DNA of 64,000 nt from NCBI GenBank assembly GCA_044892525.1, contig CM097885.1:372001-436000 (forward strand). The letters run 5' to 3'. The notes below the pieces were generated by a model. That model was not told the DNA's origin, did not search any database, and saw only the letters and a list, made by a program, of their open reading frames with translations. A program made the position numbers and the translations under genes. Numbering within the stretch: position 1 is the stretch's first letter; each line of letters begins with the position of its first letter. Shown one piece after another: positions 1-64,000 of the stretch. This DNA comes from Schmidtea polychroa (Eukaryota).

Positions 1-3051
<3,051 letters not shown>

Positions 3052-3499
3052 GTACTATGCTAATGATAGCAGACTGTCTGCGACACAGGAGAAGGGCTTG
3101 GGACCAGGGAATAAAAATAATAGACCTAATTGCATCTAATGGCACAGAGTGCTTATTAGTGCAAGTACCCTAACGGTAAAAAGCAAGAATAAGTGTAGTC
3201 AGAGGCATAAATAACCAACTGACACATAACAAACATGTAAATGATTTGATAACTCGCCAATATCAAATCATTGAGCGGTTTTATCTCTGATATTCCCGTG
3301 AAGCACTGCATAATAGTGCTCAAATCCTTGCCCACCAGCGTAGTGATGACCGATGATCCCTCATGGGAACACAGAAGAAAATATTTCGTTTAAAAACCAA
3401 ACCAGTTATGCTATGACCGCTTTGAGGTTGAAGCTCATCCGCCAGGATCCGACCTTCTCTTTGGAGCGGTAGGTAAAACCAAGCTTTGCATCTTATATT

Positions 3500-3695
3500 G
3501 GAGTGATTCTCCGAAGCACTGGTAAACGGCGGGAGTTATATTGTAACGATTGTTTTTGGAATCTTGCATGTAATATTTTTACGGAAAAGAAGTGCTAGGA
3601 AGTGATTCTCCTAAGCGCTGGGAAACGGCGGGAGTAATCTGGTAATAATTTGAGTTTCTGAATAACATTAAAGAAATATTTTCACGGTAAAAAAG
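3500..3695. repeat. Two diverged ~100-bp direct repeats
   Basis: agtgattctcc.aagc.ctgg.aaacggcgggagt at ~3502 and ~3601. Confidence 0.7.
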
Positions 3696-3989
3696 GGGAC
3701 CGCCATCCGGCATTGGATCATCCTCCTGCAGCAGAATTATCTTTTTCATTTTCCTTAACTTTTAATTTTTCTATTTCTTTAACCTTTTTATAGAAAACTT
3801 TATTATCCTTTTCTATATTTGAAAATTTTTCATTATTAAAAGCGAAAATATCATTAATACCGCAATTTTGAATATTAATTACCGTTATTTTAGCTTTCGG
3901 ATAATTTTGAAATAATAAATATGGCATTTTCATGCTTTTCCTTGTCATCGGGCGAGATTTTTTTCCAATCGGCCAGTGTGATTCCATCA

Positions 3990-5945
3990 AGTCCTGGAGC
4001 AGTGTTTTGGAGTTGTGAGAAGATTTATTATTTAGGATCTTCGTTATCTCCTCTTTAGGTTTTGTTTTATATTTGGATCTTTTAATACAAAGCAGTTCAT
4101 TTTTAGTCCTGGTTTTGTTATGGACAATGTCTGCTGGTTTTTTAATTTTCTATTTTTTCCATTTCATTAAGGGCTGTTTCACGGTCCATATTGTCGTTAT
4201 TTAAATTAGTTATTAAACCTTTAATAAGTGGGAGGTATTTTTTAATATTATCGTCAGGTATTTTGTAGGTAAAATAAATTTCCTCAACAGTTCTGATATT
4301 TTTTTGCATAATAGTAATTTTAGGAATGGTTAGTTTAGTATTCTTTATCAGGCATTGGATGAGGTGGCACACAAAAAAGGCAACTGGGATATTCATATTT
4401 TATGAGTGTAATTGCGAGTGGTGAAACGATTTTTTGCAGATCAAGAATGGTATTCAGTATGCTATTAGCGAGAGATAAGTGTATGGAGTGGCTATCGTCA
4501 AGTAAAGAATCTATTATAACAGCTAATTGTCTCCGCTTATCAAGATAAAAGAAAAACCAGTTGTCTTTGCCATTTGACATTGGCATAATAATTTCGTTCC
4601 ACTCTGCGAAGTCTTTGAAGGGGAAAGAGGAGAAGAAGGTTTTGTAATTATGCTGGATTAGAAAGTTATCAACATAAGGGTCAACAAAGATGGTAGATTT
4701 TTTCATGGCGAAAGAGTAAACGAATGCCTTTATTGTGTGCTGGGACAATCAAGCTGATTCCTCATACACGTTATTTGTGAATAAGCAATCATTTGGTATT
4801 TCTCTACTATAGTTAAAATCAAAATCATTTAGACATTCTTCATCTGATGAAGTTTGTTTCCCTTCCTTTGTGTTTCAAGGTTATCTGCAATCACCTCCTG
4901 GGTGTTTAATACATTATTCATAATATTATAGTCATAATAATATTGTTAGTATTTGGTGGTATTGGGTGGCGTTGAGCTATATGATTGATAATGCCATCTA
5001 TTGGGACCCAGCTCCTATATGCACAGTATATATCGGCATTTTTATCAATAATTCTATTTCTATGTTTTTTTGACATGTGCTCCCATACATATGCCAATGG
5101 AGTGTCCCAATTCCACGTCGTGAAGCATTTTTTGTAGTTCTTATTGTGGCTATTACATGTGAGGTGATTATTTTTGTCGATTTTAATAAATATCATTTTG
5201 AGGGTATCTTTATCATTTTGTATTTCATGAACATATTGTTCGACATGTCTGTAAATGTCTTTGTGCGTAACCGGATATATTACATAGCGTTCGTCATCAC
5301 CTTTACATTGGCCGCAGTCTATGATGGAGTGTTCTGTGATAATAATGTTGTGTCTTTCAAGTGCGTGCTTATCCAATTTTTCCCTATTGTAAATGGAAAT
5401 CGCTCCACAAAAAGGTGTGCGTAAGTGGTGTCTGCATCTACATTTCCCTCTGGAGTTGAAGTAGTAGAGGTTAGGATCTTGCATGTATAGTGATTTCAGA
5501 CTAGGTGGTATTAATGTTTGGGTTGGTTTTGGGATTTCGCTTGTGTCCATGGATATTTTTATTCCAACAAGGGATTTAGGTTTATTACAACTACAACATT
5601 TAGAGTTAGTAGCATTATTTTTATTTTTAGCGTTATCTGCTCCATTATCAGTTGCATTAATTACGGGTAAGTTGTCTATCAGAGCGATGGCGTTTTTGGG
5701 ATCATTAGAGAATAAGGATGAGTTGGACTGAAGGTTTTCGTTAAGGATAGATTTTTCGTTTAAAGGGGAGAGTTTATAAGAAATAGGGTTTATGAAAGAA
5801 TACTCAACGTCATCGGTTACAGAGTTTCTTTGTATAGAAGCCTCTATGATATCATGAGAGTCGTTATGGCTTACTGAGGCTATGGAGATGTGAGAGTTAG
5901 TTGTTTCGACGATAGAAGTATCGTTTAATGGAGAAGGTTTGAAGT
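3990..5945 (-). pseudogene. Internally deleted fragment of NeSL-like LINE (same family as 54.5-59.5 kb): Zn-finger region and Ulp1-like domain up to the RT start
   Basis: ORFs 4918..5964, 4335..4748 and 4142..4396 are near-identical to 57308..58594 and 56238..56909; frameshifts and deletions present. Confidence 0.88.
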
Positions 5946-6560
5946 ATATGGGATTTTTTTCCATTCATTCTGTTTATCTGGTCGAGTTGCCTAAAATAAA
6001 GGTAAATATTGGAGCTATTAAAGATAATTTTATCGTAGTCTGGAGGCTTCAATGGTACAGCTTTTTTTGCCTCCTGGCTTTTGTGATAAATTTCTCTTCT
6101 TCTCCATTGAGAACCCACCGAAAAAAGAAAAAATCAAATTTTATTTTATGCAATTAACGGGGCACATGGCCAAGAAGGGGAGATGTTATCTGTAGCTTTT
6201 AGTTCAATAGACTGGATGTTAGAGTGTAATACTCCTACATCAAAACGTGGTTTTTCCTGAAAACTTCAGCCCTATTTGGAGTCTGGGATCCATTCTGAAG
6301 CTCCTGGCATTGGCTCATTCACATTTACAGGTAAGCATCATTGAGCAGAGTAGGGATAATCATGGCTAATCACAGACTTGATCAGCCATGGCTCGTATAG
6401 ATGCATCTGGCATTCATTCATTCAGGTTAGTTTATTAGGAGAGGTAGAGCAAGTCCATCCTCTGTCTGGTGAGTATATGTCATTGAATTCTCATTGAATT
6501 CTGAGGAGGCATTCCAAACAGATCGGGACAGATTTCGCAGTTATAGTAATTGTTAGGAGA
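5946..6560 (-). mobile_element. Remnant related to the degenerate element at 51.9-53.8 kb (probable 5' region)
   Basis: RRREIYHKSQEA..KPPDY resembles the translation at ~53300-53440, and the flanking non-coding DNA is also homologous. Confidence 0.5.
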
Positions 6561-6619
6561 GGCAGTTAAGGCTTCTGTCTGATTAGTTTATATGCAATTA
6601 TGAGCACTAAAATCTTTCG

Positions 6620-7550
6620 TTTAAATCTATCCTTAATAGGATAGAGTTTATAATAAATAGGGTTTATGAAAGAATCCTCAACGTCATCGGTTACAGAGTT
6701 TCTTTGTATAGAAGCCTCTATGATATCATGAGAGTCTTTATGGCTTACTGAGTCTATGGAGATGTGAGAGTTAGTTGTTTCGACGATAGAAGTATCGTTT
6801 AATGGAGAAGGTTTGAAGGATATGGGATTTTTCATAGAGTCATTATCCATATTAGAGTGTGAAAGGTGGTTAGAGTATTTCTTTGAGATGTTGGACTCAT
6901 CTTTAATGGGAGTTGAAGTAATATTTGGGAGATAGAGATTATCAAGATTAGTATTTGATGAGGCACTGCTCGATAGTTGGACATCATCGCAGTCTTCATC
7001 ATCAAGATCACAGGTATTAGTTTTATTGGTAGGAGGGTTTATGTAAAAAGGAGTATTATTATCCGACGAAGCTTTAAGGACTGGAGTGATAGGAGTTGTA
7101 GCTGAGATTGAGAGTATTGGCCTTGACAAGGTGTTTGTTGTCAAAAAGTCTCTTGATAATCGAGCAGATGAGATAACAGGTGTTTTTTTATGAATATTTC
7201 TATTATAATTAGATTTTGATAATTTAATATTAGAATTAGTGAATTTAAAAAATTTTAATATTTTATTTAGGCTTGAAGGTTTAATGGTATTCATCTTTTT
7301 AGGTGAATTGGGGATATCGCGGTTATGGTCTATAAAGGTGGTGATTGGTTTTGAGAAGTGCGATAAAAGATTAAAGGCTTTTTAACAGTATTAACGTTGA
7401 CGAAATTGTCAATATTTGGAGGAATGATAGGTTTAGAAGAGTGAGATCTTAAAGGATGGAGAACTAACGGTTTTTTGATAACGGGTTTATTTGAAGCAGT
7501 GGTGTTATAGGTCTTAATAAGGATAGAGTAAAGGCTAACTCGTAGGGTTA
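6620..7550 (-). pseudogene. 5' Ser/Pro-rich part of the same NeSL-like LINE family
   Basis: ORF 6566..7294 matches 58450-59300 (KPSSLNKILK, SSARLSR, FKPSPLNDTS). Confidence 0.85.
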
Positions 7551-7799
7551 AAGGCTTTGCATAATTTGAGATATTACTAACCCTTATTTACCCGTCTTTT
7601 TCAAATTCGATTGTTATTCCGAATTGAATTTTGACGGAGCCTAATTCGTTAATAATATCTCCTCATTTTATTATTAGTTGTTCAGGAAATATTATTTCTT
7701 TTATATTTAAGTCGCTTGTATTTAAGCTTAATATTTGATGTGTAATTTTAGCAATAATTTAGCAATGAATCAATTGGATTGACTCATGGTTTCGCGGGC

Positions 7800-8562
7800 T
7801 CACATCTCTCAACTATCCACCTGGTAGTAAAGTTGAAAAGATGTTATTAACACACGAAGCGATGCGGATGATCTCATTGCTGTTATACTCAATAAGGAAA
7901 TTGTGTGCTTAGATAGACCAATGTATATTGGACAAACCATACTTGATTTATCTAAACTTCGCATGTACCAGTTTCAATATAAAGAACTGCAGAGTTATAG
8001 AGAAAATTCAATTGTCAAATTAATATCGTAGCCGGTGACACAGATTCCTTCTTTCTAGAGTGTAAAAATGTTGATTTACGCTTACAACTATATCCAAAAA
8101 TGATTGAAGATGGACTCTTAGATACTTCAAATTATCCAGTGACTGATTCATTTTTCTCAGATAAAATTTGTTCTGTAATCGGGAAATTCAAGGATGAGAA
8201 TAAAGGAAATCAATATAAAGAATGGGTGTTTCTTCGTTCCAAGTGCTACTCACTCCAAGGCGATAAAACACTCTAAAAGCCAAAGGAATAAGACTTACAA
8301 ATTCTAATATCACCCATGAAGCTTATAAAAAAAGTGTATACTGATGGTGGAACAGTGAGCATTCCATAAAAAAGAATAGGAAGTGTCAATCATCAGTTGT
8401 ATACTTTCATGACAGAAAAACGAGCTCTCCAATGTTTGGACGATAAAAGGTATTGGTACAATTGTAATGAAAGCTATGCCTACGGTCACTATAAGATTCG
8501 TCACATGCATATTGCAACTTCTATGTCTAGAAATGAATGCAAATCGAAACAAGCACTTTAAC
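7800..8562 (+). pseudogene. Polinton pPolB C-terminal fragment (lineage B); preceded by a short inverted lineage-A N-terminal piece at ~7560-7745
   Basis: Translates to DRPMYIGQ.ILDLSKLRMY, AGDTDSFF, IGKFKDE, KAKG, DDKR with frameshifts. Confidence 0.88.
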
Positions 8563-9195
8563 AATTAAATTTATGTGAATAATAAAATATATATTGTGAA
8601 TTATTTGACTTCGTTAATTAAAATATGTTTTATCATTTAATAATTCATTTGTCCAATTAATTTAGATAATTAGTTTTAAGTAAGAATTATTATTTATCAT
8701 GAAAAACTTTGCTTTGTTTTGAAAAATTAATGCCCATTTTATTTTAAATTAACACAGCTTTATTTTATGATAATTACTAATTAAAATTTTATTCAAATTG
8801 AAATATTATTGTTACAATTTACACTCTTGTTAGAATATATTAAATGTAAATGTAAAATAATAACAATAAAAAAAATAATAATAATAAATAAAAAAATTAA
8901 ATAAAAAAATTTAAATTAAAAAAAATAATAATAATTAGTTAAATAATTAATTAAAAATTAATTAAAAAAATCAGTTAAATAACGTATGTAATTAAAATAA
9001 AATATTAATAATTAATTAATTAATTAAATGTAATAAATTGAAAATTTACTAAAGTAATTAATTAAAACAAAAAACATAATAAAATAATTACTTAATAAAT
9101 TTAAAAAAAAAATTAAATAAAATGATTCGATTGACCTATATTTGATCTGGACATTGGGATGACTTGAAAGTGTCCTGGAGTCCTCACTATATACT

Positions 9196-9475
9196 ACAAC
9201 AGTTTATACGGTAAAACTGTGGAAAACTTGAAGAAACGTATAAATTTGAGATTATGCAACTAAAGCAAAAGATTGATAACTTATTGTAGTCATCCTATGT
9301 TTCGTCGTAGCATCAAGATTACCGATGATCTCATTGCTGTTATACTCAATAAGGAAATCGTGTGTTTAGATAGACCAATGTATATTGGACAAATCGTACT
9401 TGATTTATCCAAACTTCGCATGTACCAATTTCAATATAAAGAGCTACAGAATTATAGAGAAGAATTCAATTGTCA
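9196..9475 (+). pseudogene. pPolB fragment beginning at motif B
   Basis: NSLYGKTVENLKKR...DRPMYIGQIVLDLSKLRMY, with an internal stop. Confidence 0.85.
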
Positions 9476-9606
9476 AAAAAAAAATTAAATAGAAGTAATT
9501 AAATAAATTTAAAAAAAAATAAATAGAAAAGATTCTATTGACCTATATTTGAGATGGACATTGGGATGACCTTGAAAGTGTCCTGGAGTCCTCACTATAT
9601 ACTACT

Positions 9607-11185
9607 AATTATAATCATAATTTTCTTTAATTTAACCCTTTATTTACTTAATTTAGCCCTTGTTTACCGAATATAGAAGTTTAAAATATAGACCATTGAT
9701 TACTTTAATTTAAAAATATATCCCTTAATTTACATAATTTCCATCTAAAATTATTTCAAAAAAATTTTTTTTCTAAAATTGTCATTGAAAAATATTTCAT
9801 AAAAGTTTTCACTGAAAATTGACCTTAATTGATAATTTTAGACCTTACTTTACTTAATTGAAATTTTAGACTTTAATTTACTTAAGTTTAAAAATATATA
9901 CCATAATTTACTTTACTTTTAAATTTTAGACCTTAATTTACTTAAGTTTAAAAATATATACCACAATTTACTGTAATTGAAAATTAGGACCATAATTTAC
10001 TGTAATTTATTTTTTTAGAACCATAATTTACTGTAATTGAAAAATTTGGACCTTAATTACTTAATTGAAAATTTTAGACCTTAATTGAAAATTTTAGGGG
10101 GGGGGGGGGGAGAAGGGGTCTGCGGCAACTTTTTTTTTGCGGCAACTTTTTTCTTGCTGCAAATTTTGATTACGCAATTGTTGCAACTAATTTTTTTTGT
10201 TGTACAGTAAGTTACGATTATTTTTTTTTTTAGAATTTTCAATAGAAAAAAAACAAGTTGCAACAATTGCGCAATCAAATGTTGCAGCAAAAAAAGGCTT
10301 CCATTTGAAGCGGGCTCCTAACCACCTACTAAACGGCGCCTGAGAAATGAAATTTTTTCAATGACAATTTTACATGAAAATTATGGTCTAAAATTTTCAA
10401 TTAATGTCCAAATTTTGAATTAAAGTTAATTAAGGGTCAAAATTTAAAATTAAAGTAAATTAAGGTTCTAAAAAATTAAATTAAAGTTAATTAAGGTCCA
10501 AATTTTTATATTAAGTAATCAATGGTCAAATATTTTAAATAAGTAAATTAAAGTAATAATTTTTAAATAAGTAATGTAATAAGCAAATTAAAGTAAGATT
10601 TTAAATTAAAATTTTTAATTAAGGTCTAAAATTTTCAATTAAAGTAAATTAAGGTCCAAATTTTGAATTAAAGTTAATTAAGGGTCAAAATTTAAAATTA
10701 AAGTAAATTAAGGTTCTAAAAAATTAAATTAAAGTTAATTAAGGTCCAAATTTTTAAATTAAGTAATCAATGGTCAAATATTTTAAATAAGTAAATTAAA
10801 GTAATAATTTTTAAATAAGTAATGTAATAAGCAAATTAAAGTAAGATTTTAAATTTATTAACAAAATAATAGAAGGTGTTTGAGAATTGAAATTTTTTAA
10901 TGAAAATTTTTATGAAATAATTTTTTAAGTAATTTTAGATGGAAATTTTTATGGAATAATTTTTAAGATAATTTTTAAAAAAAATTTTTATGAAATATTT
11001 TTCAATGACAATTTTAGAAAAAAAATTTTTTGAAATAATTTTAGATGGAAATTATTTAAATTAAGGGATACATTTTTAAATTAAAGTAATCAATGATCTA
11101 TATTTTAAACTTCTATATTCGGTAAACAAAGACTAAATTAAGTAAATAAAGGGTTAAATTAAAGAAAATTATGATTATAATTATA
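9607..11185. repeat. Inverted-repeat-bounded block of ~30-bp AT-rich subterminal repeats containing a candidate Polinton terminus (10310-10330)
   Basis: 9607-9805 is the reverse complement of ~10985-11182. Units resemble ttaatttacttaattgaaaattttagacc. The GC-rich core ends ...cctaaccacctact. Confidence 0.7.
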
Positions 11186-12179
11186 ATAAGATTTAAAGAA
11201 TAATTACCTTTTCATTTAACACCATTTTAGAATAATATTTTTTATCAAAGTTCTTATCTTGATTTATTTAATTTTAATTGAAAGTAATGACGAAATAGAG
11301 CGTGTTGTCTTTAATTTTAATGAATTAATTTGAAAGATTATTTAGATAAATATTTGTGTTTAAGGTATTCCTTAGTAATATTTTTTTTAGAGTTGATGGT
11401 TTTTGTGAATTTTTATCATTTTCATGAATTTCATGTGGATAGAATGAATATTTAAAAATTTTAAGTTAGTTCTAAGATAAATTAAATTAATTTCTTGATA
11501 ATTGGATGCATTTTTATTGATTGGTTTTTTAATTTTAAATAAAAATTATTTTTAATGACAGTTAGGTTAATAATCACGTGATAGGATATGACTTTGTAAT
11601 AATATTTTTTTTCATATATTTTCTAAGAATTTCATGTAGATCTATTTAAAAATTTAAAATTTTAATGACGATTTTAATTGAATTTCTTGATAATTTGTTA
11701 AATTTTAAATAAAAATTAATTTTTTTTTAATGACTGTTAGGTTAATAATTAAGTAATTGGTTTAATTTTAGATGACTTTGTAATGCATTTGACTAAATAA
11801 TTTTTTTCAATAATTTGCTAAGAATATTAACACATTGATGAACTTTTTTTAAAAAACATAAGCTAAGAAACCAGTTAACCTTATCAAGAACTTTAAATTT
11901 ACTTGATAATTTACAGAAATAATATACAAAATTTAATTTACAGAAATAATTTACAAAATAATAATACAGAAATTTATGATTAAGTTTGCTTTTATGAACA
12001 ATCAATATATATCATCTCTAGTTAGGTATTTGATAGGTGAAATATTTGTAGTAAATAATAAGTTTATTATGTCTTTGTTACATAACTCGACTTTAGCGTC
12101 AAAATGTGTTTTTAAAATAAATTTTAATTTTAAAATACCGCAATGTAATATATTAATTTTTTCCTACCCTTCCTTGATT

Positions 12180-12245
12180 TTGATTGGTTAGAATTTGTTC
12201 CTATAAACAATAATAATCTATAAACAATAATAATCTATAAACAAT
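12180..12245 (+). promoter_or_regulatory. Candidate PolB promoter (reverse CCAAT followed by TATAAA)
   Basis: TGATTGG followed by three TATAAACAATAAT repeats ~50-90 nt upstream of ATG 12289; the same layout occurs at ~29765-29860 and ~41410. Confidence 0.5.
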
Positions 12246-13029
12246 AATCAATCATTAGTCACATTTAACAAATAATTAACCTTTAAAAATGAATTCTTTA
12301 ATAGAAAACGTTATGAATGTTCGAGAAAAAATTCAGGAATTTGGTAAATTTTAATTTATTTATTAATTAATTTATTAATTAATTTAGATAATATTAATGA
12401 AGACAATTTAAAATCGAAGATTAAAGGAAATTTGAAAAGAAAAAGTAAACATAATTTTTAATTTATTAATTTAATTAATTAATAATTTAGGTAATACGAA
12501 TAAAGAGAAAAAATATGTCAATGTGTCAATAAATCGAAATGAAAATTTACAATGTAAGTATTGATTACTTTTTATAATTTAAAGGAAATTTAATATAATT
12601 TTTTATTTAAGTAAATGTTAATATTTTTAATTTAGTAAATTTTTATTTTTTAGTAAATAAAATTTGTAAAATAATAATAATTTGCAAATTTTTGCGTAAA
12701 CATTTATTAAAATCTTTCATTTAAATTATATATTTTTATTAAATTTTTATTTTATAGGTATACTTTATCCAAATTATTGTTCATCGAAAAAACATGATAA
12801 TAATTGCCATTCTATAATGGAGAATTATTACAAGAAAAGATATTATAATAAAACTTATTTTATATGTCCCGTATGTAAGACTAGTGACCCTGTAACATGT
12901 AGCGATTTTATAATAAACATAAAAATCATTTAGATAGGTTTAATTTTAAAAAAGATAGTGTTTTTAAAAGACCCTCAACTATAGAAAAAAATAATACAAA
13001 TAAAAAAATTAAATTAGATACTTCTTCTT

Positions 13030-13225
13030 TTGAATCCCAGGTCAGGTTAGAGGTTGAATCCCAGGCTGGATTGTCTTTTGTTGAATTCCAGGTCGGATTG
13101 TCTTTTGTTGAATCCAATGATGGATTGGTTGTTGAATCCCAGGTCGGATTGCCTTTTGTTGAATCCAATGATGGATTGGTTGTTGAATCCCAGGTCGGAT
13201 TGGTTGTTGAATCCAATGATGGATT
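13030..13225 (+). repeat. Coding minisatellite in the PolB N-terminal region (VESQVGL../VESNDGL.. units)
   Basis: Alternating 24/27-nt units gttgaatcccaggtcggattg / gttgaatccaatgatggattg; also at ~32503-32595 and ~42260-42480. Confidence 0.9.
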
Positions 13226-13975
13226 ATTCACTTCCTTTGATTCTTGGGATGGATTAAATATAATACAAATAGGTGGAAATGTATCGACAGTACAAAGAGA
13301 TTTAAGAGGTACCCATCAAATATTAAGCTTAAATACAGCGACTTAAATATAAAAGAAATAATATTTCCTGAACAACCAATAATAAAATTACGAGATATTA
13401 TTAACGAATTAGGATCCGTCAAAATTCAATTCGGAATAACAATCGAATTTGAAAAAGACGGGTAAATAAAGGTTAATAATATCTCCAATTACGCAAAACC
13501 TTTAACTGCATCATTTTTTGATCAAGGCATTAAGGAACTAAATGAGAAAATAACTAATATTACAGAGTTAGGAAGCAATTGGATTATAAAAATTATAACA
13601 GAAATCCACTTCACTATAACAAAAATAAGTAGGTTAAGTAGATTAAGTGGTAGGAGTTTCATTGAAACACCTACTTATCTAAAAAATAAATATTGTTTAA
13701 TTAATATAAGAAACACTGATGATTCATGTTTTTTATATAGCATTTTAGCTATTTTAAAATATGATGAAGTTAGTAGTTATGCTAGAAATAGGACATCGAG
13801 TTATATTTTATCAAACTTAGTATATAACCCGTTAGAATTACCTATGAAATTAAAAGACATTAGGAAATTTGAATCTAAAAATTCGGGTTTAATAATTAAT
13901 GTTTTTTCATATGATACTAGCAAACAATTAACTGATAATTATGTATTAAAACATCCACATTTAGATATTATACAT

Positions 13976-16250
13976 CAGGGGTGCCCACTAATTTTTCTAG
14001 GAGTGCTACATTCACATCCAAAATGTGTATGCGATCTACTTTTTTAATACTTACATAATATTTACCTAAAATGCAATAAATTCATCACAATAGAACAAAT
14101 ATATGTCAAAATATGGAAAATTAAACTATGTAACTATTTATTATAAAAAAATATAACTTAGGAAATCAAATTTAATGAAAATTATTGTTATATAGAACTT
14201 TTCGATGTTGATGCTCTACATTGGGTTGAATCCACTAGATTTTTGTAGTTTGGGATATAAGTGCTAAGACAACTTCTTAGGCTGGATTCCAAATGGTCAT
14301 CTGTTAATGTTGCTCGGTACTTTGACTTAATAATTTTCATATGTGAAAATGCAGACTCACATAAATAAGTTGAACCAAAAGATGATACTAAATTTTCGAA
14401 GCATTTTTTCAAGTTTGAATATTTATCCTCTGATAGATATTTCCATACATTTGGTTCGGAAGATCTTGATTTAATGAAGATATCATTTTGAAGTGTGATT
14501 ATTTCCATTTCAAGTATAGGGATATCCATTTTAAACAAAGTTGAAATTGAATCTGCAACAATTTCTGGCTTTATTTTTGGATTAAACGGAAAGGACATAA
14601 ATGCAGCCACAATTTCAAGTTTCTTGAAGTCTTGAAAACGTCTCTCGAGCTCTAAAACCAAAATTTTGATCTGTTCCGCATATCTCGTAATATTAAAGTT
14701 GACATTTTCAGATTCTTTTAATTGTGACAACATATTTGGAAAATAACTTAAATTTTTGTCTTTTATTTTGATAATAAGTAAATGAAGCTTTTGTATAAAT
14801 GCAATGATTGAACTTATCATATCGAATATCAATTTATCCTTACCATGTAAGTCGAGATTTAATTCATTCAGAATTGCAGTAATATCTACTAAAAATGCCA
14901 AATCCAAGAGCCAAACATCATCTTCCAATTGCTTGAACTCATCACCTCTTGCGGCAAGGAACAACTTAATCTCAGAAAGCAAATCTCTAAATCTTTGTAA
15001 GAATTTTCCTCTACTTAGCCACCTTACATCTGAATGCATCAGTAATTCAGCAGGACCTTCGCTATTACTTTCTTCAATTTGTAATTTGAAAAGTCGTCTC
15101 TGAAGACTTCTTGCACGAATCGAGTTAGCAATTTTGAATGTTATTTCCATAATATCTCTCATATTCTGAATTTTAGCACACAAGGTTTGTTGATGAATAA
15201 TACAGTTGTAGGAAAGAAAATCTGGGAATTCACAATCATTCCTACAATATGCTATAAATCCGTTGTGACACCTGTCATAGCTGGTGCGCCATCTGTTGTT
15301 ATTGATACAAGCTTACAAATTTGGAGCTGAATGCTGTTGGCATAAGCTTTAAAATTCTGAAATATATCCTCACCTCGAGTTTTACTTTTGAGTGGTATAA
15401 TTGTTAATAATTCTTCCTTCGTAGAAAAATCTTTAAAGACCATTCGAATAAAAATTATAAGCTGCGAAATATCAGCCGCATCAGTTGATTCGTCTGCTTG
15501 CAATGAAAATGCAGTACAATTTCCTATGTCTAACATTAACTGATATTTTAAATTGGTACTTTTTTCTTGGACTCTCCGTGTAACTGTATTACGGGACAAT
15601 TGCATATCAGTAATAGCAGAAATTATATCTGATTTATTTTTAAAATCACAAAATAATGATTCTGCCGCTTCTAAAAATGCTTCTTTTACAATTACTCCAT
15701 CACTAAAAGATTTCTTATTTTTTGCCAGAATGTAGCTTACTCGGAAAGATGCAGCTGTAGCTGACTTTGATTTGGATGCTAGCTTCGTAAAAAATAACTG
15801 CATGTTTTCAGTTCCATGATTTTAGACTTGCGTAGTTCACTGTCAAGTGGATAATCAACTGCAAAATTCTTATGAATTGTCTTGAAATGCCTTTCCAAAT
15901 TCCCTCTTTTTGGTAATGAAATAGTAGCTTTACAAATTAAGCAACAACATTTACCTTTAATCATTACAAAAAAGTACTCCTTCTCCATTTCTTCGCTATA
16001 ATGATAAGTCTTGGCTTTTCTATTTATCATTTTTTATTTAGCATTTTTTTATTTAGCATTTTTAAACAAAATTAATTTAACAAAAAAGCTTAAGAAAATT
16101 TTTCACTTTGTTACACAAAAATTTAAGTATAAAACAGAAATTTTATATAAAATCTAAATTTATATAAAAAATATTTTTTTTATGAAGATCTACTAAAAAA
16201 TCCTTCGCGGTCTACCGGATAGATCGCGATCGAACTTATGGGCACCCCTG
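13976..16250 (-). mobile_element. hAT DNA transposon, Buster/SPIN/Charlie-like (GTF2IRD2-type transposase), copy 1
   Basis: TIRs CAGGGGTGCCCA...TGGGCACCCCTG with a perfect 8-bp TSD TTATACAT (13968-13975, 16251-16258) having a central TA. Frameshifted transposase 14188-16030 with CLIC..RHFKTIH, DESTD, TDGAPAM, RWLSRG and STYLCESAFS. Confidence 0.96.
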
Positions 16251-19200
16251 TTATACATCGTTTCTAAGTTTTAAATGGAACTTTATTTAATTTACTACTA
16301 TTAAATAAAGGAAACAATTTCCATTACGTTGCTATAAGTAATTTAAATAGGTTACTGAATTGTGGTATCAACACTAGTTGTCCTACACGTATACGTTCAT
16401 TATGGTGCCATCGGTGTTTGAATGGGTTTATGTATAAACAGGCACTGGAAAAACATGAAATATTATGTAAACGTAATCAATTAGGAACAACTCTTTACAC
16501 TTTCCCTCAAAATAAATTATTGCAGTTTACTGACTGGTCGAAAACAGTAACTCCTCCTTTTGTAGTTGATGCCGATTTTGAGGCTATTTTACCTTCTGAT
16601 AATGTTCATTTCCAACGACACATGACAATATCTGCTGGTCTTTTACTTGTAAATAACTTTGACGTATCTAAATCTTATCAACAGTTCATAGGTTTAGATT
16701 GCGTCGAGAGTTTTTTAAGTGCTATAGAGGATATAGCATTAAATAAGGTTCTTCCTTTTTATTATAAAATGGGTAGGAAACCTATGATTAAATTAACGAA
16801 AATTGAACAACGTCAATTTGTTAGTGCATCTGTTTTTTATCTTTGTATGAAATCTATCGTTGATCCTGTTAGAGATCACGATCATTTTACAGGGAAATAC
16901 TTGGGTGCAGCTTGTAGCACATGTAACAAAAATAAGAAAATAAATAAAATTTTGCCTATCGTATTTCACAACTTGAAGGGATACGATATGCATCATATAC
17001 TTAAATACGGATTAAATAAATTTAAAAATTGGACTTTAGGTTGCATCCTAATAACGACTGAAAAATTTATTTCTTTGATTGCGCATTTAGGCAAAAGAAT
17101 TGATTCTTATCAATTCATTGATTCTTATCAATTTGTTAATGATTTTTTAGCTAAAGCAGTCAAAACTTTGAATTCTTAGCCTTTCACTAATTCTGTTTTT
17201 TCTGGCACTATAGTTTCTGAAAAAGGAATCTTCCCTTATAATTTCGCTACATCTTTAGATATTCTCCAAACTACTTATGAATTACCACCAATCTGGGAGG
17301 GTGTTACTGAGCTTTAGTATGAAAAAGCTCAGGAGATTTGGGTAGAAACTATTTGCCTAATTTTATTAGATTATATGATGATCTACTTAAAACTTGATTG
17401 TTTTCTTTTGGCTGATTTCTTTCATCAGTTTCGGTTGAAATCTATTGCTCACAATAGATTGGAACCATTGAATTATTTCGGAATTCCAGGTATGTCTTGG
17501 TCTTCTGCATTAATGTCTTTAAATGAACCAATTGAGCTCATAACTGAAAACGAAATGTTTAGCTTTTATGAGGGTGGAATAAGAGGCGGTATTACTTTTG
17601 TGAATTAGCATTACGTAAAAACCGATGAGAACACCGAGTTAATTTATATAGATATTAATGATCTTTATGGTTGGGCTTTAAGTCAATCATTACCTTGTGG
17701 TGAATTTAGTTGGGTTCTTGATGGATTTGATTTAATAATGGATGAAAGTAGGAATTTAAATCTTGATTCTTTGTCTTATGGATACACTCTTGAAGTTGAT
17801 CTTGTAATTTCTTCTGAGCTAAATGAGAAGTTGGATGATTTCCCTGAAGCTGCTGAAAAATTGGGCATGTAAGATTAAGTGAATTAAATATTGGAGAAAA
17901 TGTTGTAGAAATTGTTGGAGAAAATGTTGGAGAAATTGTTGGAGATGAATTTGATGAAAATGTTGGAGAAGATTTTGGAGAAGATGATATCGACATCGAT
18001 GACGTTATTTTGTCTGATGAGGACTAATTTTATTAAATAAAAGTTTATATATATACATTTGTTATTTTTTTGGTAAATTTTTATGTTTTTTATGTGTCTT
18101 GTTATTGTTTATATGTTTTGTTATGTGTCTAGTTATTTTTATGTGTTTAGTTAATTTTTTATGTGTTGTATAGTATTTGGTTGATATATTATTATTATTA
18201 TTTTTATTATTATTTCATAAACATTTCCATTAAAAGTTACCATTGAAAAATATTTCATTTCAATTGTTAATAAATTTAAAAATCTTACTTTAATTTACTT
18301 ATTTAACTTTAATTTTTTACCATTGATTACTTAATTTTAAAATTTGGACCTTAATTAACTTTAATTTAATTTTTTAGAACCTTAATTTAGTTATTTGTGC
18401 CGATGAGAACACCGAGTTACTTTATTTAGATATTAATAATCTTTATGGTTGGGCTTTAAGTCAATCATTACCTTGTGATGAATTTAGTTGGGTTCTTGAT
18501 GGATTTGATTTAATAATGGATGAATGTAGGAATTTAAATCTTGATTCTTTGTCTTATGGATACACTCTTGAAGTTGATCTTGTAATTCCTTCTGAGCTTC
18601 ATGATAAGTTGGATGATTTCCCTGTAGCAGCTGAAAAAATGAAACCTGCTGGGTCTAAGGTTAAAAAATTATTATTAACTCATCTTCCAAATTCTAATTA
18701 TGTGATTCATTGGAGATTATTAAAATTATATTTGGAACTTGGTGTTAAAGTAACACGTGTAAATAGGGGTGTAAGATTTAAGCAATCTCCAATTTTTAAA
18801 AAATATATAGATACAAATACAGAAATAAGGTCAAAAAGCATAAATAATTTAGATAAAAATTATTATAAATTGTTAAATAACAGTTTATACGGCAAAACAG
18901 TTGAAAATTTAAAGAGAAGAATGAATCTTCGTCTTTGTACAACTGCCGGTAAATAAGTAACATATTCTTCAAAGCCGACTTTTAAAAAACTATTAAAATA
19001 GACGATAATTTAATTGCGGCATTAGTGAATTCAGATTCTATATGTTTAGTTAGACCAAGTTACATTGGTCAATCTGTACTTGATCTATCTAAACTTAGAA
19101 TGTATGAATTACAATATATTATATTGAATATAAGGATCTAGAATCATTTCGCAATGAGTTTAATAATAAAATTAATATCGTTGCAGGTGATACAGATTCT

Positions 19201-20099
19201 TTTTTCCCCGAAGTTAATAACTGTAAACTTGAGGTTCTTTTACCTGCAATGATTCGAGATAATTTATTACATACTTCCAATTACAATAATTGTCATTCCT
19301 TATATAGTAAGAACTTTGATTCAGTCATTGGAAAGTTCAAAGACGAGAATAAAGGTCTTAAATATAAGGAATGGGTTTTTCTTAGACCTAAATGTTATAG
19401 CTTGTTGGGTGATGAGGAAACAAAAAAGGCTAAAGGTGTAACATTGAAAGGTAGTGACATAAAACATCAGTCATACCTGGATTGTTATAACACTAACCAG
19501 ATTTTTTCGGTTCCTCAGACTAAAATAACAAGCAAAAATCATCAAATTTTTACAATTAAAAATACTAAAATAGCACTTACTAACAAAGATGACAAAAGGG
19601 TTTGGGTGGGAAAAAATACTAGTCTTGCATATAGGCATGTAAGATTAAGTGAATGAATTAAATATTAGAGAAAATGTTGGAGAAATTGTTGGAGAAAATG
19701 TTGGAGAAATTGTTGGAGATGAATTTGATGAAAATGTTGGAGAAGATTTTGGAGAAGATGATATCGATATCGATGACGTTATTTTGTCTGATGAGGACTA
19801 ATTTTATTAAATAAAAGTTTATATCTATACATTTGTTATTTCTTTGGTAAACTTTTATGTTTGTTATGTGTCTAGTTAATGTTTATATGTTTTGTTATGT
19901 GTTTAGTTAATTTTTTATGTGTTGTATAGTATTTGGTTGATATATTATTATTATTTTTATTATTATTTCATAAATATTTCCATTAAAAATTACCATTGTA
20001 AAATATTTCATTAAAATTTCTTTTAAAAATAATTCATAAAAAATTATTTCATAAAAATTTTCATTAAAAAATTTCAATTCTCAAACACCTTCTATTATT

Positions 20100-20922
20100 T
20101 TGTTAATAAATTTAAAAATCTTACTTTAATTTACTTATTTAACTTTAATTTTTTACCATTGAATACTTAATTTTAAAATTTGGACCTTAATTAACTTTAA
20201 TTTAATTTTTTAGAACCTTAATTTAGTTATTTGTGCCCATTCATTACTTTAATTTAAAATTTTGGACCTTGATTTACTTTATTTAAATTTTTTAGAACCA
20301 TTTTTTACTTTAATTTAAAAATTTGAACCTTACTTTACTTAGTTGAGCCCTTAATTAACTTTAATTTTAAATTTTGAACCATTATTTACTTTAATTTAAA
20401 AATTTGAACCTTAATTTAGTTATTTGAGCCCATTCATTACTTTAATTCAAAAATCTTAGCCCATAATTTACTTTAATTCAAAAAAATTTGAACCTTGATT
20501 TACTTAAATTTAATTTTTTAGACCCATCATTTACTTTATTTTTAAATTTTAGACCCATAATTTGCTTTATTTTAAAAATATACTATGCGTTTTTAATGTA
20601 AACTACCTTTTCTATTGAAATTCTCATGACCAAGGAGACCCCCTCACTGTAGTCTGAAAAATCCATGCTTTTTTATTGAAGACTACCTTTTTCTATTGAA
20701 ATTCTCAGGACCAAGGAGACCCACCCAAATAATATTTATCCTTGGCTTGTTTATTGAAAAAAAAATTTTTTGTATTTAAAATCCCAGCAAAAATACATTG
20801 GAGCGTACGGCAACAATTATGTATTCAAAAAATGTCTACGGCAAAAATTATGCAATCAAAAGTTTGCAACATTTTTACCCCCCCCCCCCCCTATTTCTCC
20901 CGCGGGCCCCTAACTACCTACT
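20100..20922 (+). repeat. Candidate right terminal region of a Polinton: ~30-bp subterminal array, short direct repeats, poly-C, terminus ...CCTAACTACCTACT
   Basis: Lies downstream of the PolB 3' end. The last 21 nt match 10310-10330 at 19/21, followed by an abrupt switch to LINE-derived DNA. Confidence 0.65.
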
Positions 20923-21720
20923 CGCGCATCAGAAAAGATGCAATCCAGCAGAGTATTGTTTTCAAGACAACCATCTACTGGTTTCAATCCCTTCTGTGCA
21001 TTCGAATCCCAACGGCAACTACTTACTTTTGCCACTAAGATCTTATTAAGTGTCCTAGTTAACACTGAGTTAACGGAAAAAAAATAAAAATCACCTGGAT
21101 TTTTAGGGGTTTCTACTTTTAGGATTAATGAGGTTCGTGCTGTCTTTTAAGGTCATGAAATATGTCTGGAAATGGGCGTGGGGCTTGTGGGTTCTCCATC
21201 GTCTGCTCCAGGCCCATCTCCTTCATCCTGTCTTCTAACTCTTTAAAAACTGCTTTATATTTTTTATTATCTAGGTGCTTGCGAATAGATTCCTTTGAAA
21301 GTTCCAACATCCAAGGTGAAGTATTTCTAGAAGGTGAGAGGAAGACTGTAACGATTTTTAAGGTGAAGTGGAGCCATGAAGAGCTCTTCTTCATTACTCT
21401 AGTAATAAGCAAGATTTTTTGTATAGTTTCCTCAAGATAGTCTCAATACGTAAGGTGCGATGGGCTTTAGATATATGGACTCCACGTCCCCTCAGCGTTA
21501 AGAAAGGTAAAAAGCAATATTCACAGACAAACTACTGTTCCACATCCCTCTCCAGTTTTGTAGTGTTGTTATTTCCTGTCATTTCATATTTATTTTGTTC
21601 GTGGAAGTTCATTCGTGTTGGATATCCTCCAACATGATACCCAACTGGCCAACAAGTAAAAATAGTAAAAGGGGACCTCAGGAATGAAGTGGTGTGGGGA
21701 AGAAAGAACAAAATGCGACG
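20923..21720 (-). pseudogene. R2-like non-LTR retrotransposon remnant (C2H2 finger plus RT piece)
   Basis: Minus strand ~21460-21535 reads FVCEYCFLPFLTLRGRGVHISKAH. 20935-21065 is homologous to 52877-53010 (QKG...GCLEN RT motif). Confidence 0.7.
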
Positions 21721-22069
21721 AGGGCTAATATATCAATAGTAAACTTTAGTAGTCAAATAAAAAAAATTTAAATTTAAACTTTTAGTTCATAAAACTTCAT
21801 ATCTTAAAAAAAAACAAAAACAAAAAATATTTTTTAAAACTTTAAAAATTAAAACTGTACTGTCATTCTTGTCATCGCGGGATTGATGACATTTTATAAG
21901 CATATAATAATAATAGTAATGATAATAATAATAATAATTATAATAATATTAGTAATAATAATAATAATATTAGTAATAATAGTATTAATAATATTTCAAC
22001 TAAATACTAGGCAACACATAAAAATTAACTAGAACAAAAGTTAAGATAAAAAATTTATTCAATAATATT

Positions 22070-23820
22070 CTTCATGATCTGTTAATATGACCTCTTCTAT
22101 AATCATCGGTTTCTGCATCAATTTCTATTTGTTCATTTTCTCCATCGGTTTCTCCATAATTAACCTTATATAAACTTACATGTTCATATGCAAAACTAGT
22201 ATTTTTCCCCACCAAAACCGTTTTATCATCTGCATTTGTAAGAGCTATTTTTTTATTTTTTATTGTATATATTTGATGATTTTTTGATGTTATCTTTAAT
22301 TGTGGTATTGAAAAAATTTGTTTTGTATTGTAAAAATGTAGATATCACTGATGTTTTAAGTCATTACCTTTCAATGTTACTCCTTTTGCTTTTTAATTTC
22401 ATCTTCACCTAACAAACTATAATATTTTGGCATAAGAAAACCACATTCTTTATATTTAAGACCTTTATTCATATCTTTGAATTTTCAAATGACAGAATCA
22501 AGGTTCTTACTGTATAAGGGATGATTTGGGTTATAATTTCAAGTGCCTAGAAGGTTATCCCTAATCATCATACATTATTTAATAGTAAATTGTTCCTATA
22601 TTAATCAAAACTATTCATAAAATTGTTGTTGCTAAATCTTATTCAAATTTTACTTATAGGTTTCCTACCCATTTTTTAATAATAAATGTAAGGTTAAATC
22701 CTCTACAGCACCTAACAGTATTACAAAATTACAAACTAAAATTTAATAAAACTTTTTAATAAATTTAATAAATTAAAACTTTGATTAGCATGCATCCAAT
22801 CAAAATTTAATAAATGAAAGTATTTAATTATCTAAATTTAAAAAATGTCTAATAAAAATAGCACTAATATAAATAGAAAATAGTACATCTGTTATTGGAA
22901 TGACATGTAAACCTCCTGTTCATTACCTTCAATATAATATGTAATATTCGAAATATCCTATTGCTTATTCTTTTAAGGTATTTATTTTTAATTATCTCTA
23001 TTGATTTTTGGTTGGAACAAGTTAATTTAAAAGCCTAATCAAAAGTCTATCAATATTGCAATGTTCAACAATGTCCTTGAATAAATTTACTGTATAAGGA
23101 ATGATTTGGGTCATAATTTGAAGTGTCTAGTAGGTTATCTCTAATCATCACAGGTGAAAGAATATCAAGAGAAAAAATTTTAATTTCCAAGATTAATTGA
23201 TATCAATGTCCCCCAGCAACGATATTAATTATATTACAATATATTTTTGTAACTCTTCATGATGCAGCTGATATATTCTAAGTATCGATAGATCAAGTGC
23301 AGATTGTCCAATGTAACTTGGTCTATTTAAACATATAGAATCAGGATTTAACAATGCTGCTATTAAATTATCATCGATTTTTATTGATTTTTTAAATGTA
23401 GGTTTTGATGTACACGAGACTATAAAACTTCTTCCGCTTAACCTACTTATTTAATTATTTCAGTGATAGTGAAATGAATTTCTGTTATTTTATTAATTAA
23501 CAAGCTACTTCCTTGTGATTTTTTAATACTTGTGATTTATACTTGTTATTTGTGAAATTCTTTTTTAGATTTTTTCATTTTTTCATTTTATTCCCTAATT
23601 TCTTCATCGAAAAATGTATCAGTTAAAGGTTTTGCATTATTATACGTAACCTTATTCGTTAATGATATATTAATTTATCTATTAGTGATTCAGGAAATAT
23701 TATTTCTTTAATATTTAAGTGTTAATACTTAATATTTGGTGGTAACTCTTAAATCACTTAGAACAATTGGTAAATTTTCTCCTATTTGTATATTATTTAA
23801 TAGTAAATTGTTCCTATAAT
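22070..23820 (-). pseudogene. Highly degraded, patchwork pPolB remnants
   Basis: Reverse complement resembles lineage-A 3' end (KAKGVTLKG, DDK.V.VGKNTS), PSYIGQSALDLS and the QIG N-terminal region. Confidence 0.7.
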
Positions 23821-24848
23821 AATCAAAGTTATTCATCAAATTGTTGTTGCTCAATATTAGTCAAATTTTTAAAATTTTATAAAAAATTACAATCTAAAAT
23901 TTAATAAAATCTTTTAATAAATTTATTAAATTAAAACTTTAATTAGCATGCATCCAATCAAAATGAAAATATTTAATTATCTAAATTTAAAAAATGTCTA
24001 ATATAAATAGAAAATAGTATATCTGTTATTGGTATGACATGTTAACCTCCTGTTCATTACCTTCAATATAATATGTAATATTTGAAATATCCTATTACTT
24101 ATTCTTTTAAGGTATTTATATTTCATTATCTATATTATTGATTTTTGGTAGAAACAAGTTAATTTAAAAGTCTATCAATTCAGTATTCAAATTGATATTA
24201 TTTGGGATGAAAATAGAAAATATCTTGGAGAAATTCTTCGATTAATTAATAAAGACAAGTATTTTAACTAAAAACTTTCATTTATCAACTGCGAAAAAGA
24301 TTGTAAAATTAAGATAGTTGAAGGTAAAAAATCCATTTTATTTAATTACTTCTTTTTAAATTTTTTCTTTTTAATTTTATTAATTAATTATTTTATTATG
24401 TTTTATTTTAATTTAATACATTTAATTAAATTATTAGTTTATTAATATTTTATTTTAATTACTTACGCTATTTAATTATTATTATTATTATTATTTTTAA
24501 ATAATTTATTTATTTTTTAATTTAAATTTTATTTAATTACTTCTATTTAATTTTTTTTCTTTTAAATTTTCTTAATTAATTATTTTATTATGTTTTTATT
24601 TTAGTATTATTTAATTAATTTATTTATTATTATTATTATTATTTTTTTTTAATTATACATTTACATTATATTCTAACAAGAGGTAAATTATAACAATAAT
24701 ATTTCAATTTCTAATTAAAATTTTATTCAAATTGAATAATTACTAATTAAAATTTTATTCAAATTAAAATATTATTGTTATAATTTACCTTTTGTTAGAA
24801 TATAATGTAAATGTAAAATTTAAAAAAAATAATAATTTTAAAAAATAA

Positions 24849-25160
24849 AAGGTCAAGGTCAAGGTCAGTAGGGTATTGTGTGGACCCGGGAACAAAGAAA
24901 TATGACGTCATCGATGACGTCACAAAGACATGTTTTTTTTTTTTAATTTTTTTTAAAAATTTTTTAAAAATTTTTTTTTAAATTTATATTACGTTGCGGT
25001 AATTTAAAAATTTATATTACGTTGCGGTATATAAAAATATATATTACGTTGCGGTATTTTAAAATATATATTACGTTGCGGTATTTTAAAATTTATATTA
25101 CGTTGCGGTATTTTAAAAATTATTATATTTTAATTATTAAATATATTACGTTGCGGTATT
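24849..25160. promoter_or_regulatory. Clustered transcription-factor-motif array
   Basis: (AAGGTC)x3, a perfect 20-bp palindrome TGACGTCATCGATGACGTCA (24903-24922) and six TTACGTTGCGGTA copies. Confidence 0.55.
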
Positions 25161-25341
25161 TTAAAAACTTATTGATAAAAGTTTAATAAAATAAAATTAT
25201 TATTACACACACACAATATAGTCTACCCGACAAAATATTCTGTTCCCCTATGGTCACACACACACACACACAATGTATAAAAATATTATTAGTGTCCACA
25301 CACGCAACAAGTTAGTGTTCTCATTGATATATTATTAATCT

Positions 25342-25437
25342 ATATACTCCGAGTCTATCCGACAAAATATTCTGTCCCCCTATGGGTACTGCTCACAAGG
25401 GTACTGGTCACGCTCAACAACTCGCAAGGGTATTAAT
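25342..25437. repeat. ~95-bp dispersed repeat (second copy ~34933-35030; partial ~25217-25257)
   Basis: Shared atatactccgagt.tatccgacaaaatattctgtccccctatgggta...agggtactggtcac. Confidence 0.8.
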
Positions 25438-25457
25438 AAACAATGTAATAAAACATA

Positions 25458-25542
<85 letters not shown>

Positions 25543-25614
25543 TTTCTGTAGATATATGAATAAAAATTAATGTTATTGTTTTTAATAGTATATTTAAATG
25601 AAAATAATTCAATT

Positions 25615-25949
25615 TTAAAATTTATTAACACATTCGCAATCGTCATCTCCACATTTCATTATATTTTCAACGACATGATCAATACAATCATTCGTAATAT
25701 TATCTTTAGGTTCCTCTATAGGTTCATAGATTTCGTCATCAATTTCTTGAGTTTCTTCATGATTGTCAAATCCTGAATCTTGACTCTCAGCTACCCAGCC
25801 GATATTTAAGGCATTTGTAATAGATAATATATCCTCAATTTTTACACCAGCTATTTCTGCTAACTTTTCCAACAAAAAGTTGATTAACAATTCTAAATAA
25901 TAAATAATTCGGTATTTAATTAATCATGTTAACCTTTTTCTGTAGTCAT
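25615..25949 (-). CDS. Small acidic protein of unknown function, two exons (25949-25934, 25892-25615)
   Basis: A 41-nt GT..AG phase-1 intron joins MTTEK-E to the ATG-less ORF LLINFLLEKLAE...; the donor GTTAAC is weak. Confidence 0.5.
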
Positions 25950-26082
25950 TAATAACACTTTAAAACTATATTATAAGTTTGTTTATAGATTTTCTTTGTT
26001 AAATTTGCATGTCATTTGCATTAATGTTGCAATTAATAAAGAGAAAAAACAAATATGACTAATACATTTATTAAATATAACA

Positions 26083-26501
26083 TTAAAATAGTTGTGAAAG
26101 TCTAGCAGACATAATTTTTCAAATTGGAGAATACACATCATTATTATCAACTTTATATCCTTGGATTGCAATTGTTATATACCAATTTTCGTTTTCTTTG
26201 AAACCGATTTCATCAAATGAATCATAAAATCTTGCATATCTGTTGTTGAACCAGGCATGTTGATTACAAGATAGATTCGTATTCAACCGTTTGAAAACCT
26301 CATCAATAGATTTAACATCTAACATTGAAAGCGTGCCGGATAAGAATTGAAATTTAGTTGGAATTAGCTTGATCGGTGACACCAATTTTATATTGATTTC
26401 TTCTTTTAAAAATACATTTTATAGTTGTGGAACATTTGAACAGGTTGTACAAGTTCTGGAACAACTTTTGGCTTTTCAGTGCTTGAAATTTTCTTTGTCA
26501 T
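26083..26501 (-). pseudogene. Disrupted ~135-aa gene, possibly an OB-fold ssDNA-binding protein
   Basis: ATG at 26501 with TATAAAAA and CCAAT-box motifs upstream. One frameshift near 26420 and one TGA; the C-terminus is beta-rich (WYITIAIQGYKVD..YSPI*KIMSA). Confidence 0.35.
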
Positions 26502-26780
26502 CGTAAATAATGATTAAAATGAAATGGTACAGGGTTTTTATACCTATGACTATTGTTTATCAACCAATCAGATTGATGTATGTCTTTGTTTAAATTACAT
26601 GTCTTTGTTTAAATTGCATGTCATTTGCATTAATGTTGCATTAATGTTTTTATTATAAATATTGTTTTTTATTATTATTATTTCTAATATTTCTATTATT
26701 ACTTATATTATTTCTATTATTATTATTTCTATTTCTATTATTTCAATTTACAAAAACAAAACAATTCAACATAAAAAAAT

Positions 26781-27192
26781 TTATTTTGATACAATCTGAC
26801 TCGAGTGATGATTTCTCAGAGTCTTCACCAAACACCATTCAACATATTGTTGATAACGGAAATTGCAACAGCTACATCCGAAAATGCAAGGAGCCTCTGC
26901 TTTCATTTCTTTCATCCCCCTTCCTATCTTGATATCCAATAGAAAGGTGTTTATTATATCGAATATCCAGATTCGAGTTTGGTTGTATACCAAATCCGGA
27001 ATGATAGATGGATCTCTATCTTGTAGAATTTCATTTAATTCTGGATAATAGAAGCATAATCTTTGCAGGATAATTGATTGATATTCATCTGTAAAAAATA
27101 TATATATATTAATGTAATAATAAAAATTTGAAATTACCATAATTTGCATGCTCTTTCATTGAGGTGATTGCGGAACTTTGTATGTTGTACAT
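26781..27192 (-). CDS. Small Cys-containing protein of unknown function, two exons (27192-27138, 27088-26781)
   Basis: A 49-nt GTAATT..TTTACAG phase-1 intron gives MYNIQSSAITSMKEHANY-D-EYQSIILQRLC...CIFGCSCC. Confidence 0.65.
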
Positions 27193-27313
27193 TTTTGTTG
27201 AATAAATGATAACTAAACCGAAAACATTTTGTTATAAATAATCATCAGCCAATTAGATTTTGACCAATCAAAATCATGCATTTTAATTGCATTGAATTTG
27301 CAATGATAAATAA

Positions 27314-27778
27314 TTAATTAAGTGATAATAAAAAATCTAAAAATTCTTTTCCTTCAATTATTGATTTAATTTCAGATATGATATTATCAACTATACATTT
27401 GTAATCAATATTTTTTATTCCAAGAATTACTATCTTACCGCTAGCGAATATATTTACACACATAGGGTTATATTTTATATATCTCAAAGCTGGAAATAAT
27501 TCTGGTTCGTAAACACATGGTATTAATTTAGCCAAATTATTTAAATTACAAGAAAAACCTATATCGGAAGTTACGGTTACCGATTGTATTTCTAAATCAT
27601 AAACATTATATTCACTAGCTTTGATTATTTCCTTACACCCCATAATTCTACATTTACCAGTTTTGAAATATATTATTGGATATTTATTACTTCTATTGAT
27701 AAGTTGTTGTGGTTTCCCCATTGGAAATACCATTTTTGATACATCAGCTTTTGCCCTGTAATTTATATTTGAAAGCAT
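27314..27778 (-). CDS. TATA-binding protein (TBP)-like protein, 154 aa, intronless
   Basis: Two TBP repeats: LSNINY...IIYFKTGKCRIMGCK and EIQSVTVTSDIGF..NL..L...YEPELFPAL.Y...VNIFASGKIVILG.K. Confidence 0.88.
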   Translation of the reverse strand: MLSNINYRAKADVSKMVFPMGKPQQLINRSNKYPIIYFKTGKCRIMGCKEIIKASEYNVYDLEIQSVTVTSDIGFSCNLNNLAKLIPCVYEPELFPALRYIKYNPMCVNIFASGKIVILGIKNIDYKCIVDNIISEIKSIIEGKEFLDFLLSLN

Positions 27779-27882
27779 TTTAATGAAATAATTATAAAAA
27801 CTCTGTTATATATAGTTATTTTAAAAAGGAGTTCATTTAAATTATCAATATAAACAATAATTATATAGTTTAAATTTAAAAA

Positions 27883-28521
27883 ATGGAATTACGAAATGAT
27901 GCAGTATACCAAATCGTTGGTCCGAGTGGTAGTGGAAAAACATTATTTGTTTGTAAATTACTAAAATCTAATTTGTTCAAAACAAAATTCAACAATATTT
28001 ATTGGCATAGGGGCGCCGATGAAGAACATGGATTGACTCAATCAAGTTTCTGTCAATTGAAAAACATGAAAATAGTAAAGGGTTTTGATAAAAACTGGTC
28101 AAGTCGTTTGAAAAAAGATGATGTCATCATTATCGATGATTTGTATCAAGAAGCCAATAAAGAAAAGGATTTTAATAATTTATTCACAAAAATCAGCAGA
28201 CATGTCGGTGTAACAGTTATTTTCATTACACAAAATCTATTTCATCAAGGTGGTGCACATCGAACACGTAATTTAAATGTACAATATCTAGTTATTTTCA
28301 AGAATCCTAGAGATGCAACTGTCATCGATTTTCTTGGACGACAAGCATACCCTAATAACCGTAATTTTCTTATCAGTGCATTTCAAGATGCTACGAAAAT
28401 ACCTCATGGGTATATATTTCTCGATTTCACACAACAATGTCCTGATGATATACGGGTAAAAACAGATATTTTCAACCCAAAAGGTGCCATGGTTTATAAA
28501 CAAAGTTTAAAACAAATTTGA
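27883..28521 (+). CDS. A32/FtsK-like genome packaging ATPase (Polinton type)
   Basis: Walker A GPSGSGKT, Walker B IIIDD, LFTKISRH..VTVIFITQNLF and FKNPRD; intact 212 aa. Confidence 0.93.
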   Translation: MELRNDAVYQIVGPSGSGKTLFVCKLLKSNLFKTKFNNIYWHRGADEEHGLTQSSFCQLKNMKIVKGFDKNWSSRLKKDDVIIIDDLYQEANKEKDFNNLFTKISRHVGVTVIFITQNLFHQGGAHRTRNLNVQYLVIFKNPRDATVIDFLGRQAYPNNRNFLISAFQDATKIPHGYIFLDFTQQCPDDIRVKTDIFNPKGAMVYKQSLKQI

Positions 28522-28534
28522 AAACATATAAATC

Positions 28535-29029
28535 ATGTTTTCAAAAACAAGGATATCGAGTAAAAAACAACCAAAAGTTCCACCAACAACTAGTTATACT
28601 CCATCTAAAGAACTTATTACAGAAAATTTTCCTGCAATGAATCTCATTTTGAAAAATCCTAAACCTAAACCTAAAAGTAAAACCACTAAGAAAGTAAAAG
28701 TTGTTAAAAATCATCGGAGTTTCCCGTTTTTCAATACATTGTTAAAGGCACCCAGTATGAAAAGAAACAGTATTTTGCAATCTTTTCCAAATTATGTTGT
28801 CGATGATTTACTCGATATTATACTTAAAGTAGTCAAAGGTAAGATTAAAATCAGTAAATCTAAAAAGCAATTATTGAGTAAACATAGGAAACCTTTGCTA
28901 TCATTAGTAAATAATAAAAATCGTCAACAAATGAGAAAAATTATATATAAACAACAAGGGGGATTTATCGGTGCATTGATACCTTTAGCAATATCATTAT
29001 TAGGTGGAATAATAGGAAGTCGATCATAA
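28535..29029 (+). CDS. Basic core/pVII-pX-like virion protein
   Basis: Lys-rich, ending QQGG-FIGALIPLAISLLGGII (protease-site-like GG followed by a hydrophobic helix); lies between the ATPase and integrase. Confidence 0.65.
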   Translation: MFSKTRISSKKQPKVPPTTSYTPSKELITENFPAMNLILKNPKPKPKSKTTKKVKVVKNHRSFPFFNTLLKAPSMKRNSILQSFPNYVVDDLLDIILKVVKGKIKISKSKKQLLSKHRKPLLSLVNNKNRQQMRKIIYKQQGGFIGALIPLAISLLGGIIGSRS

Positions 29030-29090
29030 ACAATGGGTGCTAATCCTTCATTACCAGACATTAAATTTAATTTTAAATCTTCTTGTTGTA

Positions 29091-29630
<540 letters not shown>

Positions 29631-29929
29631 TTGAAAAATATTATTAATTCTACATAAAGACTACCTATGCCTGAAGCATGCACAGTGCAAGTTAACAAAG
29701 GCATGACTAACAAAGGCAGTCACATGTAATTTCTGAGTGATTTACATTACATGCATGCATGCGTGTGATTGGTTGAGAGATGAAAATTTCAAGTTACTAT
29801 GCGTATGTGTCTAATTCTGATTGGCTGGGACATGAAATTTTTCATTCTCTTTATAAACATTGACAAATCTAAAATTTGTCACAATTATTTTAAAATTTTA
29901 AAAATCTATTAATAATAATATTTAACAAC

Positions 29930-30243
29930 ATGAACAACAACAACAATATTCAAAGAGTTGACGGAAAGATCGTTGGAGGAATTAATGGTAAATTTATTAT
30001 TTTATTATTTTATTATTTTTAATATGATTATTAGGTACTAATCAACAAATGAATATCGACGGACAAGCTGTAGACATGAATAGAATAAATGGTAATAGTT
30101 TACTATTATAATCATTATTATTTTATTATGCTTTTAGATGGAATAAATACTTCTGCTGGTTCTGATGCTGGAAAATTTCTTTCGAAAGGACGAAAATGTA
30201 AGTATTTATTTATTGTTATAAGTTTTTAAGTTTTTTAAACAAT

Positions 30244-30285
<42 letters not shown>

Positions 30286-30983
30286 TAAAAGAAGAAACTT
30301 ATGAAAAGAAGATTTTTTCATGAAAAGAAGATATTTTAAAAGAAGATTTATTTATGAAAAGAAGATTTATGAAAAGAAGATTTATTCATGAAAAGAAGAT
30401 TTACTTATTTATGAAAAGAAGATTTACTTATTTATTTATTTATGATAATTTTTGAAAAGAAGATTTATTCATGAAAAGAAGATTTACCTATTTATTTATT
30501 TATGAAAAGAAGATTTACTTATTTATTTATGATAATTTATGAAAAGAAGATTTACTTATTTATTTATTTATGAAAATGAATTAAATTATTTATGAAAACG
30601 AATTAAATTATATATATTTTATAATATTTTTTATAAGATACTATTTAAAAGATAATTTTGAATAATATCTTACGAAAAATATCTTAAACTTTAAAAATGA
30701 TTATTATCTTAATATTTTTTAAACATTTTATGATAAAAATATTTTCATAGGTTTGAAATACCAAAACTTTTGTAATAGTCAATATCATAATGACTGCGAT
30801 GATATAATGGAAAGATATTATAGTCATAAATATAACAGTGTCACCTACATCCTATGCCCTAAATGTGAGGTTATTGAAGTTATAACGTATAAGGAATTTT
30901 ATAATAAGCATAGACTCCATCTCCAACAATTTAAACCTTCTAAGAAGTCTCTTTTCTATAGCTTATATGAATCGTTTGTTAAC

Positions 30984-31017
<34 letters not shown>

Positions 31018-31058
31018 TCAACAATAATATCAACAACAATAATAATAATATCAACAAC

Positions 31059-31104
<46 letters not shown>

Positions 31105-32502
31105 TCAACAATAATAATAATAATAATATCACCAACAATAATACTAACAGCACCAATAATAATAATAATGATATAAACGAAATAAATAATCTAAAAGATC
31201 AAGTAAATAAATTAAATGAACAAATAAATAATCTAATTAATATGAATAAAAGAAAAAATAATGAAAAAATAAATTCAATACCAAGTAAAAAATCTAAAGT
31301 TATTGATGTAATCACAATAAGTGATGATGATGAAATAATCAACATAAGTGATGAGGAAATTGATAATAATAATAATAATAATAGTAGTAGTAGTAATATT
31401 TATTATAATAATCGTATTAATAATACTAATCAAATAGGTTATGGTGTCGTAGATGTCACCAGTGATTTAAATAATAATCATATTATATTAAAAATGGACG
31501 TTTCGTCTTTAGATTTAAAAACGGTCTCTGTACCAGAAATTTTAATAAATAAATTAAATTTATATGTAAATAAATTAAAATCATGTAAAATTCAATTTTG
31601 TCTAAAGGTGGAATTTATAAAAGATGATGAGTTACAATCTTTTGTAATCTCGAATTCCGCCCGAGTTTGGAGCGATACATTCATTGACGAAAGTATTGCT
31701 CGTTTAAATGAAAAAATAATTAAAATTAATGAGAAAGGTAGTAATTGGACTATCAATAAAATAGAATACATAAGCTTTGTTCTTACTAAATTTGCTGAAA
31801 TAAGTCGATTAAGTGGTAGAAGTTTTATTGAAACCCCAAAATCTTTAAGAAACTTAAGCTGTCTCATTAATGTAGTTAATAATGACCACTTCTGCTTTTT
31901 GTATAGTTTCTTGTCAATTATTAAATATGACTGTATAAATAGGCAATATAGAAATCGCCCTAATTCCTACAATCTTTCTGAAATTAAATTTGATCCTAAT
32001 GATATGCCGATGAAACTATCAAATATAAGTAAATTTGAACAACAAAATCCGGGTTATAGTATTAATGTTCTTACTTATAACGAAAAGGCTTTGATTGACA
32101 TTTCCGATGAAGATGCAGTTATGAAACATCCATTTATTGATATAATATATAGGAGTAAGATAGTAGGAGCCATACCTATCAATTTATTATTAATCGAAAA
32201 GAATGATAATTATCATTATCTTGGAATCACAGACCTAAATAGATTTCTTAATTGTAGGAATAGTTCAATCACTCCTGTTAGGATTTGTAGTCAGTGGTGC
32301 CCTAGATGTTTAAACGGTTTTAGGAATGATGACACTTTTAATAGACATAAGGGTCTTTGCGATAAAAATCAGCTTGGTACTACCTTGTACACATTGCCTA
32401 AAAATAAATATTTAGAATTTACTGATTGGAGTAAAACAGTTACTCCTCCCTTTGTTATTTACGCCGACTTTGAGGCTATCTTACCTAAAGACACTCGCTA
32501 CT
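29930..32502 (+). pseudogene. pPolB lineage C, 5' half (spliced leader, poly-Asn, terminal-protein-like region, up to exo I)
   Basis: Predicted exons 29930-29987, 30035-30091, 30138-30197 and 30751 onward. Uninterrupted frame with INVVNNDHFCF, HYLGI, CPRCL..F....HKGLC and YADFEA. Confidence 0.9.
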
Positions 32503-33495
32503 TTGAATCCAATGATGGATTGGTTGTTGAATCCCAGGTCGGATTGCCTTTTGTTGAATCCAATGATGGATTGGTTGTTGAATCCAATGATGGATTATTC
32601 ACTTCCTTTGATTCTTGGGATGGATTAAATATAATTCAAATAGGTGGAAATGTATCGACAATACAAAGAGATTTTAGAGGTACCCATCAAATATTAACTT
32701 TAAATACTAGCGACTTAAATATAAAAGAAATAATATTTCCTGAACAACTAATAATAAAATTACGAGATATTATTAACGAATTAGGATCCGTCAAAATTCA
32801 ATTCGGAATAACAATCGAATTTGAAAAAGACGGGTAAATAAAGGTTAATAATATCTCCAATTACGCAAAACCTTTAACTGCATCATTTTTTGATCAAGTC
32901 ATTAAGGAACTAAATGAGAAAATAACTAATATTACAAAATTAGGAAGCAATTGGATTATAAAAAATATAACAGAAATCCACTTCACTATAACAAAAATAA
33001 GTAGGTTAAGTAGATTAAGTGGTAGGAGTTACATTGAAACACCTACTTATCTAAAAAATAAATATTGTTTAATTAATATAAAAAACACTGATGATTCATG
33101 TTTTTTATATAGCATTTTAGCTATTTTAAAATATGATGAAGTTAGTAGTTATGCTAGAAATAGGACATTGAGTTATAATTTATCCGACTTAGTACATAAC
33201 CCGTTAGAATTACCTATGAAATTAAAAGACATTAGGAAATTTGAATCTAAAAATTCGGGTTTAATAATTAATGTTTTTTCATATGATAATAGCAAACAAT
33301 TAACTGATAATTATGTATTAAAACATCCACATTTAGATATTATAAATCAGGGGTGCCCACTAATTTTTCTAGGAGTGCTACATTCACATCCAAAATGTGT
33401 ATGCGATCTACTTTTTTAATACTTACATAATATTTACCTACAATGCAATAAATTCATCACAATAGAACAAATATATGTCAAAATATGGAAAATTA
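32503..33495 (+). pseudogene. Lineage-A pPolB N-terminal piece plus one end of the hAT element (33348-~33495)
   Basis: Near-identical to ~13160-14120, including the same hAT junction. Confidence 0.92.
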
Positions 33496-35319
33496 GTTAA
33501 TGTTTTCACTAACAACAATATATATTTACAGAGGCCTCCCACTAGTTGGATTACAACCGCCCATCACGACGATCAGCTTCTAAATATATATTAATTAAGG
33601 GATAAAGAGCACCCACCCAACGCTATTATATTTAATTTACAAAGGGTTTCTCGCTCTTCTGCTGGTAATCTATCTCAAAATTATTATCTCCATCGGGGCA
33701 TTTGATATTGATTTCATGGAATACATCTTGCAAATTGGACGTATTTCATAGTTTCTGATGCTGCGTCAACTTTCATTGCTAACATTTGTATTGCTTTAAA
33801 AGCAATTAATTTACATTATCTAACATTTTATCGTCACAGGCTTGATAAATTAGGCAACTGTTATTTGTGGTATACTTTATCAATATAATTTCTTATCAAT
33901 TCCCACCATAAAACACAGATACCTAAATATAATATATATATTTATGAATTAATTCATGTCTTACATTAATAATAATATTCTTCAGGAATGACGAGTACTT
34001 TACTTAATTGCTAAAACGTCGATTTTTCCCATTTTTCTTGACATTTGTTGAAAGAAAGTTTACATAATTTAAGTCTGATAAGTAAACATTCATGTTGGAG
34101 GACACCCACAATCAGCTAATTTATTTAAAAAATCCAGAACATAACTCCTTTAGTGTTTCACTATTTTTTCTGGTTCATCTTCTTCATAATCATATAAATC
34201 ATTTTCTTCATTACTAAGTAAAATAATTAAAATATTGTAGTAAATTCTTTATTTACTTACTTTATGGATACTAAAACGAAAGAAATAAAGTTATATCAAA
34301 AGTATATTTAAATAATTTAAATTTAAATAATTTAAATTTAGTTATTTAAATATATTTAAACAATTTAGTTATTTAGGCATATTTAAACATTAATATTATT
34401 ATATAGTATAATTTTATATAATTTTATATAATATTATAATTTTATATATTCTAAATTTAATAAATAAAATTAATTAATTATAATTAATTAATAATTTAAT
34501 AATAAAAAATTTATAATGAAGATTCTTTGAATTAAAAAATATTCTGTTAGTATTTCCAGGCAGAAAAAAACGAATTCAATAATTAAAATCTTAATTTTCA
34601 AGTTATATATTTAGGGTTGTGGCCAGAAGTTAATCGCCATCTAATCATTTGTTTTCAATTTCGCTTATTTTTGTTCAAAACATTCAGGTGAGTTGTTATC
34701 TGAAAAGTTTCTTTGAGCTCAGTTTTGTTAAAACACTCACGGTATTTTTGAGGGACGTGACACTGGAAATAAAATAACAATGAGTGGTCATCCATACATG
34801 TTGTTGGTCTGAGCTATCGATTTATTTTAGAAATAGGTATATTAAAAACATTTAAGGTATCATTCAGTAAAATAATATAGTATTTTTTAGTTAATTTATA
34901 AATAACAGTATTTTGATATATTAATAAAGACCATATACTCCGAGTTTATCCGACAAAATATTCTGTCCCCCTATGGGTATTGCTAGCAAGGGTACTGGTC
35001 ACATTCAACATGTCGCAAGAGTATATTAATCAGTTAGAAATTCTTAGGTAATTTAGTGAGATGATCACAAATTCGTGAATATTTTAAATGTAACTTTACA
35101 CTTATGTCAAGCGACTATTTTATTGGTTAACTTTGTAGTCATTTAAAGCAAAACTTAATTTATTCATCTAATGTTCGTTACAATAGTTAATAATATGAAA
35201 AAAATAAGGTCATTATTCATTGATAATTTTAAATTCTTTATCATTTGGAGTAAATTTGTTTGAGGCAAAATTAATTAAAGGAGTCATAATAGAAATATGG
35301 TTAGAAATAGAAATAATTT

Positions 35320-36331
35320 TAGACCTTAATTTACTTAATTGAAATTTTAGACCTTAATTTACTTAAGTTTAAAAATATATACCATAATTTACTGTAATTG
35401 AAAAATTTGGACCATAATTTACTGTAATTTAATTTTTTAGAACCATAATTTACTGTAATTGAAAAATTCGAGCGACTAATTTATTGGTTAACTTTGCAGT
35501 CATTTAAAGCAAAACTTAATTTATTCATCTAATGTTCGTTACAATAGTTAATAATATGAGAAAAATATGGTCATTATTCATTGATAATTTTAAATTCTTT
35601 ATCATTTGGAGTAAATTTGTTTGAGGCAAAAATAATTAAAGGAGTCATAATAGAAATATGGTTATCATTTAACCAATTAAGGGGCTTATTAGTTAGAAAT
35701 ATATATATTATAAAGTAACAATTATTTTCTAATTTAATTAGATGATCATTAGACGTAATATATCTTTGCGAGAAATTTAAAATGTTTGAGTAACCAAAAC
35801 ATGGATATTTTGTGCGATAAATTTATGAATATTGGTTAATTTTGTTATTTTTAGTCATTTAAAATAATATTTAGCAAAGGTAATTTAGCAAAATATCGTT
35901 GTAAGATTTATCCACCCGATAACAATATTCCTTCAATAGATTAACTGATATTCAACCTATTTAATTTCTGGAAATATAATTAAAATCATAAATTTCCTTC
36001 AATAAAGTTAAATCAAAAACGCAAGAGACGCTCAAGCAAATCAAGAATTAAAAAATAAACACATTGCAGAAACAGAATTTATATAAAGTCAAACCCTGAC
36101 TCCTACAACAGGTTCAAGTCTAAATAAAATTCAATAAAAAGCAATAACACTAGTAAGTAGGACTCCAACCCACTTTCAAGGTCATGAAATATGTCCCGAT
36201 CAAATATAGGTCAATTGAATCATTTATTTTTAAATTAACATTTTATTTATTTACTTCTTTTTAATTTTTTCTTTTGATTTATATTAATTATTTATTTTAT
36301 TTTGTTTTATTTTAATTACTTACGCTATTTA

Positions 36332-36384
<53 letters not shown>

Positions 36385-36990
36385 CTATTTTATTTATTTC
36401 TTTATTTTTTCTTAAATTTTACATTTACATTATATTCTAACAAGAGAGTTAATTATAACAATAATATTTCAATTTGTATAAAATTTTAATTAGTAATTAT
36501 TCAATTTGAATAAAATATTTATTAGAAATTATTTAATTTATTATAAAATAAAACGCTGTATTAATTTTAAATAAACTGGATATTAATTTTTTGGAAAAAA
36601 TAAATAAATAAAATAGTCTAAAAGGTTAAATTATGGTCTAAAATTGAAAATTTAAAAATTGAAAATTGAAAATTAAAAACTAAACTAATCAAACTAAATC
36701 AAACGCTATAACCTTAATTCAAGAATTCACTAAAGTAGATCAGAAGATATTAATTATCAAAATGTAACAAAGACTCTGAAATTCATCAATTTCATCTAAT
36801 GACCTGGTGATATTCAATACCATTCTCAAGAATGCTAAAGTCGGGAATTCTTTGAATTTAACAATTTCATCTAACTATCCGGCGATATTCGATCCGATTC
36901 TATAAAGTATTTATCTTTGTAGTTGAATAAAAGTTTATTGTTGATTATAGTTTATCATTAATTATTTTTTTGTTAGGGGTGTTAAAGAAA
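35320..36990. repeat. Non-coding block duplicated at ~47160-48830
   Basis: Long near-identical stretches, e.g. cgagcgactaa...gcaagagacgctcaagc...gacctggtgatattc. Confidence 0.85.
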
Positions 36991-36996
36991 ATACTT

Positions 36997-38888
36997 GACT
37001 GATTCATTTTTCTCAGATAAAATTTGTTCTGTAATCGGGAAATTCAAGGATGAGAATAAAGGAAATCAATATAAAGAATGGGTGTTTCTTCGACCCAAGT
37101 GCTACTCACTCCAAGGCGATAAAAACACTCTAAAAGCCAAAGGAATAAGACTTACATACTCTAATCTTACACATGAAGCCTATAAAAAAGTGTATACTGA
37201 TGGTGGAACAGTGAGCATCCCACAAAAAAGAATAGGAAGTGTCAATCATCAGTTGTATACTTTCATGACAGAAAAACGAGCTCTCCAATGTTTGGACGAT
37301 AAAAGGTATTGGTACAATTGTAATGAAAGCTATGCCTACGGTCACTATAAGATTCGTCAAATGCATATTGCAACTGCTATGTCTAGAAATGAATGCAAAT
37401 CGAAACAAGGACTTTAACAATTAAATTTATGTGAATAATAAAATATATATTGTGAATTATTTGACTTCGTTAATTAAAATATGTTTTATCATTTAATAAT
37501 TCATTTGTCCAATTAATTTAGATAATTAGTTTTAAGTAAGAATTATTATTTATCATGAAAAACTTTGCTTTGTTTTGAAAAATTAATGCCCATTTTATTT
37601 TAAATTAACACAGCTTTATTTTATGATAATTACTAATTAAAATTTTATTCAAATTGAAATATTATTGTTACAATTTACACTCTTGTTAGAATATATTAAA
37701 TGTAAATGTAAAATAATAACAATAAAAAAAAATAATAATAATAAATAAAAAATTAAATAAAAAAATTAAAATTAAAAAAAATAATAATAATTAGTTAAAT
37801 AATTAATTAAAAATTAATTAAAAATTAAATAAAAAAAATCATTTAAATAACGTAAGTAATTAAAATAAAATATTAATAATTAATTAATTAATTAAATGTA
37901 ATAAATTGAAAATTTACTAAAGTAATTAATTAAAACAAAAAACATAATAAAATAATTACTTAATAAATTTAAAAAAAAAATTAAATAAAATGATTCGATT
38001 GACCTATATTTGATCTGGACATTGGGATGACTTGAAAGTGTCCTGGAGTCCTCATTATATACTACAACAGTTTATACGGTAAAACTGTGGAAAACTTGAA
38101 GAAACGTATAAATTTGAGATTATGCAACAAAAGCAAAAGATTGATAACTTATTGTAGTCATCCTATGTTTCGTCGTAGCATCAAGATTGGGGATGATCTC
38201 ATTGCTGTTATACTCAATAATGAAATTGTGTGTTTAGATAGACCAATGTATATTGGACAAATCGTACTTGATTTATCCAAACTTCGCATGTACCAATTTC
38301 AATATAAAGAGCTACTGAGTTATAGAGAAGAATTCAATTGTCAAATTAATATCGTAGCCGGTGACACAGATTCCTTCTTTTTAGAGTGTAAAAATGTTGA
38401 TTTACGCTTACAACTGTATCCAAAAACGATTGAAGATGGGCTCTTAGATACTTCAAATTATCCAGTGACCGATCCGTTGTTCTCTGATGAAATTTGTTCT
38501 GTAATCGGGAAAGGTAAGGATGAGAATAAAGGAAATCAATATAAAGAATGGGTGTTTCTTCGACCCAAGTGCTACTCACTCCAAGGCGATAAAAACACTC
38601 TAAAAGCCAAAGGAAAAAAGACTTACAAACTCTAATCTTACACATGAAGCCTATAAAAAAGTGTATACTGATGGTGGAACAGTGAGTATCCCACAAAAAA
38701 GAATAGGAAGTGTCAATCATCAGTTGTATACTTTCATGACAGAAAAACGAGCTCTCCAATGTTTGGACGATAAAAGGTATTGGTACATTTGTAATGAAAG
38801 CTATGCCTACGGTCACTATAAGATTCGTCAAATGCATATTGCAACTGCTATGTCTAGAAATGAATGCAAATCGAAACAAGGACTTTAA
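36997..38888 (+). pseudogene. Two tandem lineage-B pPolB C-terminal fragments (36997-37417; 38064-38888)
   Basis: NSLYGKTVEN, GDTDS, KAKG and DDKR motifs; duplicates the 8140-9475 arrangement. Confidence 0.9.
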
Positions 38889-39109
38889 CAATTAAATTTA
38901 TGTGAATAATAAAATATACATTGTGAATTATTTGACTTCGTTAATTAATTAAAATAAAATATTAATAAATAATTAATTAATTAAATGTAATAAATTGCAA
39001 ATTAACTAAAGTAATTAATTAAAACAAAAAACATAATAAAATAATTAATTAATAAATTTAAAAAAAAAATTAAATAGAAAAAATTAAATAAATTTAAAAA
39101 AAAATAAAT

Positions 39110-40405
39110 TTTTTTTTCTAAAATTGTCATTGAAAAATATTTCATAAAAATTTTCATTAAAAATTTCAATTCTCAAACACCTTCTATTATTTTGTTAATA
39201 AATTTAAAATCTTACTTTAATTTGCTTATTACATTACTTATTTAAAAATTATTACTTTAAATTACTTATTTAAAATATTTGACCATTGATTACTTAATTT
39301 AAAAATTTAGACCTTAATTAACTTTAATTTAATTTTTTAGAACCTTAATTTACTTTAATTGAAAATTTTAGACCTTAATTTTCATGTAAAATTGTGATTG
39401 AAAAAATTTTCATTTGTCAGGCGCCGTTTAGTAGGTGGTTAGGAGCCCGCTTCAAATGCAAGCCTTTTTTTTGCTACAACATTTGATTGCGCAATTGTTG
39501 CATCTTGTTTTTTTTTCTATTGAAAATTCTAGAAAAAAAAATAATCGTAGCTTACTGTACAACAAAAAAAATGAGTTGCAACAATTGCGTAATCAAAATT
39601 TGCAGCAAAAAAAAAGTTGCCGCAGACCCCCTCCCCCACTAAAATTTTCAATTAAGTAATTAGGGTCCAAATTTTTCAATTACAGTAAATTATGGTTCTA
39701 AAAAATTAAATTACAGTAAATTATGGTCCAAATTTTCAATTATAGTAAATTATGGTATATATTTTTAAACTTAAGTAAATTAAGGTCTAAAATTTAAAAG
39801 TAAAGTAAATTATGGTATATATTTTTGAACTTAAGTAAATTAAAGTCTAAAATTTCAATTAAGTAAAGTAAGGTAAAAAATTTTCAATTAAGGTCTAAAA
39901 TTTTCAATTAAAGTAAATTAAGGTCCAAATTTTGAATAAGTTAATTAAGGGTCAAAATTTAAAATTAAAGTAAATTAAGGTTCTAAAAAATTAAATTAAA
40001 GTTAATTAAGGTCCAAATTTTTAAATTAAGTAATCAATGGTCAAATATTTTAAATAAGTAAATTAAAGTAATAATTTTTAAATAAGTAATGTAATAAGCA
40101 AATTAAAGTAAGATTTTAAATTTATTAACAAAATAATAGAAGGTGTTTGAGAATTGAAATTTTTTAATGAAAATTTTTATGAAATAATTTTTTAAGTAAT
40201 TTAAGATGAAAATTTTATGAAATATTTTTCAATGACAATTTTCGAAAAAAAAATTTTTTTTGAAATAATTTTAGATGGAAATTATTTAAATTAAGGGATG
40301 CATTTTTAAATTAAAGTAATCAATGATCTATATTTTAAACTTCTATATTCGGTAAACAAAGAATAAATTAAGTAAATAAAGGGTTAAATTAAAGAAAATT
40401 ATGAT
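39110..40405. repeat. Second copy of the subterminal repeat/terminus block, with its core inverted
   Basis: AGTAGGTGGTTAGGAGCCCGC at 39430-39450 is the reverse complement of 10310-10330. Confidence 0.8.
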
Positions 40406-41517
40406 TATAATTATAATAAGATTTAAAGAATAATTACCTTTTCATTTAACACCATTTTAGAATAATATTTTTTATCAAAGTTCTTATCTTGATTTATTTA
40501 ATTTTAATTGAAAGTAATGACGAAATAGAGCGTGTTGTCTTCAATTTTAATGAATTAATTTGAAAGATTATTTAGATAAATTTTTGTGTTTAAGGTATTC
40601 CTTAGTAATTTTTTTCTAGAGTTGATGGTTTTTGTGAATTTTTATCATTTTCATGAATTTCGTGTGGATAGAATGAATATTTAAAAATTTTAATTTAGTT
40701 CTAAGAAAAATTTAATTAATTTCTTGATAATTGGATGCATTTTTATTGATTGGTTTTTTAATTTTAAATAAAAATTATTTTTAATGACAGTTAGGTTAAT
40801 AATCACGTGATAGGATATGACTTTGTAATAATATTTTTTTTCATATATTTTCTAAGAATTTCATGTAGATTTATTTAAAAATTTAAAGTTTTAATGACGA
40901 TTTTAATTGAATTTCTTGATAATTTGTTAAATTTTAAATAAAAATTAATTTTTTTTTAATGACTGTTAGGTTAATAATTAAGTAATTGGTTTAATTTTAG
41001 ATGACTTTGAAATGCATTTGACTAAATAATTTTTTTCAATAATTTTCTAAGAATATTAACACATTGATGAAATTTTTTAAAAAAACATAAGCTAAGAAAC
41101 CAGTTAACCTTATCAAGAACTTTAAATTTACTTGATAATTTACAGAAATAATATACAAAATTTAATTTACAGAAATAATTTACAAAATAATAATACAGAA
41201 ATTTATGATTAATTTTGCTTTTATGAACAATCAATATATATCATCTCTAGTTAGGTATTTGATAGGTGAAATATTTGTAGTAAATAATAAGTTTATTATG
41301 TCTTTGTTACATAACTCGACTTTAGCGTCAAAATGTGTTTTTAAAATAAATTTTAATTTTAAAATACCGCAATGTCATATAATAATTTTTTCCTACCCTT
41401 CCTTGATTTTGATTGGTTAGAATTTGTTCCTATAAACAATAATAATCTATAAACAATAATAATCTATAAACAATAATCAATCATTAGTCACATTTAACAA
41501 ATAATTAACCTTTAAAA

Positions 41518-44500
41518 ATGAATTCTTTAATAGAAAACGTTATGAATGTTCGAGAAAAAATTCAGGAATTTGGTAAATTTTAATTTATTTATTAATTAAT
41601 TTATTAATTAATTTAGATAATATTAATGAAGACAATTTAAAATCGAAGATTAAAGGAAATTTGAAAAGAAAAAGTAAACATAATTTTTAATTTATTAATT
41701 TAATTAATTAATAATTTAGGTAATACGAATAAAGAGAAAAAATATGTCAATGTGTCAATAAATCGAAATGAAAATTTACAATGTAAGTATTGATTACTTT
41801 TTATAATTTAAAGGAAATTTAATATAATTTTTTATTTAAGTAAATGTTAATATTTTTAATTTAGTAAATTTTTATTTTTTAGTAAATAAAATTTGTAAAA
41901 TAATAATAATTTGCAAATTTTTGCGTAAACATTTATTAAAATCTTTCATTTAAATTATATATTTTTATTAAATTTTTATTTTATAGGTATACTTTATCCA
42001 AATTATTGTTCATCGAAAAAAACATGATAATAATTGCCATTCTATAATGGAGAATTATTACACGAAAAAATATTATAATAAAACTTATTTTATATGTCTC
42101 GTATGTAAGACTAGTGACCCTGTAACATGTAGCGTTTTTTATAATAAACATAAAAATCATTTAGATAGGTTTTAATTTTAAAAAAGATAGTGTTTTTAAA
42201 AGACCCTCAACTATAGAAAAAAATAATACAAATAAAAAAATTAAATTAGATACTTCTTTTGAATCCCAGGTAGGATTAGAGGTTGAATCCAAGGCTGGAT
42301 TGTCTTTTGTTGAATTCCAGGTCGGATTGTCTTTTGTTGAATCCAATGATGGATTGGTTGTTGAATCCCAGGTCGGATTGCCTTTTGTTGAATCCAATGA
42401 TGGATTGGTTGTTGAATCCCAGGTCGGATTGCCTTTTGTTGAATCCAATGATGGATTGGTTGTTGAATCCAATGATGGATTATTCACTTCCTATGATTCT
42501 TGGGATGGATTAAATATAATACAAATAGGTGGAAATGTATCGACAGTACAAAGAGATTTAAGAGGTACCCATCAAATATTAAGTTTAAATACAGCGACTT
42601 AAATATAAAAGAAATAATATTTCCTGAACAACCAATAATAAAATTACGAGATATTATTAACGAATTAGGATCCGTCAAAATTCAATTCGGAATAACAATC
42701 GAATTTGAAAAAGACGGGTAAATAAAGGTTAATAATATCTCCAATTACGCAAAACCTTTAACTGCATCATTTTTTGATCAAGGCATTAAGGAACTAAATG
42801 AGAAAATAACTAATATTACAGAGTTAGGAAGCAATTGGATTATAAAAAAGATAACAGAAATCCACTTCACTATAACAAAAATAAGTAGGTTAAGTAGATT
42901 AAGTGGTAGGAGTTTCATTGAAACACCTACTTATCTAAAAAATAAATATTGTTTAATTAATATAAGAAACACTGATGATTCATGTTTTTTATATAGCATT
43001 TTAGCTATTTTAAAATATGATGAAGTTAGTAGTTATGCTAGAAATAGGACATCGAGTTATAATTTATCCGACTTAGTATATAACCCGTTAGAATTACCTA
43101 TGAAATTAAAAGACATTAGGAAATTTGAATCTAAAAATTCGGGTTTAATAATTAATGTTTTTTCATATGATACTAGCAAACAATTAACTGATAATTATGT
43201 ATTAAAAAATCCACATTTAGATATTATACATCAGGGGTGCCCACAAATTTTTCTAGGAGTGCTACATTCACATCCAAAATGTGTATGCGATCTACTTTTT
43301 TAATACTTACATAATATTTACCTACAATGCAATAAATTCATCACAATAGAACAAATATATGTCAAAATATGGAAAATTAAACTATGTAACTATTTATTAT
43401 AAAAAAATGTAACTTAGGAAATCAAATTTAATGAAAATTATTGTTATATAGAACTTTTGGATGTTGATGCTCTACATTGGGTTGAATCCACTAGATTTTT
43501 GTAGTTTGGGATATAAGTGCTAAGACAACTTCTTAGGCTGGATTCCAAATGGTCATCTGTTAATGTTGCTCGGTACTTTGACTTAATAATTTTCATATGT
43601 GAAAATGCAGACTCACATAAATAAGTTGAACCAAAAAATGATACTAAATTTTCGAAGCATTTTTTCAAGTTTGAATATTTATCCTCTGATAGATATTTCC
43701 ATACATTTGGTTCGGAAGATCTTGATTTAATGAAGATATCATTTTGAAGTGTGATTATGTCCATTTCAAGTATAGGGATATCCATTTTAAACAAAGTTGA
43801 AATTGAATCTGCAACAATTTCTGGCTTTATTTTTGGATTAAACGGAAAGGACATAAATGCAGCCACAATTTCAAGTTGCTTGAAGTCTTGAAAACGTCTC
43901 TCGAACTCTGAAACCAAAATTTTGATCTGTTCCGCATATCTCGTAATATTAAAGTTGACATTTTCAGATTCTTTTAATTGTGACAACATATTTAGAAAAT
44001 AACTTAAATTTTTGTCTTTTATTTTGATAATAAATAATGAAGCTTTTGTATAAATGCAATGATTGAACTTATCATATCGAATATCAATTTATCCTTACCA
44101 TGTAAGTCGAGATTTAATTCATTCAGAATTGCAGTAATATCTACTAAAAATGCCAAATCCAAGAGCCAAACATCATCTTCCAATTGCTTGAACTCATCAC
44201 CTCTTGCGGCAAGGAACAACTTAATCTCAGAAAGCAAATCTCTAAATCTTTGTAAGAATTTTCCTCTACTTAGCCACCTTACATCTGAATGCATCAGTAA
44301 TTCAGCAGGACCTTCGCTATTACTTTCTTCAATTTGTAATTTGAAAAGTCGTCTCTGAAGACTTCTTGCACGAATCGAGTTAGCAATTTTGAATGTTATT
44401 TCCATAATATCTCTCATATTCAGAATTTTAGCACACAAGGCTTGTTGATGAATAATACAGTGGTAGGAAAGAAAATCTGGGAATTCACAATCATTCCTAC

Positions 44501-46963
44501 AATATGCTATAAATCCGTTGTGACGCCCTGTCATAGCTGGTGCGCCATCTGTTGTTATTGATACAAGCTTACAAATTTGGAGCTGAATGCTGTTGGCATA
44601 AGCTTTAAAATTCTGAAATATATCCTCACCTCGAGTTTTACTTTTGAGTGGTATAATTGTTAATAATTCTTCCTTCGTAGAAAAATCTTTAAAGACCATT
44701 CGAATAAAAATTATAAGCTGCGAAATATCAGCCGTATCAGTTGATTCGTCTGCTTGCAATGAAAATGCAGTACAATTTCCTATGTCTAACATTAACTGAT
44801 ATTTTAAATTGGTACTTATTTCTTGGACTCTCCGTGTAACTGTATTACGGGACAATTGCATATCAGTAATAGCAGAAATTATATCTGATTTATTTTTAAA
44901 ATCACAAAATAATGATTCTGCCGCTTCTAAAAATGCTTCTTTTACAATTACTCCATCACTAAAAGATTTCTTATTTTTTGCCAGAATGTAGCTTACTCGG
45001 AAAGATGCAGCTGTAGCTGTCTTTGATTTGGATGCTAGCTTCGTAAAAAATAACTGTTGAAAAAAAATGCATGTTTTCAGTTCCATGATTTTAGACTTGC
45101 GTAGTTCACTGTCAAGTGGATAATCAACTGCAAAATTCTTATGAATTGTCTTGAAATGCCTTTCCAAATTCCCTCTTTTTGGTAATGAAATAGTAGCTTT
45201 ACAAATTAAGCAACAACATTTACCTTTAATCATTACAAAAAAGTACTCCTCTCCATTTCTTCGCTATAATGATAAGTCTTGGCTTTTCTATTTAGCATTT
45301 TTTATTTAGCATTTTTTTATTTAGCATTTTTAAACAAAATTAATTTAACAAAAAACCTTAGAAAATGTTTCACTTTGTTACACAAAAATTTAAGTATAAA
45401 ACAGAAATTTTATATAAAATCTAAATTTATATAAAAAATATTTTTTTTATGAAGATCTACTAAAAAATCCTTCGCGATCTACCGGATAGATCGCGATCGA
45501 ACTTATGGGCACCCCTGTTATACATCGTTCCTAAGTTTTAAATGGAACTGTAATTAATTTACTACTTTTAAATAAAGGAAACAATTTCCATTACGTTGCT
45601 ATAAGTAATTTAAATAGGTTACTGAATTGTGGTATCAACACTAGTTGTCCTACACGCATACGTTCATTATGGTGCCATCGGTGTTTGAATGGGTTTAGGT
45701 ATAAACAAGCACTGGAAAAACATGAAATATTATGTAAACGTAATCAATTAGGAACAACTCTTTACACTTTCCCTCAAAATAAATTATTGCAGTTTACTGA
45801 CTGGTCGAAAACAGTAACTCCTCCTTTTGTAGTTGATGCCGATTTTGAGGCTATTTTACCTTCTGATAATGTTCATTTCCAACGACACATGACAATATCT
45901 GCTGGTCTTTTACTTGTAAATAACTTTGACGGATCTAAATCTTATCAACAGTTCATAGGTTTAGATTGCGTCGAGAGTTTTTTAAGTGCTATAGAGGATA
46001 TAGCATTAAATAAGGTTCTTCCTTTTTATTATAAAATAAGTAGGAAACCGATGATTAAATTAACGAAAATTGAACAACGTCAATTTGTTAGTGCATCTGT
46101 TTTTTATCTTTGTATGAAATCTATCGTTGATCCTGTTAGAGATCACGATCATTTTACAGGGAAATACTTGGGTGCAGCTTGTAGCACATGTAACAAAAAT
46201 AAGAAAATAAATAAAATTTTGCCTATCGTATTTCACAACTTGAAGGGATACGATATGCATCATATACTTAAATACGGATTAAATAAATTTAAAAATTGGA
46301 CTTTAGGTTGCATCCCAATAACGACTGAAAAATTTATTTCTTTGATTGCGCATTTAGGCAAAAGAATTGATTCTTATCAATTCATTGATTCTTATGAATT
46401 TGGTAATGATTCTTTAGCTAAAGCAGTCAAAACTTTGAATTCTTAGCCTTTTACTAATTCTGTTTTTTCTGGCACTTTAGTTTCTGAAAAAGGAATTTTC
46501 CCTTATAATTTCGCTACATCTTTAGATATTCTCCAAACTACTTATGAATTACCACCAATCTGGGAGGGTGTTACTGAGCTTTAGTATGAAAAAGCTCAGG
46601 AGATTTGGGTAGAAACTAATTGCCTAACTTTATTAGATTATATGATGATCTACTTAAAACTTGATTGTTTTCTTTTGGCTGATTTCTTTCATCAGTTTCG
46701 GTTGAAATCTATTGCTCACAATAGATTGGAACCATTGAATTATTTCGGAATTCCAGGTATGTCTTGGTCTTCTGCATTATTGTCTTTAAATGAACCAATT
46801 GAGCTCATAACTGAAAACGAAATGTTTAGCTTTTATGAGGATGGAATATGAGGCGGTATTACTTTTGTGAATTAGCATTACGTAAAAACCGATGAGAACA
46901 CCGAGTTACTTTATATAGATATTAATAATCTTTATGGTTGGGCTTTAAGTCAATCATTACCTT
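41518..46963 (+). pseudogene. pPolB lineage A, copy 2 (spliced leader, hAT insertion, truncated after motif A)
   Basis: Near-identical to 12289-17700. Confidence 0.92.
43232..45517 (-). mobile_element. hAT (Buster-like) transposon, copy 2
   Basis: Same TIRs and TTATACAT TSD (43224-43231, 45518-45525); transposase ORFs 44019..45233 and 43444..43989. Confidence 0.96.
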
Positions 46964-48235
46964 GGACCTTAATTTGGACCTTAATTTACTTTAATTGAAA
47001 ATTTTAGACCTTAATTTACTTAAGTTTAAAAATATATACCATAATTTACTTTACTTTTAAATTTTAGACCATAATTTACTTAATTGAAAATTTTAGACCT
47101 AATTTAATTTAATTGAAAATTTTAGACCTTAATTTACTTAATTGAAAATTTAAGACCTTAATTTACTTAATTGAAATTTTAGACCTTAATTTACTTAAGT
47201 TTAAAAATATATACCATAATTTACTGTAATTGAAAAATTTGGACCATAATTTACTGTAATTTAATTTTTTAGAACCATAATTTACTGTAATTGAAAAATT
47301 CGAGCGACTAATTACTTGGTTAACTTTGCAGTCATTTAAAGCAAAACTTAATTTATTCATCTAATGTTCGTTACAATAGTTAATAATATGAGAAAAATAT
47401 GGTCATTATTCATTGATAATTTTAAATTCTTTATCATTTGGAGTAAATTTGTTTGAGGCAAAAATAATTAAAGGAGTCATAATAGAAATATGGTTATCAT
47501 TTAACCAATTAAGGGGCTTATTAGTTAGAAATATATATATTATAAAGTAACAATTATTTTCTAATTTAATTAGTAGATCATTAGACGTAATATATCTTTG
47601 CGAGAAATTTAAAATGTTTGAGTAACCAAAACATGGATATTTTGTGCGATAAATTTATGAATATTGGTTAATTTTGTTATTTTTAGTCATTTAAAATAAT
47701 ATTTAGCAAAGGTAATTTAGCAAAATATCGTTGTAAGATTTATCCACCCGATAACAATATTCCTTCAATAGATTAACTGATATTCAACCTATTTAATTTC
47801 TGGAAATATAATTAAAATCATAAATTTCCTTCAATAAAGTTAAATCAAAAACGCAAGAGACGCTCAAGCAAATCAAGAATTAAAAAATAAACACATTGCA
47901 GAAACAGAATTTATATAAAGTCAAACCCTGACTCCTCCAACAGATTCAAGTCTAAATAAAATTCAATCAAAAGCAATAACACTAGTAAGTAGGAATCCAA
48001 CCCACTTTCAAGGTCATGAAATATGTCCAGATCAAATATAGGTCAATTGAATCATTTATTTTTAAATTAACATTTTATTTATTTACTTCTTTTTAATTTT
48101 TTCTTTTTAATTATATTAATTAATTATTTTATTTTGTTTTATTTTAATTACTTACTTTAGTTAATTTTTAATTTATTACATTAATTAATTTCTTAGTTTA
48201 TTAATATTTTATTTTAATTACTTACGCTATTTAAA

Positions 48236-48272
<37 letters not shown>

Positions 48273-49226
48273 TATTTTATTTATTTCTTTAATTTTTCTT
48301 AAATTTTACATTTACATTATATTCTAACAAGAGAGTTAATTATAACAATAATATTTCAATTTGTATAAAATTTTAATTAGTAATTATTCAATTTGAATAA
48401 AATATTTATTAGAAATTATTTAATTTATTATAAAATAAAACGCTGTGTTAATTTTAAATAAACTGGATATTAATTTTTTGAAAAAAATAAATAAATAAAA
48501 TAGTCTAAAAGGTTAAATTATGGTCTAAAATTTAAAATTTAAAAATTGAAAATTGAAAATTAAAAACTAAACTAATCAAACTAAATAACCTTAATTCAAG
48601 AATTCACTAAAGTAGATCAGAAGATATTAATTATCAAAATGTAACAAAGACTCTGAAATTCATCAATTTCATCTAATGACCTGGTGATATTCAATACCAT
48701 TCTCAAGAATGCTAAAGTCGGGAATTCTTTGAATTTAACAAATAAATAAAAAATTAAATAAAAAATTATTGTTGATTATAGTTTATCATTAATTATTTTT
48801 TTGTTTGGGGTTGTAAAGAAAATACTTTGACAACACAAGATTTTTAAATTTATTAACAAAAAGTTGGAATAATAGTCTGTAATTGAGAATTGAAATTTTT
48901 TAATGAAAATCTTTAATAGAAATGTTTTAAGATAATTTTTAATGAAAATATTAATGGAATAATTTTCAAAGATAATTTTCAACGATAATTTTAATTGATT
49001 AATTTTTTAAGTAAATTTTTTTAATGAAAATTTTTTTATAGATTAATAATAATAATATTATTATTTCAACCAAATACTATACAACACATAAAAATAACTA
49101 GACACATAACAAAACATATATATATTAACTAAACACATAAAAATTAACTAGACACATAAAAAACATAAAAATTACCAAACAAATAAAAAGAACAAATGTA
49201 AAGATATAAACTTTTATTTAATAAAA

Positions 49227-50657
49227 TCAGTCTTCATCAATATCAATATCATCTTTTCCAACATCTTCTCCAAAATTTAATTGACTTAATATTACATACC
49301 CATATGATAAACTAGTATTTTTCCCCACCCAAACCCTTTTGTCATCTTTGTTAGTTAGATATTTAATAAAATTAGTCCTCATCAGACAAAATAACGTCAT
49401 CGATATCGATATCATATTCTCCAAAATCTTCTCCAACATCTTCAATAAATTATTCCTCATCTTCTCCAACATTTTCATCAAATTCATCTCCAACAATTTC
49501 TCCAACATTTTCTCCAACAATTTCTCCAACATTTTCTCCAATATTTAATTCACTTAATCTTACATGCCTATATGCAAGACTAGTATTTTTCCCCACCCAA
49601 ACCCTTTTGTCATCTTTGTTAGTTAGTGCTATTTTATTATTTTTAATTGTAAAAATTTGATGATTTTTGTTTGTTAATTTTGTTTGAGGAATCGAAAAAA
49701 TTTGATTAGTTTTATAACAATCCAGGTATGACTGATGTTTTATGTCACTACCTTTCAATGTTACACCTTTAGCCTTTTTTGTTTCCTCATCACCCAACAA
49801 GCTATAACACTTGGGTCTAAGAAAAACCCATTCCTTATATTTAAGGCCTTTATTCTCGTCTTTGAACTTTCCAATGACAGAATCAAGGTTCTTACCACAT
49901 AAGGAATGACAACTATTGTAATTGGAAGTATGTAATAAATTATCTCGAATCATTGCAGGTAAAAGAACCTCAAGTTTACAGTTAATGACTTCGAGGAAAA
50001 AAGAGTCTGTATCACCTGTAACGATATTAATTTTATTAACAAATTGATAAGAATCAATGAATCTTAAGCTTATTTTGCCTAAATGCGCAATCAAAGAAAT
50101 AAATTTTTCAGTCGTGATTTTGTTTAAACCATATTTAAGTATATGATGCATATCGTATCCCTTCAAGTTGTGAAATACGATAGGCAAAATTTTATTTATT
50201 TTCTTATTTTTGTTACATGTGCTACAAGCTGCACCCAAATATTTCCCAGTAAAATGATCGTGATCTCTAACAGGATCGACGATACATTTCAAACAAAGGT
50301 AACAAACAGATGCACTAACAAATTGACGTTGTTCAATTTTTGTTAATTTCATCATAGGTTTGCTAACATCTTATAATAAAAAGGAAGAACCTTATTTAAT
50401 GCTATATCCTCTATAGCACTTAAAAAACTCTCGACGCAATCTAAACCTATGAACTGTTGATAAGATTTAGATCCATCAAAGTTATTTACAAGTAAAAGAC
50501 CAGAAGATATTGGCATGTGTCGTTTGAAATGAACATTATCAGAAGGTAAAATAGCCTCAAAATCGGTATCAACTACAAAAGGAGGAGTTACTGTTTTCGA
50601 CCAGTCAGTAAACTGTAATAATTTATTTTGAGGGAAGGTGTAAAGAGTTGTTCCTAA
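49227..50657 (-). pseudogene. Inverted, internally deleted lineage-A-like pPolB
   Basis: ORF 49450..50355 joins RDHDH/HNLKGYD/FIDS directly to GDTDS...DDKR and the acidic tail. Confidence 0.9.
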
Positions 50658-51899
50658 CTTATTTTTTATGTGTTTAGTTAATGTTTATATGTTTTGTTAT
50701 GTGTCTAGTTATTTTTATGTGTTTAGTTAATTTTTATGTGTTGTATAGTATTTGGTTGAAATAATAATATTATTATTAATCTATAAAAAAAAATTTCATT
50801 AAAAAAATTTACTTAAAAAATTAATCCACTAAAATTTTCGTTGAAAATTATCTTAAAAAATTTTTATTAAAGATTTTCATTAAAAAATTTCAATTCTTAA
50901 TTACTGACTATTATTCCAACTTTTTGTTAATAAATTTAAAAATCTTACTTTAATTTACTTATTACTTTAATTAAAAAATTTGAAACTTAATTTACTTATT
51001 TCAGCCCATTGATTACCAAATATATCTATTAATTTACTTTAATTCAAAAATCTTAGCCCATAATTTACTATATTTCAATTTTTAGACCCATAATTTACTT
51101 TAGTTTAAAAATTTGAACCTTAATTAACTAATAAAAGTTAAATTATCATTTTCAATTAATATTTTACAAACATAAAATTACAATATTTGAAATTCTAAAT
51201 ATCTCTATTAACATGTTTGCAATTAATTTTAAAAATACAAAAATTTTACAAAATTTTCAAATTGAATATTAAATATTTTTTTAATTTGCATTTGATAATG
51301 TTTATTCTTAATAAGATTTTCTCATGAGAAAATTCTGATTGGTTTAAATGCAAAACTTTAAATTTAATTCTATAAAAAAAATTATTTTTCAAGACGTCTA
51401 AAAGCTCTAGGACAAGAAGAAAATACAGTTTAGAAAGGTAGTGAGTGAATTTCCTAATGAATTACAGAAGGGTATAGGACAAAGTTCCAGTTCTCTATTC
51501 TCAATTTATCATCAATCAGCAGCAACATTGACAAAGTTTATCTTAAACAAGCTGCAAATTTATATATAAAATTACATAAAAATTGTTGATAAATTGTTAA
51601 AGTTTTAATAATATATTTCGAATAATAAAAATTTCCCTTGATAAAATTCTGAATATGAAATAAATATTAAAAATTATATTAAAATTTAAGACTGTAAAAA
51701 TTTTAAATTTTATTTATAAATTTCATTTTTAAATTGTTTTATTAATCAATTTATTAGAAAATAATCTTAATGAAGCATTTTAAGTATTATTTTAGTTTTA
51801 ACTAATTTTTCTAAATTTTATTTAAATTTATTTTTGTAGTCGTTTATGATATGGAGGCCTTTAAGCAGTTAGTCTTAGTTAACGTAGCTCTCTTACAAA

Positions 51900-53760
51900 T
51901 TACCTTTTACCTTGACTGCATTGATGGAGGTGCTACTTGTCATTAACCTACCTCATGCAGTTATCCATTTGTATGCCGAATGTCCTTTACCGTCAAACTT
52001 CCTGTGGCTTCGTCATAATCGTTCTTATTGATCTAACAATGTACCGCACTACGTCGATCCCTCTTATAAGGTTTCTAAATTTCAACATTTTGCTCTTATC
52101 ATAGCCCATTTTTGACTGCTTTGGTGACAACATCAGAGTGCCTTCTTTTATTTTTTACCTTTTTGGGATCTGACCTTCACAGTGGATACATAAAGATTTT
52201 CAGCAAAAGCCTCAGCGATATGTCCTTGTAATTTCATTTATTTCCATTTTCAGCGTAGATTAGACTAGTAATATCTTGTAATTCTGAACACTTCTCATGC
52301 TTTGTTTCTTTATTTTCAATTTCTAGTTTATTATTTACATCCATCATTTTTATTTTTATTCTGATATTGCATTTATAATTTCTATGTAGGTAGTTTAATA
52401 CCTAAATCGGTATTCCTTACTAAATCGAAAGGTTTAAGCGGTCCTCATACATGCATCCTACTTATCCCAGTTGGTGTATAAAATAAACTGCATTGATGAA
52501 GGTTCGAACCGTCATCGTTTTCTCTCTTGCAGTCAGTCATTTGTGTGGACCTTGTATTTCTTTGTCTTTTTTGCCAGATCCTCTATCTCAGTGGTAGATA
52601 GGCCAATAATCCTTAGTATTGTGCATATTTATCCCAATACCCTAAGGTATTTATTACAAGGACATGTAACGTGTGTGGTCGTTTATGGAGGTGTCCGATT
52701 TTCACTTGTTGTTCCACCGATTGTTCCACTTTACCAACTGTGCTTTAACAGCTTCGGACTCGGCCAGTGAGCTTATCCTTTCATCCCTGCACTCTTCAAT
52801 TCGTCAATTCGCCTGTCACGCTTCGCAAATAGAACCTCTGCTACATTCTTAAATTTAGTTCGCGCGTCACAGGCTATGCAATTCAGCAGAATAGTGTTTT
52901 CGAGACAACCACCTACTTCTTTGAATCCTTTCTGTGCATTCGAACCCCAACGGCAACTACTTACAATTGCCGCTAGTATGTTTTTAAGTGTCCCAGTTAA
53001 AACTAAGCACGCTCTTCCTCTATTTTTGAAGGCTTTCTTAAATCGTCATCCAAGCTAGTTCGCTGGTCATGTTTTCGGTTATTGGGAGTCATTTCCCAAT
53101 ATTTTTGATTTCAAGCTTTGGCTGGGTGCTTTGTTTTGCCTGTGTTTTAATAGAATAGGAATAGGTACCTTTTCTCGGAGAGATGCTTTTTCAGGAATGG
53201 TGATGTTGAAGTGATGGACTCCTTCTCCTGGTAGTATTCCTCACTATATCTGCGTATGTTTTTGATGTAGCTTCTTTTGCATTCATTCTGTTTATTTCGT
53301 CTAAGTACCTAATGATATAGATAAATAATGGAACTGGGGCATAATTTATTCATAATCCGAAGGCTTCTATGGTTATACGTCAGCTGCCTCCTGGCTTCTC
53401 TGATAAAGTTCTCTTTTTCTCCTTGGAATTGCCACCCAAAAAAAAAAAATCAAATTTTATTTTAGTAAATTCGGACTGGCCATAAGGCCGAAGGGGGGGA
53501 CTTCCCGCCACTTAATTTTTCTTTTTTCTTATTACTTCAATTCTTCTATTGCAGGAGTTGGAAACTCCCGCAATTGGACGTTTGTTCTCTGGTAAGCTTC
53601 GTACGGGCGAGAGAAGATAATCATGGCCAAGCATATTCCCGATCGGCCATGGCCCGCATATCAGCACCGGACATTCATTCGTAGATTAGGCTTTCTTGTT
53701 TTCGCTATCTCTCTCTGGTGAGATTATTATTTCTGTTTAGGAGCATTCAATGCCTCTTTC
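51900..53760 (-). pseudogene. Degenerate R2-like non-LTR retrotransposon remnant
   Basis: Minus strand ~52860-53010 reads NAQKGFKEVGGCLENTILLNCI; homologous to 20935-21065 and 5946-6420. Boundaries approximate. Confidence 0.55.
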
Positions 53761-54479
53761 TGATAAGTTAAATGCTGTATTCTAAAAATTAGTTATTTTT
53801 TCGGAGACTCCATTTGCGATTGTTGTAGCGTTACTATAGATACAATATTATAATATATATAGAATGTGGTAATTAGGAAGGAGCGATTATAGTATTGATA
53901 TGAACTCAAAATGGTACCACCAGTTGGGCGGAGCCTTAACAAAGACTCCTACAGGTACCAAACTGATAGTACCTTTACCATATTGCTAAATGGGCGGGAT
54001 TCCTACAAGAGTCCCTACATCAACCCTTTCAGCAATAACCAAGAGTATTATATACATATATTTATCAATATAACGAGATTTATATATTATTGTATTATTA
54101 AAAAGTATATTTACGTTTATTAGTTTATTTAATTTTATTTATGGTAAATTAATCATATTAAATTATATTAGTTTATTTATTTTGTTTTTATTAGTTTATT
54201 AAATAGATTACTTATATAAGTTTATTGGTGTTGGAAGAAATAAATTCATTTTTACAAAACATCAAAAAAAACAAAAGTAAAGGTTATTTTATTTTATTTT
54301 ATTTAATATATGTACTTAGAGTCGATATCAAAGATCATAGCAGATATAGTACAGATAAGTCGATATATATAGTAGATGTAGGACATATAAAGGTGACGGT
54401 TTGATGATATAATATTACCATAATGGACAAATAAATAAGGATTAATAGATAAGAAGTACTTTTATTATAGTTTAATTAA

Positions 54480-57400
54480 TTAGTCGATGTATGTGTGCTC
54501 GCGATATGTATGGTAGCTACTGACAATGGCTGCCGTGCATGCTACTCTTGAGATTGATTTTATCTCTTTTTTGGTTAGTCCAATTATTTTAAGTCTTGTA
54601 TCGTTTTCCTTATCCCACGATCCAAGAGTACCTACTACAAGTGCTGCAGCTGTTGTTTTACATTTATATGCGTGGCCTATTTCAAGTGCCAGATTTTTAT
54701 ATTTTTCAAAATTATTATCCCTAGCTATTTTAAAGTTTTCACGATTTTCGTAAGGTACTTTAATGTCTAGGATATGTATTAGGGAGTTCCTGGACGATTT
54801 AATTATTATGTCGGGTTTAAGTGTAGTTTTGACACCTTCGGGGCAGATTTTAATGTCCATTTTGAAGTTTAGTTGGGTCAGGAGGTCAGTGACAGCTTCA
54901 AGTACACGCGAGTGTTTATTTCTCTGTGCATTTATTTTTACAGGGCAATGATTGGATATGTGGGCCTGTGTTTCAGGAAAGGCTCCACATTGTCTGCATA
55001 AAGTGCTTAAATTGCCTTTTATTCTATGTGGAGTATATTTAAGGTTGAGAATATTGTTTCGTGCCCTTAAGAGGAAAAGAAATTGGGCATCGTTTAGAGT
55101 ATCAGTTTTTATAAAGTAGTCTGCTGTTGTACTATCAGAGATGGATTTGGCCTCCCATTTTAGTTGAGGCATATAAAAAGTTATTATTAATATTAATAAT
55201 TCTGTCACCTATAAAAGTCTTTATTATCATTTTTATTTTTTGGTCAAACCCTTTTTGGGGTTTTCTATATTTAATAATATTATCCTTATGAGAATCAAGC
55301 ATATTGTGAGCTATTTCGCAATTACGTAAGGTGAAAGAAAGACGTGAGTGGATAAAGATCTTATAGGCATTAAGTTTTTGCGAGGGATGTAGGTGAGAGT
55401 CGAAGATAGACTTTGTGTCTTTTATGGCATTATCGAGTCTTTCATCTATGTTATGCCTCAGTTTGAAAGAAAAATCAACTCCAAGATATCTGTAAAGGTT
55501 GGAGTCATCAATTCGCGGAATAAGTTCATTATAAAGTTTTATAGGAGAATATTCATAATCATGGTTAATGTGAAAGTAACCAGATTTAGAGGGTTTGAAT
55601 AGAAGGTTAGCCATAGAAGCGAGACGTACAGTTTCGAGAAGAGCGGCGCTTATAGAGGTATATGAATTAGCAACAAGGACAATGTCATCCGCATAAGCAA
55701 GTATGCCGACATTATGACCATGGAAAAGAAATGGATGATTTTGCAAGATATTACGTAGTATGAAGTCTATAGATAAACAGAAGAGGGTCATAGACAGGGG
55801 ACAGCCCTGTTTTACACCCTTAACAATTGGTACAGAAGAGGATTTTTCCCCCTCGCAGTCAAATATAGTATTTACGTTGCTATACATATCCTGTAGTAGC
55901 AAGATGGTTTTTGAGTCAAGACCCATTTGGGAGAGGGTGTGCCAAATTAGATCATGAGGGAGCGATCCAAAAGCGTCAGAGATATCTAACCATATAATGT
56001 GGAGGTCAGTTTTTTTACGAAAGGAGGATTCCTTAAGAAGATGTAGGATAAAGTTATGCTCAGAACAACCATCTGGAGCACCAATGGCTTTTTGGTTGCA
56101 TGTCAATAAATTACCGTCTTTGATCCACGATAAAAGGCGGTTATTTAGGAGGGAAGAGAAGATGCGATATGCAGTGTTCATTAAGGAGATGGGGCGCCAA
56201 GAGCTGGCCTCGTGACTGATTTTAGCTTTACCATTTTTCAGTAGGAGTTTCGTACGGAAAGTTTTCCAGGATGATAAGATGTTGTTACAGAGCGATAGAA
56301 TGAAGCTGAAGTCAGGTGAGATTTTTTCCAATCAGCCAAAGTGATTCCATCGAGTCCTGGAGCAGTGTTTTGAAGTTGTGAGAAAATGAATTTGATATCA
56401 TTCAAGGCAAAAGGAGTAAATGAGAGTTTTTCCGGTAAAGATGGAAGGTTTTTAATAAGATCCGTATTGCAGTGTGCGGAAGTACCTGCGAAAATTCTCA
56501 CAATATTAGACATAGTTCGTTTGCTACACTCAACTTTATTATTTAAGATCTTTGTTATCTCCTCTTTAGGTTTAGTTTTATATTTAAAACGTTTAATGCA
56601 GAGCAGTTCATTTTTTGTCCTAGTTTTCTTATGGACAATGTCTGCTGGTTTTTTAATTTTATATTTATCAGGAGAAATAAATGAATTTATTTTTTGCATT
56701 TCATTAAGGGCTGTTTCACAGTCCATATTATTATTATTTAAATTAATTATTATGCTTTTAATAAGTGGGGAATATTTTTTAATATTATCTTTAGGTATTT
56801 TATGAGAAATATAGTTTTCGATAACAGTTCTGATATATTTTTGCATGATATCAATTTTAGGAGTAGTTAATTTTGTATTTCTTATTAGGCATTTGATGAA
56901 GTGGCACACAAAAAAGGCAGATTCGTTTGAGGAAGAGCAACGGGGGTACTCATATTTAGTGAGTCTAATTGTGATTGGTGAGACGATTTTTTGAAGATCA
57001 AGAATGGTATTAAGTATGCTATTTGCTAGAGATAAGTGTATGGAGTGGCTATCATCAAGTAAAGGATCTATTATAACAGCAAGATGTCTCCGCTATTATC
57101 GAGATAGAAGAAAAACCAGTTGTCTTTGCCGTTTGACATTGGCATAATGATTTCGTTCCACTCAGCGAAATCTTTGAAAGGGAAGGAAGAAAAGAAAGTT
57201 ATGTAATTGTGTTGGATTAGAGCGTTACCAACAAAGGGGTCAACGAAGATGGTGGATTTTTTGATGGCGAAGGAGTAAACGAATGCCTTTATTGTGTGCT
57301 GGGACCATCAGGCTGACTCCTTATCAACATTATTAGTGAATAAGCAATCATCTGGTATATCCCTACTAAATTCAATATTAATCATATCTTCATCTGAAGA

Positions 57401-59545
57401 AGTTAGTTTTGCTTCCTGGGTGTTTACAGGCACCTCCGGGGTGTTTACAGGTATCTCGAGGTTAACTGCAATCACCTCCTGGGTGTTTAGAATATTGTTT
57501 AAAATATTATCATTAATATCCATGGATACAGGCATTTCGGCGGTATGATTTTGTGATGTTAGTGGGATATTATTAGTGTTAGGTGGTATTGGGTGTCTTT
57601 GGGCTATATGATTTATAATGTCATCTATTGGGACCCAGCTCTTACATGCGCAGTATATATCTGCATTTTTATCAAAGATTCTATTCCTATGCATTTTAGA
57701 CATGTGCTCCCAAACACATGCCAATGGAGTGTCCCAATTCCACGTCGTAAAGCATTTTTTGTAATTTTTATTGTTACTGTTACACGTTAGGCGATTATTT
57801 TTATCAATTTTAATATATATCATTTTAAGGGTATCTTTGTCGTTTTGCAGCTCGTGCACATACTGCTCGACATGTCTATATATGCCCCTGTGTGTAACCG
57901 GATATATAACGTAGCGTTCGTCATCACCTTTGCATTGGCCGCAGTCTATGATGGAGTTTTCAGTGATAGTGATGTTGTGTCTTTCGAGTGCGTGCTGGGC
58001 CATTTTTTCCCTATTGTAAATGGATATCGCTCCACAAAAAGGTGTGCGTAAGTGGTGTTTGCATCTACATTTCCCTCTGGAGTTGAAATAGTAGAGATTA
58101 GGGTCTTGCATATAAAGTGATTTCAGGCTAGGTGGTATTAAGGTTTGGGTTGGTTTTGGGATTTCGCCTATGTCAATGGATATTTTTATTCCAACAAGGG
58201 ATTTGGGTTTATTGCAGTTACAACATTTAGAGTTGTTAGCATTATTATTATTAATATTATCAGTGTCATCTGCTCTATTATCATTTTCATTAGTTATGGG
58301 TAAGTGGTCGATCAGAGCGATGGTGTTATTGGGATCATTGGAGAGTAAGGAGGAGTTGGGTTGAAGATTTTCGTTAAGGAGTGATGTTTCGTTTAAAGGG
58401 GAAAGTTTAAGAGAAATAGGGTTTATGAAGAGATCCTCAGCGTCATCAGTTACAGAGTGTCTCTGTACTGAACCCTCTATGATATCTTGAGAGTCGTTTA
58501 GGTTTACTAAGTCTATGGAGATGTGGGAGCTAGTTGTTTGGATGATAGAAGTGTCGTTTAACGGAGAAGGTTTGAAGGATATGGGAATTATCATAGAGTC
58601 ATTATCAAAGTAAGAGTATTTTTTTGAGATGTTGGATTCATCTTTTATGGGAGTTTATGTAATATTTGGGATATAGAGATTAGCGGGATTAGTATTGGAT
58701 GAGTCACTGCTGGATAGTTGGACATCATCGCAGTCTTCGTCAAGATCACAAGTGTTAGTTTTATTGGATTAAGTAAGAAAGAGTATTATTATCCATAGTG
58801 TCTGTCGAATCTTTATGGACTGAAGCGAAAGGAGTTGTAGTAGAGCTTAAAGGTAATGGCCTTGACAAGGTGTTTGTTGTCAAAAATTCTCTTGATAATC
58901 GAGCAGATGAGACAATAGGTGTATTTTTATGAAAATTTTTATTATAATTATTTTTTGATAATTTAATATTAGAGTTAGTAAATTTAAAGGATTTTAATAT
59001 TTTATTTAGGCTAGAAGGTTTAGTTATATTGATCTTTTTAGGTAAATTGGGGATAGCATGGTTATGGTCTAACGAGGTGATGATTAGTTTTGAATAATGG
59101 GATCGGGTGGGGTGAGAGATCAAAGGCTTTTTAATAGTATCATCGTGGGTGAATTTGTGAATATTTAGAGGAATGATCGGTTTAGAAAAGTGAGATCTTA
59201 AAGGATGGAGAACTATCGGTTTTATGATAACGGGTTTATTGGAAGTGAAGGTGCTATCGGGTTTAATAATGATGGAAGAAAGGCTACCTCGTAGGGTATT
59301 TTTGGTATAGTCAATAGTTGAGGTACGGATGATATTGGATAAAGGGTCAGTTTGTTCATTATTAGAGAGAAGCGTATTATTGTATTTTGATAAAGAGCTA
59401 TCATGATTTGTTTTAGGAGTGATGGGGGCAGAGTTAGAAGATACTGGAAAAGAGCTAACAGTTAAGTCTTTAAATGTAACTGTCTTAGATGATCCGAGTC
59501 GGCCGTAGGCCGGCGAGGTGTGTCTTTTCTCGTGTTCCGAAGGAA
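54480..59545 (-). mobile_element. Near full-length NeSL-like LINE (Ser/Pro-rich region, Zn fingers, Ulp1-like domain, RT, CCHC, restriction-like endonuclease), frameshifted with deletions
   Basis: WRPISL, WLDISDAFGS, GVKQGCPLS, AYADD, YLG, CRQC..ETQAHISNHC, RNKH, KPDIII...ILDIKVPY and VVGTLGSW. Confidence 0.93.
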
Positions 59546-62500
59546 AGGTGAGGTCAGATGAGTTTAGAGCACGCGATAGGTGTACAATGCTTTGTATTAC
59601 ATATTCGTCTATTGCAGCGGTAAGTCCAAGTCCGCCCATTTTTATAGAGGCGTATATGAAGTTGTTGTTAAATTGTAAGAGATTATCCCCTAGAGAGGTT
59701 TTTATCATTTTTCTAATCTTATTGTCAAAACCTTTTTGGGGGACACGATCTTTTATGAAGATATCTTTATGAGAGTCTAGTATTTTATGGAGGATTTCAC
59801 AATTACGGAAGGGAAAGATCAATCGAGAGTGTATGAATATCTTGAAGGCATTAATCTTCTGAGATGGGTGAAGATGTGAGTTTAGGATTTTTTCGGTATC
59901 GTTAATAGCGAGTTCAAGTCTTTCATCAATATTGTGCCTTTTCTTATAAGCAGATATCTGTAGAAGTTCGAGTCGTCTACTTAATGAGTTGAAGGATAAG
60001 ATTATGTTCAGCGCATCCATCGGGAGTGCCGATTGCTTTCTGGTTTTTCGAGATAAGGTTACCCTCTTTGATCCATCCAAGAAGTCTGTTATTAAGAAGT
60101 GAGGAGAAAACGCGGTATGCTGTATTCATGATGGAGATCGGTCTCCATGAACTTACCGGCTTTGAGGATGAGTTTTGTCCTGAAGGTTTTCCAAGTAGAT
60201 GGACAGAGGGAGTTCCTTTGGATGTTATTACATATAGAGAGAAGAAGTTCAAGATCTGGTGATATCTTTTTCCAATTGGCAAGTGTGATAAGATCTAATA
60301 CTGGGGCGGTATTGTCAAGATTGGAGACAATGTATTTGATCTCATCAATATCAAAGGGAGTAGAAGAGTAGTTTTCTGAGAAGAAGCAAAGGAGGTTAAT
60401 AGAAGGCGGATTTGAGGGGATCAATTCTCCTGCGAAGAGTTTGAGAATATTGGTCATAGTGGGTTTTTGGAAGGTAAATTCATTGTTCAAGATCTTGGGG
60501 TCAAATTTGTATCTGTTCCTTTTAATAATTAATAATTCTTTGTCTAGTTTTTTTGTCTTATGAATAATGTCGGCTGGTTTTTTATTTATGTATTTTAGGG
60601 CGTTAATATTTTCATTAATCTTTATAATTTCACCAAGGACTGTATCACAGTCAGTTGTATCAGTATTTAAGTTAATTATGAGACTATTGATAAATGGTCG
60701 ATATTTTCGCACATCAACATTAGCCATTCTGTTATTAATAATTTTTTTAATTATACTTTTTATCTTATCAGTCATACTCTGGATGTTTGGGGAGGTAATC
60801 GTATCATGTTTCATCAAGCATTCAATCATATGGCATACAAAGAAGGCTGATTCATAAGGAACGCTGCATCTGGGGTATTCAAGATACTGAAGGTTGATGT
60901 CTAAAGGAGAGACAATTTTTTGTAAGTCAAGAATGGTTTCAAGGATATTATAAGCAAGTATTTGATGGGTAGAGGGACATTCATCAGTGATAGGGTCAAT
61001 AAGAGTTGCGAGTTTACGGCGCTTGTCAAGAAAGAAGAAGAACCAATTGTCCTTGGAGTGGCACATTGGCATTATGATCTCATTCCAGTCAGCAAATTCT
61101 TTAAAGGGAAAGGATTCGAAGAAGGTTTTGAAGTTGTGCTGAATGAGTGCGTTTCCAATATAGGGGTCAATGAAGATAGAAGCAGGTCTTATGGCGAAAG
61201 AGAAGATGAAGGCCTTGATTGTATGCTGTGACCATCATGCAGCTTCTTTATCAATATTGTTTGAGAAAAGGATATTATCAGGTAAGTCCCTGGTAATAAT
61301 TTCATTATTTAGCGGAGATAGGATTGCCTCTTGGGTATCCAGGATGTCTGTAAAAACATTATTTATATTATTATTAGTTACCTTAGAAGAATTGTTGTTT
61401 TCAGGGATTATTCTCTATATGATTTTTTGTATCAGCGTAATTTATCCACTCTCCACAGAAACAGTAAATTCTACGATTAATATCGAATTTGAGGTTTTTA
61501 TGATTTTTAAAGATATGGGACATAATAGTATCTAGGGGAGTATCAATGTTAAATGAGTCAAAGCATTTGTTGCAGTTTTTGTTCCAGAATTTGCAAGCAA
61601 GGAGATTTGAGGGTATAATTTGAAGTGAGACAATTTTTAAGAAGTCCTTACTTACACTACAATGGTGTTGGAACTGAGAGTTGTGGTTAAGAAGGTTCCT
61701 AAGTGTGATAAGATTAAGTGTGGACCTGCTTCCCTCTCCTTTGGGTCTACATTGCAGGCAATCAATAAGTGAGTCGTATGTGATGGTCATGTTATGGGTG
61801 TCTTGTGCATGTGAGATGATTTTGTCATGGTCTATAGCAGATATAGTGCCGCAAAAATCCGTGTGATGAACACCTCGGCATTGTAGTTTGCCTCTCGAGT
61901 CAGAAAAGTAGAGTATGTCGTCATTTAAGCTATTTGTTTTAAGGTCTTTAGGGATTTTGGACTTTCTTGGTTTGATTAGATCGTTCGGGGGGACATAAAG
62001 AGTAATCATTTTGCCTGCTACTTCCAGGCCTTTCTGGAAATCACTGTCAGATTTCTGTTGTATAGGTGTAAATGTGGAAGTGTAAATCGATTCCCTTTAT
62101 CAGATGGTAAGGTGTCGTTTTTACGCTTAAGATTAGGCAAGTCAGAATTTGCAAGAGGTATTAGTCTTTTGGGTATTGCTGGAGAACTGTCAAGGTCTAC
62201 TTTTTCAGCTAAGGAGCTGTTTTCAGCTACCCTTTCTTTATTAGAATTGAGTAAGGTTGAGGAGTCATCAAGAGGTGAAGGTCTAAGTGAGAGGTTATAA
62301 ATTTTGGAGTCGTCATTAGATTCAGTCAGAAGAGGGTTGTTTTGAGGGAAAGATGTTGGAAGAGGATTGAGGCTATCAGTTAGAGATACATATTCAGTGT
62401 TGATACGAGTAGGTCGAGTATTACGAAGAGGAGTAGTAGGTTCATTAGTGCTGGAGCTGCTTGATAGGATGACGTCATCGCAGTCAGAGTTAAAGAGATC

Positions 62501-62597
62501 GCTTGGGTATTCAGGAGGTCTTTCTGAGGTGTCAATAACTTCCTCACCATCCGACATAGGGGACTCGATTGTGTCATAGTAGGTACAAGTGCGCTGC
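59546..62597 (-). mobile_element. Second, divergent NeSL-like LINE with a large RT deletion, truncated at both ends
   Basis: ORFs 62018..62599, 61401..62009, 60092..61072, 59977..60282 and the start of 58761..60080 are paralogous to the adjacent element. Confidence 0.88.
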
Positions 62598-62720
62598 ATG
62601 ACTCATCATTACCCCCCCGCCCCCCGCCCCCGGTGAGTCATAAATGACGTCATCCATGACTCATCGCGCATGACTCACCGGCGATGACTCATCGCACATG
62701 ACTCATCAAGGGTGACTCAT
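62598..62720. promoter_or_regulatory. Dense AP-1/CRE motif cluster
   Basis: Seven TGA(C/G)TCA, one TGACGTCA and GC boxes in ~120 bp. Confidence 0.6.
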
Positions 62721-62769
62721 TTCAAATTTAAATTTCCAAAGGTCAAATAAGGTCAAACCTTCACCCAAG

Positions 62770-62879
62770 GGTATCATTAGAAAAGTATTTGAGAGGTCAG
62801 TTTGATGGTCATACCCTCGAAGGTGTATGGTGGGTCCTTAACCTTCAAATGGTCAAAAACCTTCGAATGTTTTCAAACC

Positions 62880-62934
<55 letters not shown>

Positions 62935-63700
62935 TTCGAAAGGTATATGAGAGGAAAGTTTGATGGTCATACCCTCGAAGGTGTATGGTGGGTCCTTAAC
63001 CTTCAAAGGGTCAAAAACCTTCGAATTTTTTCAAACTTTGTAATATATATATATCATTCGAAAGGTATTTGGGAGGTCTATCTAATGGTCATACCCTCGA
63101 ATGTATATGGTGGGTCAATAACCTTCAAAGGATGTCCAAAATTAAATATTTTTCAAACCATATAATATATATATATATATATCATTCAAAAGGACTTTTG
63201 ATGGTGAGTTCGAAGATCCAAGGGTCGAAGGGTCCAAGGTTCAAAAATTTTAAAACCTTATAATATACATATCAAACGAAAGGTATTTGAGATGTAAGTA
63301 TCATGGTCATACTTTCAAAGGTTTATGAATGGTCCTTAACCTTGTAACCTTCAAAGGGTCCAAAACCTTTAAAAATTATACATATAGATATATACATGTC
63401 AAATAAAAGGTAATACAAAGGTGAGTATGATGGTCATACCATCAAAGGTCATACCCTCCAAGGGTCCAAGGATCAAATTTTTTAAAACCTTATAATATAC
63501 ATATCAAACAAAAGGTAATTCAAAGGTGAGTTCGAAGGTCAAAGGGTCGAAGGTTCAAATTTTAGAAACCTTATAATATACATATCAAACAAAAGGTAAT
63601 TCAAAGATGAGTATGATGGTCCAAGTTTGAAGGTCAAAGGATCCATGGTTTAAATTTTTCAAACCTTATAATATACATATCAAACAAACGGCAATACAAA
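62770..63700. repeat. Diverged tandem repeat (~75-160-bp units) with embedded (TA)n
   Basis: Recurrent aaaggta...gatggtcataccctcgaagg...accttcaaa...aaaccttataatata units. Confidence 0.85.
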
Positions 63701-64000
63701 AGTACTCATCGATGACTCATTTAATTTTTTTTGAACAAAGACAATGACTCATCATTTTTAGAACAAAGACATATGTTTTCAGAACAAAGACAATGGCGCG
63801 CCCATGGGATTTATTATTTATTACTATCAATAGTAATATTATTATTTATTATTATTATTTTCGAAGATATTTTCAAATTTATTATTAATATTATTATTAT
63901 GATTATTTATCAAGGTCATTTAAACAAAACCATGACTCATCCGCTGAGTCATCAAAGTCGTTCTATTTTTAGTAACAAAGACTACTATTTTTAGTAACAC

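Follow-up and report, generated by a model that had tools for sequence, protein, structure and literature searches.

A short TBP homologue in a Polinton clade of Schmidtea polychroa and a strand-specific YATAAAC box upstream of element genes

The window, i.e., the whole stretch of 64,000 nucleotides of S. polychroa DNA that was analysed (contig CM097885.1, positions 372,001 to 436,000), contains a Polinton copy in which a short TBP homologue and a packaging ATPase are encoded head-to-head. The features of this copy, with the basis of each assignment in parentheses, are the following.

26104..26415, minus strand: o189 homologue (tblastn, 28% identity, E 1.9e-6), whose product may bind ssDNA through an OB fold
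26781..27149, minus strand: orf122, directly downstream of TBP on the same strand (ORF, kept in own-genome copies)
27314..27778, minus strand: short TBP homologue, 154 aa plus stop (ATG-start ORF, Pfam TBP, AF2 model)
27779..27882, no strand: divergent spacer of 104 bp between the TBP and ATPase start codons, with both putative core promoters inside (sequence)
27779-27786, minus strand: TCATTAAA, Inr-like word, its A at -6 of the TBP ATG (sequence)
27806..27814, minus strand: TATATATAA box, its 5' T at -36 of the TBP ATG (sequence)
27849..27855, plus strand: TATAAAC box at -34 of the ATPase ATG, putative late promoter box (sequence)
27883..28521, plus strand: A32/IVa2-like packaging ATPase, 212 aa (Pfam Pox_A32, E 2e-7)
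28495..28501, plus strand: TATAAAC box at -40 of the orf164 ATG, within the 3' coding end of the ATPase gene (sequence)
28535..29029, plus strand: orf164, basic and conserved protein whose C-terminus is hydrophobic (ORF; homologues between ATPase and integrase in relatives)
29025..29031, plus strand: CATAAAC box at -66 of the integrase ATG (sequence)
29091..29657, plus strand: rve integrase, cut short, 188 aa (Pfam rve, 31.8 bits, slightly below the cut-off of 32.6; E 1.8e-7)
31191..32621, plus strand: protein-primed PolB, N-terminal fragment (91% identical to the L113 copy)

An intact ORF of 154 aa, 104 bp head-to-head from the ATPase, had been given in a preliminary description made from the sequence alone, and both the ORF (27314..27778, minus strand) and the spacer (27779-27882) were borne out.

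The short TBP gene is embedded among genes for protein-primed PolB (pPolB), rve integrase, A32-like ATPase and putative capsid proteins. The ATPase of the window is of the FtsK/A32 type, with a Pox_A32 score of 31.2 bits (cut-off 22.8); the Adeno_IVa2 match in the ATPase of the relative L056 was weak. The integrase ORF of the window runs into an (ATT)n tract and is 188 aa long, where another own-genome copy has 301 aa and the relatives have 347-348 aa; within the family, rve was matched with 48.3 bits (L007), 54.5 bits (L056) and 33.3 bits (L113). A chromodomain is also matched by the integrases of L007 and L056 (above the Pfam cut-off in L056 only), and both of these relatives combine pPolB and an A32/IVa2-like ATPase with integrases of the rve plus chromo type. 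Protein-primed PolB was recognized by DNA_pol_B_2 with E-values of 1.9e-21 (L056) and 2.3e-16 (own-genome copy L112). In the fuller own-genome copy L113, putative capsid genes lie between integrase and PolB; a tblastn search of the window with c355, c120 and c407 yielded no match. The copy in the window is thus defective, its integrase being cut short and the putative capsid genes missing. For the putative capsid proteins c407, c355 and c352, neither Pfam nor PHROGs returned a match; the Atlas clusters that come nearest to c407 (score 0.98) carry PF21738 DJR-like_dom in 24% and 65% of their members, which is a lead only. No Pfam family match to an adenain-like protease was found in the ORFs scanned of L007, L056 and L113, and neither orf122 (best Atlas score 0.78) nor orf164 matched a Pfam or PHROGs family.

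The ORF encodes a true TBP-fold homologue. Pfam TBP (PF00352) was matched by the window protein with 55.6 bits (cut-off 22.9, E 4.9e-15) in a single stretch, residues 62-125, repeat 1 being missed; the relative L007 yielded 65.2 bits in two stretches. In a sequence search of the PDB, TBPs made up 35 of the 38 matches listed; among these the highest-ranking was from M. jannaschii (5.3e-17) and human TBP was among the weakest TBP matches. The resemblance of the protein to the animal TBPs of the PDB, all of them human, does not exceed that to archaeal ones. A profile search yielded 61 cluster representatives at E<=1e-30, and 88 of 114 candidates were assigned to the short-TBP family at E<=1e-3, all with PF00352 and mostly 144-170 aa long. 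Identity across the family is 31-58%, and 19 columns are invariant in an alignment of 33 sequences, including F38, E91, P92, E93, F95 and F111. The motifs YEPELFP and IFASGK, which the preliminary description had noted in repeat 2, are present in the window protein; the first comprises the C-terminal stirrup residues through which TBP contacts TFIIB. Of these, E91, P92, E93 and F95 do not vary among the 33 sequences, and conservation is at least 90% at L94 and P96. The motif F..GK...G.K noted for repeat 1 was also found, with the spacing to be corrected: the stretch reads F38-K-T-G-K-C-R-I-M-G-C-K, with four residues rather than three from GK to G.

The AF2 model of the short TBP (pLDDT 95.7) yielded 44 Foldseek matches at E<=0.001, with TBP entries in every row listed to rank 44. 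VIA-align superimposed residues 1-142 of the model on whole TBP cores (142 of 154 residues aligned with human and yeast TBP, Z 12.4, rmsd 2.4 A), the top non-TBP row having a Z of 6.4; the structural comparison with TBP that had been proposed as a check therefore returned the TBP fold. Repeat 1 (approximately residues 1-58) is modelled as four strands with no helix, i.e., without helices H1 and H2 and without the stirrup / S2 region, and repeat 2 (approximately residues 59-154) as complete, with the long C-terminal helix at its end. The earlier statement that both repeats are present holds only by structure, where the model aligns over both halves of TBP cores, and not by Pfam, which detects the repeat 2 stretch only; hhalign of repeat 1 against repeat 2 yielded an E-value of 3.2e-5. 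In yeast TBP the DNA-inserting Phe pairs are F99/F116 and F190/F207. The short TBP keeps three of these four positions (F38, F95 and F111, all invariant in the family) and therefore lacks one of two full pairs. The first intercalating Phe had been described as absent, and two alignments agree on this: the position falls on the variable Q24 in MAFFT alignment with canonical TBPs and on G21 in hhalign of repeat 1 against repeat 2. Since F18 lies near the missing position and is mostly conserved in the family, out of register, the register of repeat 1 relative to canonical TBP may be off by a few residues.

Cellular TBPs (eukaryotic TBP/TRF and archaeal TBP) share with the short TBP the saddle fold (Z of about 12 over 142 residues), the repeat 2 YEPELFP stirrup and the F.SGK strand. 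They differ from it in having a core of about 180 aa, as opposed to 154 aa, and a repeat 1 with H1, the S2/stirrup region and H2, all of which are missing from the short TBP, where the first Phe position is non-aromatic. The short TBP gene, unlike that of cellular TBP, is intronless, borne by a mobile element and multi-copy. The giant-virus-like TBPs P0200 and P0228 have two full repeats, which also sets them apart from the short TBP.

A first look at the 781-Mb genome of S. polychroa yielded 4136 candidates for the short TBP and 4004 for orf164. All of the 150 short-TBP copies that were scored are 97-100% identical, and 149 are free of stops. The order orf122-TBP|ATPase-orf164-integrase was found in 30 of 30 loci picked by TBP (one of them the window) and in 29 of 29 picked by orf164, orf122 being kept in 29 of the 30 TBP-picked loci; the spacer 27779..27882 was matched over its full length at 92-100% identity in all 29 orf164-picked copies. 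The host TBP is a separate, intron-bearing gene that shares 59% identity with a eukaryotic TBP across its two repeats, whereas the element copies match the same eukaryotic TBP over repeat 2 only, at about 44%. The many near-identical copies, the kept synteny and the distinct host TBP dispose of a one-off retrocopy of the host gene, which the preliminary description had named as an alternative. Several TFIIB and Brf paralogues are also encoded in the genome; a complex prediction for the short TBP and the core of an intronless TFIIB paralogue (L153 ORF, residues 95-301) scored 0.00, which is neither for nor against binding. Contigs from sequencing runs (X1, X2, X3 and X5, whose RNA status is a guess) cover the TBP ORF and cannot show transcription; one X1 contig bridges the TBP-ATPase spacer, strand and transcript ends not being readable from such contigs, and a loose end in X3 resembles a small-RNA adapter.

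Relatives were found at 81 loci (80 metagenome contigs and one viral contig), all picked for having TBP; a search of viral_contigs with the TBP profile yielded one distant locus only (L001, 32% identity), and a search of the same set with the ATPase profile (A3) for TBP-less relatives yielded 216 pattern hits and no confirmed relative. Another Polinton gene is present in 60 of the 81 loci, in three gene orders. ATPase homologues, 36-75% identical, adjoin TBP in 29 of the 81, where TBP lies upstream on the same strand in 25 and head-to-head in two. The TBP-ATPase-integrase synteny that had been put forward as a check is kept at all loci examined in the own genome, whereas the head-to-head layout recurs in only 2 of 29 relatives and is peculiar to the sublineage of the window. 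The commonest gene adjoining TBP in the relatives is o189, which possibly encodes an OB-fold ssDNA-binding protein: the AF2 model of the L013 member (pLDDT 91.9) had T7 gp2.5, Enc34 SSB and ASFV CP312R as its best Foldseek rows, with E-values of only 0.08-0.3.

Regarding selection, for which dN/dS among copies had been suggested as a check, constraint is clear between lineages and weak within the genome. The median between-lineage dN/dS of the short TBP is 0.28 (90 pairs, dS 0.05-1.5), with 0.05-0.45 in pairs with dS up to 1.0. Among orf164-picked copies within the genome it is 0.41, as opposed to 0.05-0.07 for the ATPase, so that the short TBP is weakly constrained there, much less so than the ATPase; the TBP of the window differs from other copies by about six nonsynonymous and two synonymous changes (pN/pS 0.69). 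(A dN/dS of 0.17 obtained from 30 copies was dropped in favour of the orf164-picked set because those copies had been picked by TBP similarity, which introduces a bias.) Taken over the family, these observations support the short TBP as a stable, selected component of a Polinton clade.

TATA-like motifs had been noted in the spacer and are present there. On the TBP side, TATATATAA and TCATTAAA form a putative host-type promoter of the TBP gene; both are kept in 53 of 56 own-genome copies, and before the TBP genes of relatives TATAWAWR (19/56 against 35/239 other regions) and Inr-like words (23/56 against 23/239) are enriched. On the ATPase side, YATAAAC stands at -34..-47 in 56 of 56 own-genome copies. 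Over the whole window YATAAAC shows no excess (40 matches against 44.5 expected), so that the significance of the spacer motifs comes from the family-wide analysis only.

In that analysis, which covered 295 non-redundant upstream regions from TBP-bearing loci, a strand-specific box, YATAAAC(A/G), was found 35-55 nt upstream of start codons. Among sense-strand 6-mers at -80..-11, ATAAAC ranked first, being present in 115 of the 295 regions as compared with 8 on the antisense strand and 7 in coding controls, its positions peaking at -55..-35. Position 7 of the box is C in 93 regions, as opposed to A in 18, T in 28 and G in 7. The box occurs in 89 of the 295 regions, i.e., in only about a third of them, whereas 200 dinucleotide shuffles gave 4.5 such regions on average and never more than 10; the strand count is 84 sense to 3 antisense, and the elements bearing it span 28-44% GC, presumably reflecting different hosts. 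At -70..-25 of the ATPase genes of relatives it was found in 15 of 23 cases; it also precedes c154 (7/10), MCP-like c403/407 (6/8), c352/355 (3/6) and integrase genes (5/14), and is rare before PolB (1/7) and o189 (2/17). It was found before none of 56 TBP genes (Fisher, TBP against all others, p 2e-10), nor before the putative virion genes c387 (0/3) and c338 (0/2). A reading of the box as a poly(A) signal was rejected because of its placement relative to upstream ORFs: among 92 boxes in relatives, 31 fall inside the preceding ORF, and for 41 the 300 nt upstream contain no ORF on the same strand.

The reading preferred here, which we judge equally likely to be right or wrong, is that the element encodes a minimal TBP of its Polinton clade that is transcribed early by the host and directs Pol II/TFIIB to the late promoters of the element. 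Host Pol II would first transcribe the TBP gene from a promoter consisting of TATAWAWR, an Inr-like TCAYWWT before the ATG and sometimes CCAAT; PolB and the SSB-like gene, where the element-specific box is rare, would be part of this early stage. The short TBP would then bind YATAAAC(A/G) 35-55 nt before the start codons of the ATPase, MCP-like, c154, c352 and often integrase genes, the YATA half possibly being read by the canonical repeat 2 and the AAC half by the remodelled repeat 1, and would recruit TFIIB and Pol II via the C-terminal stirrup E91-P92-E93-L94-F95-P96. In cellular TBP, TFIIA, NC2, Mot1 and TAF1 are contacted through surfaces of repeat 1, namely H1, H2 and the N-terminal stirrup; since the short TBP lacks these parts, it would work outside TFIID and escape those regulators. 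To our knowledge, Polintons encode no RNA polymerase, and the short TBP must therefore work with host polymerases. The remodelled repeat 1 and the non-canonical box would fit an altered DNA specificity. The reading in its full form, a two-stage programme on host Pol II in which a host-type promoter yields a one-and-a-half-repeat TBP that would act on a private YATAAAC box with TFIIB and without TFIID, TFIIA, NC2 or Mot1 to express packaging and capsid genes, is somewhat less probable, falling a little below even chances. The preliminary description had proposed an own basal transcription factor or a TBP mimic; what stands is the true homologue and its place as a selected Polinton component.

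Two other readings are each considered improbable, and to the same degree. The short TBP could be a competitor or decoy that occupies host TATA boxes or titrates TFIIB but does not carry pre-initiation complex assembly to completion, dampening transcription of the host, of rival elements or of its own element; the reader of YATAAAC would then be a host factor. In favour of this, the protein conserves the stirrup for TFIIB together with three of the four Phe and has lost the TFIIA/TFIID surfaces, a TBP unable to enter TFIID could be dominant negative, and the relaxed constraint on TBP in the own genome would suit such a role; however, a decoy leaves unexplained the absence of the box at TBP genes (0/56 compared with 15/23 for ATPase and 6/8 for MCP-like genes) and why only the repeat that would face the non-canonical half of the box is remodelled. 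Alternatively, host TBP/TFIID or a forkhead protein could read YATAAAC, and the short TBP could bend DNA in replication or packaging, or act with Pol III/Brf-type factors. YATAAACA, like ATAAACA, also fits the forkhead core RYAAAYA, host TBP might read YATAAACA, the usual neighbours of TBP are the SSB-like gene and the packaging ATPase, and TFIIB and Brf paralogues are several in the genome. Set against a host reader are the strict strand specificity (84 to 3) and the fixed position 35-55 nt before start codons at 28-44% GC, through which the box behaves as a core-promoter element rather than an enhancer site, and the invariant TBP residues, which include those aligning with DNA-inserting Phe and the TFIIB stirrup and thus suit promoter work. 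It is highly improbable that the ORF is carried along neutrally, as the decaying remains of a host TBP retrocopy from a single capture: the within-genome dN/dS of 0.41-0.69 with few substitutions would allow it, but not a family at 31-58% identity with 19 invariant positions, a between-lineage median of 0.28, Polinton linkage in 60 of 81 loci, a best PDB match that is archaeal with human TBP among the weakest TBP matches listed, and a distinct, intron-bearing host TBP.

A late-gene switch as proposed in the preferred reading would resemble the system of the beta- and gamma-herpesviruses, whose TBP-like proteins (HCMV UL87, EBV BcRF1 and KSHV ORF24) read a TATT late box. The logic shared, by analogy, is that of a viral TBP-like protein made earlier which brings host Pol II to late promoters with a non-canonical TATA. 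The herpesvirus proteins are large, TBP-like in predicted fold only, part of a six-protein complex and in direct contact with Pol II, whereas the Polinton protein is plainly homologous to TBP in sequence and has the TFIIB stirrup; no homology is claimed. Giant viruses (Nucleocytoviricota), which mostly use their own RNA polymerase, and mirusviruses are likewise DNA viruses that have captured TBP genes; mirusvirus-like elements with TBP genes are mentioned in PMC10675990.

The preliminary description knew of no account of a Polinton TBP. This has to be qualified by Starrett et al. 2021 (PMC8502044), where the legend of Fig. 5 has the label 'TBP' in MELD viruses with adintovirus-like PolB, i.e., a TBP-like gene in a mid-size PolB/integrase virus-like genome as here. 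In section 3.4 and the legend, the label is a legend abbreviation only, concerns non-animal datasets and may or may not refer to the short family; both contain no TBP family analysis, structure, synteny or promoter motif, and no fuller description was found. A prior TBP label was found only in this adintovirus paper and its preprint (figures and subscription-only papers lay outside the search), and no paper was found that combines TATAAAC with Polinton, Maverick or adintovirus (subscription-only papers again outside the search).

New here is the strand-specific YATAAAC(A/G) box upstream of element genes. A shared TATAAAC box before most packaging and putative capsid genes and never before TBP points to a built-in early-to-late switch. 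Polintons are seen as the stock from which many eukaryotic dsDNA viruses arose; a TBP of the element together with a positioned, private box provides a testable model of how host Pol II is taken over and early and late genes are ordered. As a natural experiment in TBP minimisation it indicates which parts of the saddle are removable, and it may reveal what determines specificity towards the 3' half of the box. For annotation, the box is a possible simple marker of genes and strands in this Polinton clade. With at least 150 near-identical copies and about 4,000 candidates in the genome of S. polychroa, the promoters and the TBP could matter for host gene regulation and genome defence. Should the full reading hold, the short TBP would rank as the smallest natural TBP whose box specificity has changed, and the YATAAAC box as the first Polinton promoter code to be described.

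ORF calls in the window bore out the earlier claim of an intact TATA-binding protein (TBP) homologue, here called the short TBP, whose start codon lies head-to-head with that of an A32-like ATPase at a distance of 104 bp:

27314..27778, minus strand: short TBP ORF, 154 aa, ATG start, intact
starts 27883, plus strand: A32-like ATPase ORF, 212 aa; Pox_A32 E 2e-7, above the cut-off
29091..29657, plus strand: rve integrase ORF, 31.8 bits (just below the cut-off of 32.6); runs into an (ATT)n tract

The 154-aa protein was matched by Pfam TBP (PF00352) with 55.6 bits (cut-off 22.9, E 4.9e-15) over one stretch only, residues 62-125. When all PDB chain sequences were searched, TATA-binding proteins made up 35 of the 38 listed, the best match being M. 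jannaschii TBP (5.3e-17), with human TBP core entries at about 8e-9. A fold was built with AF2 from a 33-member family alignment (mean pLDDT 95.7). Compared with the PDB using Foldseek, the model yielded 44 matches at E≤0.001, and the entries listed to rank 44 were all TBPs; VIA-align placed model residues 1-142 on human TBP 163-337 (Z 12.4, rmsd 2.4 Å, 142 residues aligned), the top non-TBP chain reaching Z 6.4. Repeat 2 is full in the model (strand 60-72, helix 79-85, four strands, long helix 127-153), and repeat 1 is represented by strands 2-10, 25-28, 35-38 and 42-48. From these strands and the whole-core alignment, both halves of the saddle are predicted to be present, the N-terminal one reduced, without either helix and without the S2/stirrup region. 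The preliminary description had listed both repeats; the second stands in full, and the first is modelled as a saddle half that lacks helices and a Pfam match. Repeat 1 nevertheless appears recognizable as a TBP repeat, as hhalign of family residues 1-58 against 59-154 gave a local match (E 3.2e-5) with F38 paired with F111. All sequence motifs cited earlier were found in the window protein, and the absence of the first DNA-inserting Phe was borne out by two alignments: the canonical residue falls on variable position 24 (MAFFT with archaeal and eukaryotic TBPs) or on G21 (repeat-on-repeat hhalign), with the register of repeat 1 uncertain by a few residues because the mostly conserved F18 sits nearby. 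The remaining three Phe positions (F38, F95 and F111) are invariant in the family.

A word-indexed search of 5.8 billion proteins confirmed 88 of 114 candidates at E≤1e-3, all with PF00352, most of them 144-170 aa long and all from metagenome or assembly sources; their identity to the window protein was 32-96% (most 35-58%), mostly over about 90% of the length. Searched with a profile, 1.84 billion cluster representatives yielded 3647 matches at E≤1e-3; of these, 856 reached E≤1e-10 and 61 reached E≤1e-30, and ordinary two-repeat TBPs were found in the weaker part of the list. The 19 invariant columns in the 33-sequence alignment include the N-terminal I-N-Y and the F..GKCR.MG strand of repeat 1, as well as E91, P92, E93 and F95 of the C-terminal stirrup, which we take, from TBP-TFIIB structures and mutants, to be the TFIIB contact.

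Scanning metagenomes gave 134 confirmed relatives; 80 of them were retained as loci, and one locus was added from viral contigs; neighboring genes were sought by tblastn with the window genes and those of the longest loci. At least one other element gene adjoined TBP in 60 of the 81 loci, and 17 of the other 21 were contigs of about 2 kb or shorter. Pfam scans of two loci support a Polinton identity: L056 encodes a 1405-aa protein-primed PolB (DNA_pol_B_2, 1.9e-21), an A32/IVa2-like ATPase and an integrase with rve and chromo domains, and L007 carries the same ATPase and integrase (chromo match under the Pfam cut-off) and a long minus-strand ORF sharing an Endonuclease_7-like motif with the PolB N-terminus. 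Three gene orders were seen (o189 is an SSB-like gene; dn97, orf164 and names in c are element ORF families):

Order 1: o189 - TBP - (dn97) - ATPase - orf164 - integrase - c352 - c99/120 - c403/407 - c154 - PolB (minus)
Order 2: as order 1, with TBP placed after c154
Order 3: PolB - ... - TBP - ATPase - integrase - c514 - c387 - c424

Among the 29 loci holding both genes, TBP lies upstream of the ATPase on the same strand in 25, head-to-head as in the window in two (L016, L068), far downstream in one (L038) and convergent in one (L074).

The gene most often beside TBP is o189 (L013:1788-2135, plus; L007:1256-1822, minus; 17 other loci; window 26104-26415, minus). Its product folds as a barrel (pLDDT 91.9) with phage T7 gp2.5, Enc34 SSB and ASFV CP312R as best PDB matches (E 0.08-0.3, TM up to 0.65), and may bind single-stranded DNA as part of the replication module. 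Accessory genes recognized by Pfam in relatives (L056:7052-7909, 8996-9394, 11439-11849; L007:225-719, minus) encode a KilA-N domain protein, a phospholipase A2-like domain and a ubiquitin-conjugating-enzyme homologue, and a C2H2 zinc-finger protein lies between ATPase and integrase. On the 44.7-kb IMG/VR contig L001, a distant TBP-like stretch (10001-10270, 32% identity to residues 41-124) had no Polinton gene beside it by tblastn.

The assembly containing the window (781 Mb, four very large contigs; C1-C3 below are contigs of this assembly) gave 4136 first-look candidates in a six-frame TBP search. Each of the 150 copies scored had 97-100% identity; the match spanned residues 1-154, or 1-153 in two of them, and the frame was free of stops in 149. 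The linkage of TBP, ATPase and integrase proposed earlier held in other copies: the order orf122 <- TBP / ATPase -> orf164 -> integrase was found in 30 of 30 TBP-picked loci, window included (the orf122 match missing in one), and in all 29 additional loci that had been chosen through orf164. The host TBP is a separate gene with introns that shares 59% identity with a eukaryotic TBP across both repeats; the element copies align with this eukaryotic protein in repeat 2 only, at about 44%. A one-off retrocopy of host TBP was ruled out by the copy number, the kept synteny and this distinct intron-bearing gene. In a fuller copy (L112-L114), the order goes on with a 301-aa integrase, c355, c120, c407 and an approximately 4-kb PolB, each on the ATPase strand. 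The 407-aa ORF had no match in Pfam or PHROGs; its nearest Atlas clusters carry a DJR-like domain (score 0.98), which points to a possible major capsid protein. The element copy in the window is defective. It has an integrase ORF of 188 aa, lacks c355, c120 and c407, and retains a 1.4-kb fragment of PolB, after which come pieces of another Polinton family that is more distant. Just past PolB in the fuller copy, a 106-aa ORF (L112:7861-8178, plus) has a weak Bcl-2 match (E 8.5e-4, 20.3 bits, below the cut-off of 31.4).

The window holds only one TBP copy. Fragments of the second Polinton family (7867-9476, 13322-19644, 22180-23423 minus, 32628-38822, 42518-46968, 49471-50666 minus), duplicated within the window, have a PolB 37-77% identical to that of the TBP-bearing family and are interrupted by hAT-like transposase ORFs at 14188-15803 and 43444-45233. 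Long ORFs at 1-3063 and 54480-62599, labelled by eye as like non-LTR retrotransposon reverse transcriptases, flank this Polinton-rich stretch, and one continues into a very long tract of (ATT)n type, translated as poly-Ile.

Elsewhere in the genome, further open frames match eukaryotic TBP at 29-50%, three over both repeats without stops (C2:182637078-182637623, minus; C2:132285308-132285766, plus; C1:195751353-195751880, minus; C1:41962680-41963024, plus). None of them is the host TBP (C1:244962234) or one of the short element TBPs; they may represent TBP-related factors or belong to other elements. A TFIIB paralogue is present as at least 13 intronless ORFs of 301-310 aa (Zn_Ribbon_TF 1.5e-10, TFIIB repeat 4.9e-9) at C1:23.85-24.19 Mb, C3:38.2-39.1 Mb and L153:4181-5086 (minus), some arrayed at a spacing of about 7.9 kb; the canonical, intron-containing TFIIB and a Brf1-like gene are located elsewhere. 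An amplified general transcription factor in a genome with abundant TBP-bearing elements is striking, any link between the two being conjectural.

Neutral evolution, raised earlier as the contrary outcome, is not what the lineages show: between metagenome lineages the median TBP dN/dS was 0.28 (90 of 1953 pairs, dS 0.05-1.5). In closer pairs (dS up to 1.0), values were 0.05-0.45 for TBP, compared with 0.00-0.08 for the ATPase of those pairs. A within-genome TBP estimate of 0.17 was discarded as biased because its copies were selected for similarity to TBP. Among own-genome copies chosen through orf164, dN/dS was 0.41 for TBP and 0.05-0.07 for the ATPase, the data from this young burst being thin; relative to the others, the window TBP carries about 6 nonsynonymous and 2 synonymous changes (pN/pS 0.69), and one of 28 ungapped TBP copies had an internal stop. 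Together, the between-lineage and within-genome values argue for long-term purifying selection on TBP, yet with less constraint than on the ATPase.

Promoter words were sought in the 100 nt upstream of all non-overlapping ORFs no shorter than 90 aa, taken from L002-L081 and the own-genome L113 (311 regions, 295 once near-duplicates were removed), every locus having been chosen for its TBP; GC of the elements was 28 to 44%. The commonest sense-strand 6-mer at -80..-11 was ATAAAC (115 regions versus 8 antisense and 7 coding controls), peaking at -55..-35 from the ATG, preceded by T (58%) or C (27%) and followed by A (73%) or G (19%). Position 7 of the resulting box, YATAAAC(A/G), was C in 93 regions (A 18, T 28, G 7). 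[TC]ATAAAC[AG] occurred in 84 regions sense, 3 antisense and 2 coding controls, and [TC]ATAAAC at -70..-25 in 89 of 295 regions, versus a mean of 4.5 and a maximum of 10 in 200 dinucleotide shuffles. The box was rejected as a poly(A) signal of the upstream gene because 31 of 92 boxes lie inside upstream coding sequence and for 41 the preceding 300 nt hold no same-strand ORF; the remaining 20 follow a stop codon.

Regions with a box at -70..-25, by gene (c403/407 is MCP-like)
ATPase: 15/23
c154: 7/10
c403/407: 6/8
c514: 2/3
c352/355: 3/6
integrase: 5/14
PolB: 1/7
o189: 2/17
TBP: 0/56

The difference between TBP and all other genes was significant (Fisher's exact test, p 2e-10). TBP genes were instead enriched in TATAWAWR (19/56 vs 35/239, p 0.002) and in an Inr-like TCAYWWT within 25 nt of the ATG (23/56 vs 23/239, p 1e-7), spaced by 31-32 nt in 6 of 11 TBP regions with both; CCAAT words were not enriched before TBP genes (13/56 vs 39/239). 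The window carries the following words:

TATAAAC, plus strand: 34 nt before the ATPase ATG
TATAAAC, plus strand: 40 nt before orf164
CATAAAC, plus strand: 66 nt before integrase
TATATATAA, minus strand: at -36 from the TBP ATG, host-type word
TCATTAAA, minus strand: immediately 5' of the TBP ATG, Inr-like word

The ATPase start word was found in 56 of 58 further own-genome copies, with the box at -34..-47 in all 56 and both TBP-side words kept in 53. Over the whole window the box is not in excess (40 vs 44.5 expected); the signal appears to be one of position and strand, visible across the family. Contigs of runs X1 and X2 match the window from 27881 on and differ upstream, where they still have ATAAACA about 30 nt before the junction; they are probably a sister subfamily with diverged spacer and conserved box.

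Virus-encoded TBP homologues as such are already known, and TBP genes are mentioned for mirusvirus-like elements in PMC10675990. The preliminary description knew of no account of the present gene; the sole prior mention found in a full-text literature search was the label "TBP" in the Fig. 5 legend of Starrett et al. (PMC8502044), whose section 3.4 does not discuss it, and no fuller account was found. Among the papers listed, none links TATAAAC to Polintons, Mavericks or adintoviruses, and those on promoter motifs and Polintons concern virophages and giant-virus promoters. New are the conserved one-and-a-half-repeat architecture, the fixed place of the short TBP within a Polinton clade, and a private box missing from the TBP gene itself.

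The earlier proposal that the element carries its own transcription factor is supported as to gene identity and element membership; its mechanism is plausible and unproven. In cellular TBP-DNA complexes, the C-terminal repeat lies on the 5' half of the TATA box and the N-terminal repeat on the 3' half. The YATAAAC box has a canonical 5' half and a non-canonical 3' half (AAC), and the repeat that is rebuilt and short of one Phe is the N-terminal one. That host factors read the box, the short TBP having other DNA work, is improbable, and we likewise doubt that the short TBP is a decoy or repressor. The simplest account, a plausible one, couples short TBP and box: the TBP gene would be read early by the host machinery, PolB and the SSB-like gene probably being early genes too, and the short TBP would then recognize the box ahead of packaging and virion genes and recruit TFIIB and Pol II there. 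The surfaces missing from the short TBP are presumably those used by TFIIA, NC2, Mot1 and TAF1, for which reason it would act outside TFIID.

Follow-up and report, generated by a model that had tools for sequence, protein, structure and literature searches.

A predicted spliced 5′ leader on the Maverick/Polinton-like DNA polymerase genes of two sister lineages in Schmidtea polychroa

A DNA polymerase gene (PolB) in a 64,000-nucleotide stretch of the Schmidtea polychroa genome (contig CM097885.1, positions 372,001 to 436,000 of the forward strand; hereafter the window) appears to open with three very short exons, each followed by an intron, before its long coding region begins. The same arrangement stands at the head of the polymerase genes of a second lineage in the window. 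Two questions follow from this: whether the layout is a property of the genes at all, and, if so, why two lineages (here A and C) should share it. A preliminary description of the window had called the two lineages very divergent and had taken the shared layout as a sign that splicing itself is under selection, for instance as a control of expression or of host surveillance.

All six introns proposed in that description were recovered exactly where it had placed them, with GT and AG at their ends and in phase 1, and the exons of 55 to 63 nt between them have open frames (Table 1). In both lineages intron 3 begins GTAAGT and splits a TGT codon after the T, and the Cys/His modules that follow are indeed homologous (49% identity over 72 aa). 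The three copies in the window are all defective. Exon 4 of the C copy is truncated just past the exonuclease motif FVIYADFEA, with tblastn identity changing from C to A at ∼32503, and both A copies have lost the frame near the start of exon 4. Positions 10410 to 17697 and 39642 to 46964 form a 7.3-kb direct repeat of 96% identity, and the two A polymerase copies carry the identical hAT insertion; they are therefore the product of a segmental duplication of one decayed insertion. The layout does recur from 41518, as had been noted, but because this copy is a duplicate of the first it adds no independent support. A stretch at 7489 to 7743, considered as a fragment of a further lineage, B, whose polymerase 3′ part occurs in many copies, was rejected as decayed A-like sequence.

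Table 1. Features of the PolB genes of lineages C and A and of the genes upstream of the C copy, in window coordinates; exons and introns are as predicted.
Feature	Positions	Strand	Description
Lineage C PolB exon 1	29930-29987	+	58 nt, ATG, open frame; donor GTAAAT at 29988
Lineage C intron 1	29988-30034	+	47 nt, phase 1, GT..AG, GC 0.064
Lineage C exon 2	30035-30091	+	57 nt
Lineage C intron 2	30092-30137	+	46 nt, phase 1, GT..AG
Lineage C exon 3	30138-30197	+	60 nt; final T is base 1 of the split Cys codon
Lineage C intron 3	30198-30750	+	553 nt, GTAAGT..AG, phase 1, tandem repeats throughout
Lineage C exon 4	30751-32502	+	Last two bases (GT) of the Cys codon, then the Cys/His module, a poly-Asn linker and the N-terminal half of the polymerase
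Lineage-A-like sequence, chimeric junction with the C copy	32503-33495	+	98% identical to 42388-43379
Lineage A exons 1-3	12289-12343 (55 nt), 12388-12444 (57 nt), 12491-12553 (63 nt)	+	
Lineage A introns 1 and 2	12344-12387 (44 nt), 12445-12490 (46 nt)	+	GT..AG, phase 1
Lineage A intron 3	12554-12757	+	204 nt, GTAAGT..AG, phase 1, splits TGT
Lineage A exon 4 remnant	12758-19705	+	Frameshifted, interrupted by hAT (14191-15821, minus strand), partly duplicated
Second lineage A copy	41518-46995	+	Segmental duplicate; hAT at 43447-45263, minus strand
A32-like packaging ATPase	27880-28518	+	PF04665, E 1.9e-7, 31.3 bits, above the cut-off of 22.8
Unassigned ORF between ATPase and integrase of the C element	28532-29026	+	
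Putative rve integrase, truncated	29016-29654	+	PF00665, E 2.4e-7, 31.4 bits, below the cut-off of 32.6
Filler	29560-29912	+	353 nt; stands in for ∼3.95 kb of the standard C element (L061:1289-5240)

The surroundings are those of a mobile element. The window is AT-rich (GC 0.17 to 0.38) and consists of a nest of such elements: non-LTR reverse transcriptases, a hAT element, a Maverick/Polinton-like row of genes and many PolB fragments. The genes upstream of the C polymerase (28271 to 29559) match L061:1-1288, part of a standard C element elsewhere in the genome, at 98.8% identity, and the putative rve integrase of L061 gives a PF00665 match of E 9.9e-5 and 23 bits (cut-off 32.6 bits) with a weak chromodomain match. 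The ∼3.95 kb between integrase and polymerase is gone from the window C copy. A filler-type upstream region is present in 4 of 29 C copies, namely L018, L024, L028 and the window's own (L001). The ORFs scanned gave no Pfam match to a capsid jelly-roll or an adenain-like protease, and no OTU match at E ≤ 0.01 came from Pfam scans of the window and L061 ORFs. We take the motif around NNDHFCFLYS to be a candidate OTU-like sequence. On the minus strand at 27317 to 27805, an ORF directly adjoining the A32-like ATPase encodes a TATA-binding-protein domain (PF00352, E 4.8e-15); it may be an element gene or a host fragment.

The joining of exon 3 to exon 4 bears directly on the protein. The module has the form C-x6-C-x4-H-x3-C followed by C-x2-C-x14-15-H-x2-H, and the split codon aligns with its first Cys, which is conserved in relatives; the unspliced reading places Gly at this position. 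In unspliced C exon 4, no in-frame ATG lies ahead of the Met in the motif IME.YY. A complete zinc module thus needs the exon 3/4 splice. The relatives P0014, P0017, P0020, P0023, P0031 and P0037 start M-x(2-4)-C, and in five metagenome contigs an ATG stands 2 to 4 codons before an unsplit Cys codon, with AT-rich, TATA-like sequence upstream and, in four of the five, in-frame stops 5 to 20 codons before the ATG. Other relatives (P0001, P0003, P0016, P0019, P0022 and P0024) have been called by gene finders from the internal Met. In lineage A the in-frame Met codons of the leader are confined to exon 1, so that all three introns are needed, while exon 2 of lineage C holds two in-frame ATGs, which makes a start downstream of exon 1 possible there. 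The module itself matched no Pfam family at E ≤ 1, and its assignment as a PHD-finger was rejected, the Atlas lead of 0.75 being under any useful level. As a separate observation, the ORF in the metagenome contigs L077, L079, L083 and L089 opens near GSHI.L, with no Cys/His module in the 340 to 500 nt upstream, and the ORF start of L083 resembles translated AT-rich intron sequence.

Related copies are abundant in the 781-Mb genome and lie mostly on four very large contigs. The C exon-4 protein has at least 95 matches at 94 to 100% identity, the full-length ones at 95 to 99% and with open frames of up to ∼1400 aa; the A Cys/His module, among the 150 matches listed, is found at 90 to 100% identity with frames of up to ∼1350 aa. 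PolB elements number at least many dozens of copies. Exon-4 frames of intact copies run to 1381 aa in C and 1301 aa in A. The polymerase domain PF03175 is matched in L061:6260-10000 with E 1.7e-28 and 100.2 bits (cut-off 25.8) and in the window fragments with E 6e-13, and intact C exon 4 also has a weak endonuclease-VII-like match.

Several arrangements of these genes were seen in passing. Lineage A polymerase genes occur mostly as divergent (−,+) pairs 2 to 9 kb apart, about 45 such pairs being counted by eye among the 150 matches listed; lineage B is paired likewise, at 10 to 12 kb, as are some C copies (L030). One A pair, L063 and L064 (contig 1:40518000-40533999), forms an inverted repeat whose arms measure at least 5.8 kb, are 99.5% identical and enclose a centre of ∼790 nt. 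In this one pair, which was examined for further genes, no other ORF of at least 120 aa was found; its right end lies before L064:3400, and the next 1.9 kb is single copy. Within the window, tandem-repeat blocks at 10378 to 11039 and 19943 to 20922 flank the first A copy in opposite orientation and match the repeat block beyond the L063/L064 polymerase stop, so these may be terminal repeats of a polymerase-only element. Polymerase-only giant palindromes, in hundreds of copies, may merit a study of their own. A second polymerase ORF of 940 aa (PF03175, E 1.7e-13), with only ∼30% identity to A and C, lies on the plus strand at L062:2937-5756, 2.5 kb downstream of an intact C gene.

We compared the 5′ regions of the genomic copies within each lineage. 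The alignments comprised 29 of 30 C loci, L030 being left out because it is an inverted pair meeting near exon 1, and 28 of 30 A loci, the truncated L050 and L060 being left out. The complete set of six splice dinucleotides, start Met and open frame is kept in 28 of 29 C copies, the exception being L019 (acceptor 2 is AA), and in 24 of 28 A copies, the exceptions being L047 (a stop), L033 (a 1-nt deletion) and L055 and L056 (acceptor 3 is GG). The comparison across copies that the preliminary description had called for thus upholds its intron positions, the layout being intact in 52 of 57. Site by site, each of the three donors is present in 29/29 C and 28/28 A copies, and acceptors 1 to 3 are present in 29/29, 28/29 and 29/29 C copies and in 28/28, 28/28 and 26/28 A copies; donor 1 and acceptor 1 are therefore intact in all 57. 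Exon 1 is open with its ATG in 29/29 C and 28/28 A copies, L033 losing the frame through its deletion.

Among these copies, C exon indels measure 3 or 6 nt: those in exon 1 are 3-nt AAC steps, exon 2 has a 6-nt in-frame insertion in 25 of 29 copies, and exon 3 has in-frame insertions of 6 nt and 3 nt in other copies. Two of these C exon indels are AAC/CTG triplet slippage, however, which goes in threes whether a sequence is coding or not. C intron indels occur at five places and measure 8, 1, 8, 4 and 4 nt (length changes in the AAT repeat of intron 3 left out); an 8-nt deletion in intron 1 is tolerated in four copies, and those of intron 2 are of 1 nt and 8 nt. C intron 3 ranges from ∼417 to 1039 nt among the 29 copies while keeping donor and acceptor in all of them. 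In lineage A, almost all indels lie within introns. Overall, the variation within each family resembles neutral decay and is a poor guide to selection. As a further observation, the leader region of the window C type (29913 to 30230) is ∼93% identical to that of the majority type, from which two 6-nt indels and several substitutions set it apart (L002-L029); the start of exon 4 (30700 to 30900) is 99 to 99.5% identical. Faster evolution of the leader would explain this, as would a recombination that exchanged the 5′ end.

A deflationary explanation for the layout could be that non-coding, AT-rich DNA has produced it by chance, the message being unspliced and read from the internal Met, or the elements being dead. 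The defective state of the window copies and the gene calls made from an internal Met in relatives would both fit such an account. The chance controls, however, speak against it. The spliced leader of 175 nt has no stops in frame 0, versus 6 to 8 in the other frames, and composition shuffles left it open in only 114 of 20,000 trials for C and 20 of 20,000 for A. We also searched a 400-nt region per lineage with the sites left free, accepting an ATG followed by any three-exon chain with exons of 40 to 80 nt, introns 1 and 2 of 40 to 60 nt and the right end phase. Any such chain arose in 2 of 1,000 dinucleotide shuffles per region, while the real sequences yielded the proposed chain and one near variant each; in C, position 30098 offers a near-equivalent in-frame donor, and in A, position 12403 a near-equivalent in-frame acceptor. 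GC content separates exons from introns in both lineages (0.33 to 0.35 versus 0.06 to 0.15 in C; 0.18 to 0.26 versus 0.05 to 0.10 in A). The spliced layout is above chance. Nor would a chance pattern be expected to persist in most of the 57 copies, to restore at the split codon a Cys conserved in relatives, or to head genes of which many copies are 96 to 99% identical with intact frames of ∼1300 to 1400 aa. We consider this explanation extremely unlikely.

A narrower objection is that intron 3 alone, perhaps with intron 2, is real, that transcription or translation starts downstream of exon 1, and that the upstream "exons" are untranslated or spurious. The two ATGs of C exon 2 would allow such a start, and the C exon 1 indels are triplet-repeat slippage. 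In lineage A, however, exon 1 holds the only in-frame Met codons that the leader offers, and the open exon 1 and undamaged first intron in both lineages would be unexplained. Motifs resembling a TATA box lie ∼50 to 85 nt 5′ of exon 1 in A, in the window C type and in the majority C type. The 8-mer TATAAACA, found at 29852 inside the filler upstream of C exon 1, precedes several ORFs and was tried as a common promoter motif; it was rejected as not enriched, with 16 occurrences in the window versus ∼17 expected (our estimate from base composition). A start downstream of exon 1 therefore seems very unlikely to us.

The introns are of a type that the host uses. The CCT-alpha gene of this genome most resembles its counterparts in flatworms and further spiralians, at about 75% identity. 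In host CCT genes, AT-rich introns of 44 to 46 nt with the form GTAAAT/GTAAGT/GTTAGT..AG were found at all three junctions read, and PolB introns 1 and 2 match them in size and motif (44 to 47 nt, GC 0.05 to 0.15). As judged from the DNA, the PolB introns look like U2-type introns: they have GT..AG ends with a host-like donor in six of six, introns 1 and 2 are host-like in length and composition, and removal of the introns restores the frame. No convincing host-type mini-intron was found in the other genes of the C element (L061:1-6300), so intron gain was not general. The three leader exons did not arise detectably by tandem duplication, a candidate we rejected since no exon pair shows significant similarity (best p about 0.06). 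A protein search for annotated spliced homologues gave relatives of at most 60% identity and no gene models from this genome. Read contigs over 29853 to 30240 from four runs, none recorded as RNA, look like DNA, running through the introns with no joints at the predicted sites, and are neutral on splicing. Contigs of two runs of unrecorded kind show a 72-nt skip from 29978 to 30051 with ends GA..AT, so that intron 1 and the adjoining parts of exons 1 and 2 are missing; a deletion carried by some genomic copy is the probable source. In light of the sequence-level evidence, the gene very probably begins with three micro-exons in phase 1 and has a Cys codon interrupted by its third intron, with splicing predicted at all three introns.

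We next consider why two lineages share the layout. Lineages A and C share 62% identity over 1014 aa, and in a FastTree phylogeny of 46 polymerases they form sister branches with 100% local support, so "very divergent" overstated the distance between them. Because they are sisters, a layout common to both is accounted for by common descent. The A and C branches are nested in a 13-member clade that includes four relatives called from the internal Met and no M-x-x-C relatives, and the M-x-x-C start is found in three other parts of the tree. The unsplit M-x(2-4)-C start of relatives indicates that leader and introns are derived, and the simplest history suggested by these sequences would be an unsplit ancestral start and one gain of leader and introns before the A/C split. 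Other members of the polymerase family may have split 5′ ends too. The exon peptides, as the preliminary description had observed, are not visibly conserved: the A and C leaders are barely alignable, their observed similarity score being reached by 40 of 2,000 protein shuffles and 29 of 1,000 DNA shuffles. Constraint on the leader sequence is thus weak.

Common descent is also compatible with a stronger proposal, namely that the introns are kept because splicing controls or protects expression, whether by licensing against silencing, by regulated retention or by an exon-skip switch. P-element activity is controlled through the third intron of that element, and HUSH silences intronless elements; by analogy, the PolB introns might serve in a comparable way. 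The introns here are all crowded into the 5′ end of a 4.1-kb gene that otherwise has a single exon, their geometry has been kept while the leader sequence diverged almost past recognition, and the other element genes examined have no such introns. Passages in two papers describe the Polintons of one planarian, which may be another species, as piRNA-repressed and transcribed on knock-down (PMC8532177, PMC10558129). The sisterhood of A and C, however, yields conservation without special selection, and introns 1 and 2 look like plain minimal introns of the host. The suggestion that symmetric exons could be skipped in frame stands as far as geometry goes, since exons 2 and 3 are multiples of three; it does not extend to a functional skip of exon 3, which alone ends in T, so that its omission would replace TGT by GGT in C or AGT in A and destroy the conserved Cys. 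Selection on splicing itself thus found no support, inheritance between sister lineages being enough to explain the layout, and we regard the proposal as unlikely.

We therefore favor inheritance, with a probability of roughly 0.78: lineages A and C would carry an inherited four-exon Maverick/Polinton PolB gene, spliced by the host and bearing a derived 5′ leader. Host RNA polymerase II would start transcription just 5′ of exon 1, and the ordinary GT-AG spliceosome of the host would take out the introns. The three short exons, divided by two minimal host-type introns and one longer intron, would encode a fast-evolving leader of ∼58 aa and be followed by a single exon of ∼4.1 kb. The exon 3/4 junction would complete a TGT codon; the Cys that it encodes would be the first in a conserved zinc module, CCHC-plus-C2H2-like, near which the protein starts. 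Leader and introns would together be a 5′ extension gained before A and C parted, and passed on since then with its frame preserved; any benefit that the introns bring is something we can only infer.

One such benefit can be imagined. With its 5′ intron cluster, an endogenous virus-like element might have adapted to life in animal nuclei, a fast-evolving, disposable leader that carries introns of host type having been added to a viral polymerase gene that at first had none. If so, the host would treat the message like one of its own spliced mRNAs, which would favor its export and expression, and the message might escape the silencing of intronless or unspliced transcripts; a geometry kept alongside a drifting leader sequence would then be explained. 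We rate this adaptation as unlikely.

An inherited spliced gene would have practical consequences. Annotation pipelines for genes or viruses expect a Maverick/Polinton gene to be one continuous ORF; here they would place the polymerase start at the internal Met and miss the first zinc ligand, and public gene calls on related contigs appear to miss it likewise. Within a single polymerase clade, the unsplit start gave way to a predicted spliced leader, which offers a usable example of intron and 5′-exon gain in an endogenous animal DNA virus, although the case alone opens no long-standing question. We conclude that this is a real gene-structure variant of Maverick/Polinton polymerase genes.

How does it compare with known systems? 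A limited literature search, which is no proof of absence, found no paper describing a spliced leader on an animal Polinton polymerase. Passages of the adintovirus paper define an OTU-PF03175 "Alpha" class of protein-primed PolB (Starrett et al. 2021, PMC8502044), and the intron and splicing passages of that paper make no mention of spliceosomal introns in adintovirus PolB. Like the Mavericks and adintoviruses portrayed in those passages (PMC8502044), the elements studied here have a PF03175 polymerase after a long N-terminal region, have a putative rve-type integrase and an A32-like ATPase nearby, and are multicopy in an animal. Intact vertebrate Mavericks, by contrast, are reported as intronless in passages of Barreat and Katzourakis (2021, PMC8097293), while the polymerase gene here has three predicted 5′ introns and a leader of ∼58 aa.

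Introns have been described in other integrated DNA elements. According to parts of Gozashti et al. (2025, PMC11957031), dinoflagellate Maverick/Polinton-like proviruses carry introners, so that there, as here, spliceosomal-type introns lie within Maverick-like integrated elements. The dinoflagellate introns are described as recent insertions by intron-generating transposons, whereas ours look like host-style minimal introns inherited by two lineages, and the leader exons here, the only parts compared with each other, have no mutual similarity. Intron-bearing genes are a familiar feature of DNA transposons, an example being Ginger1, whose transposase genes contain conserved spliceosomal introns, as set out in sections of Bao, Kapitonov and Jurka (2010, PMC2836005): in both cases GT-AG introns are copied along with a DNA-level element, and their position and phase are conserved among related families. 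Ginger1 is nevertheless another class of element with another enzyme (PMC2836005), and in the polymerase genes described here the predicted introns are confined to a 5′ leader that is absent from relatives, with one of them splitting the codon of a zinc ligand.
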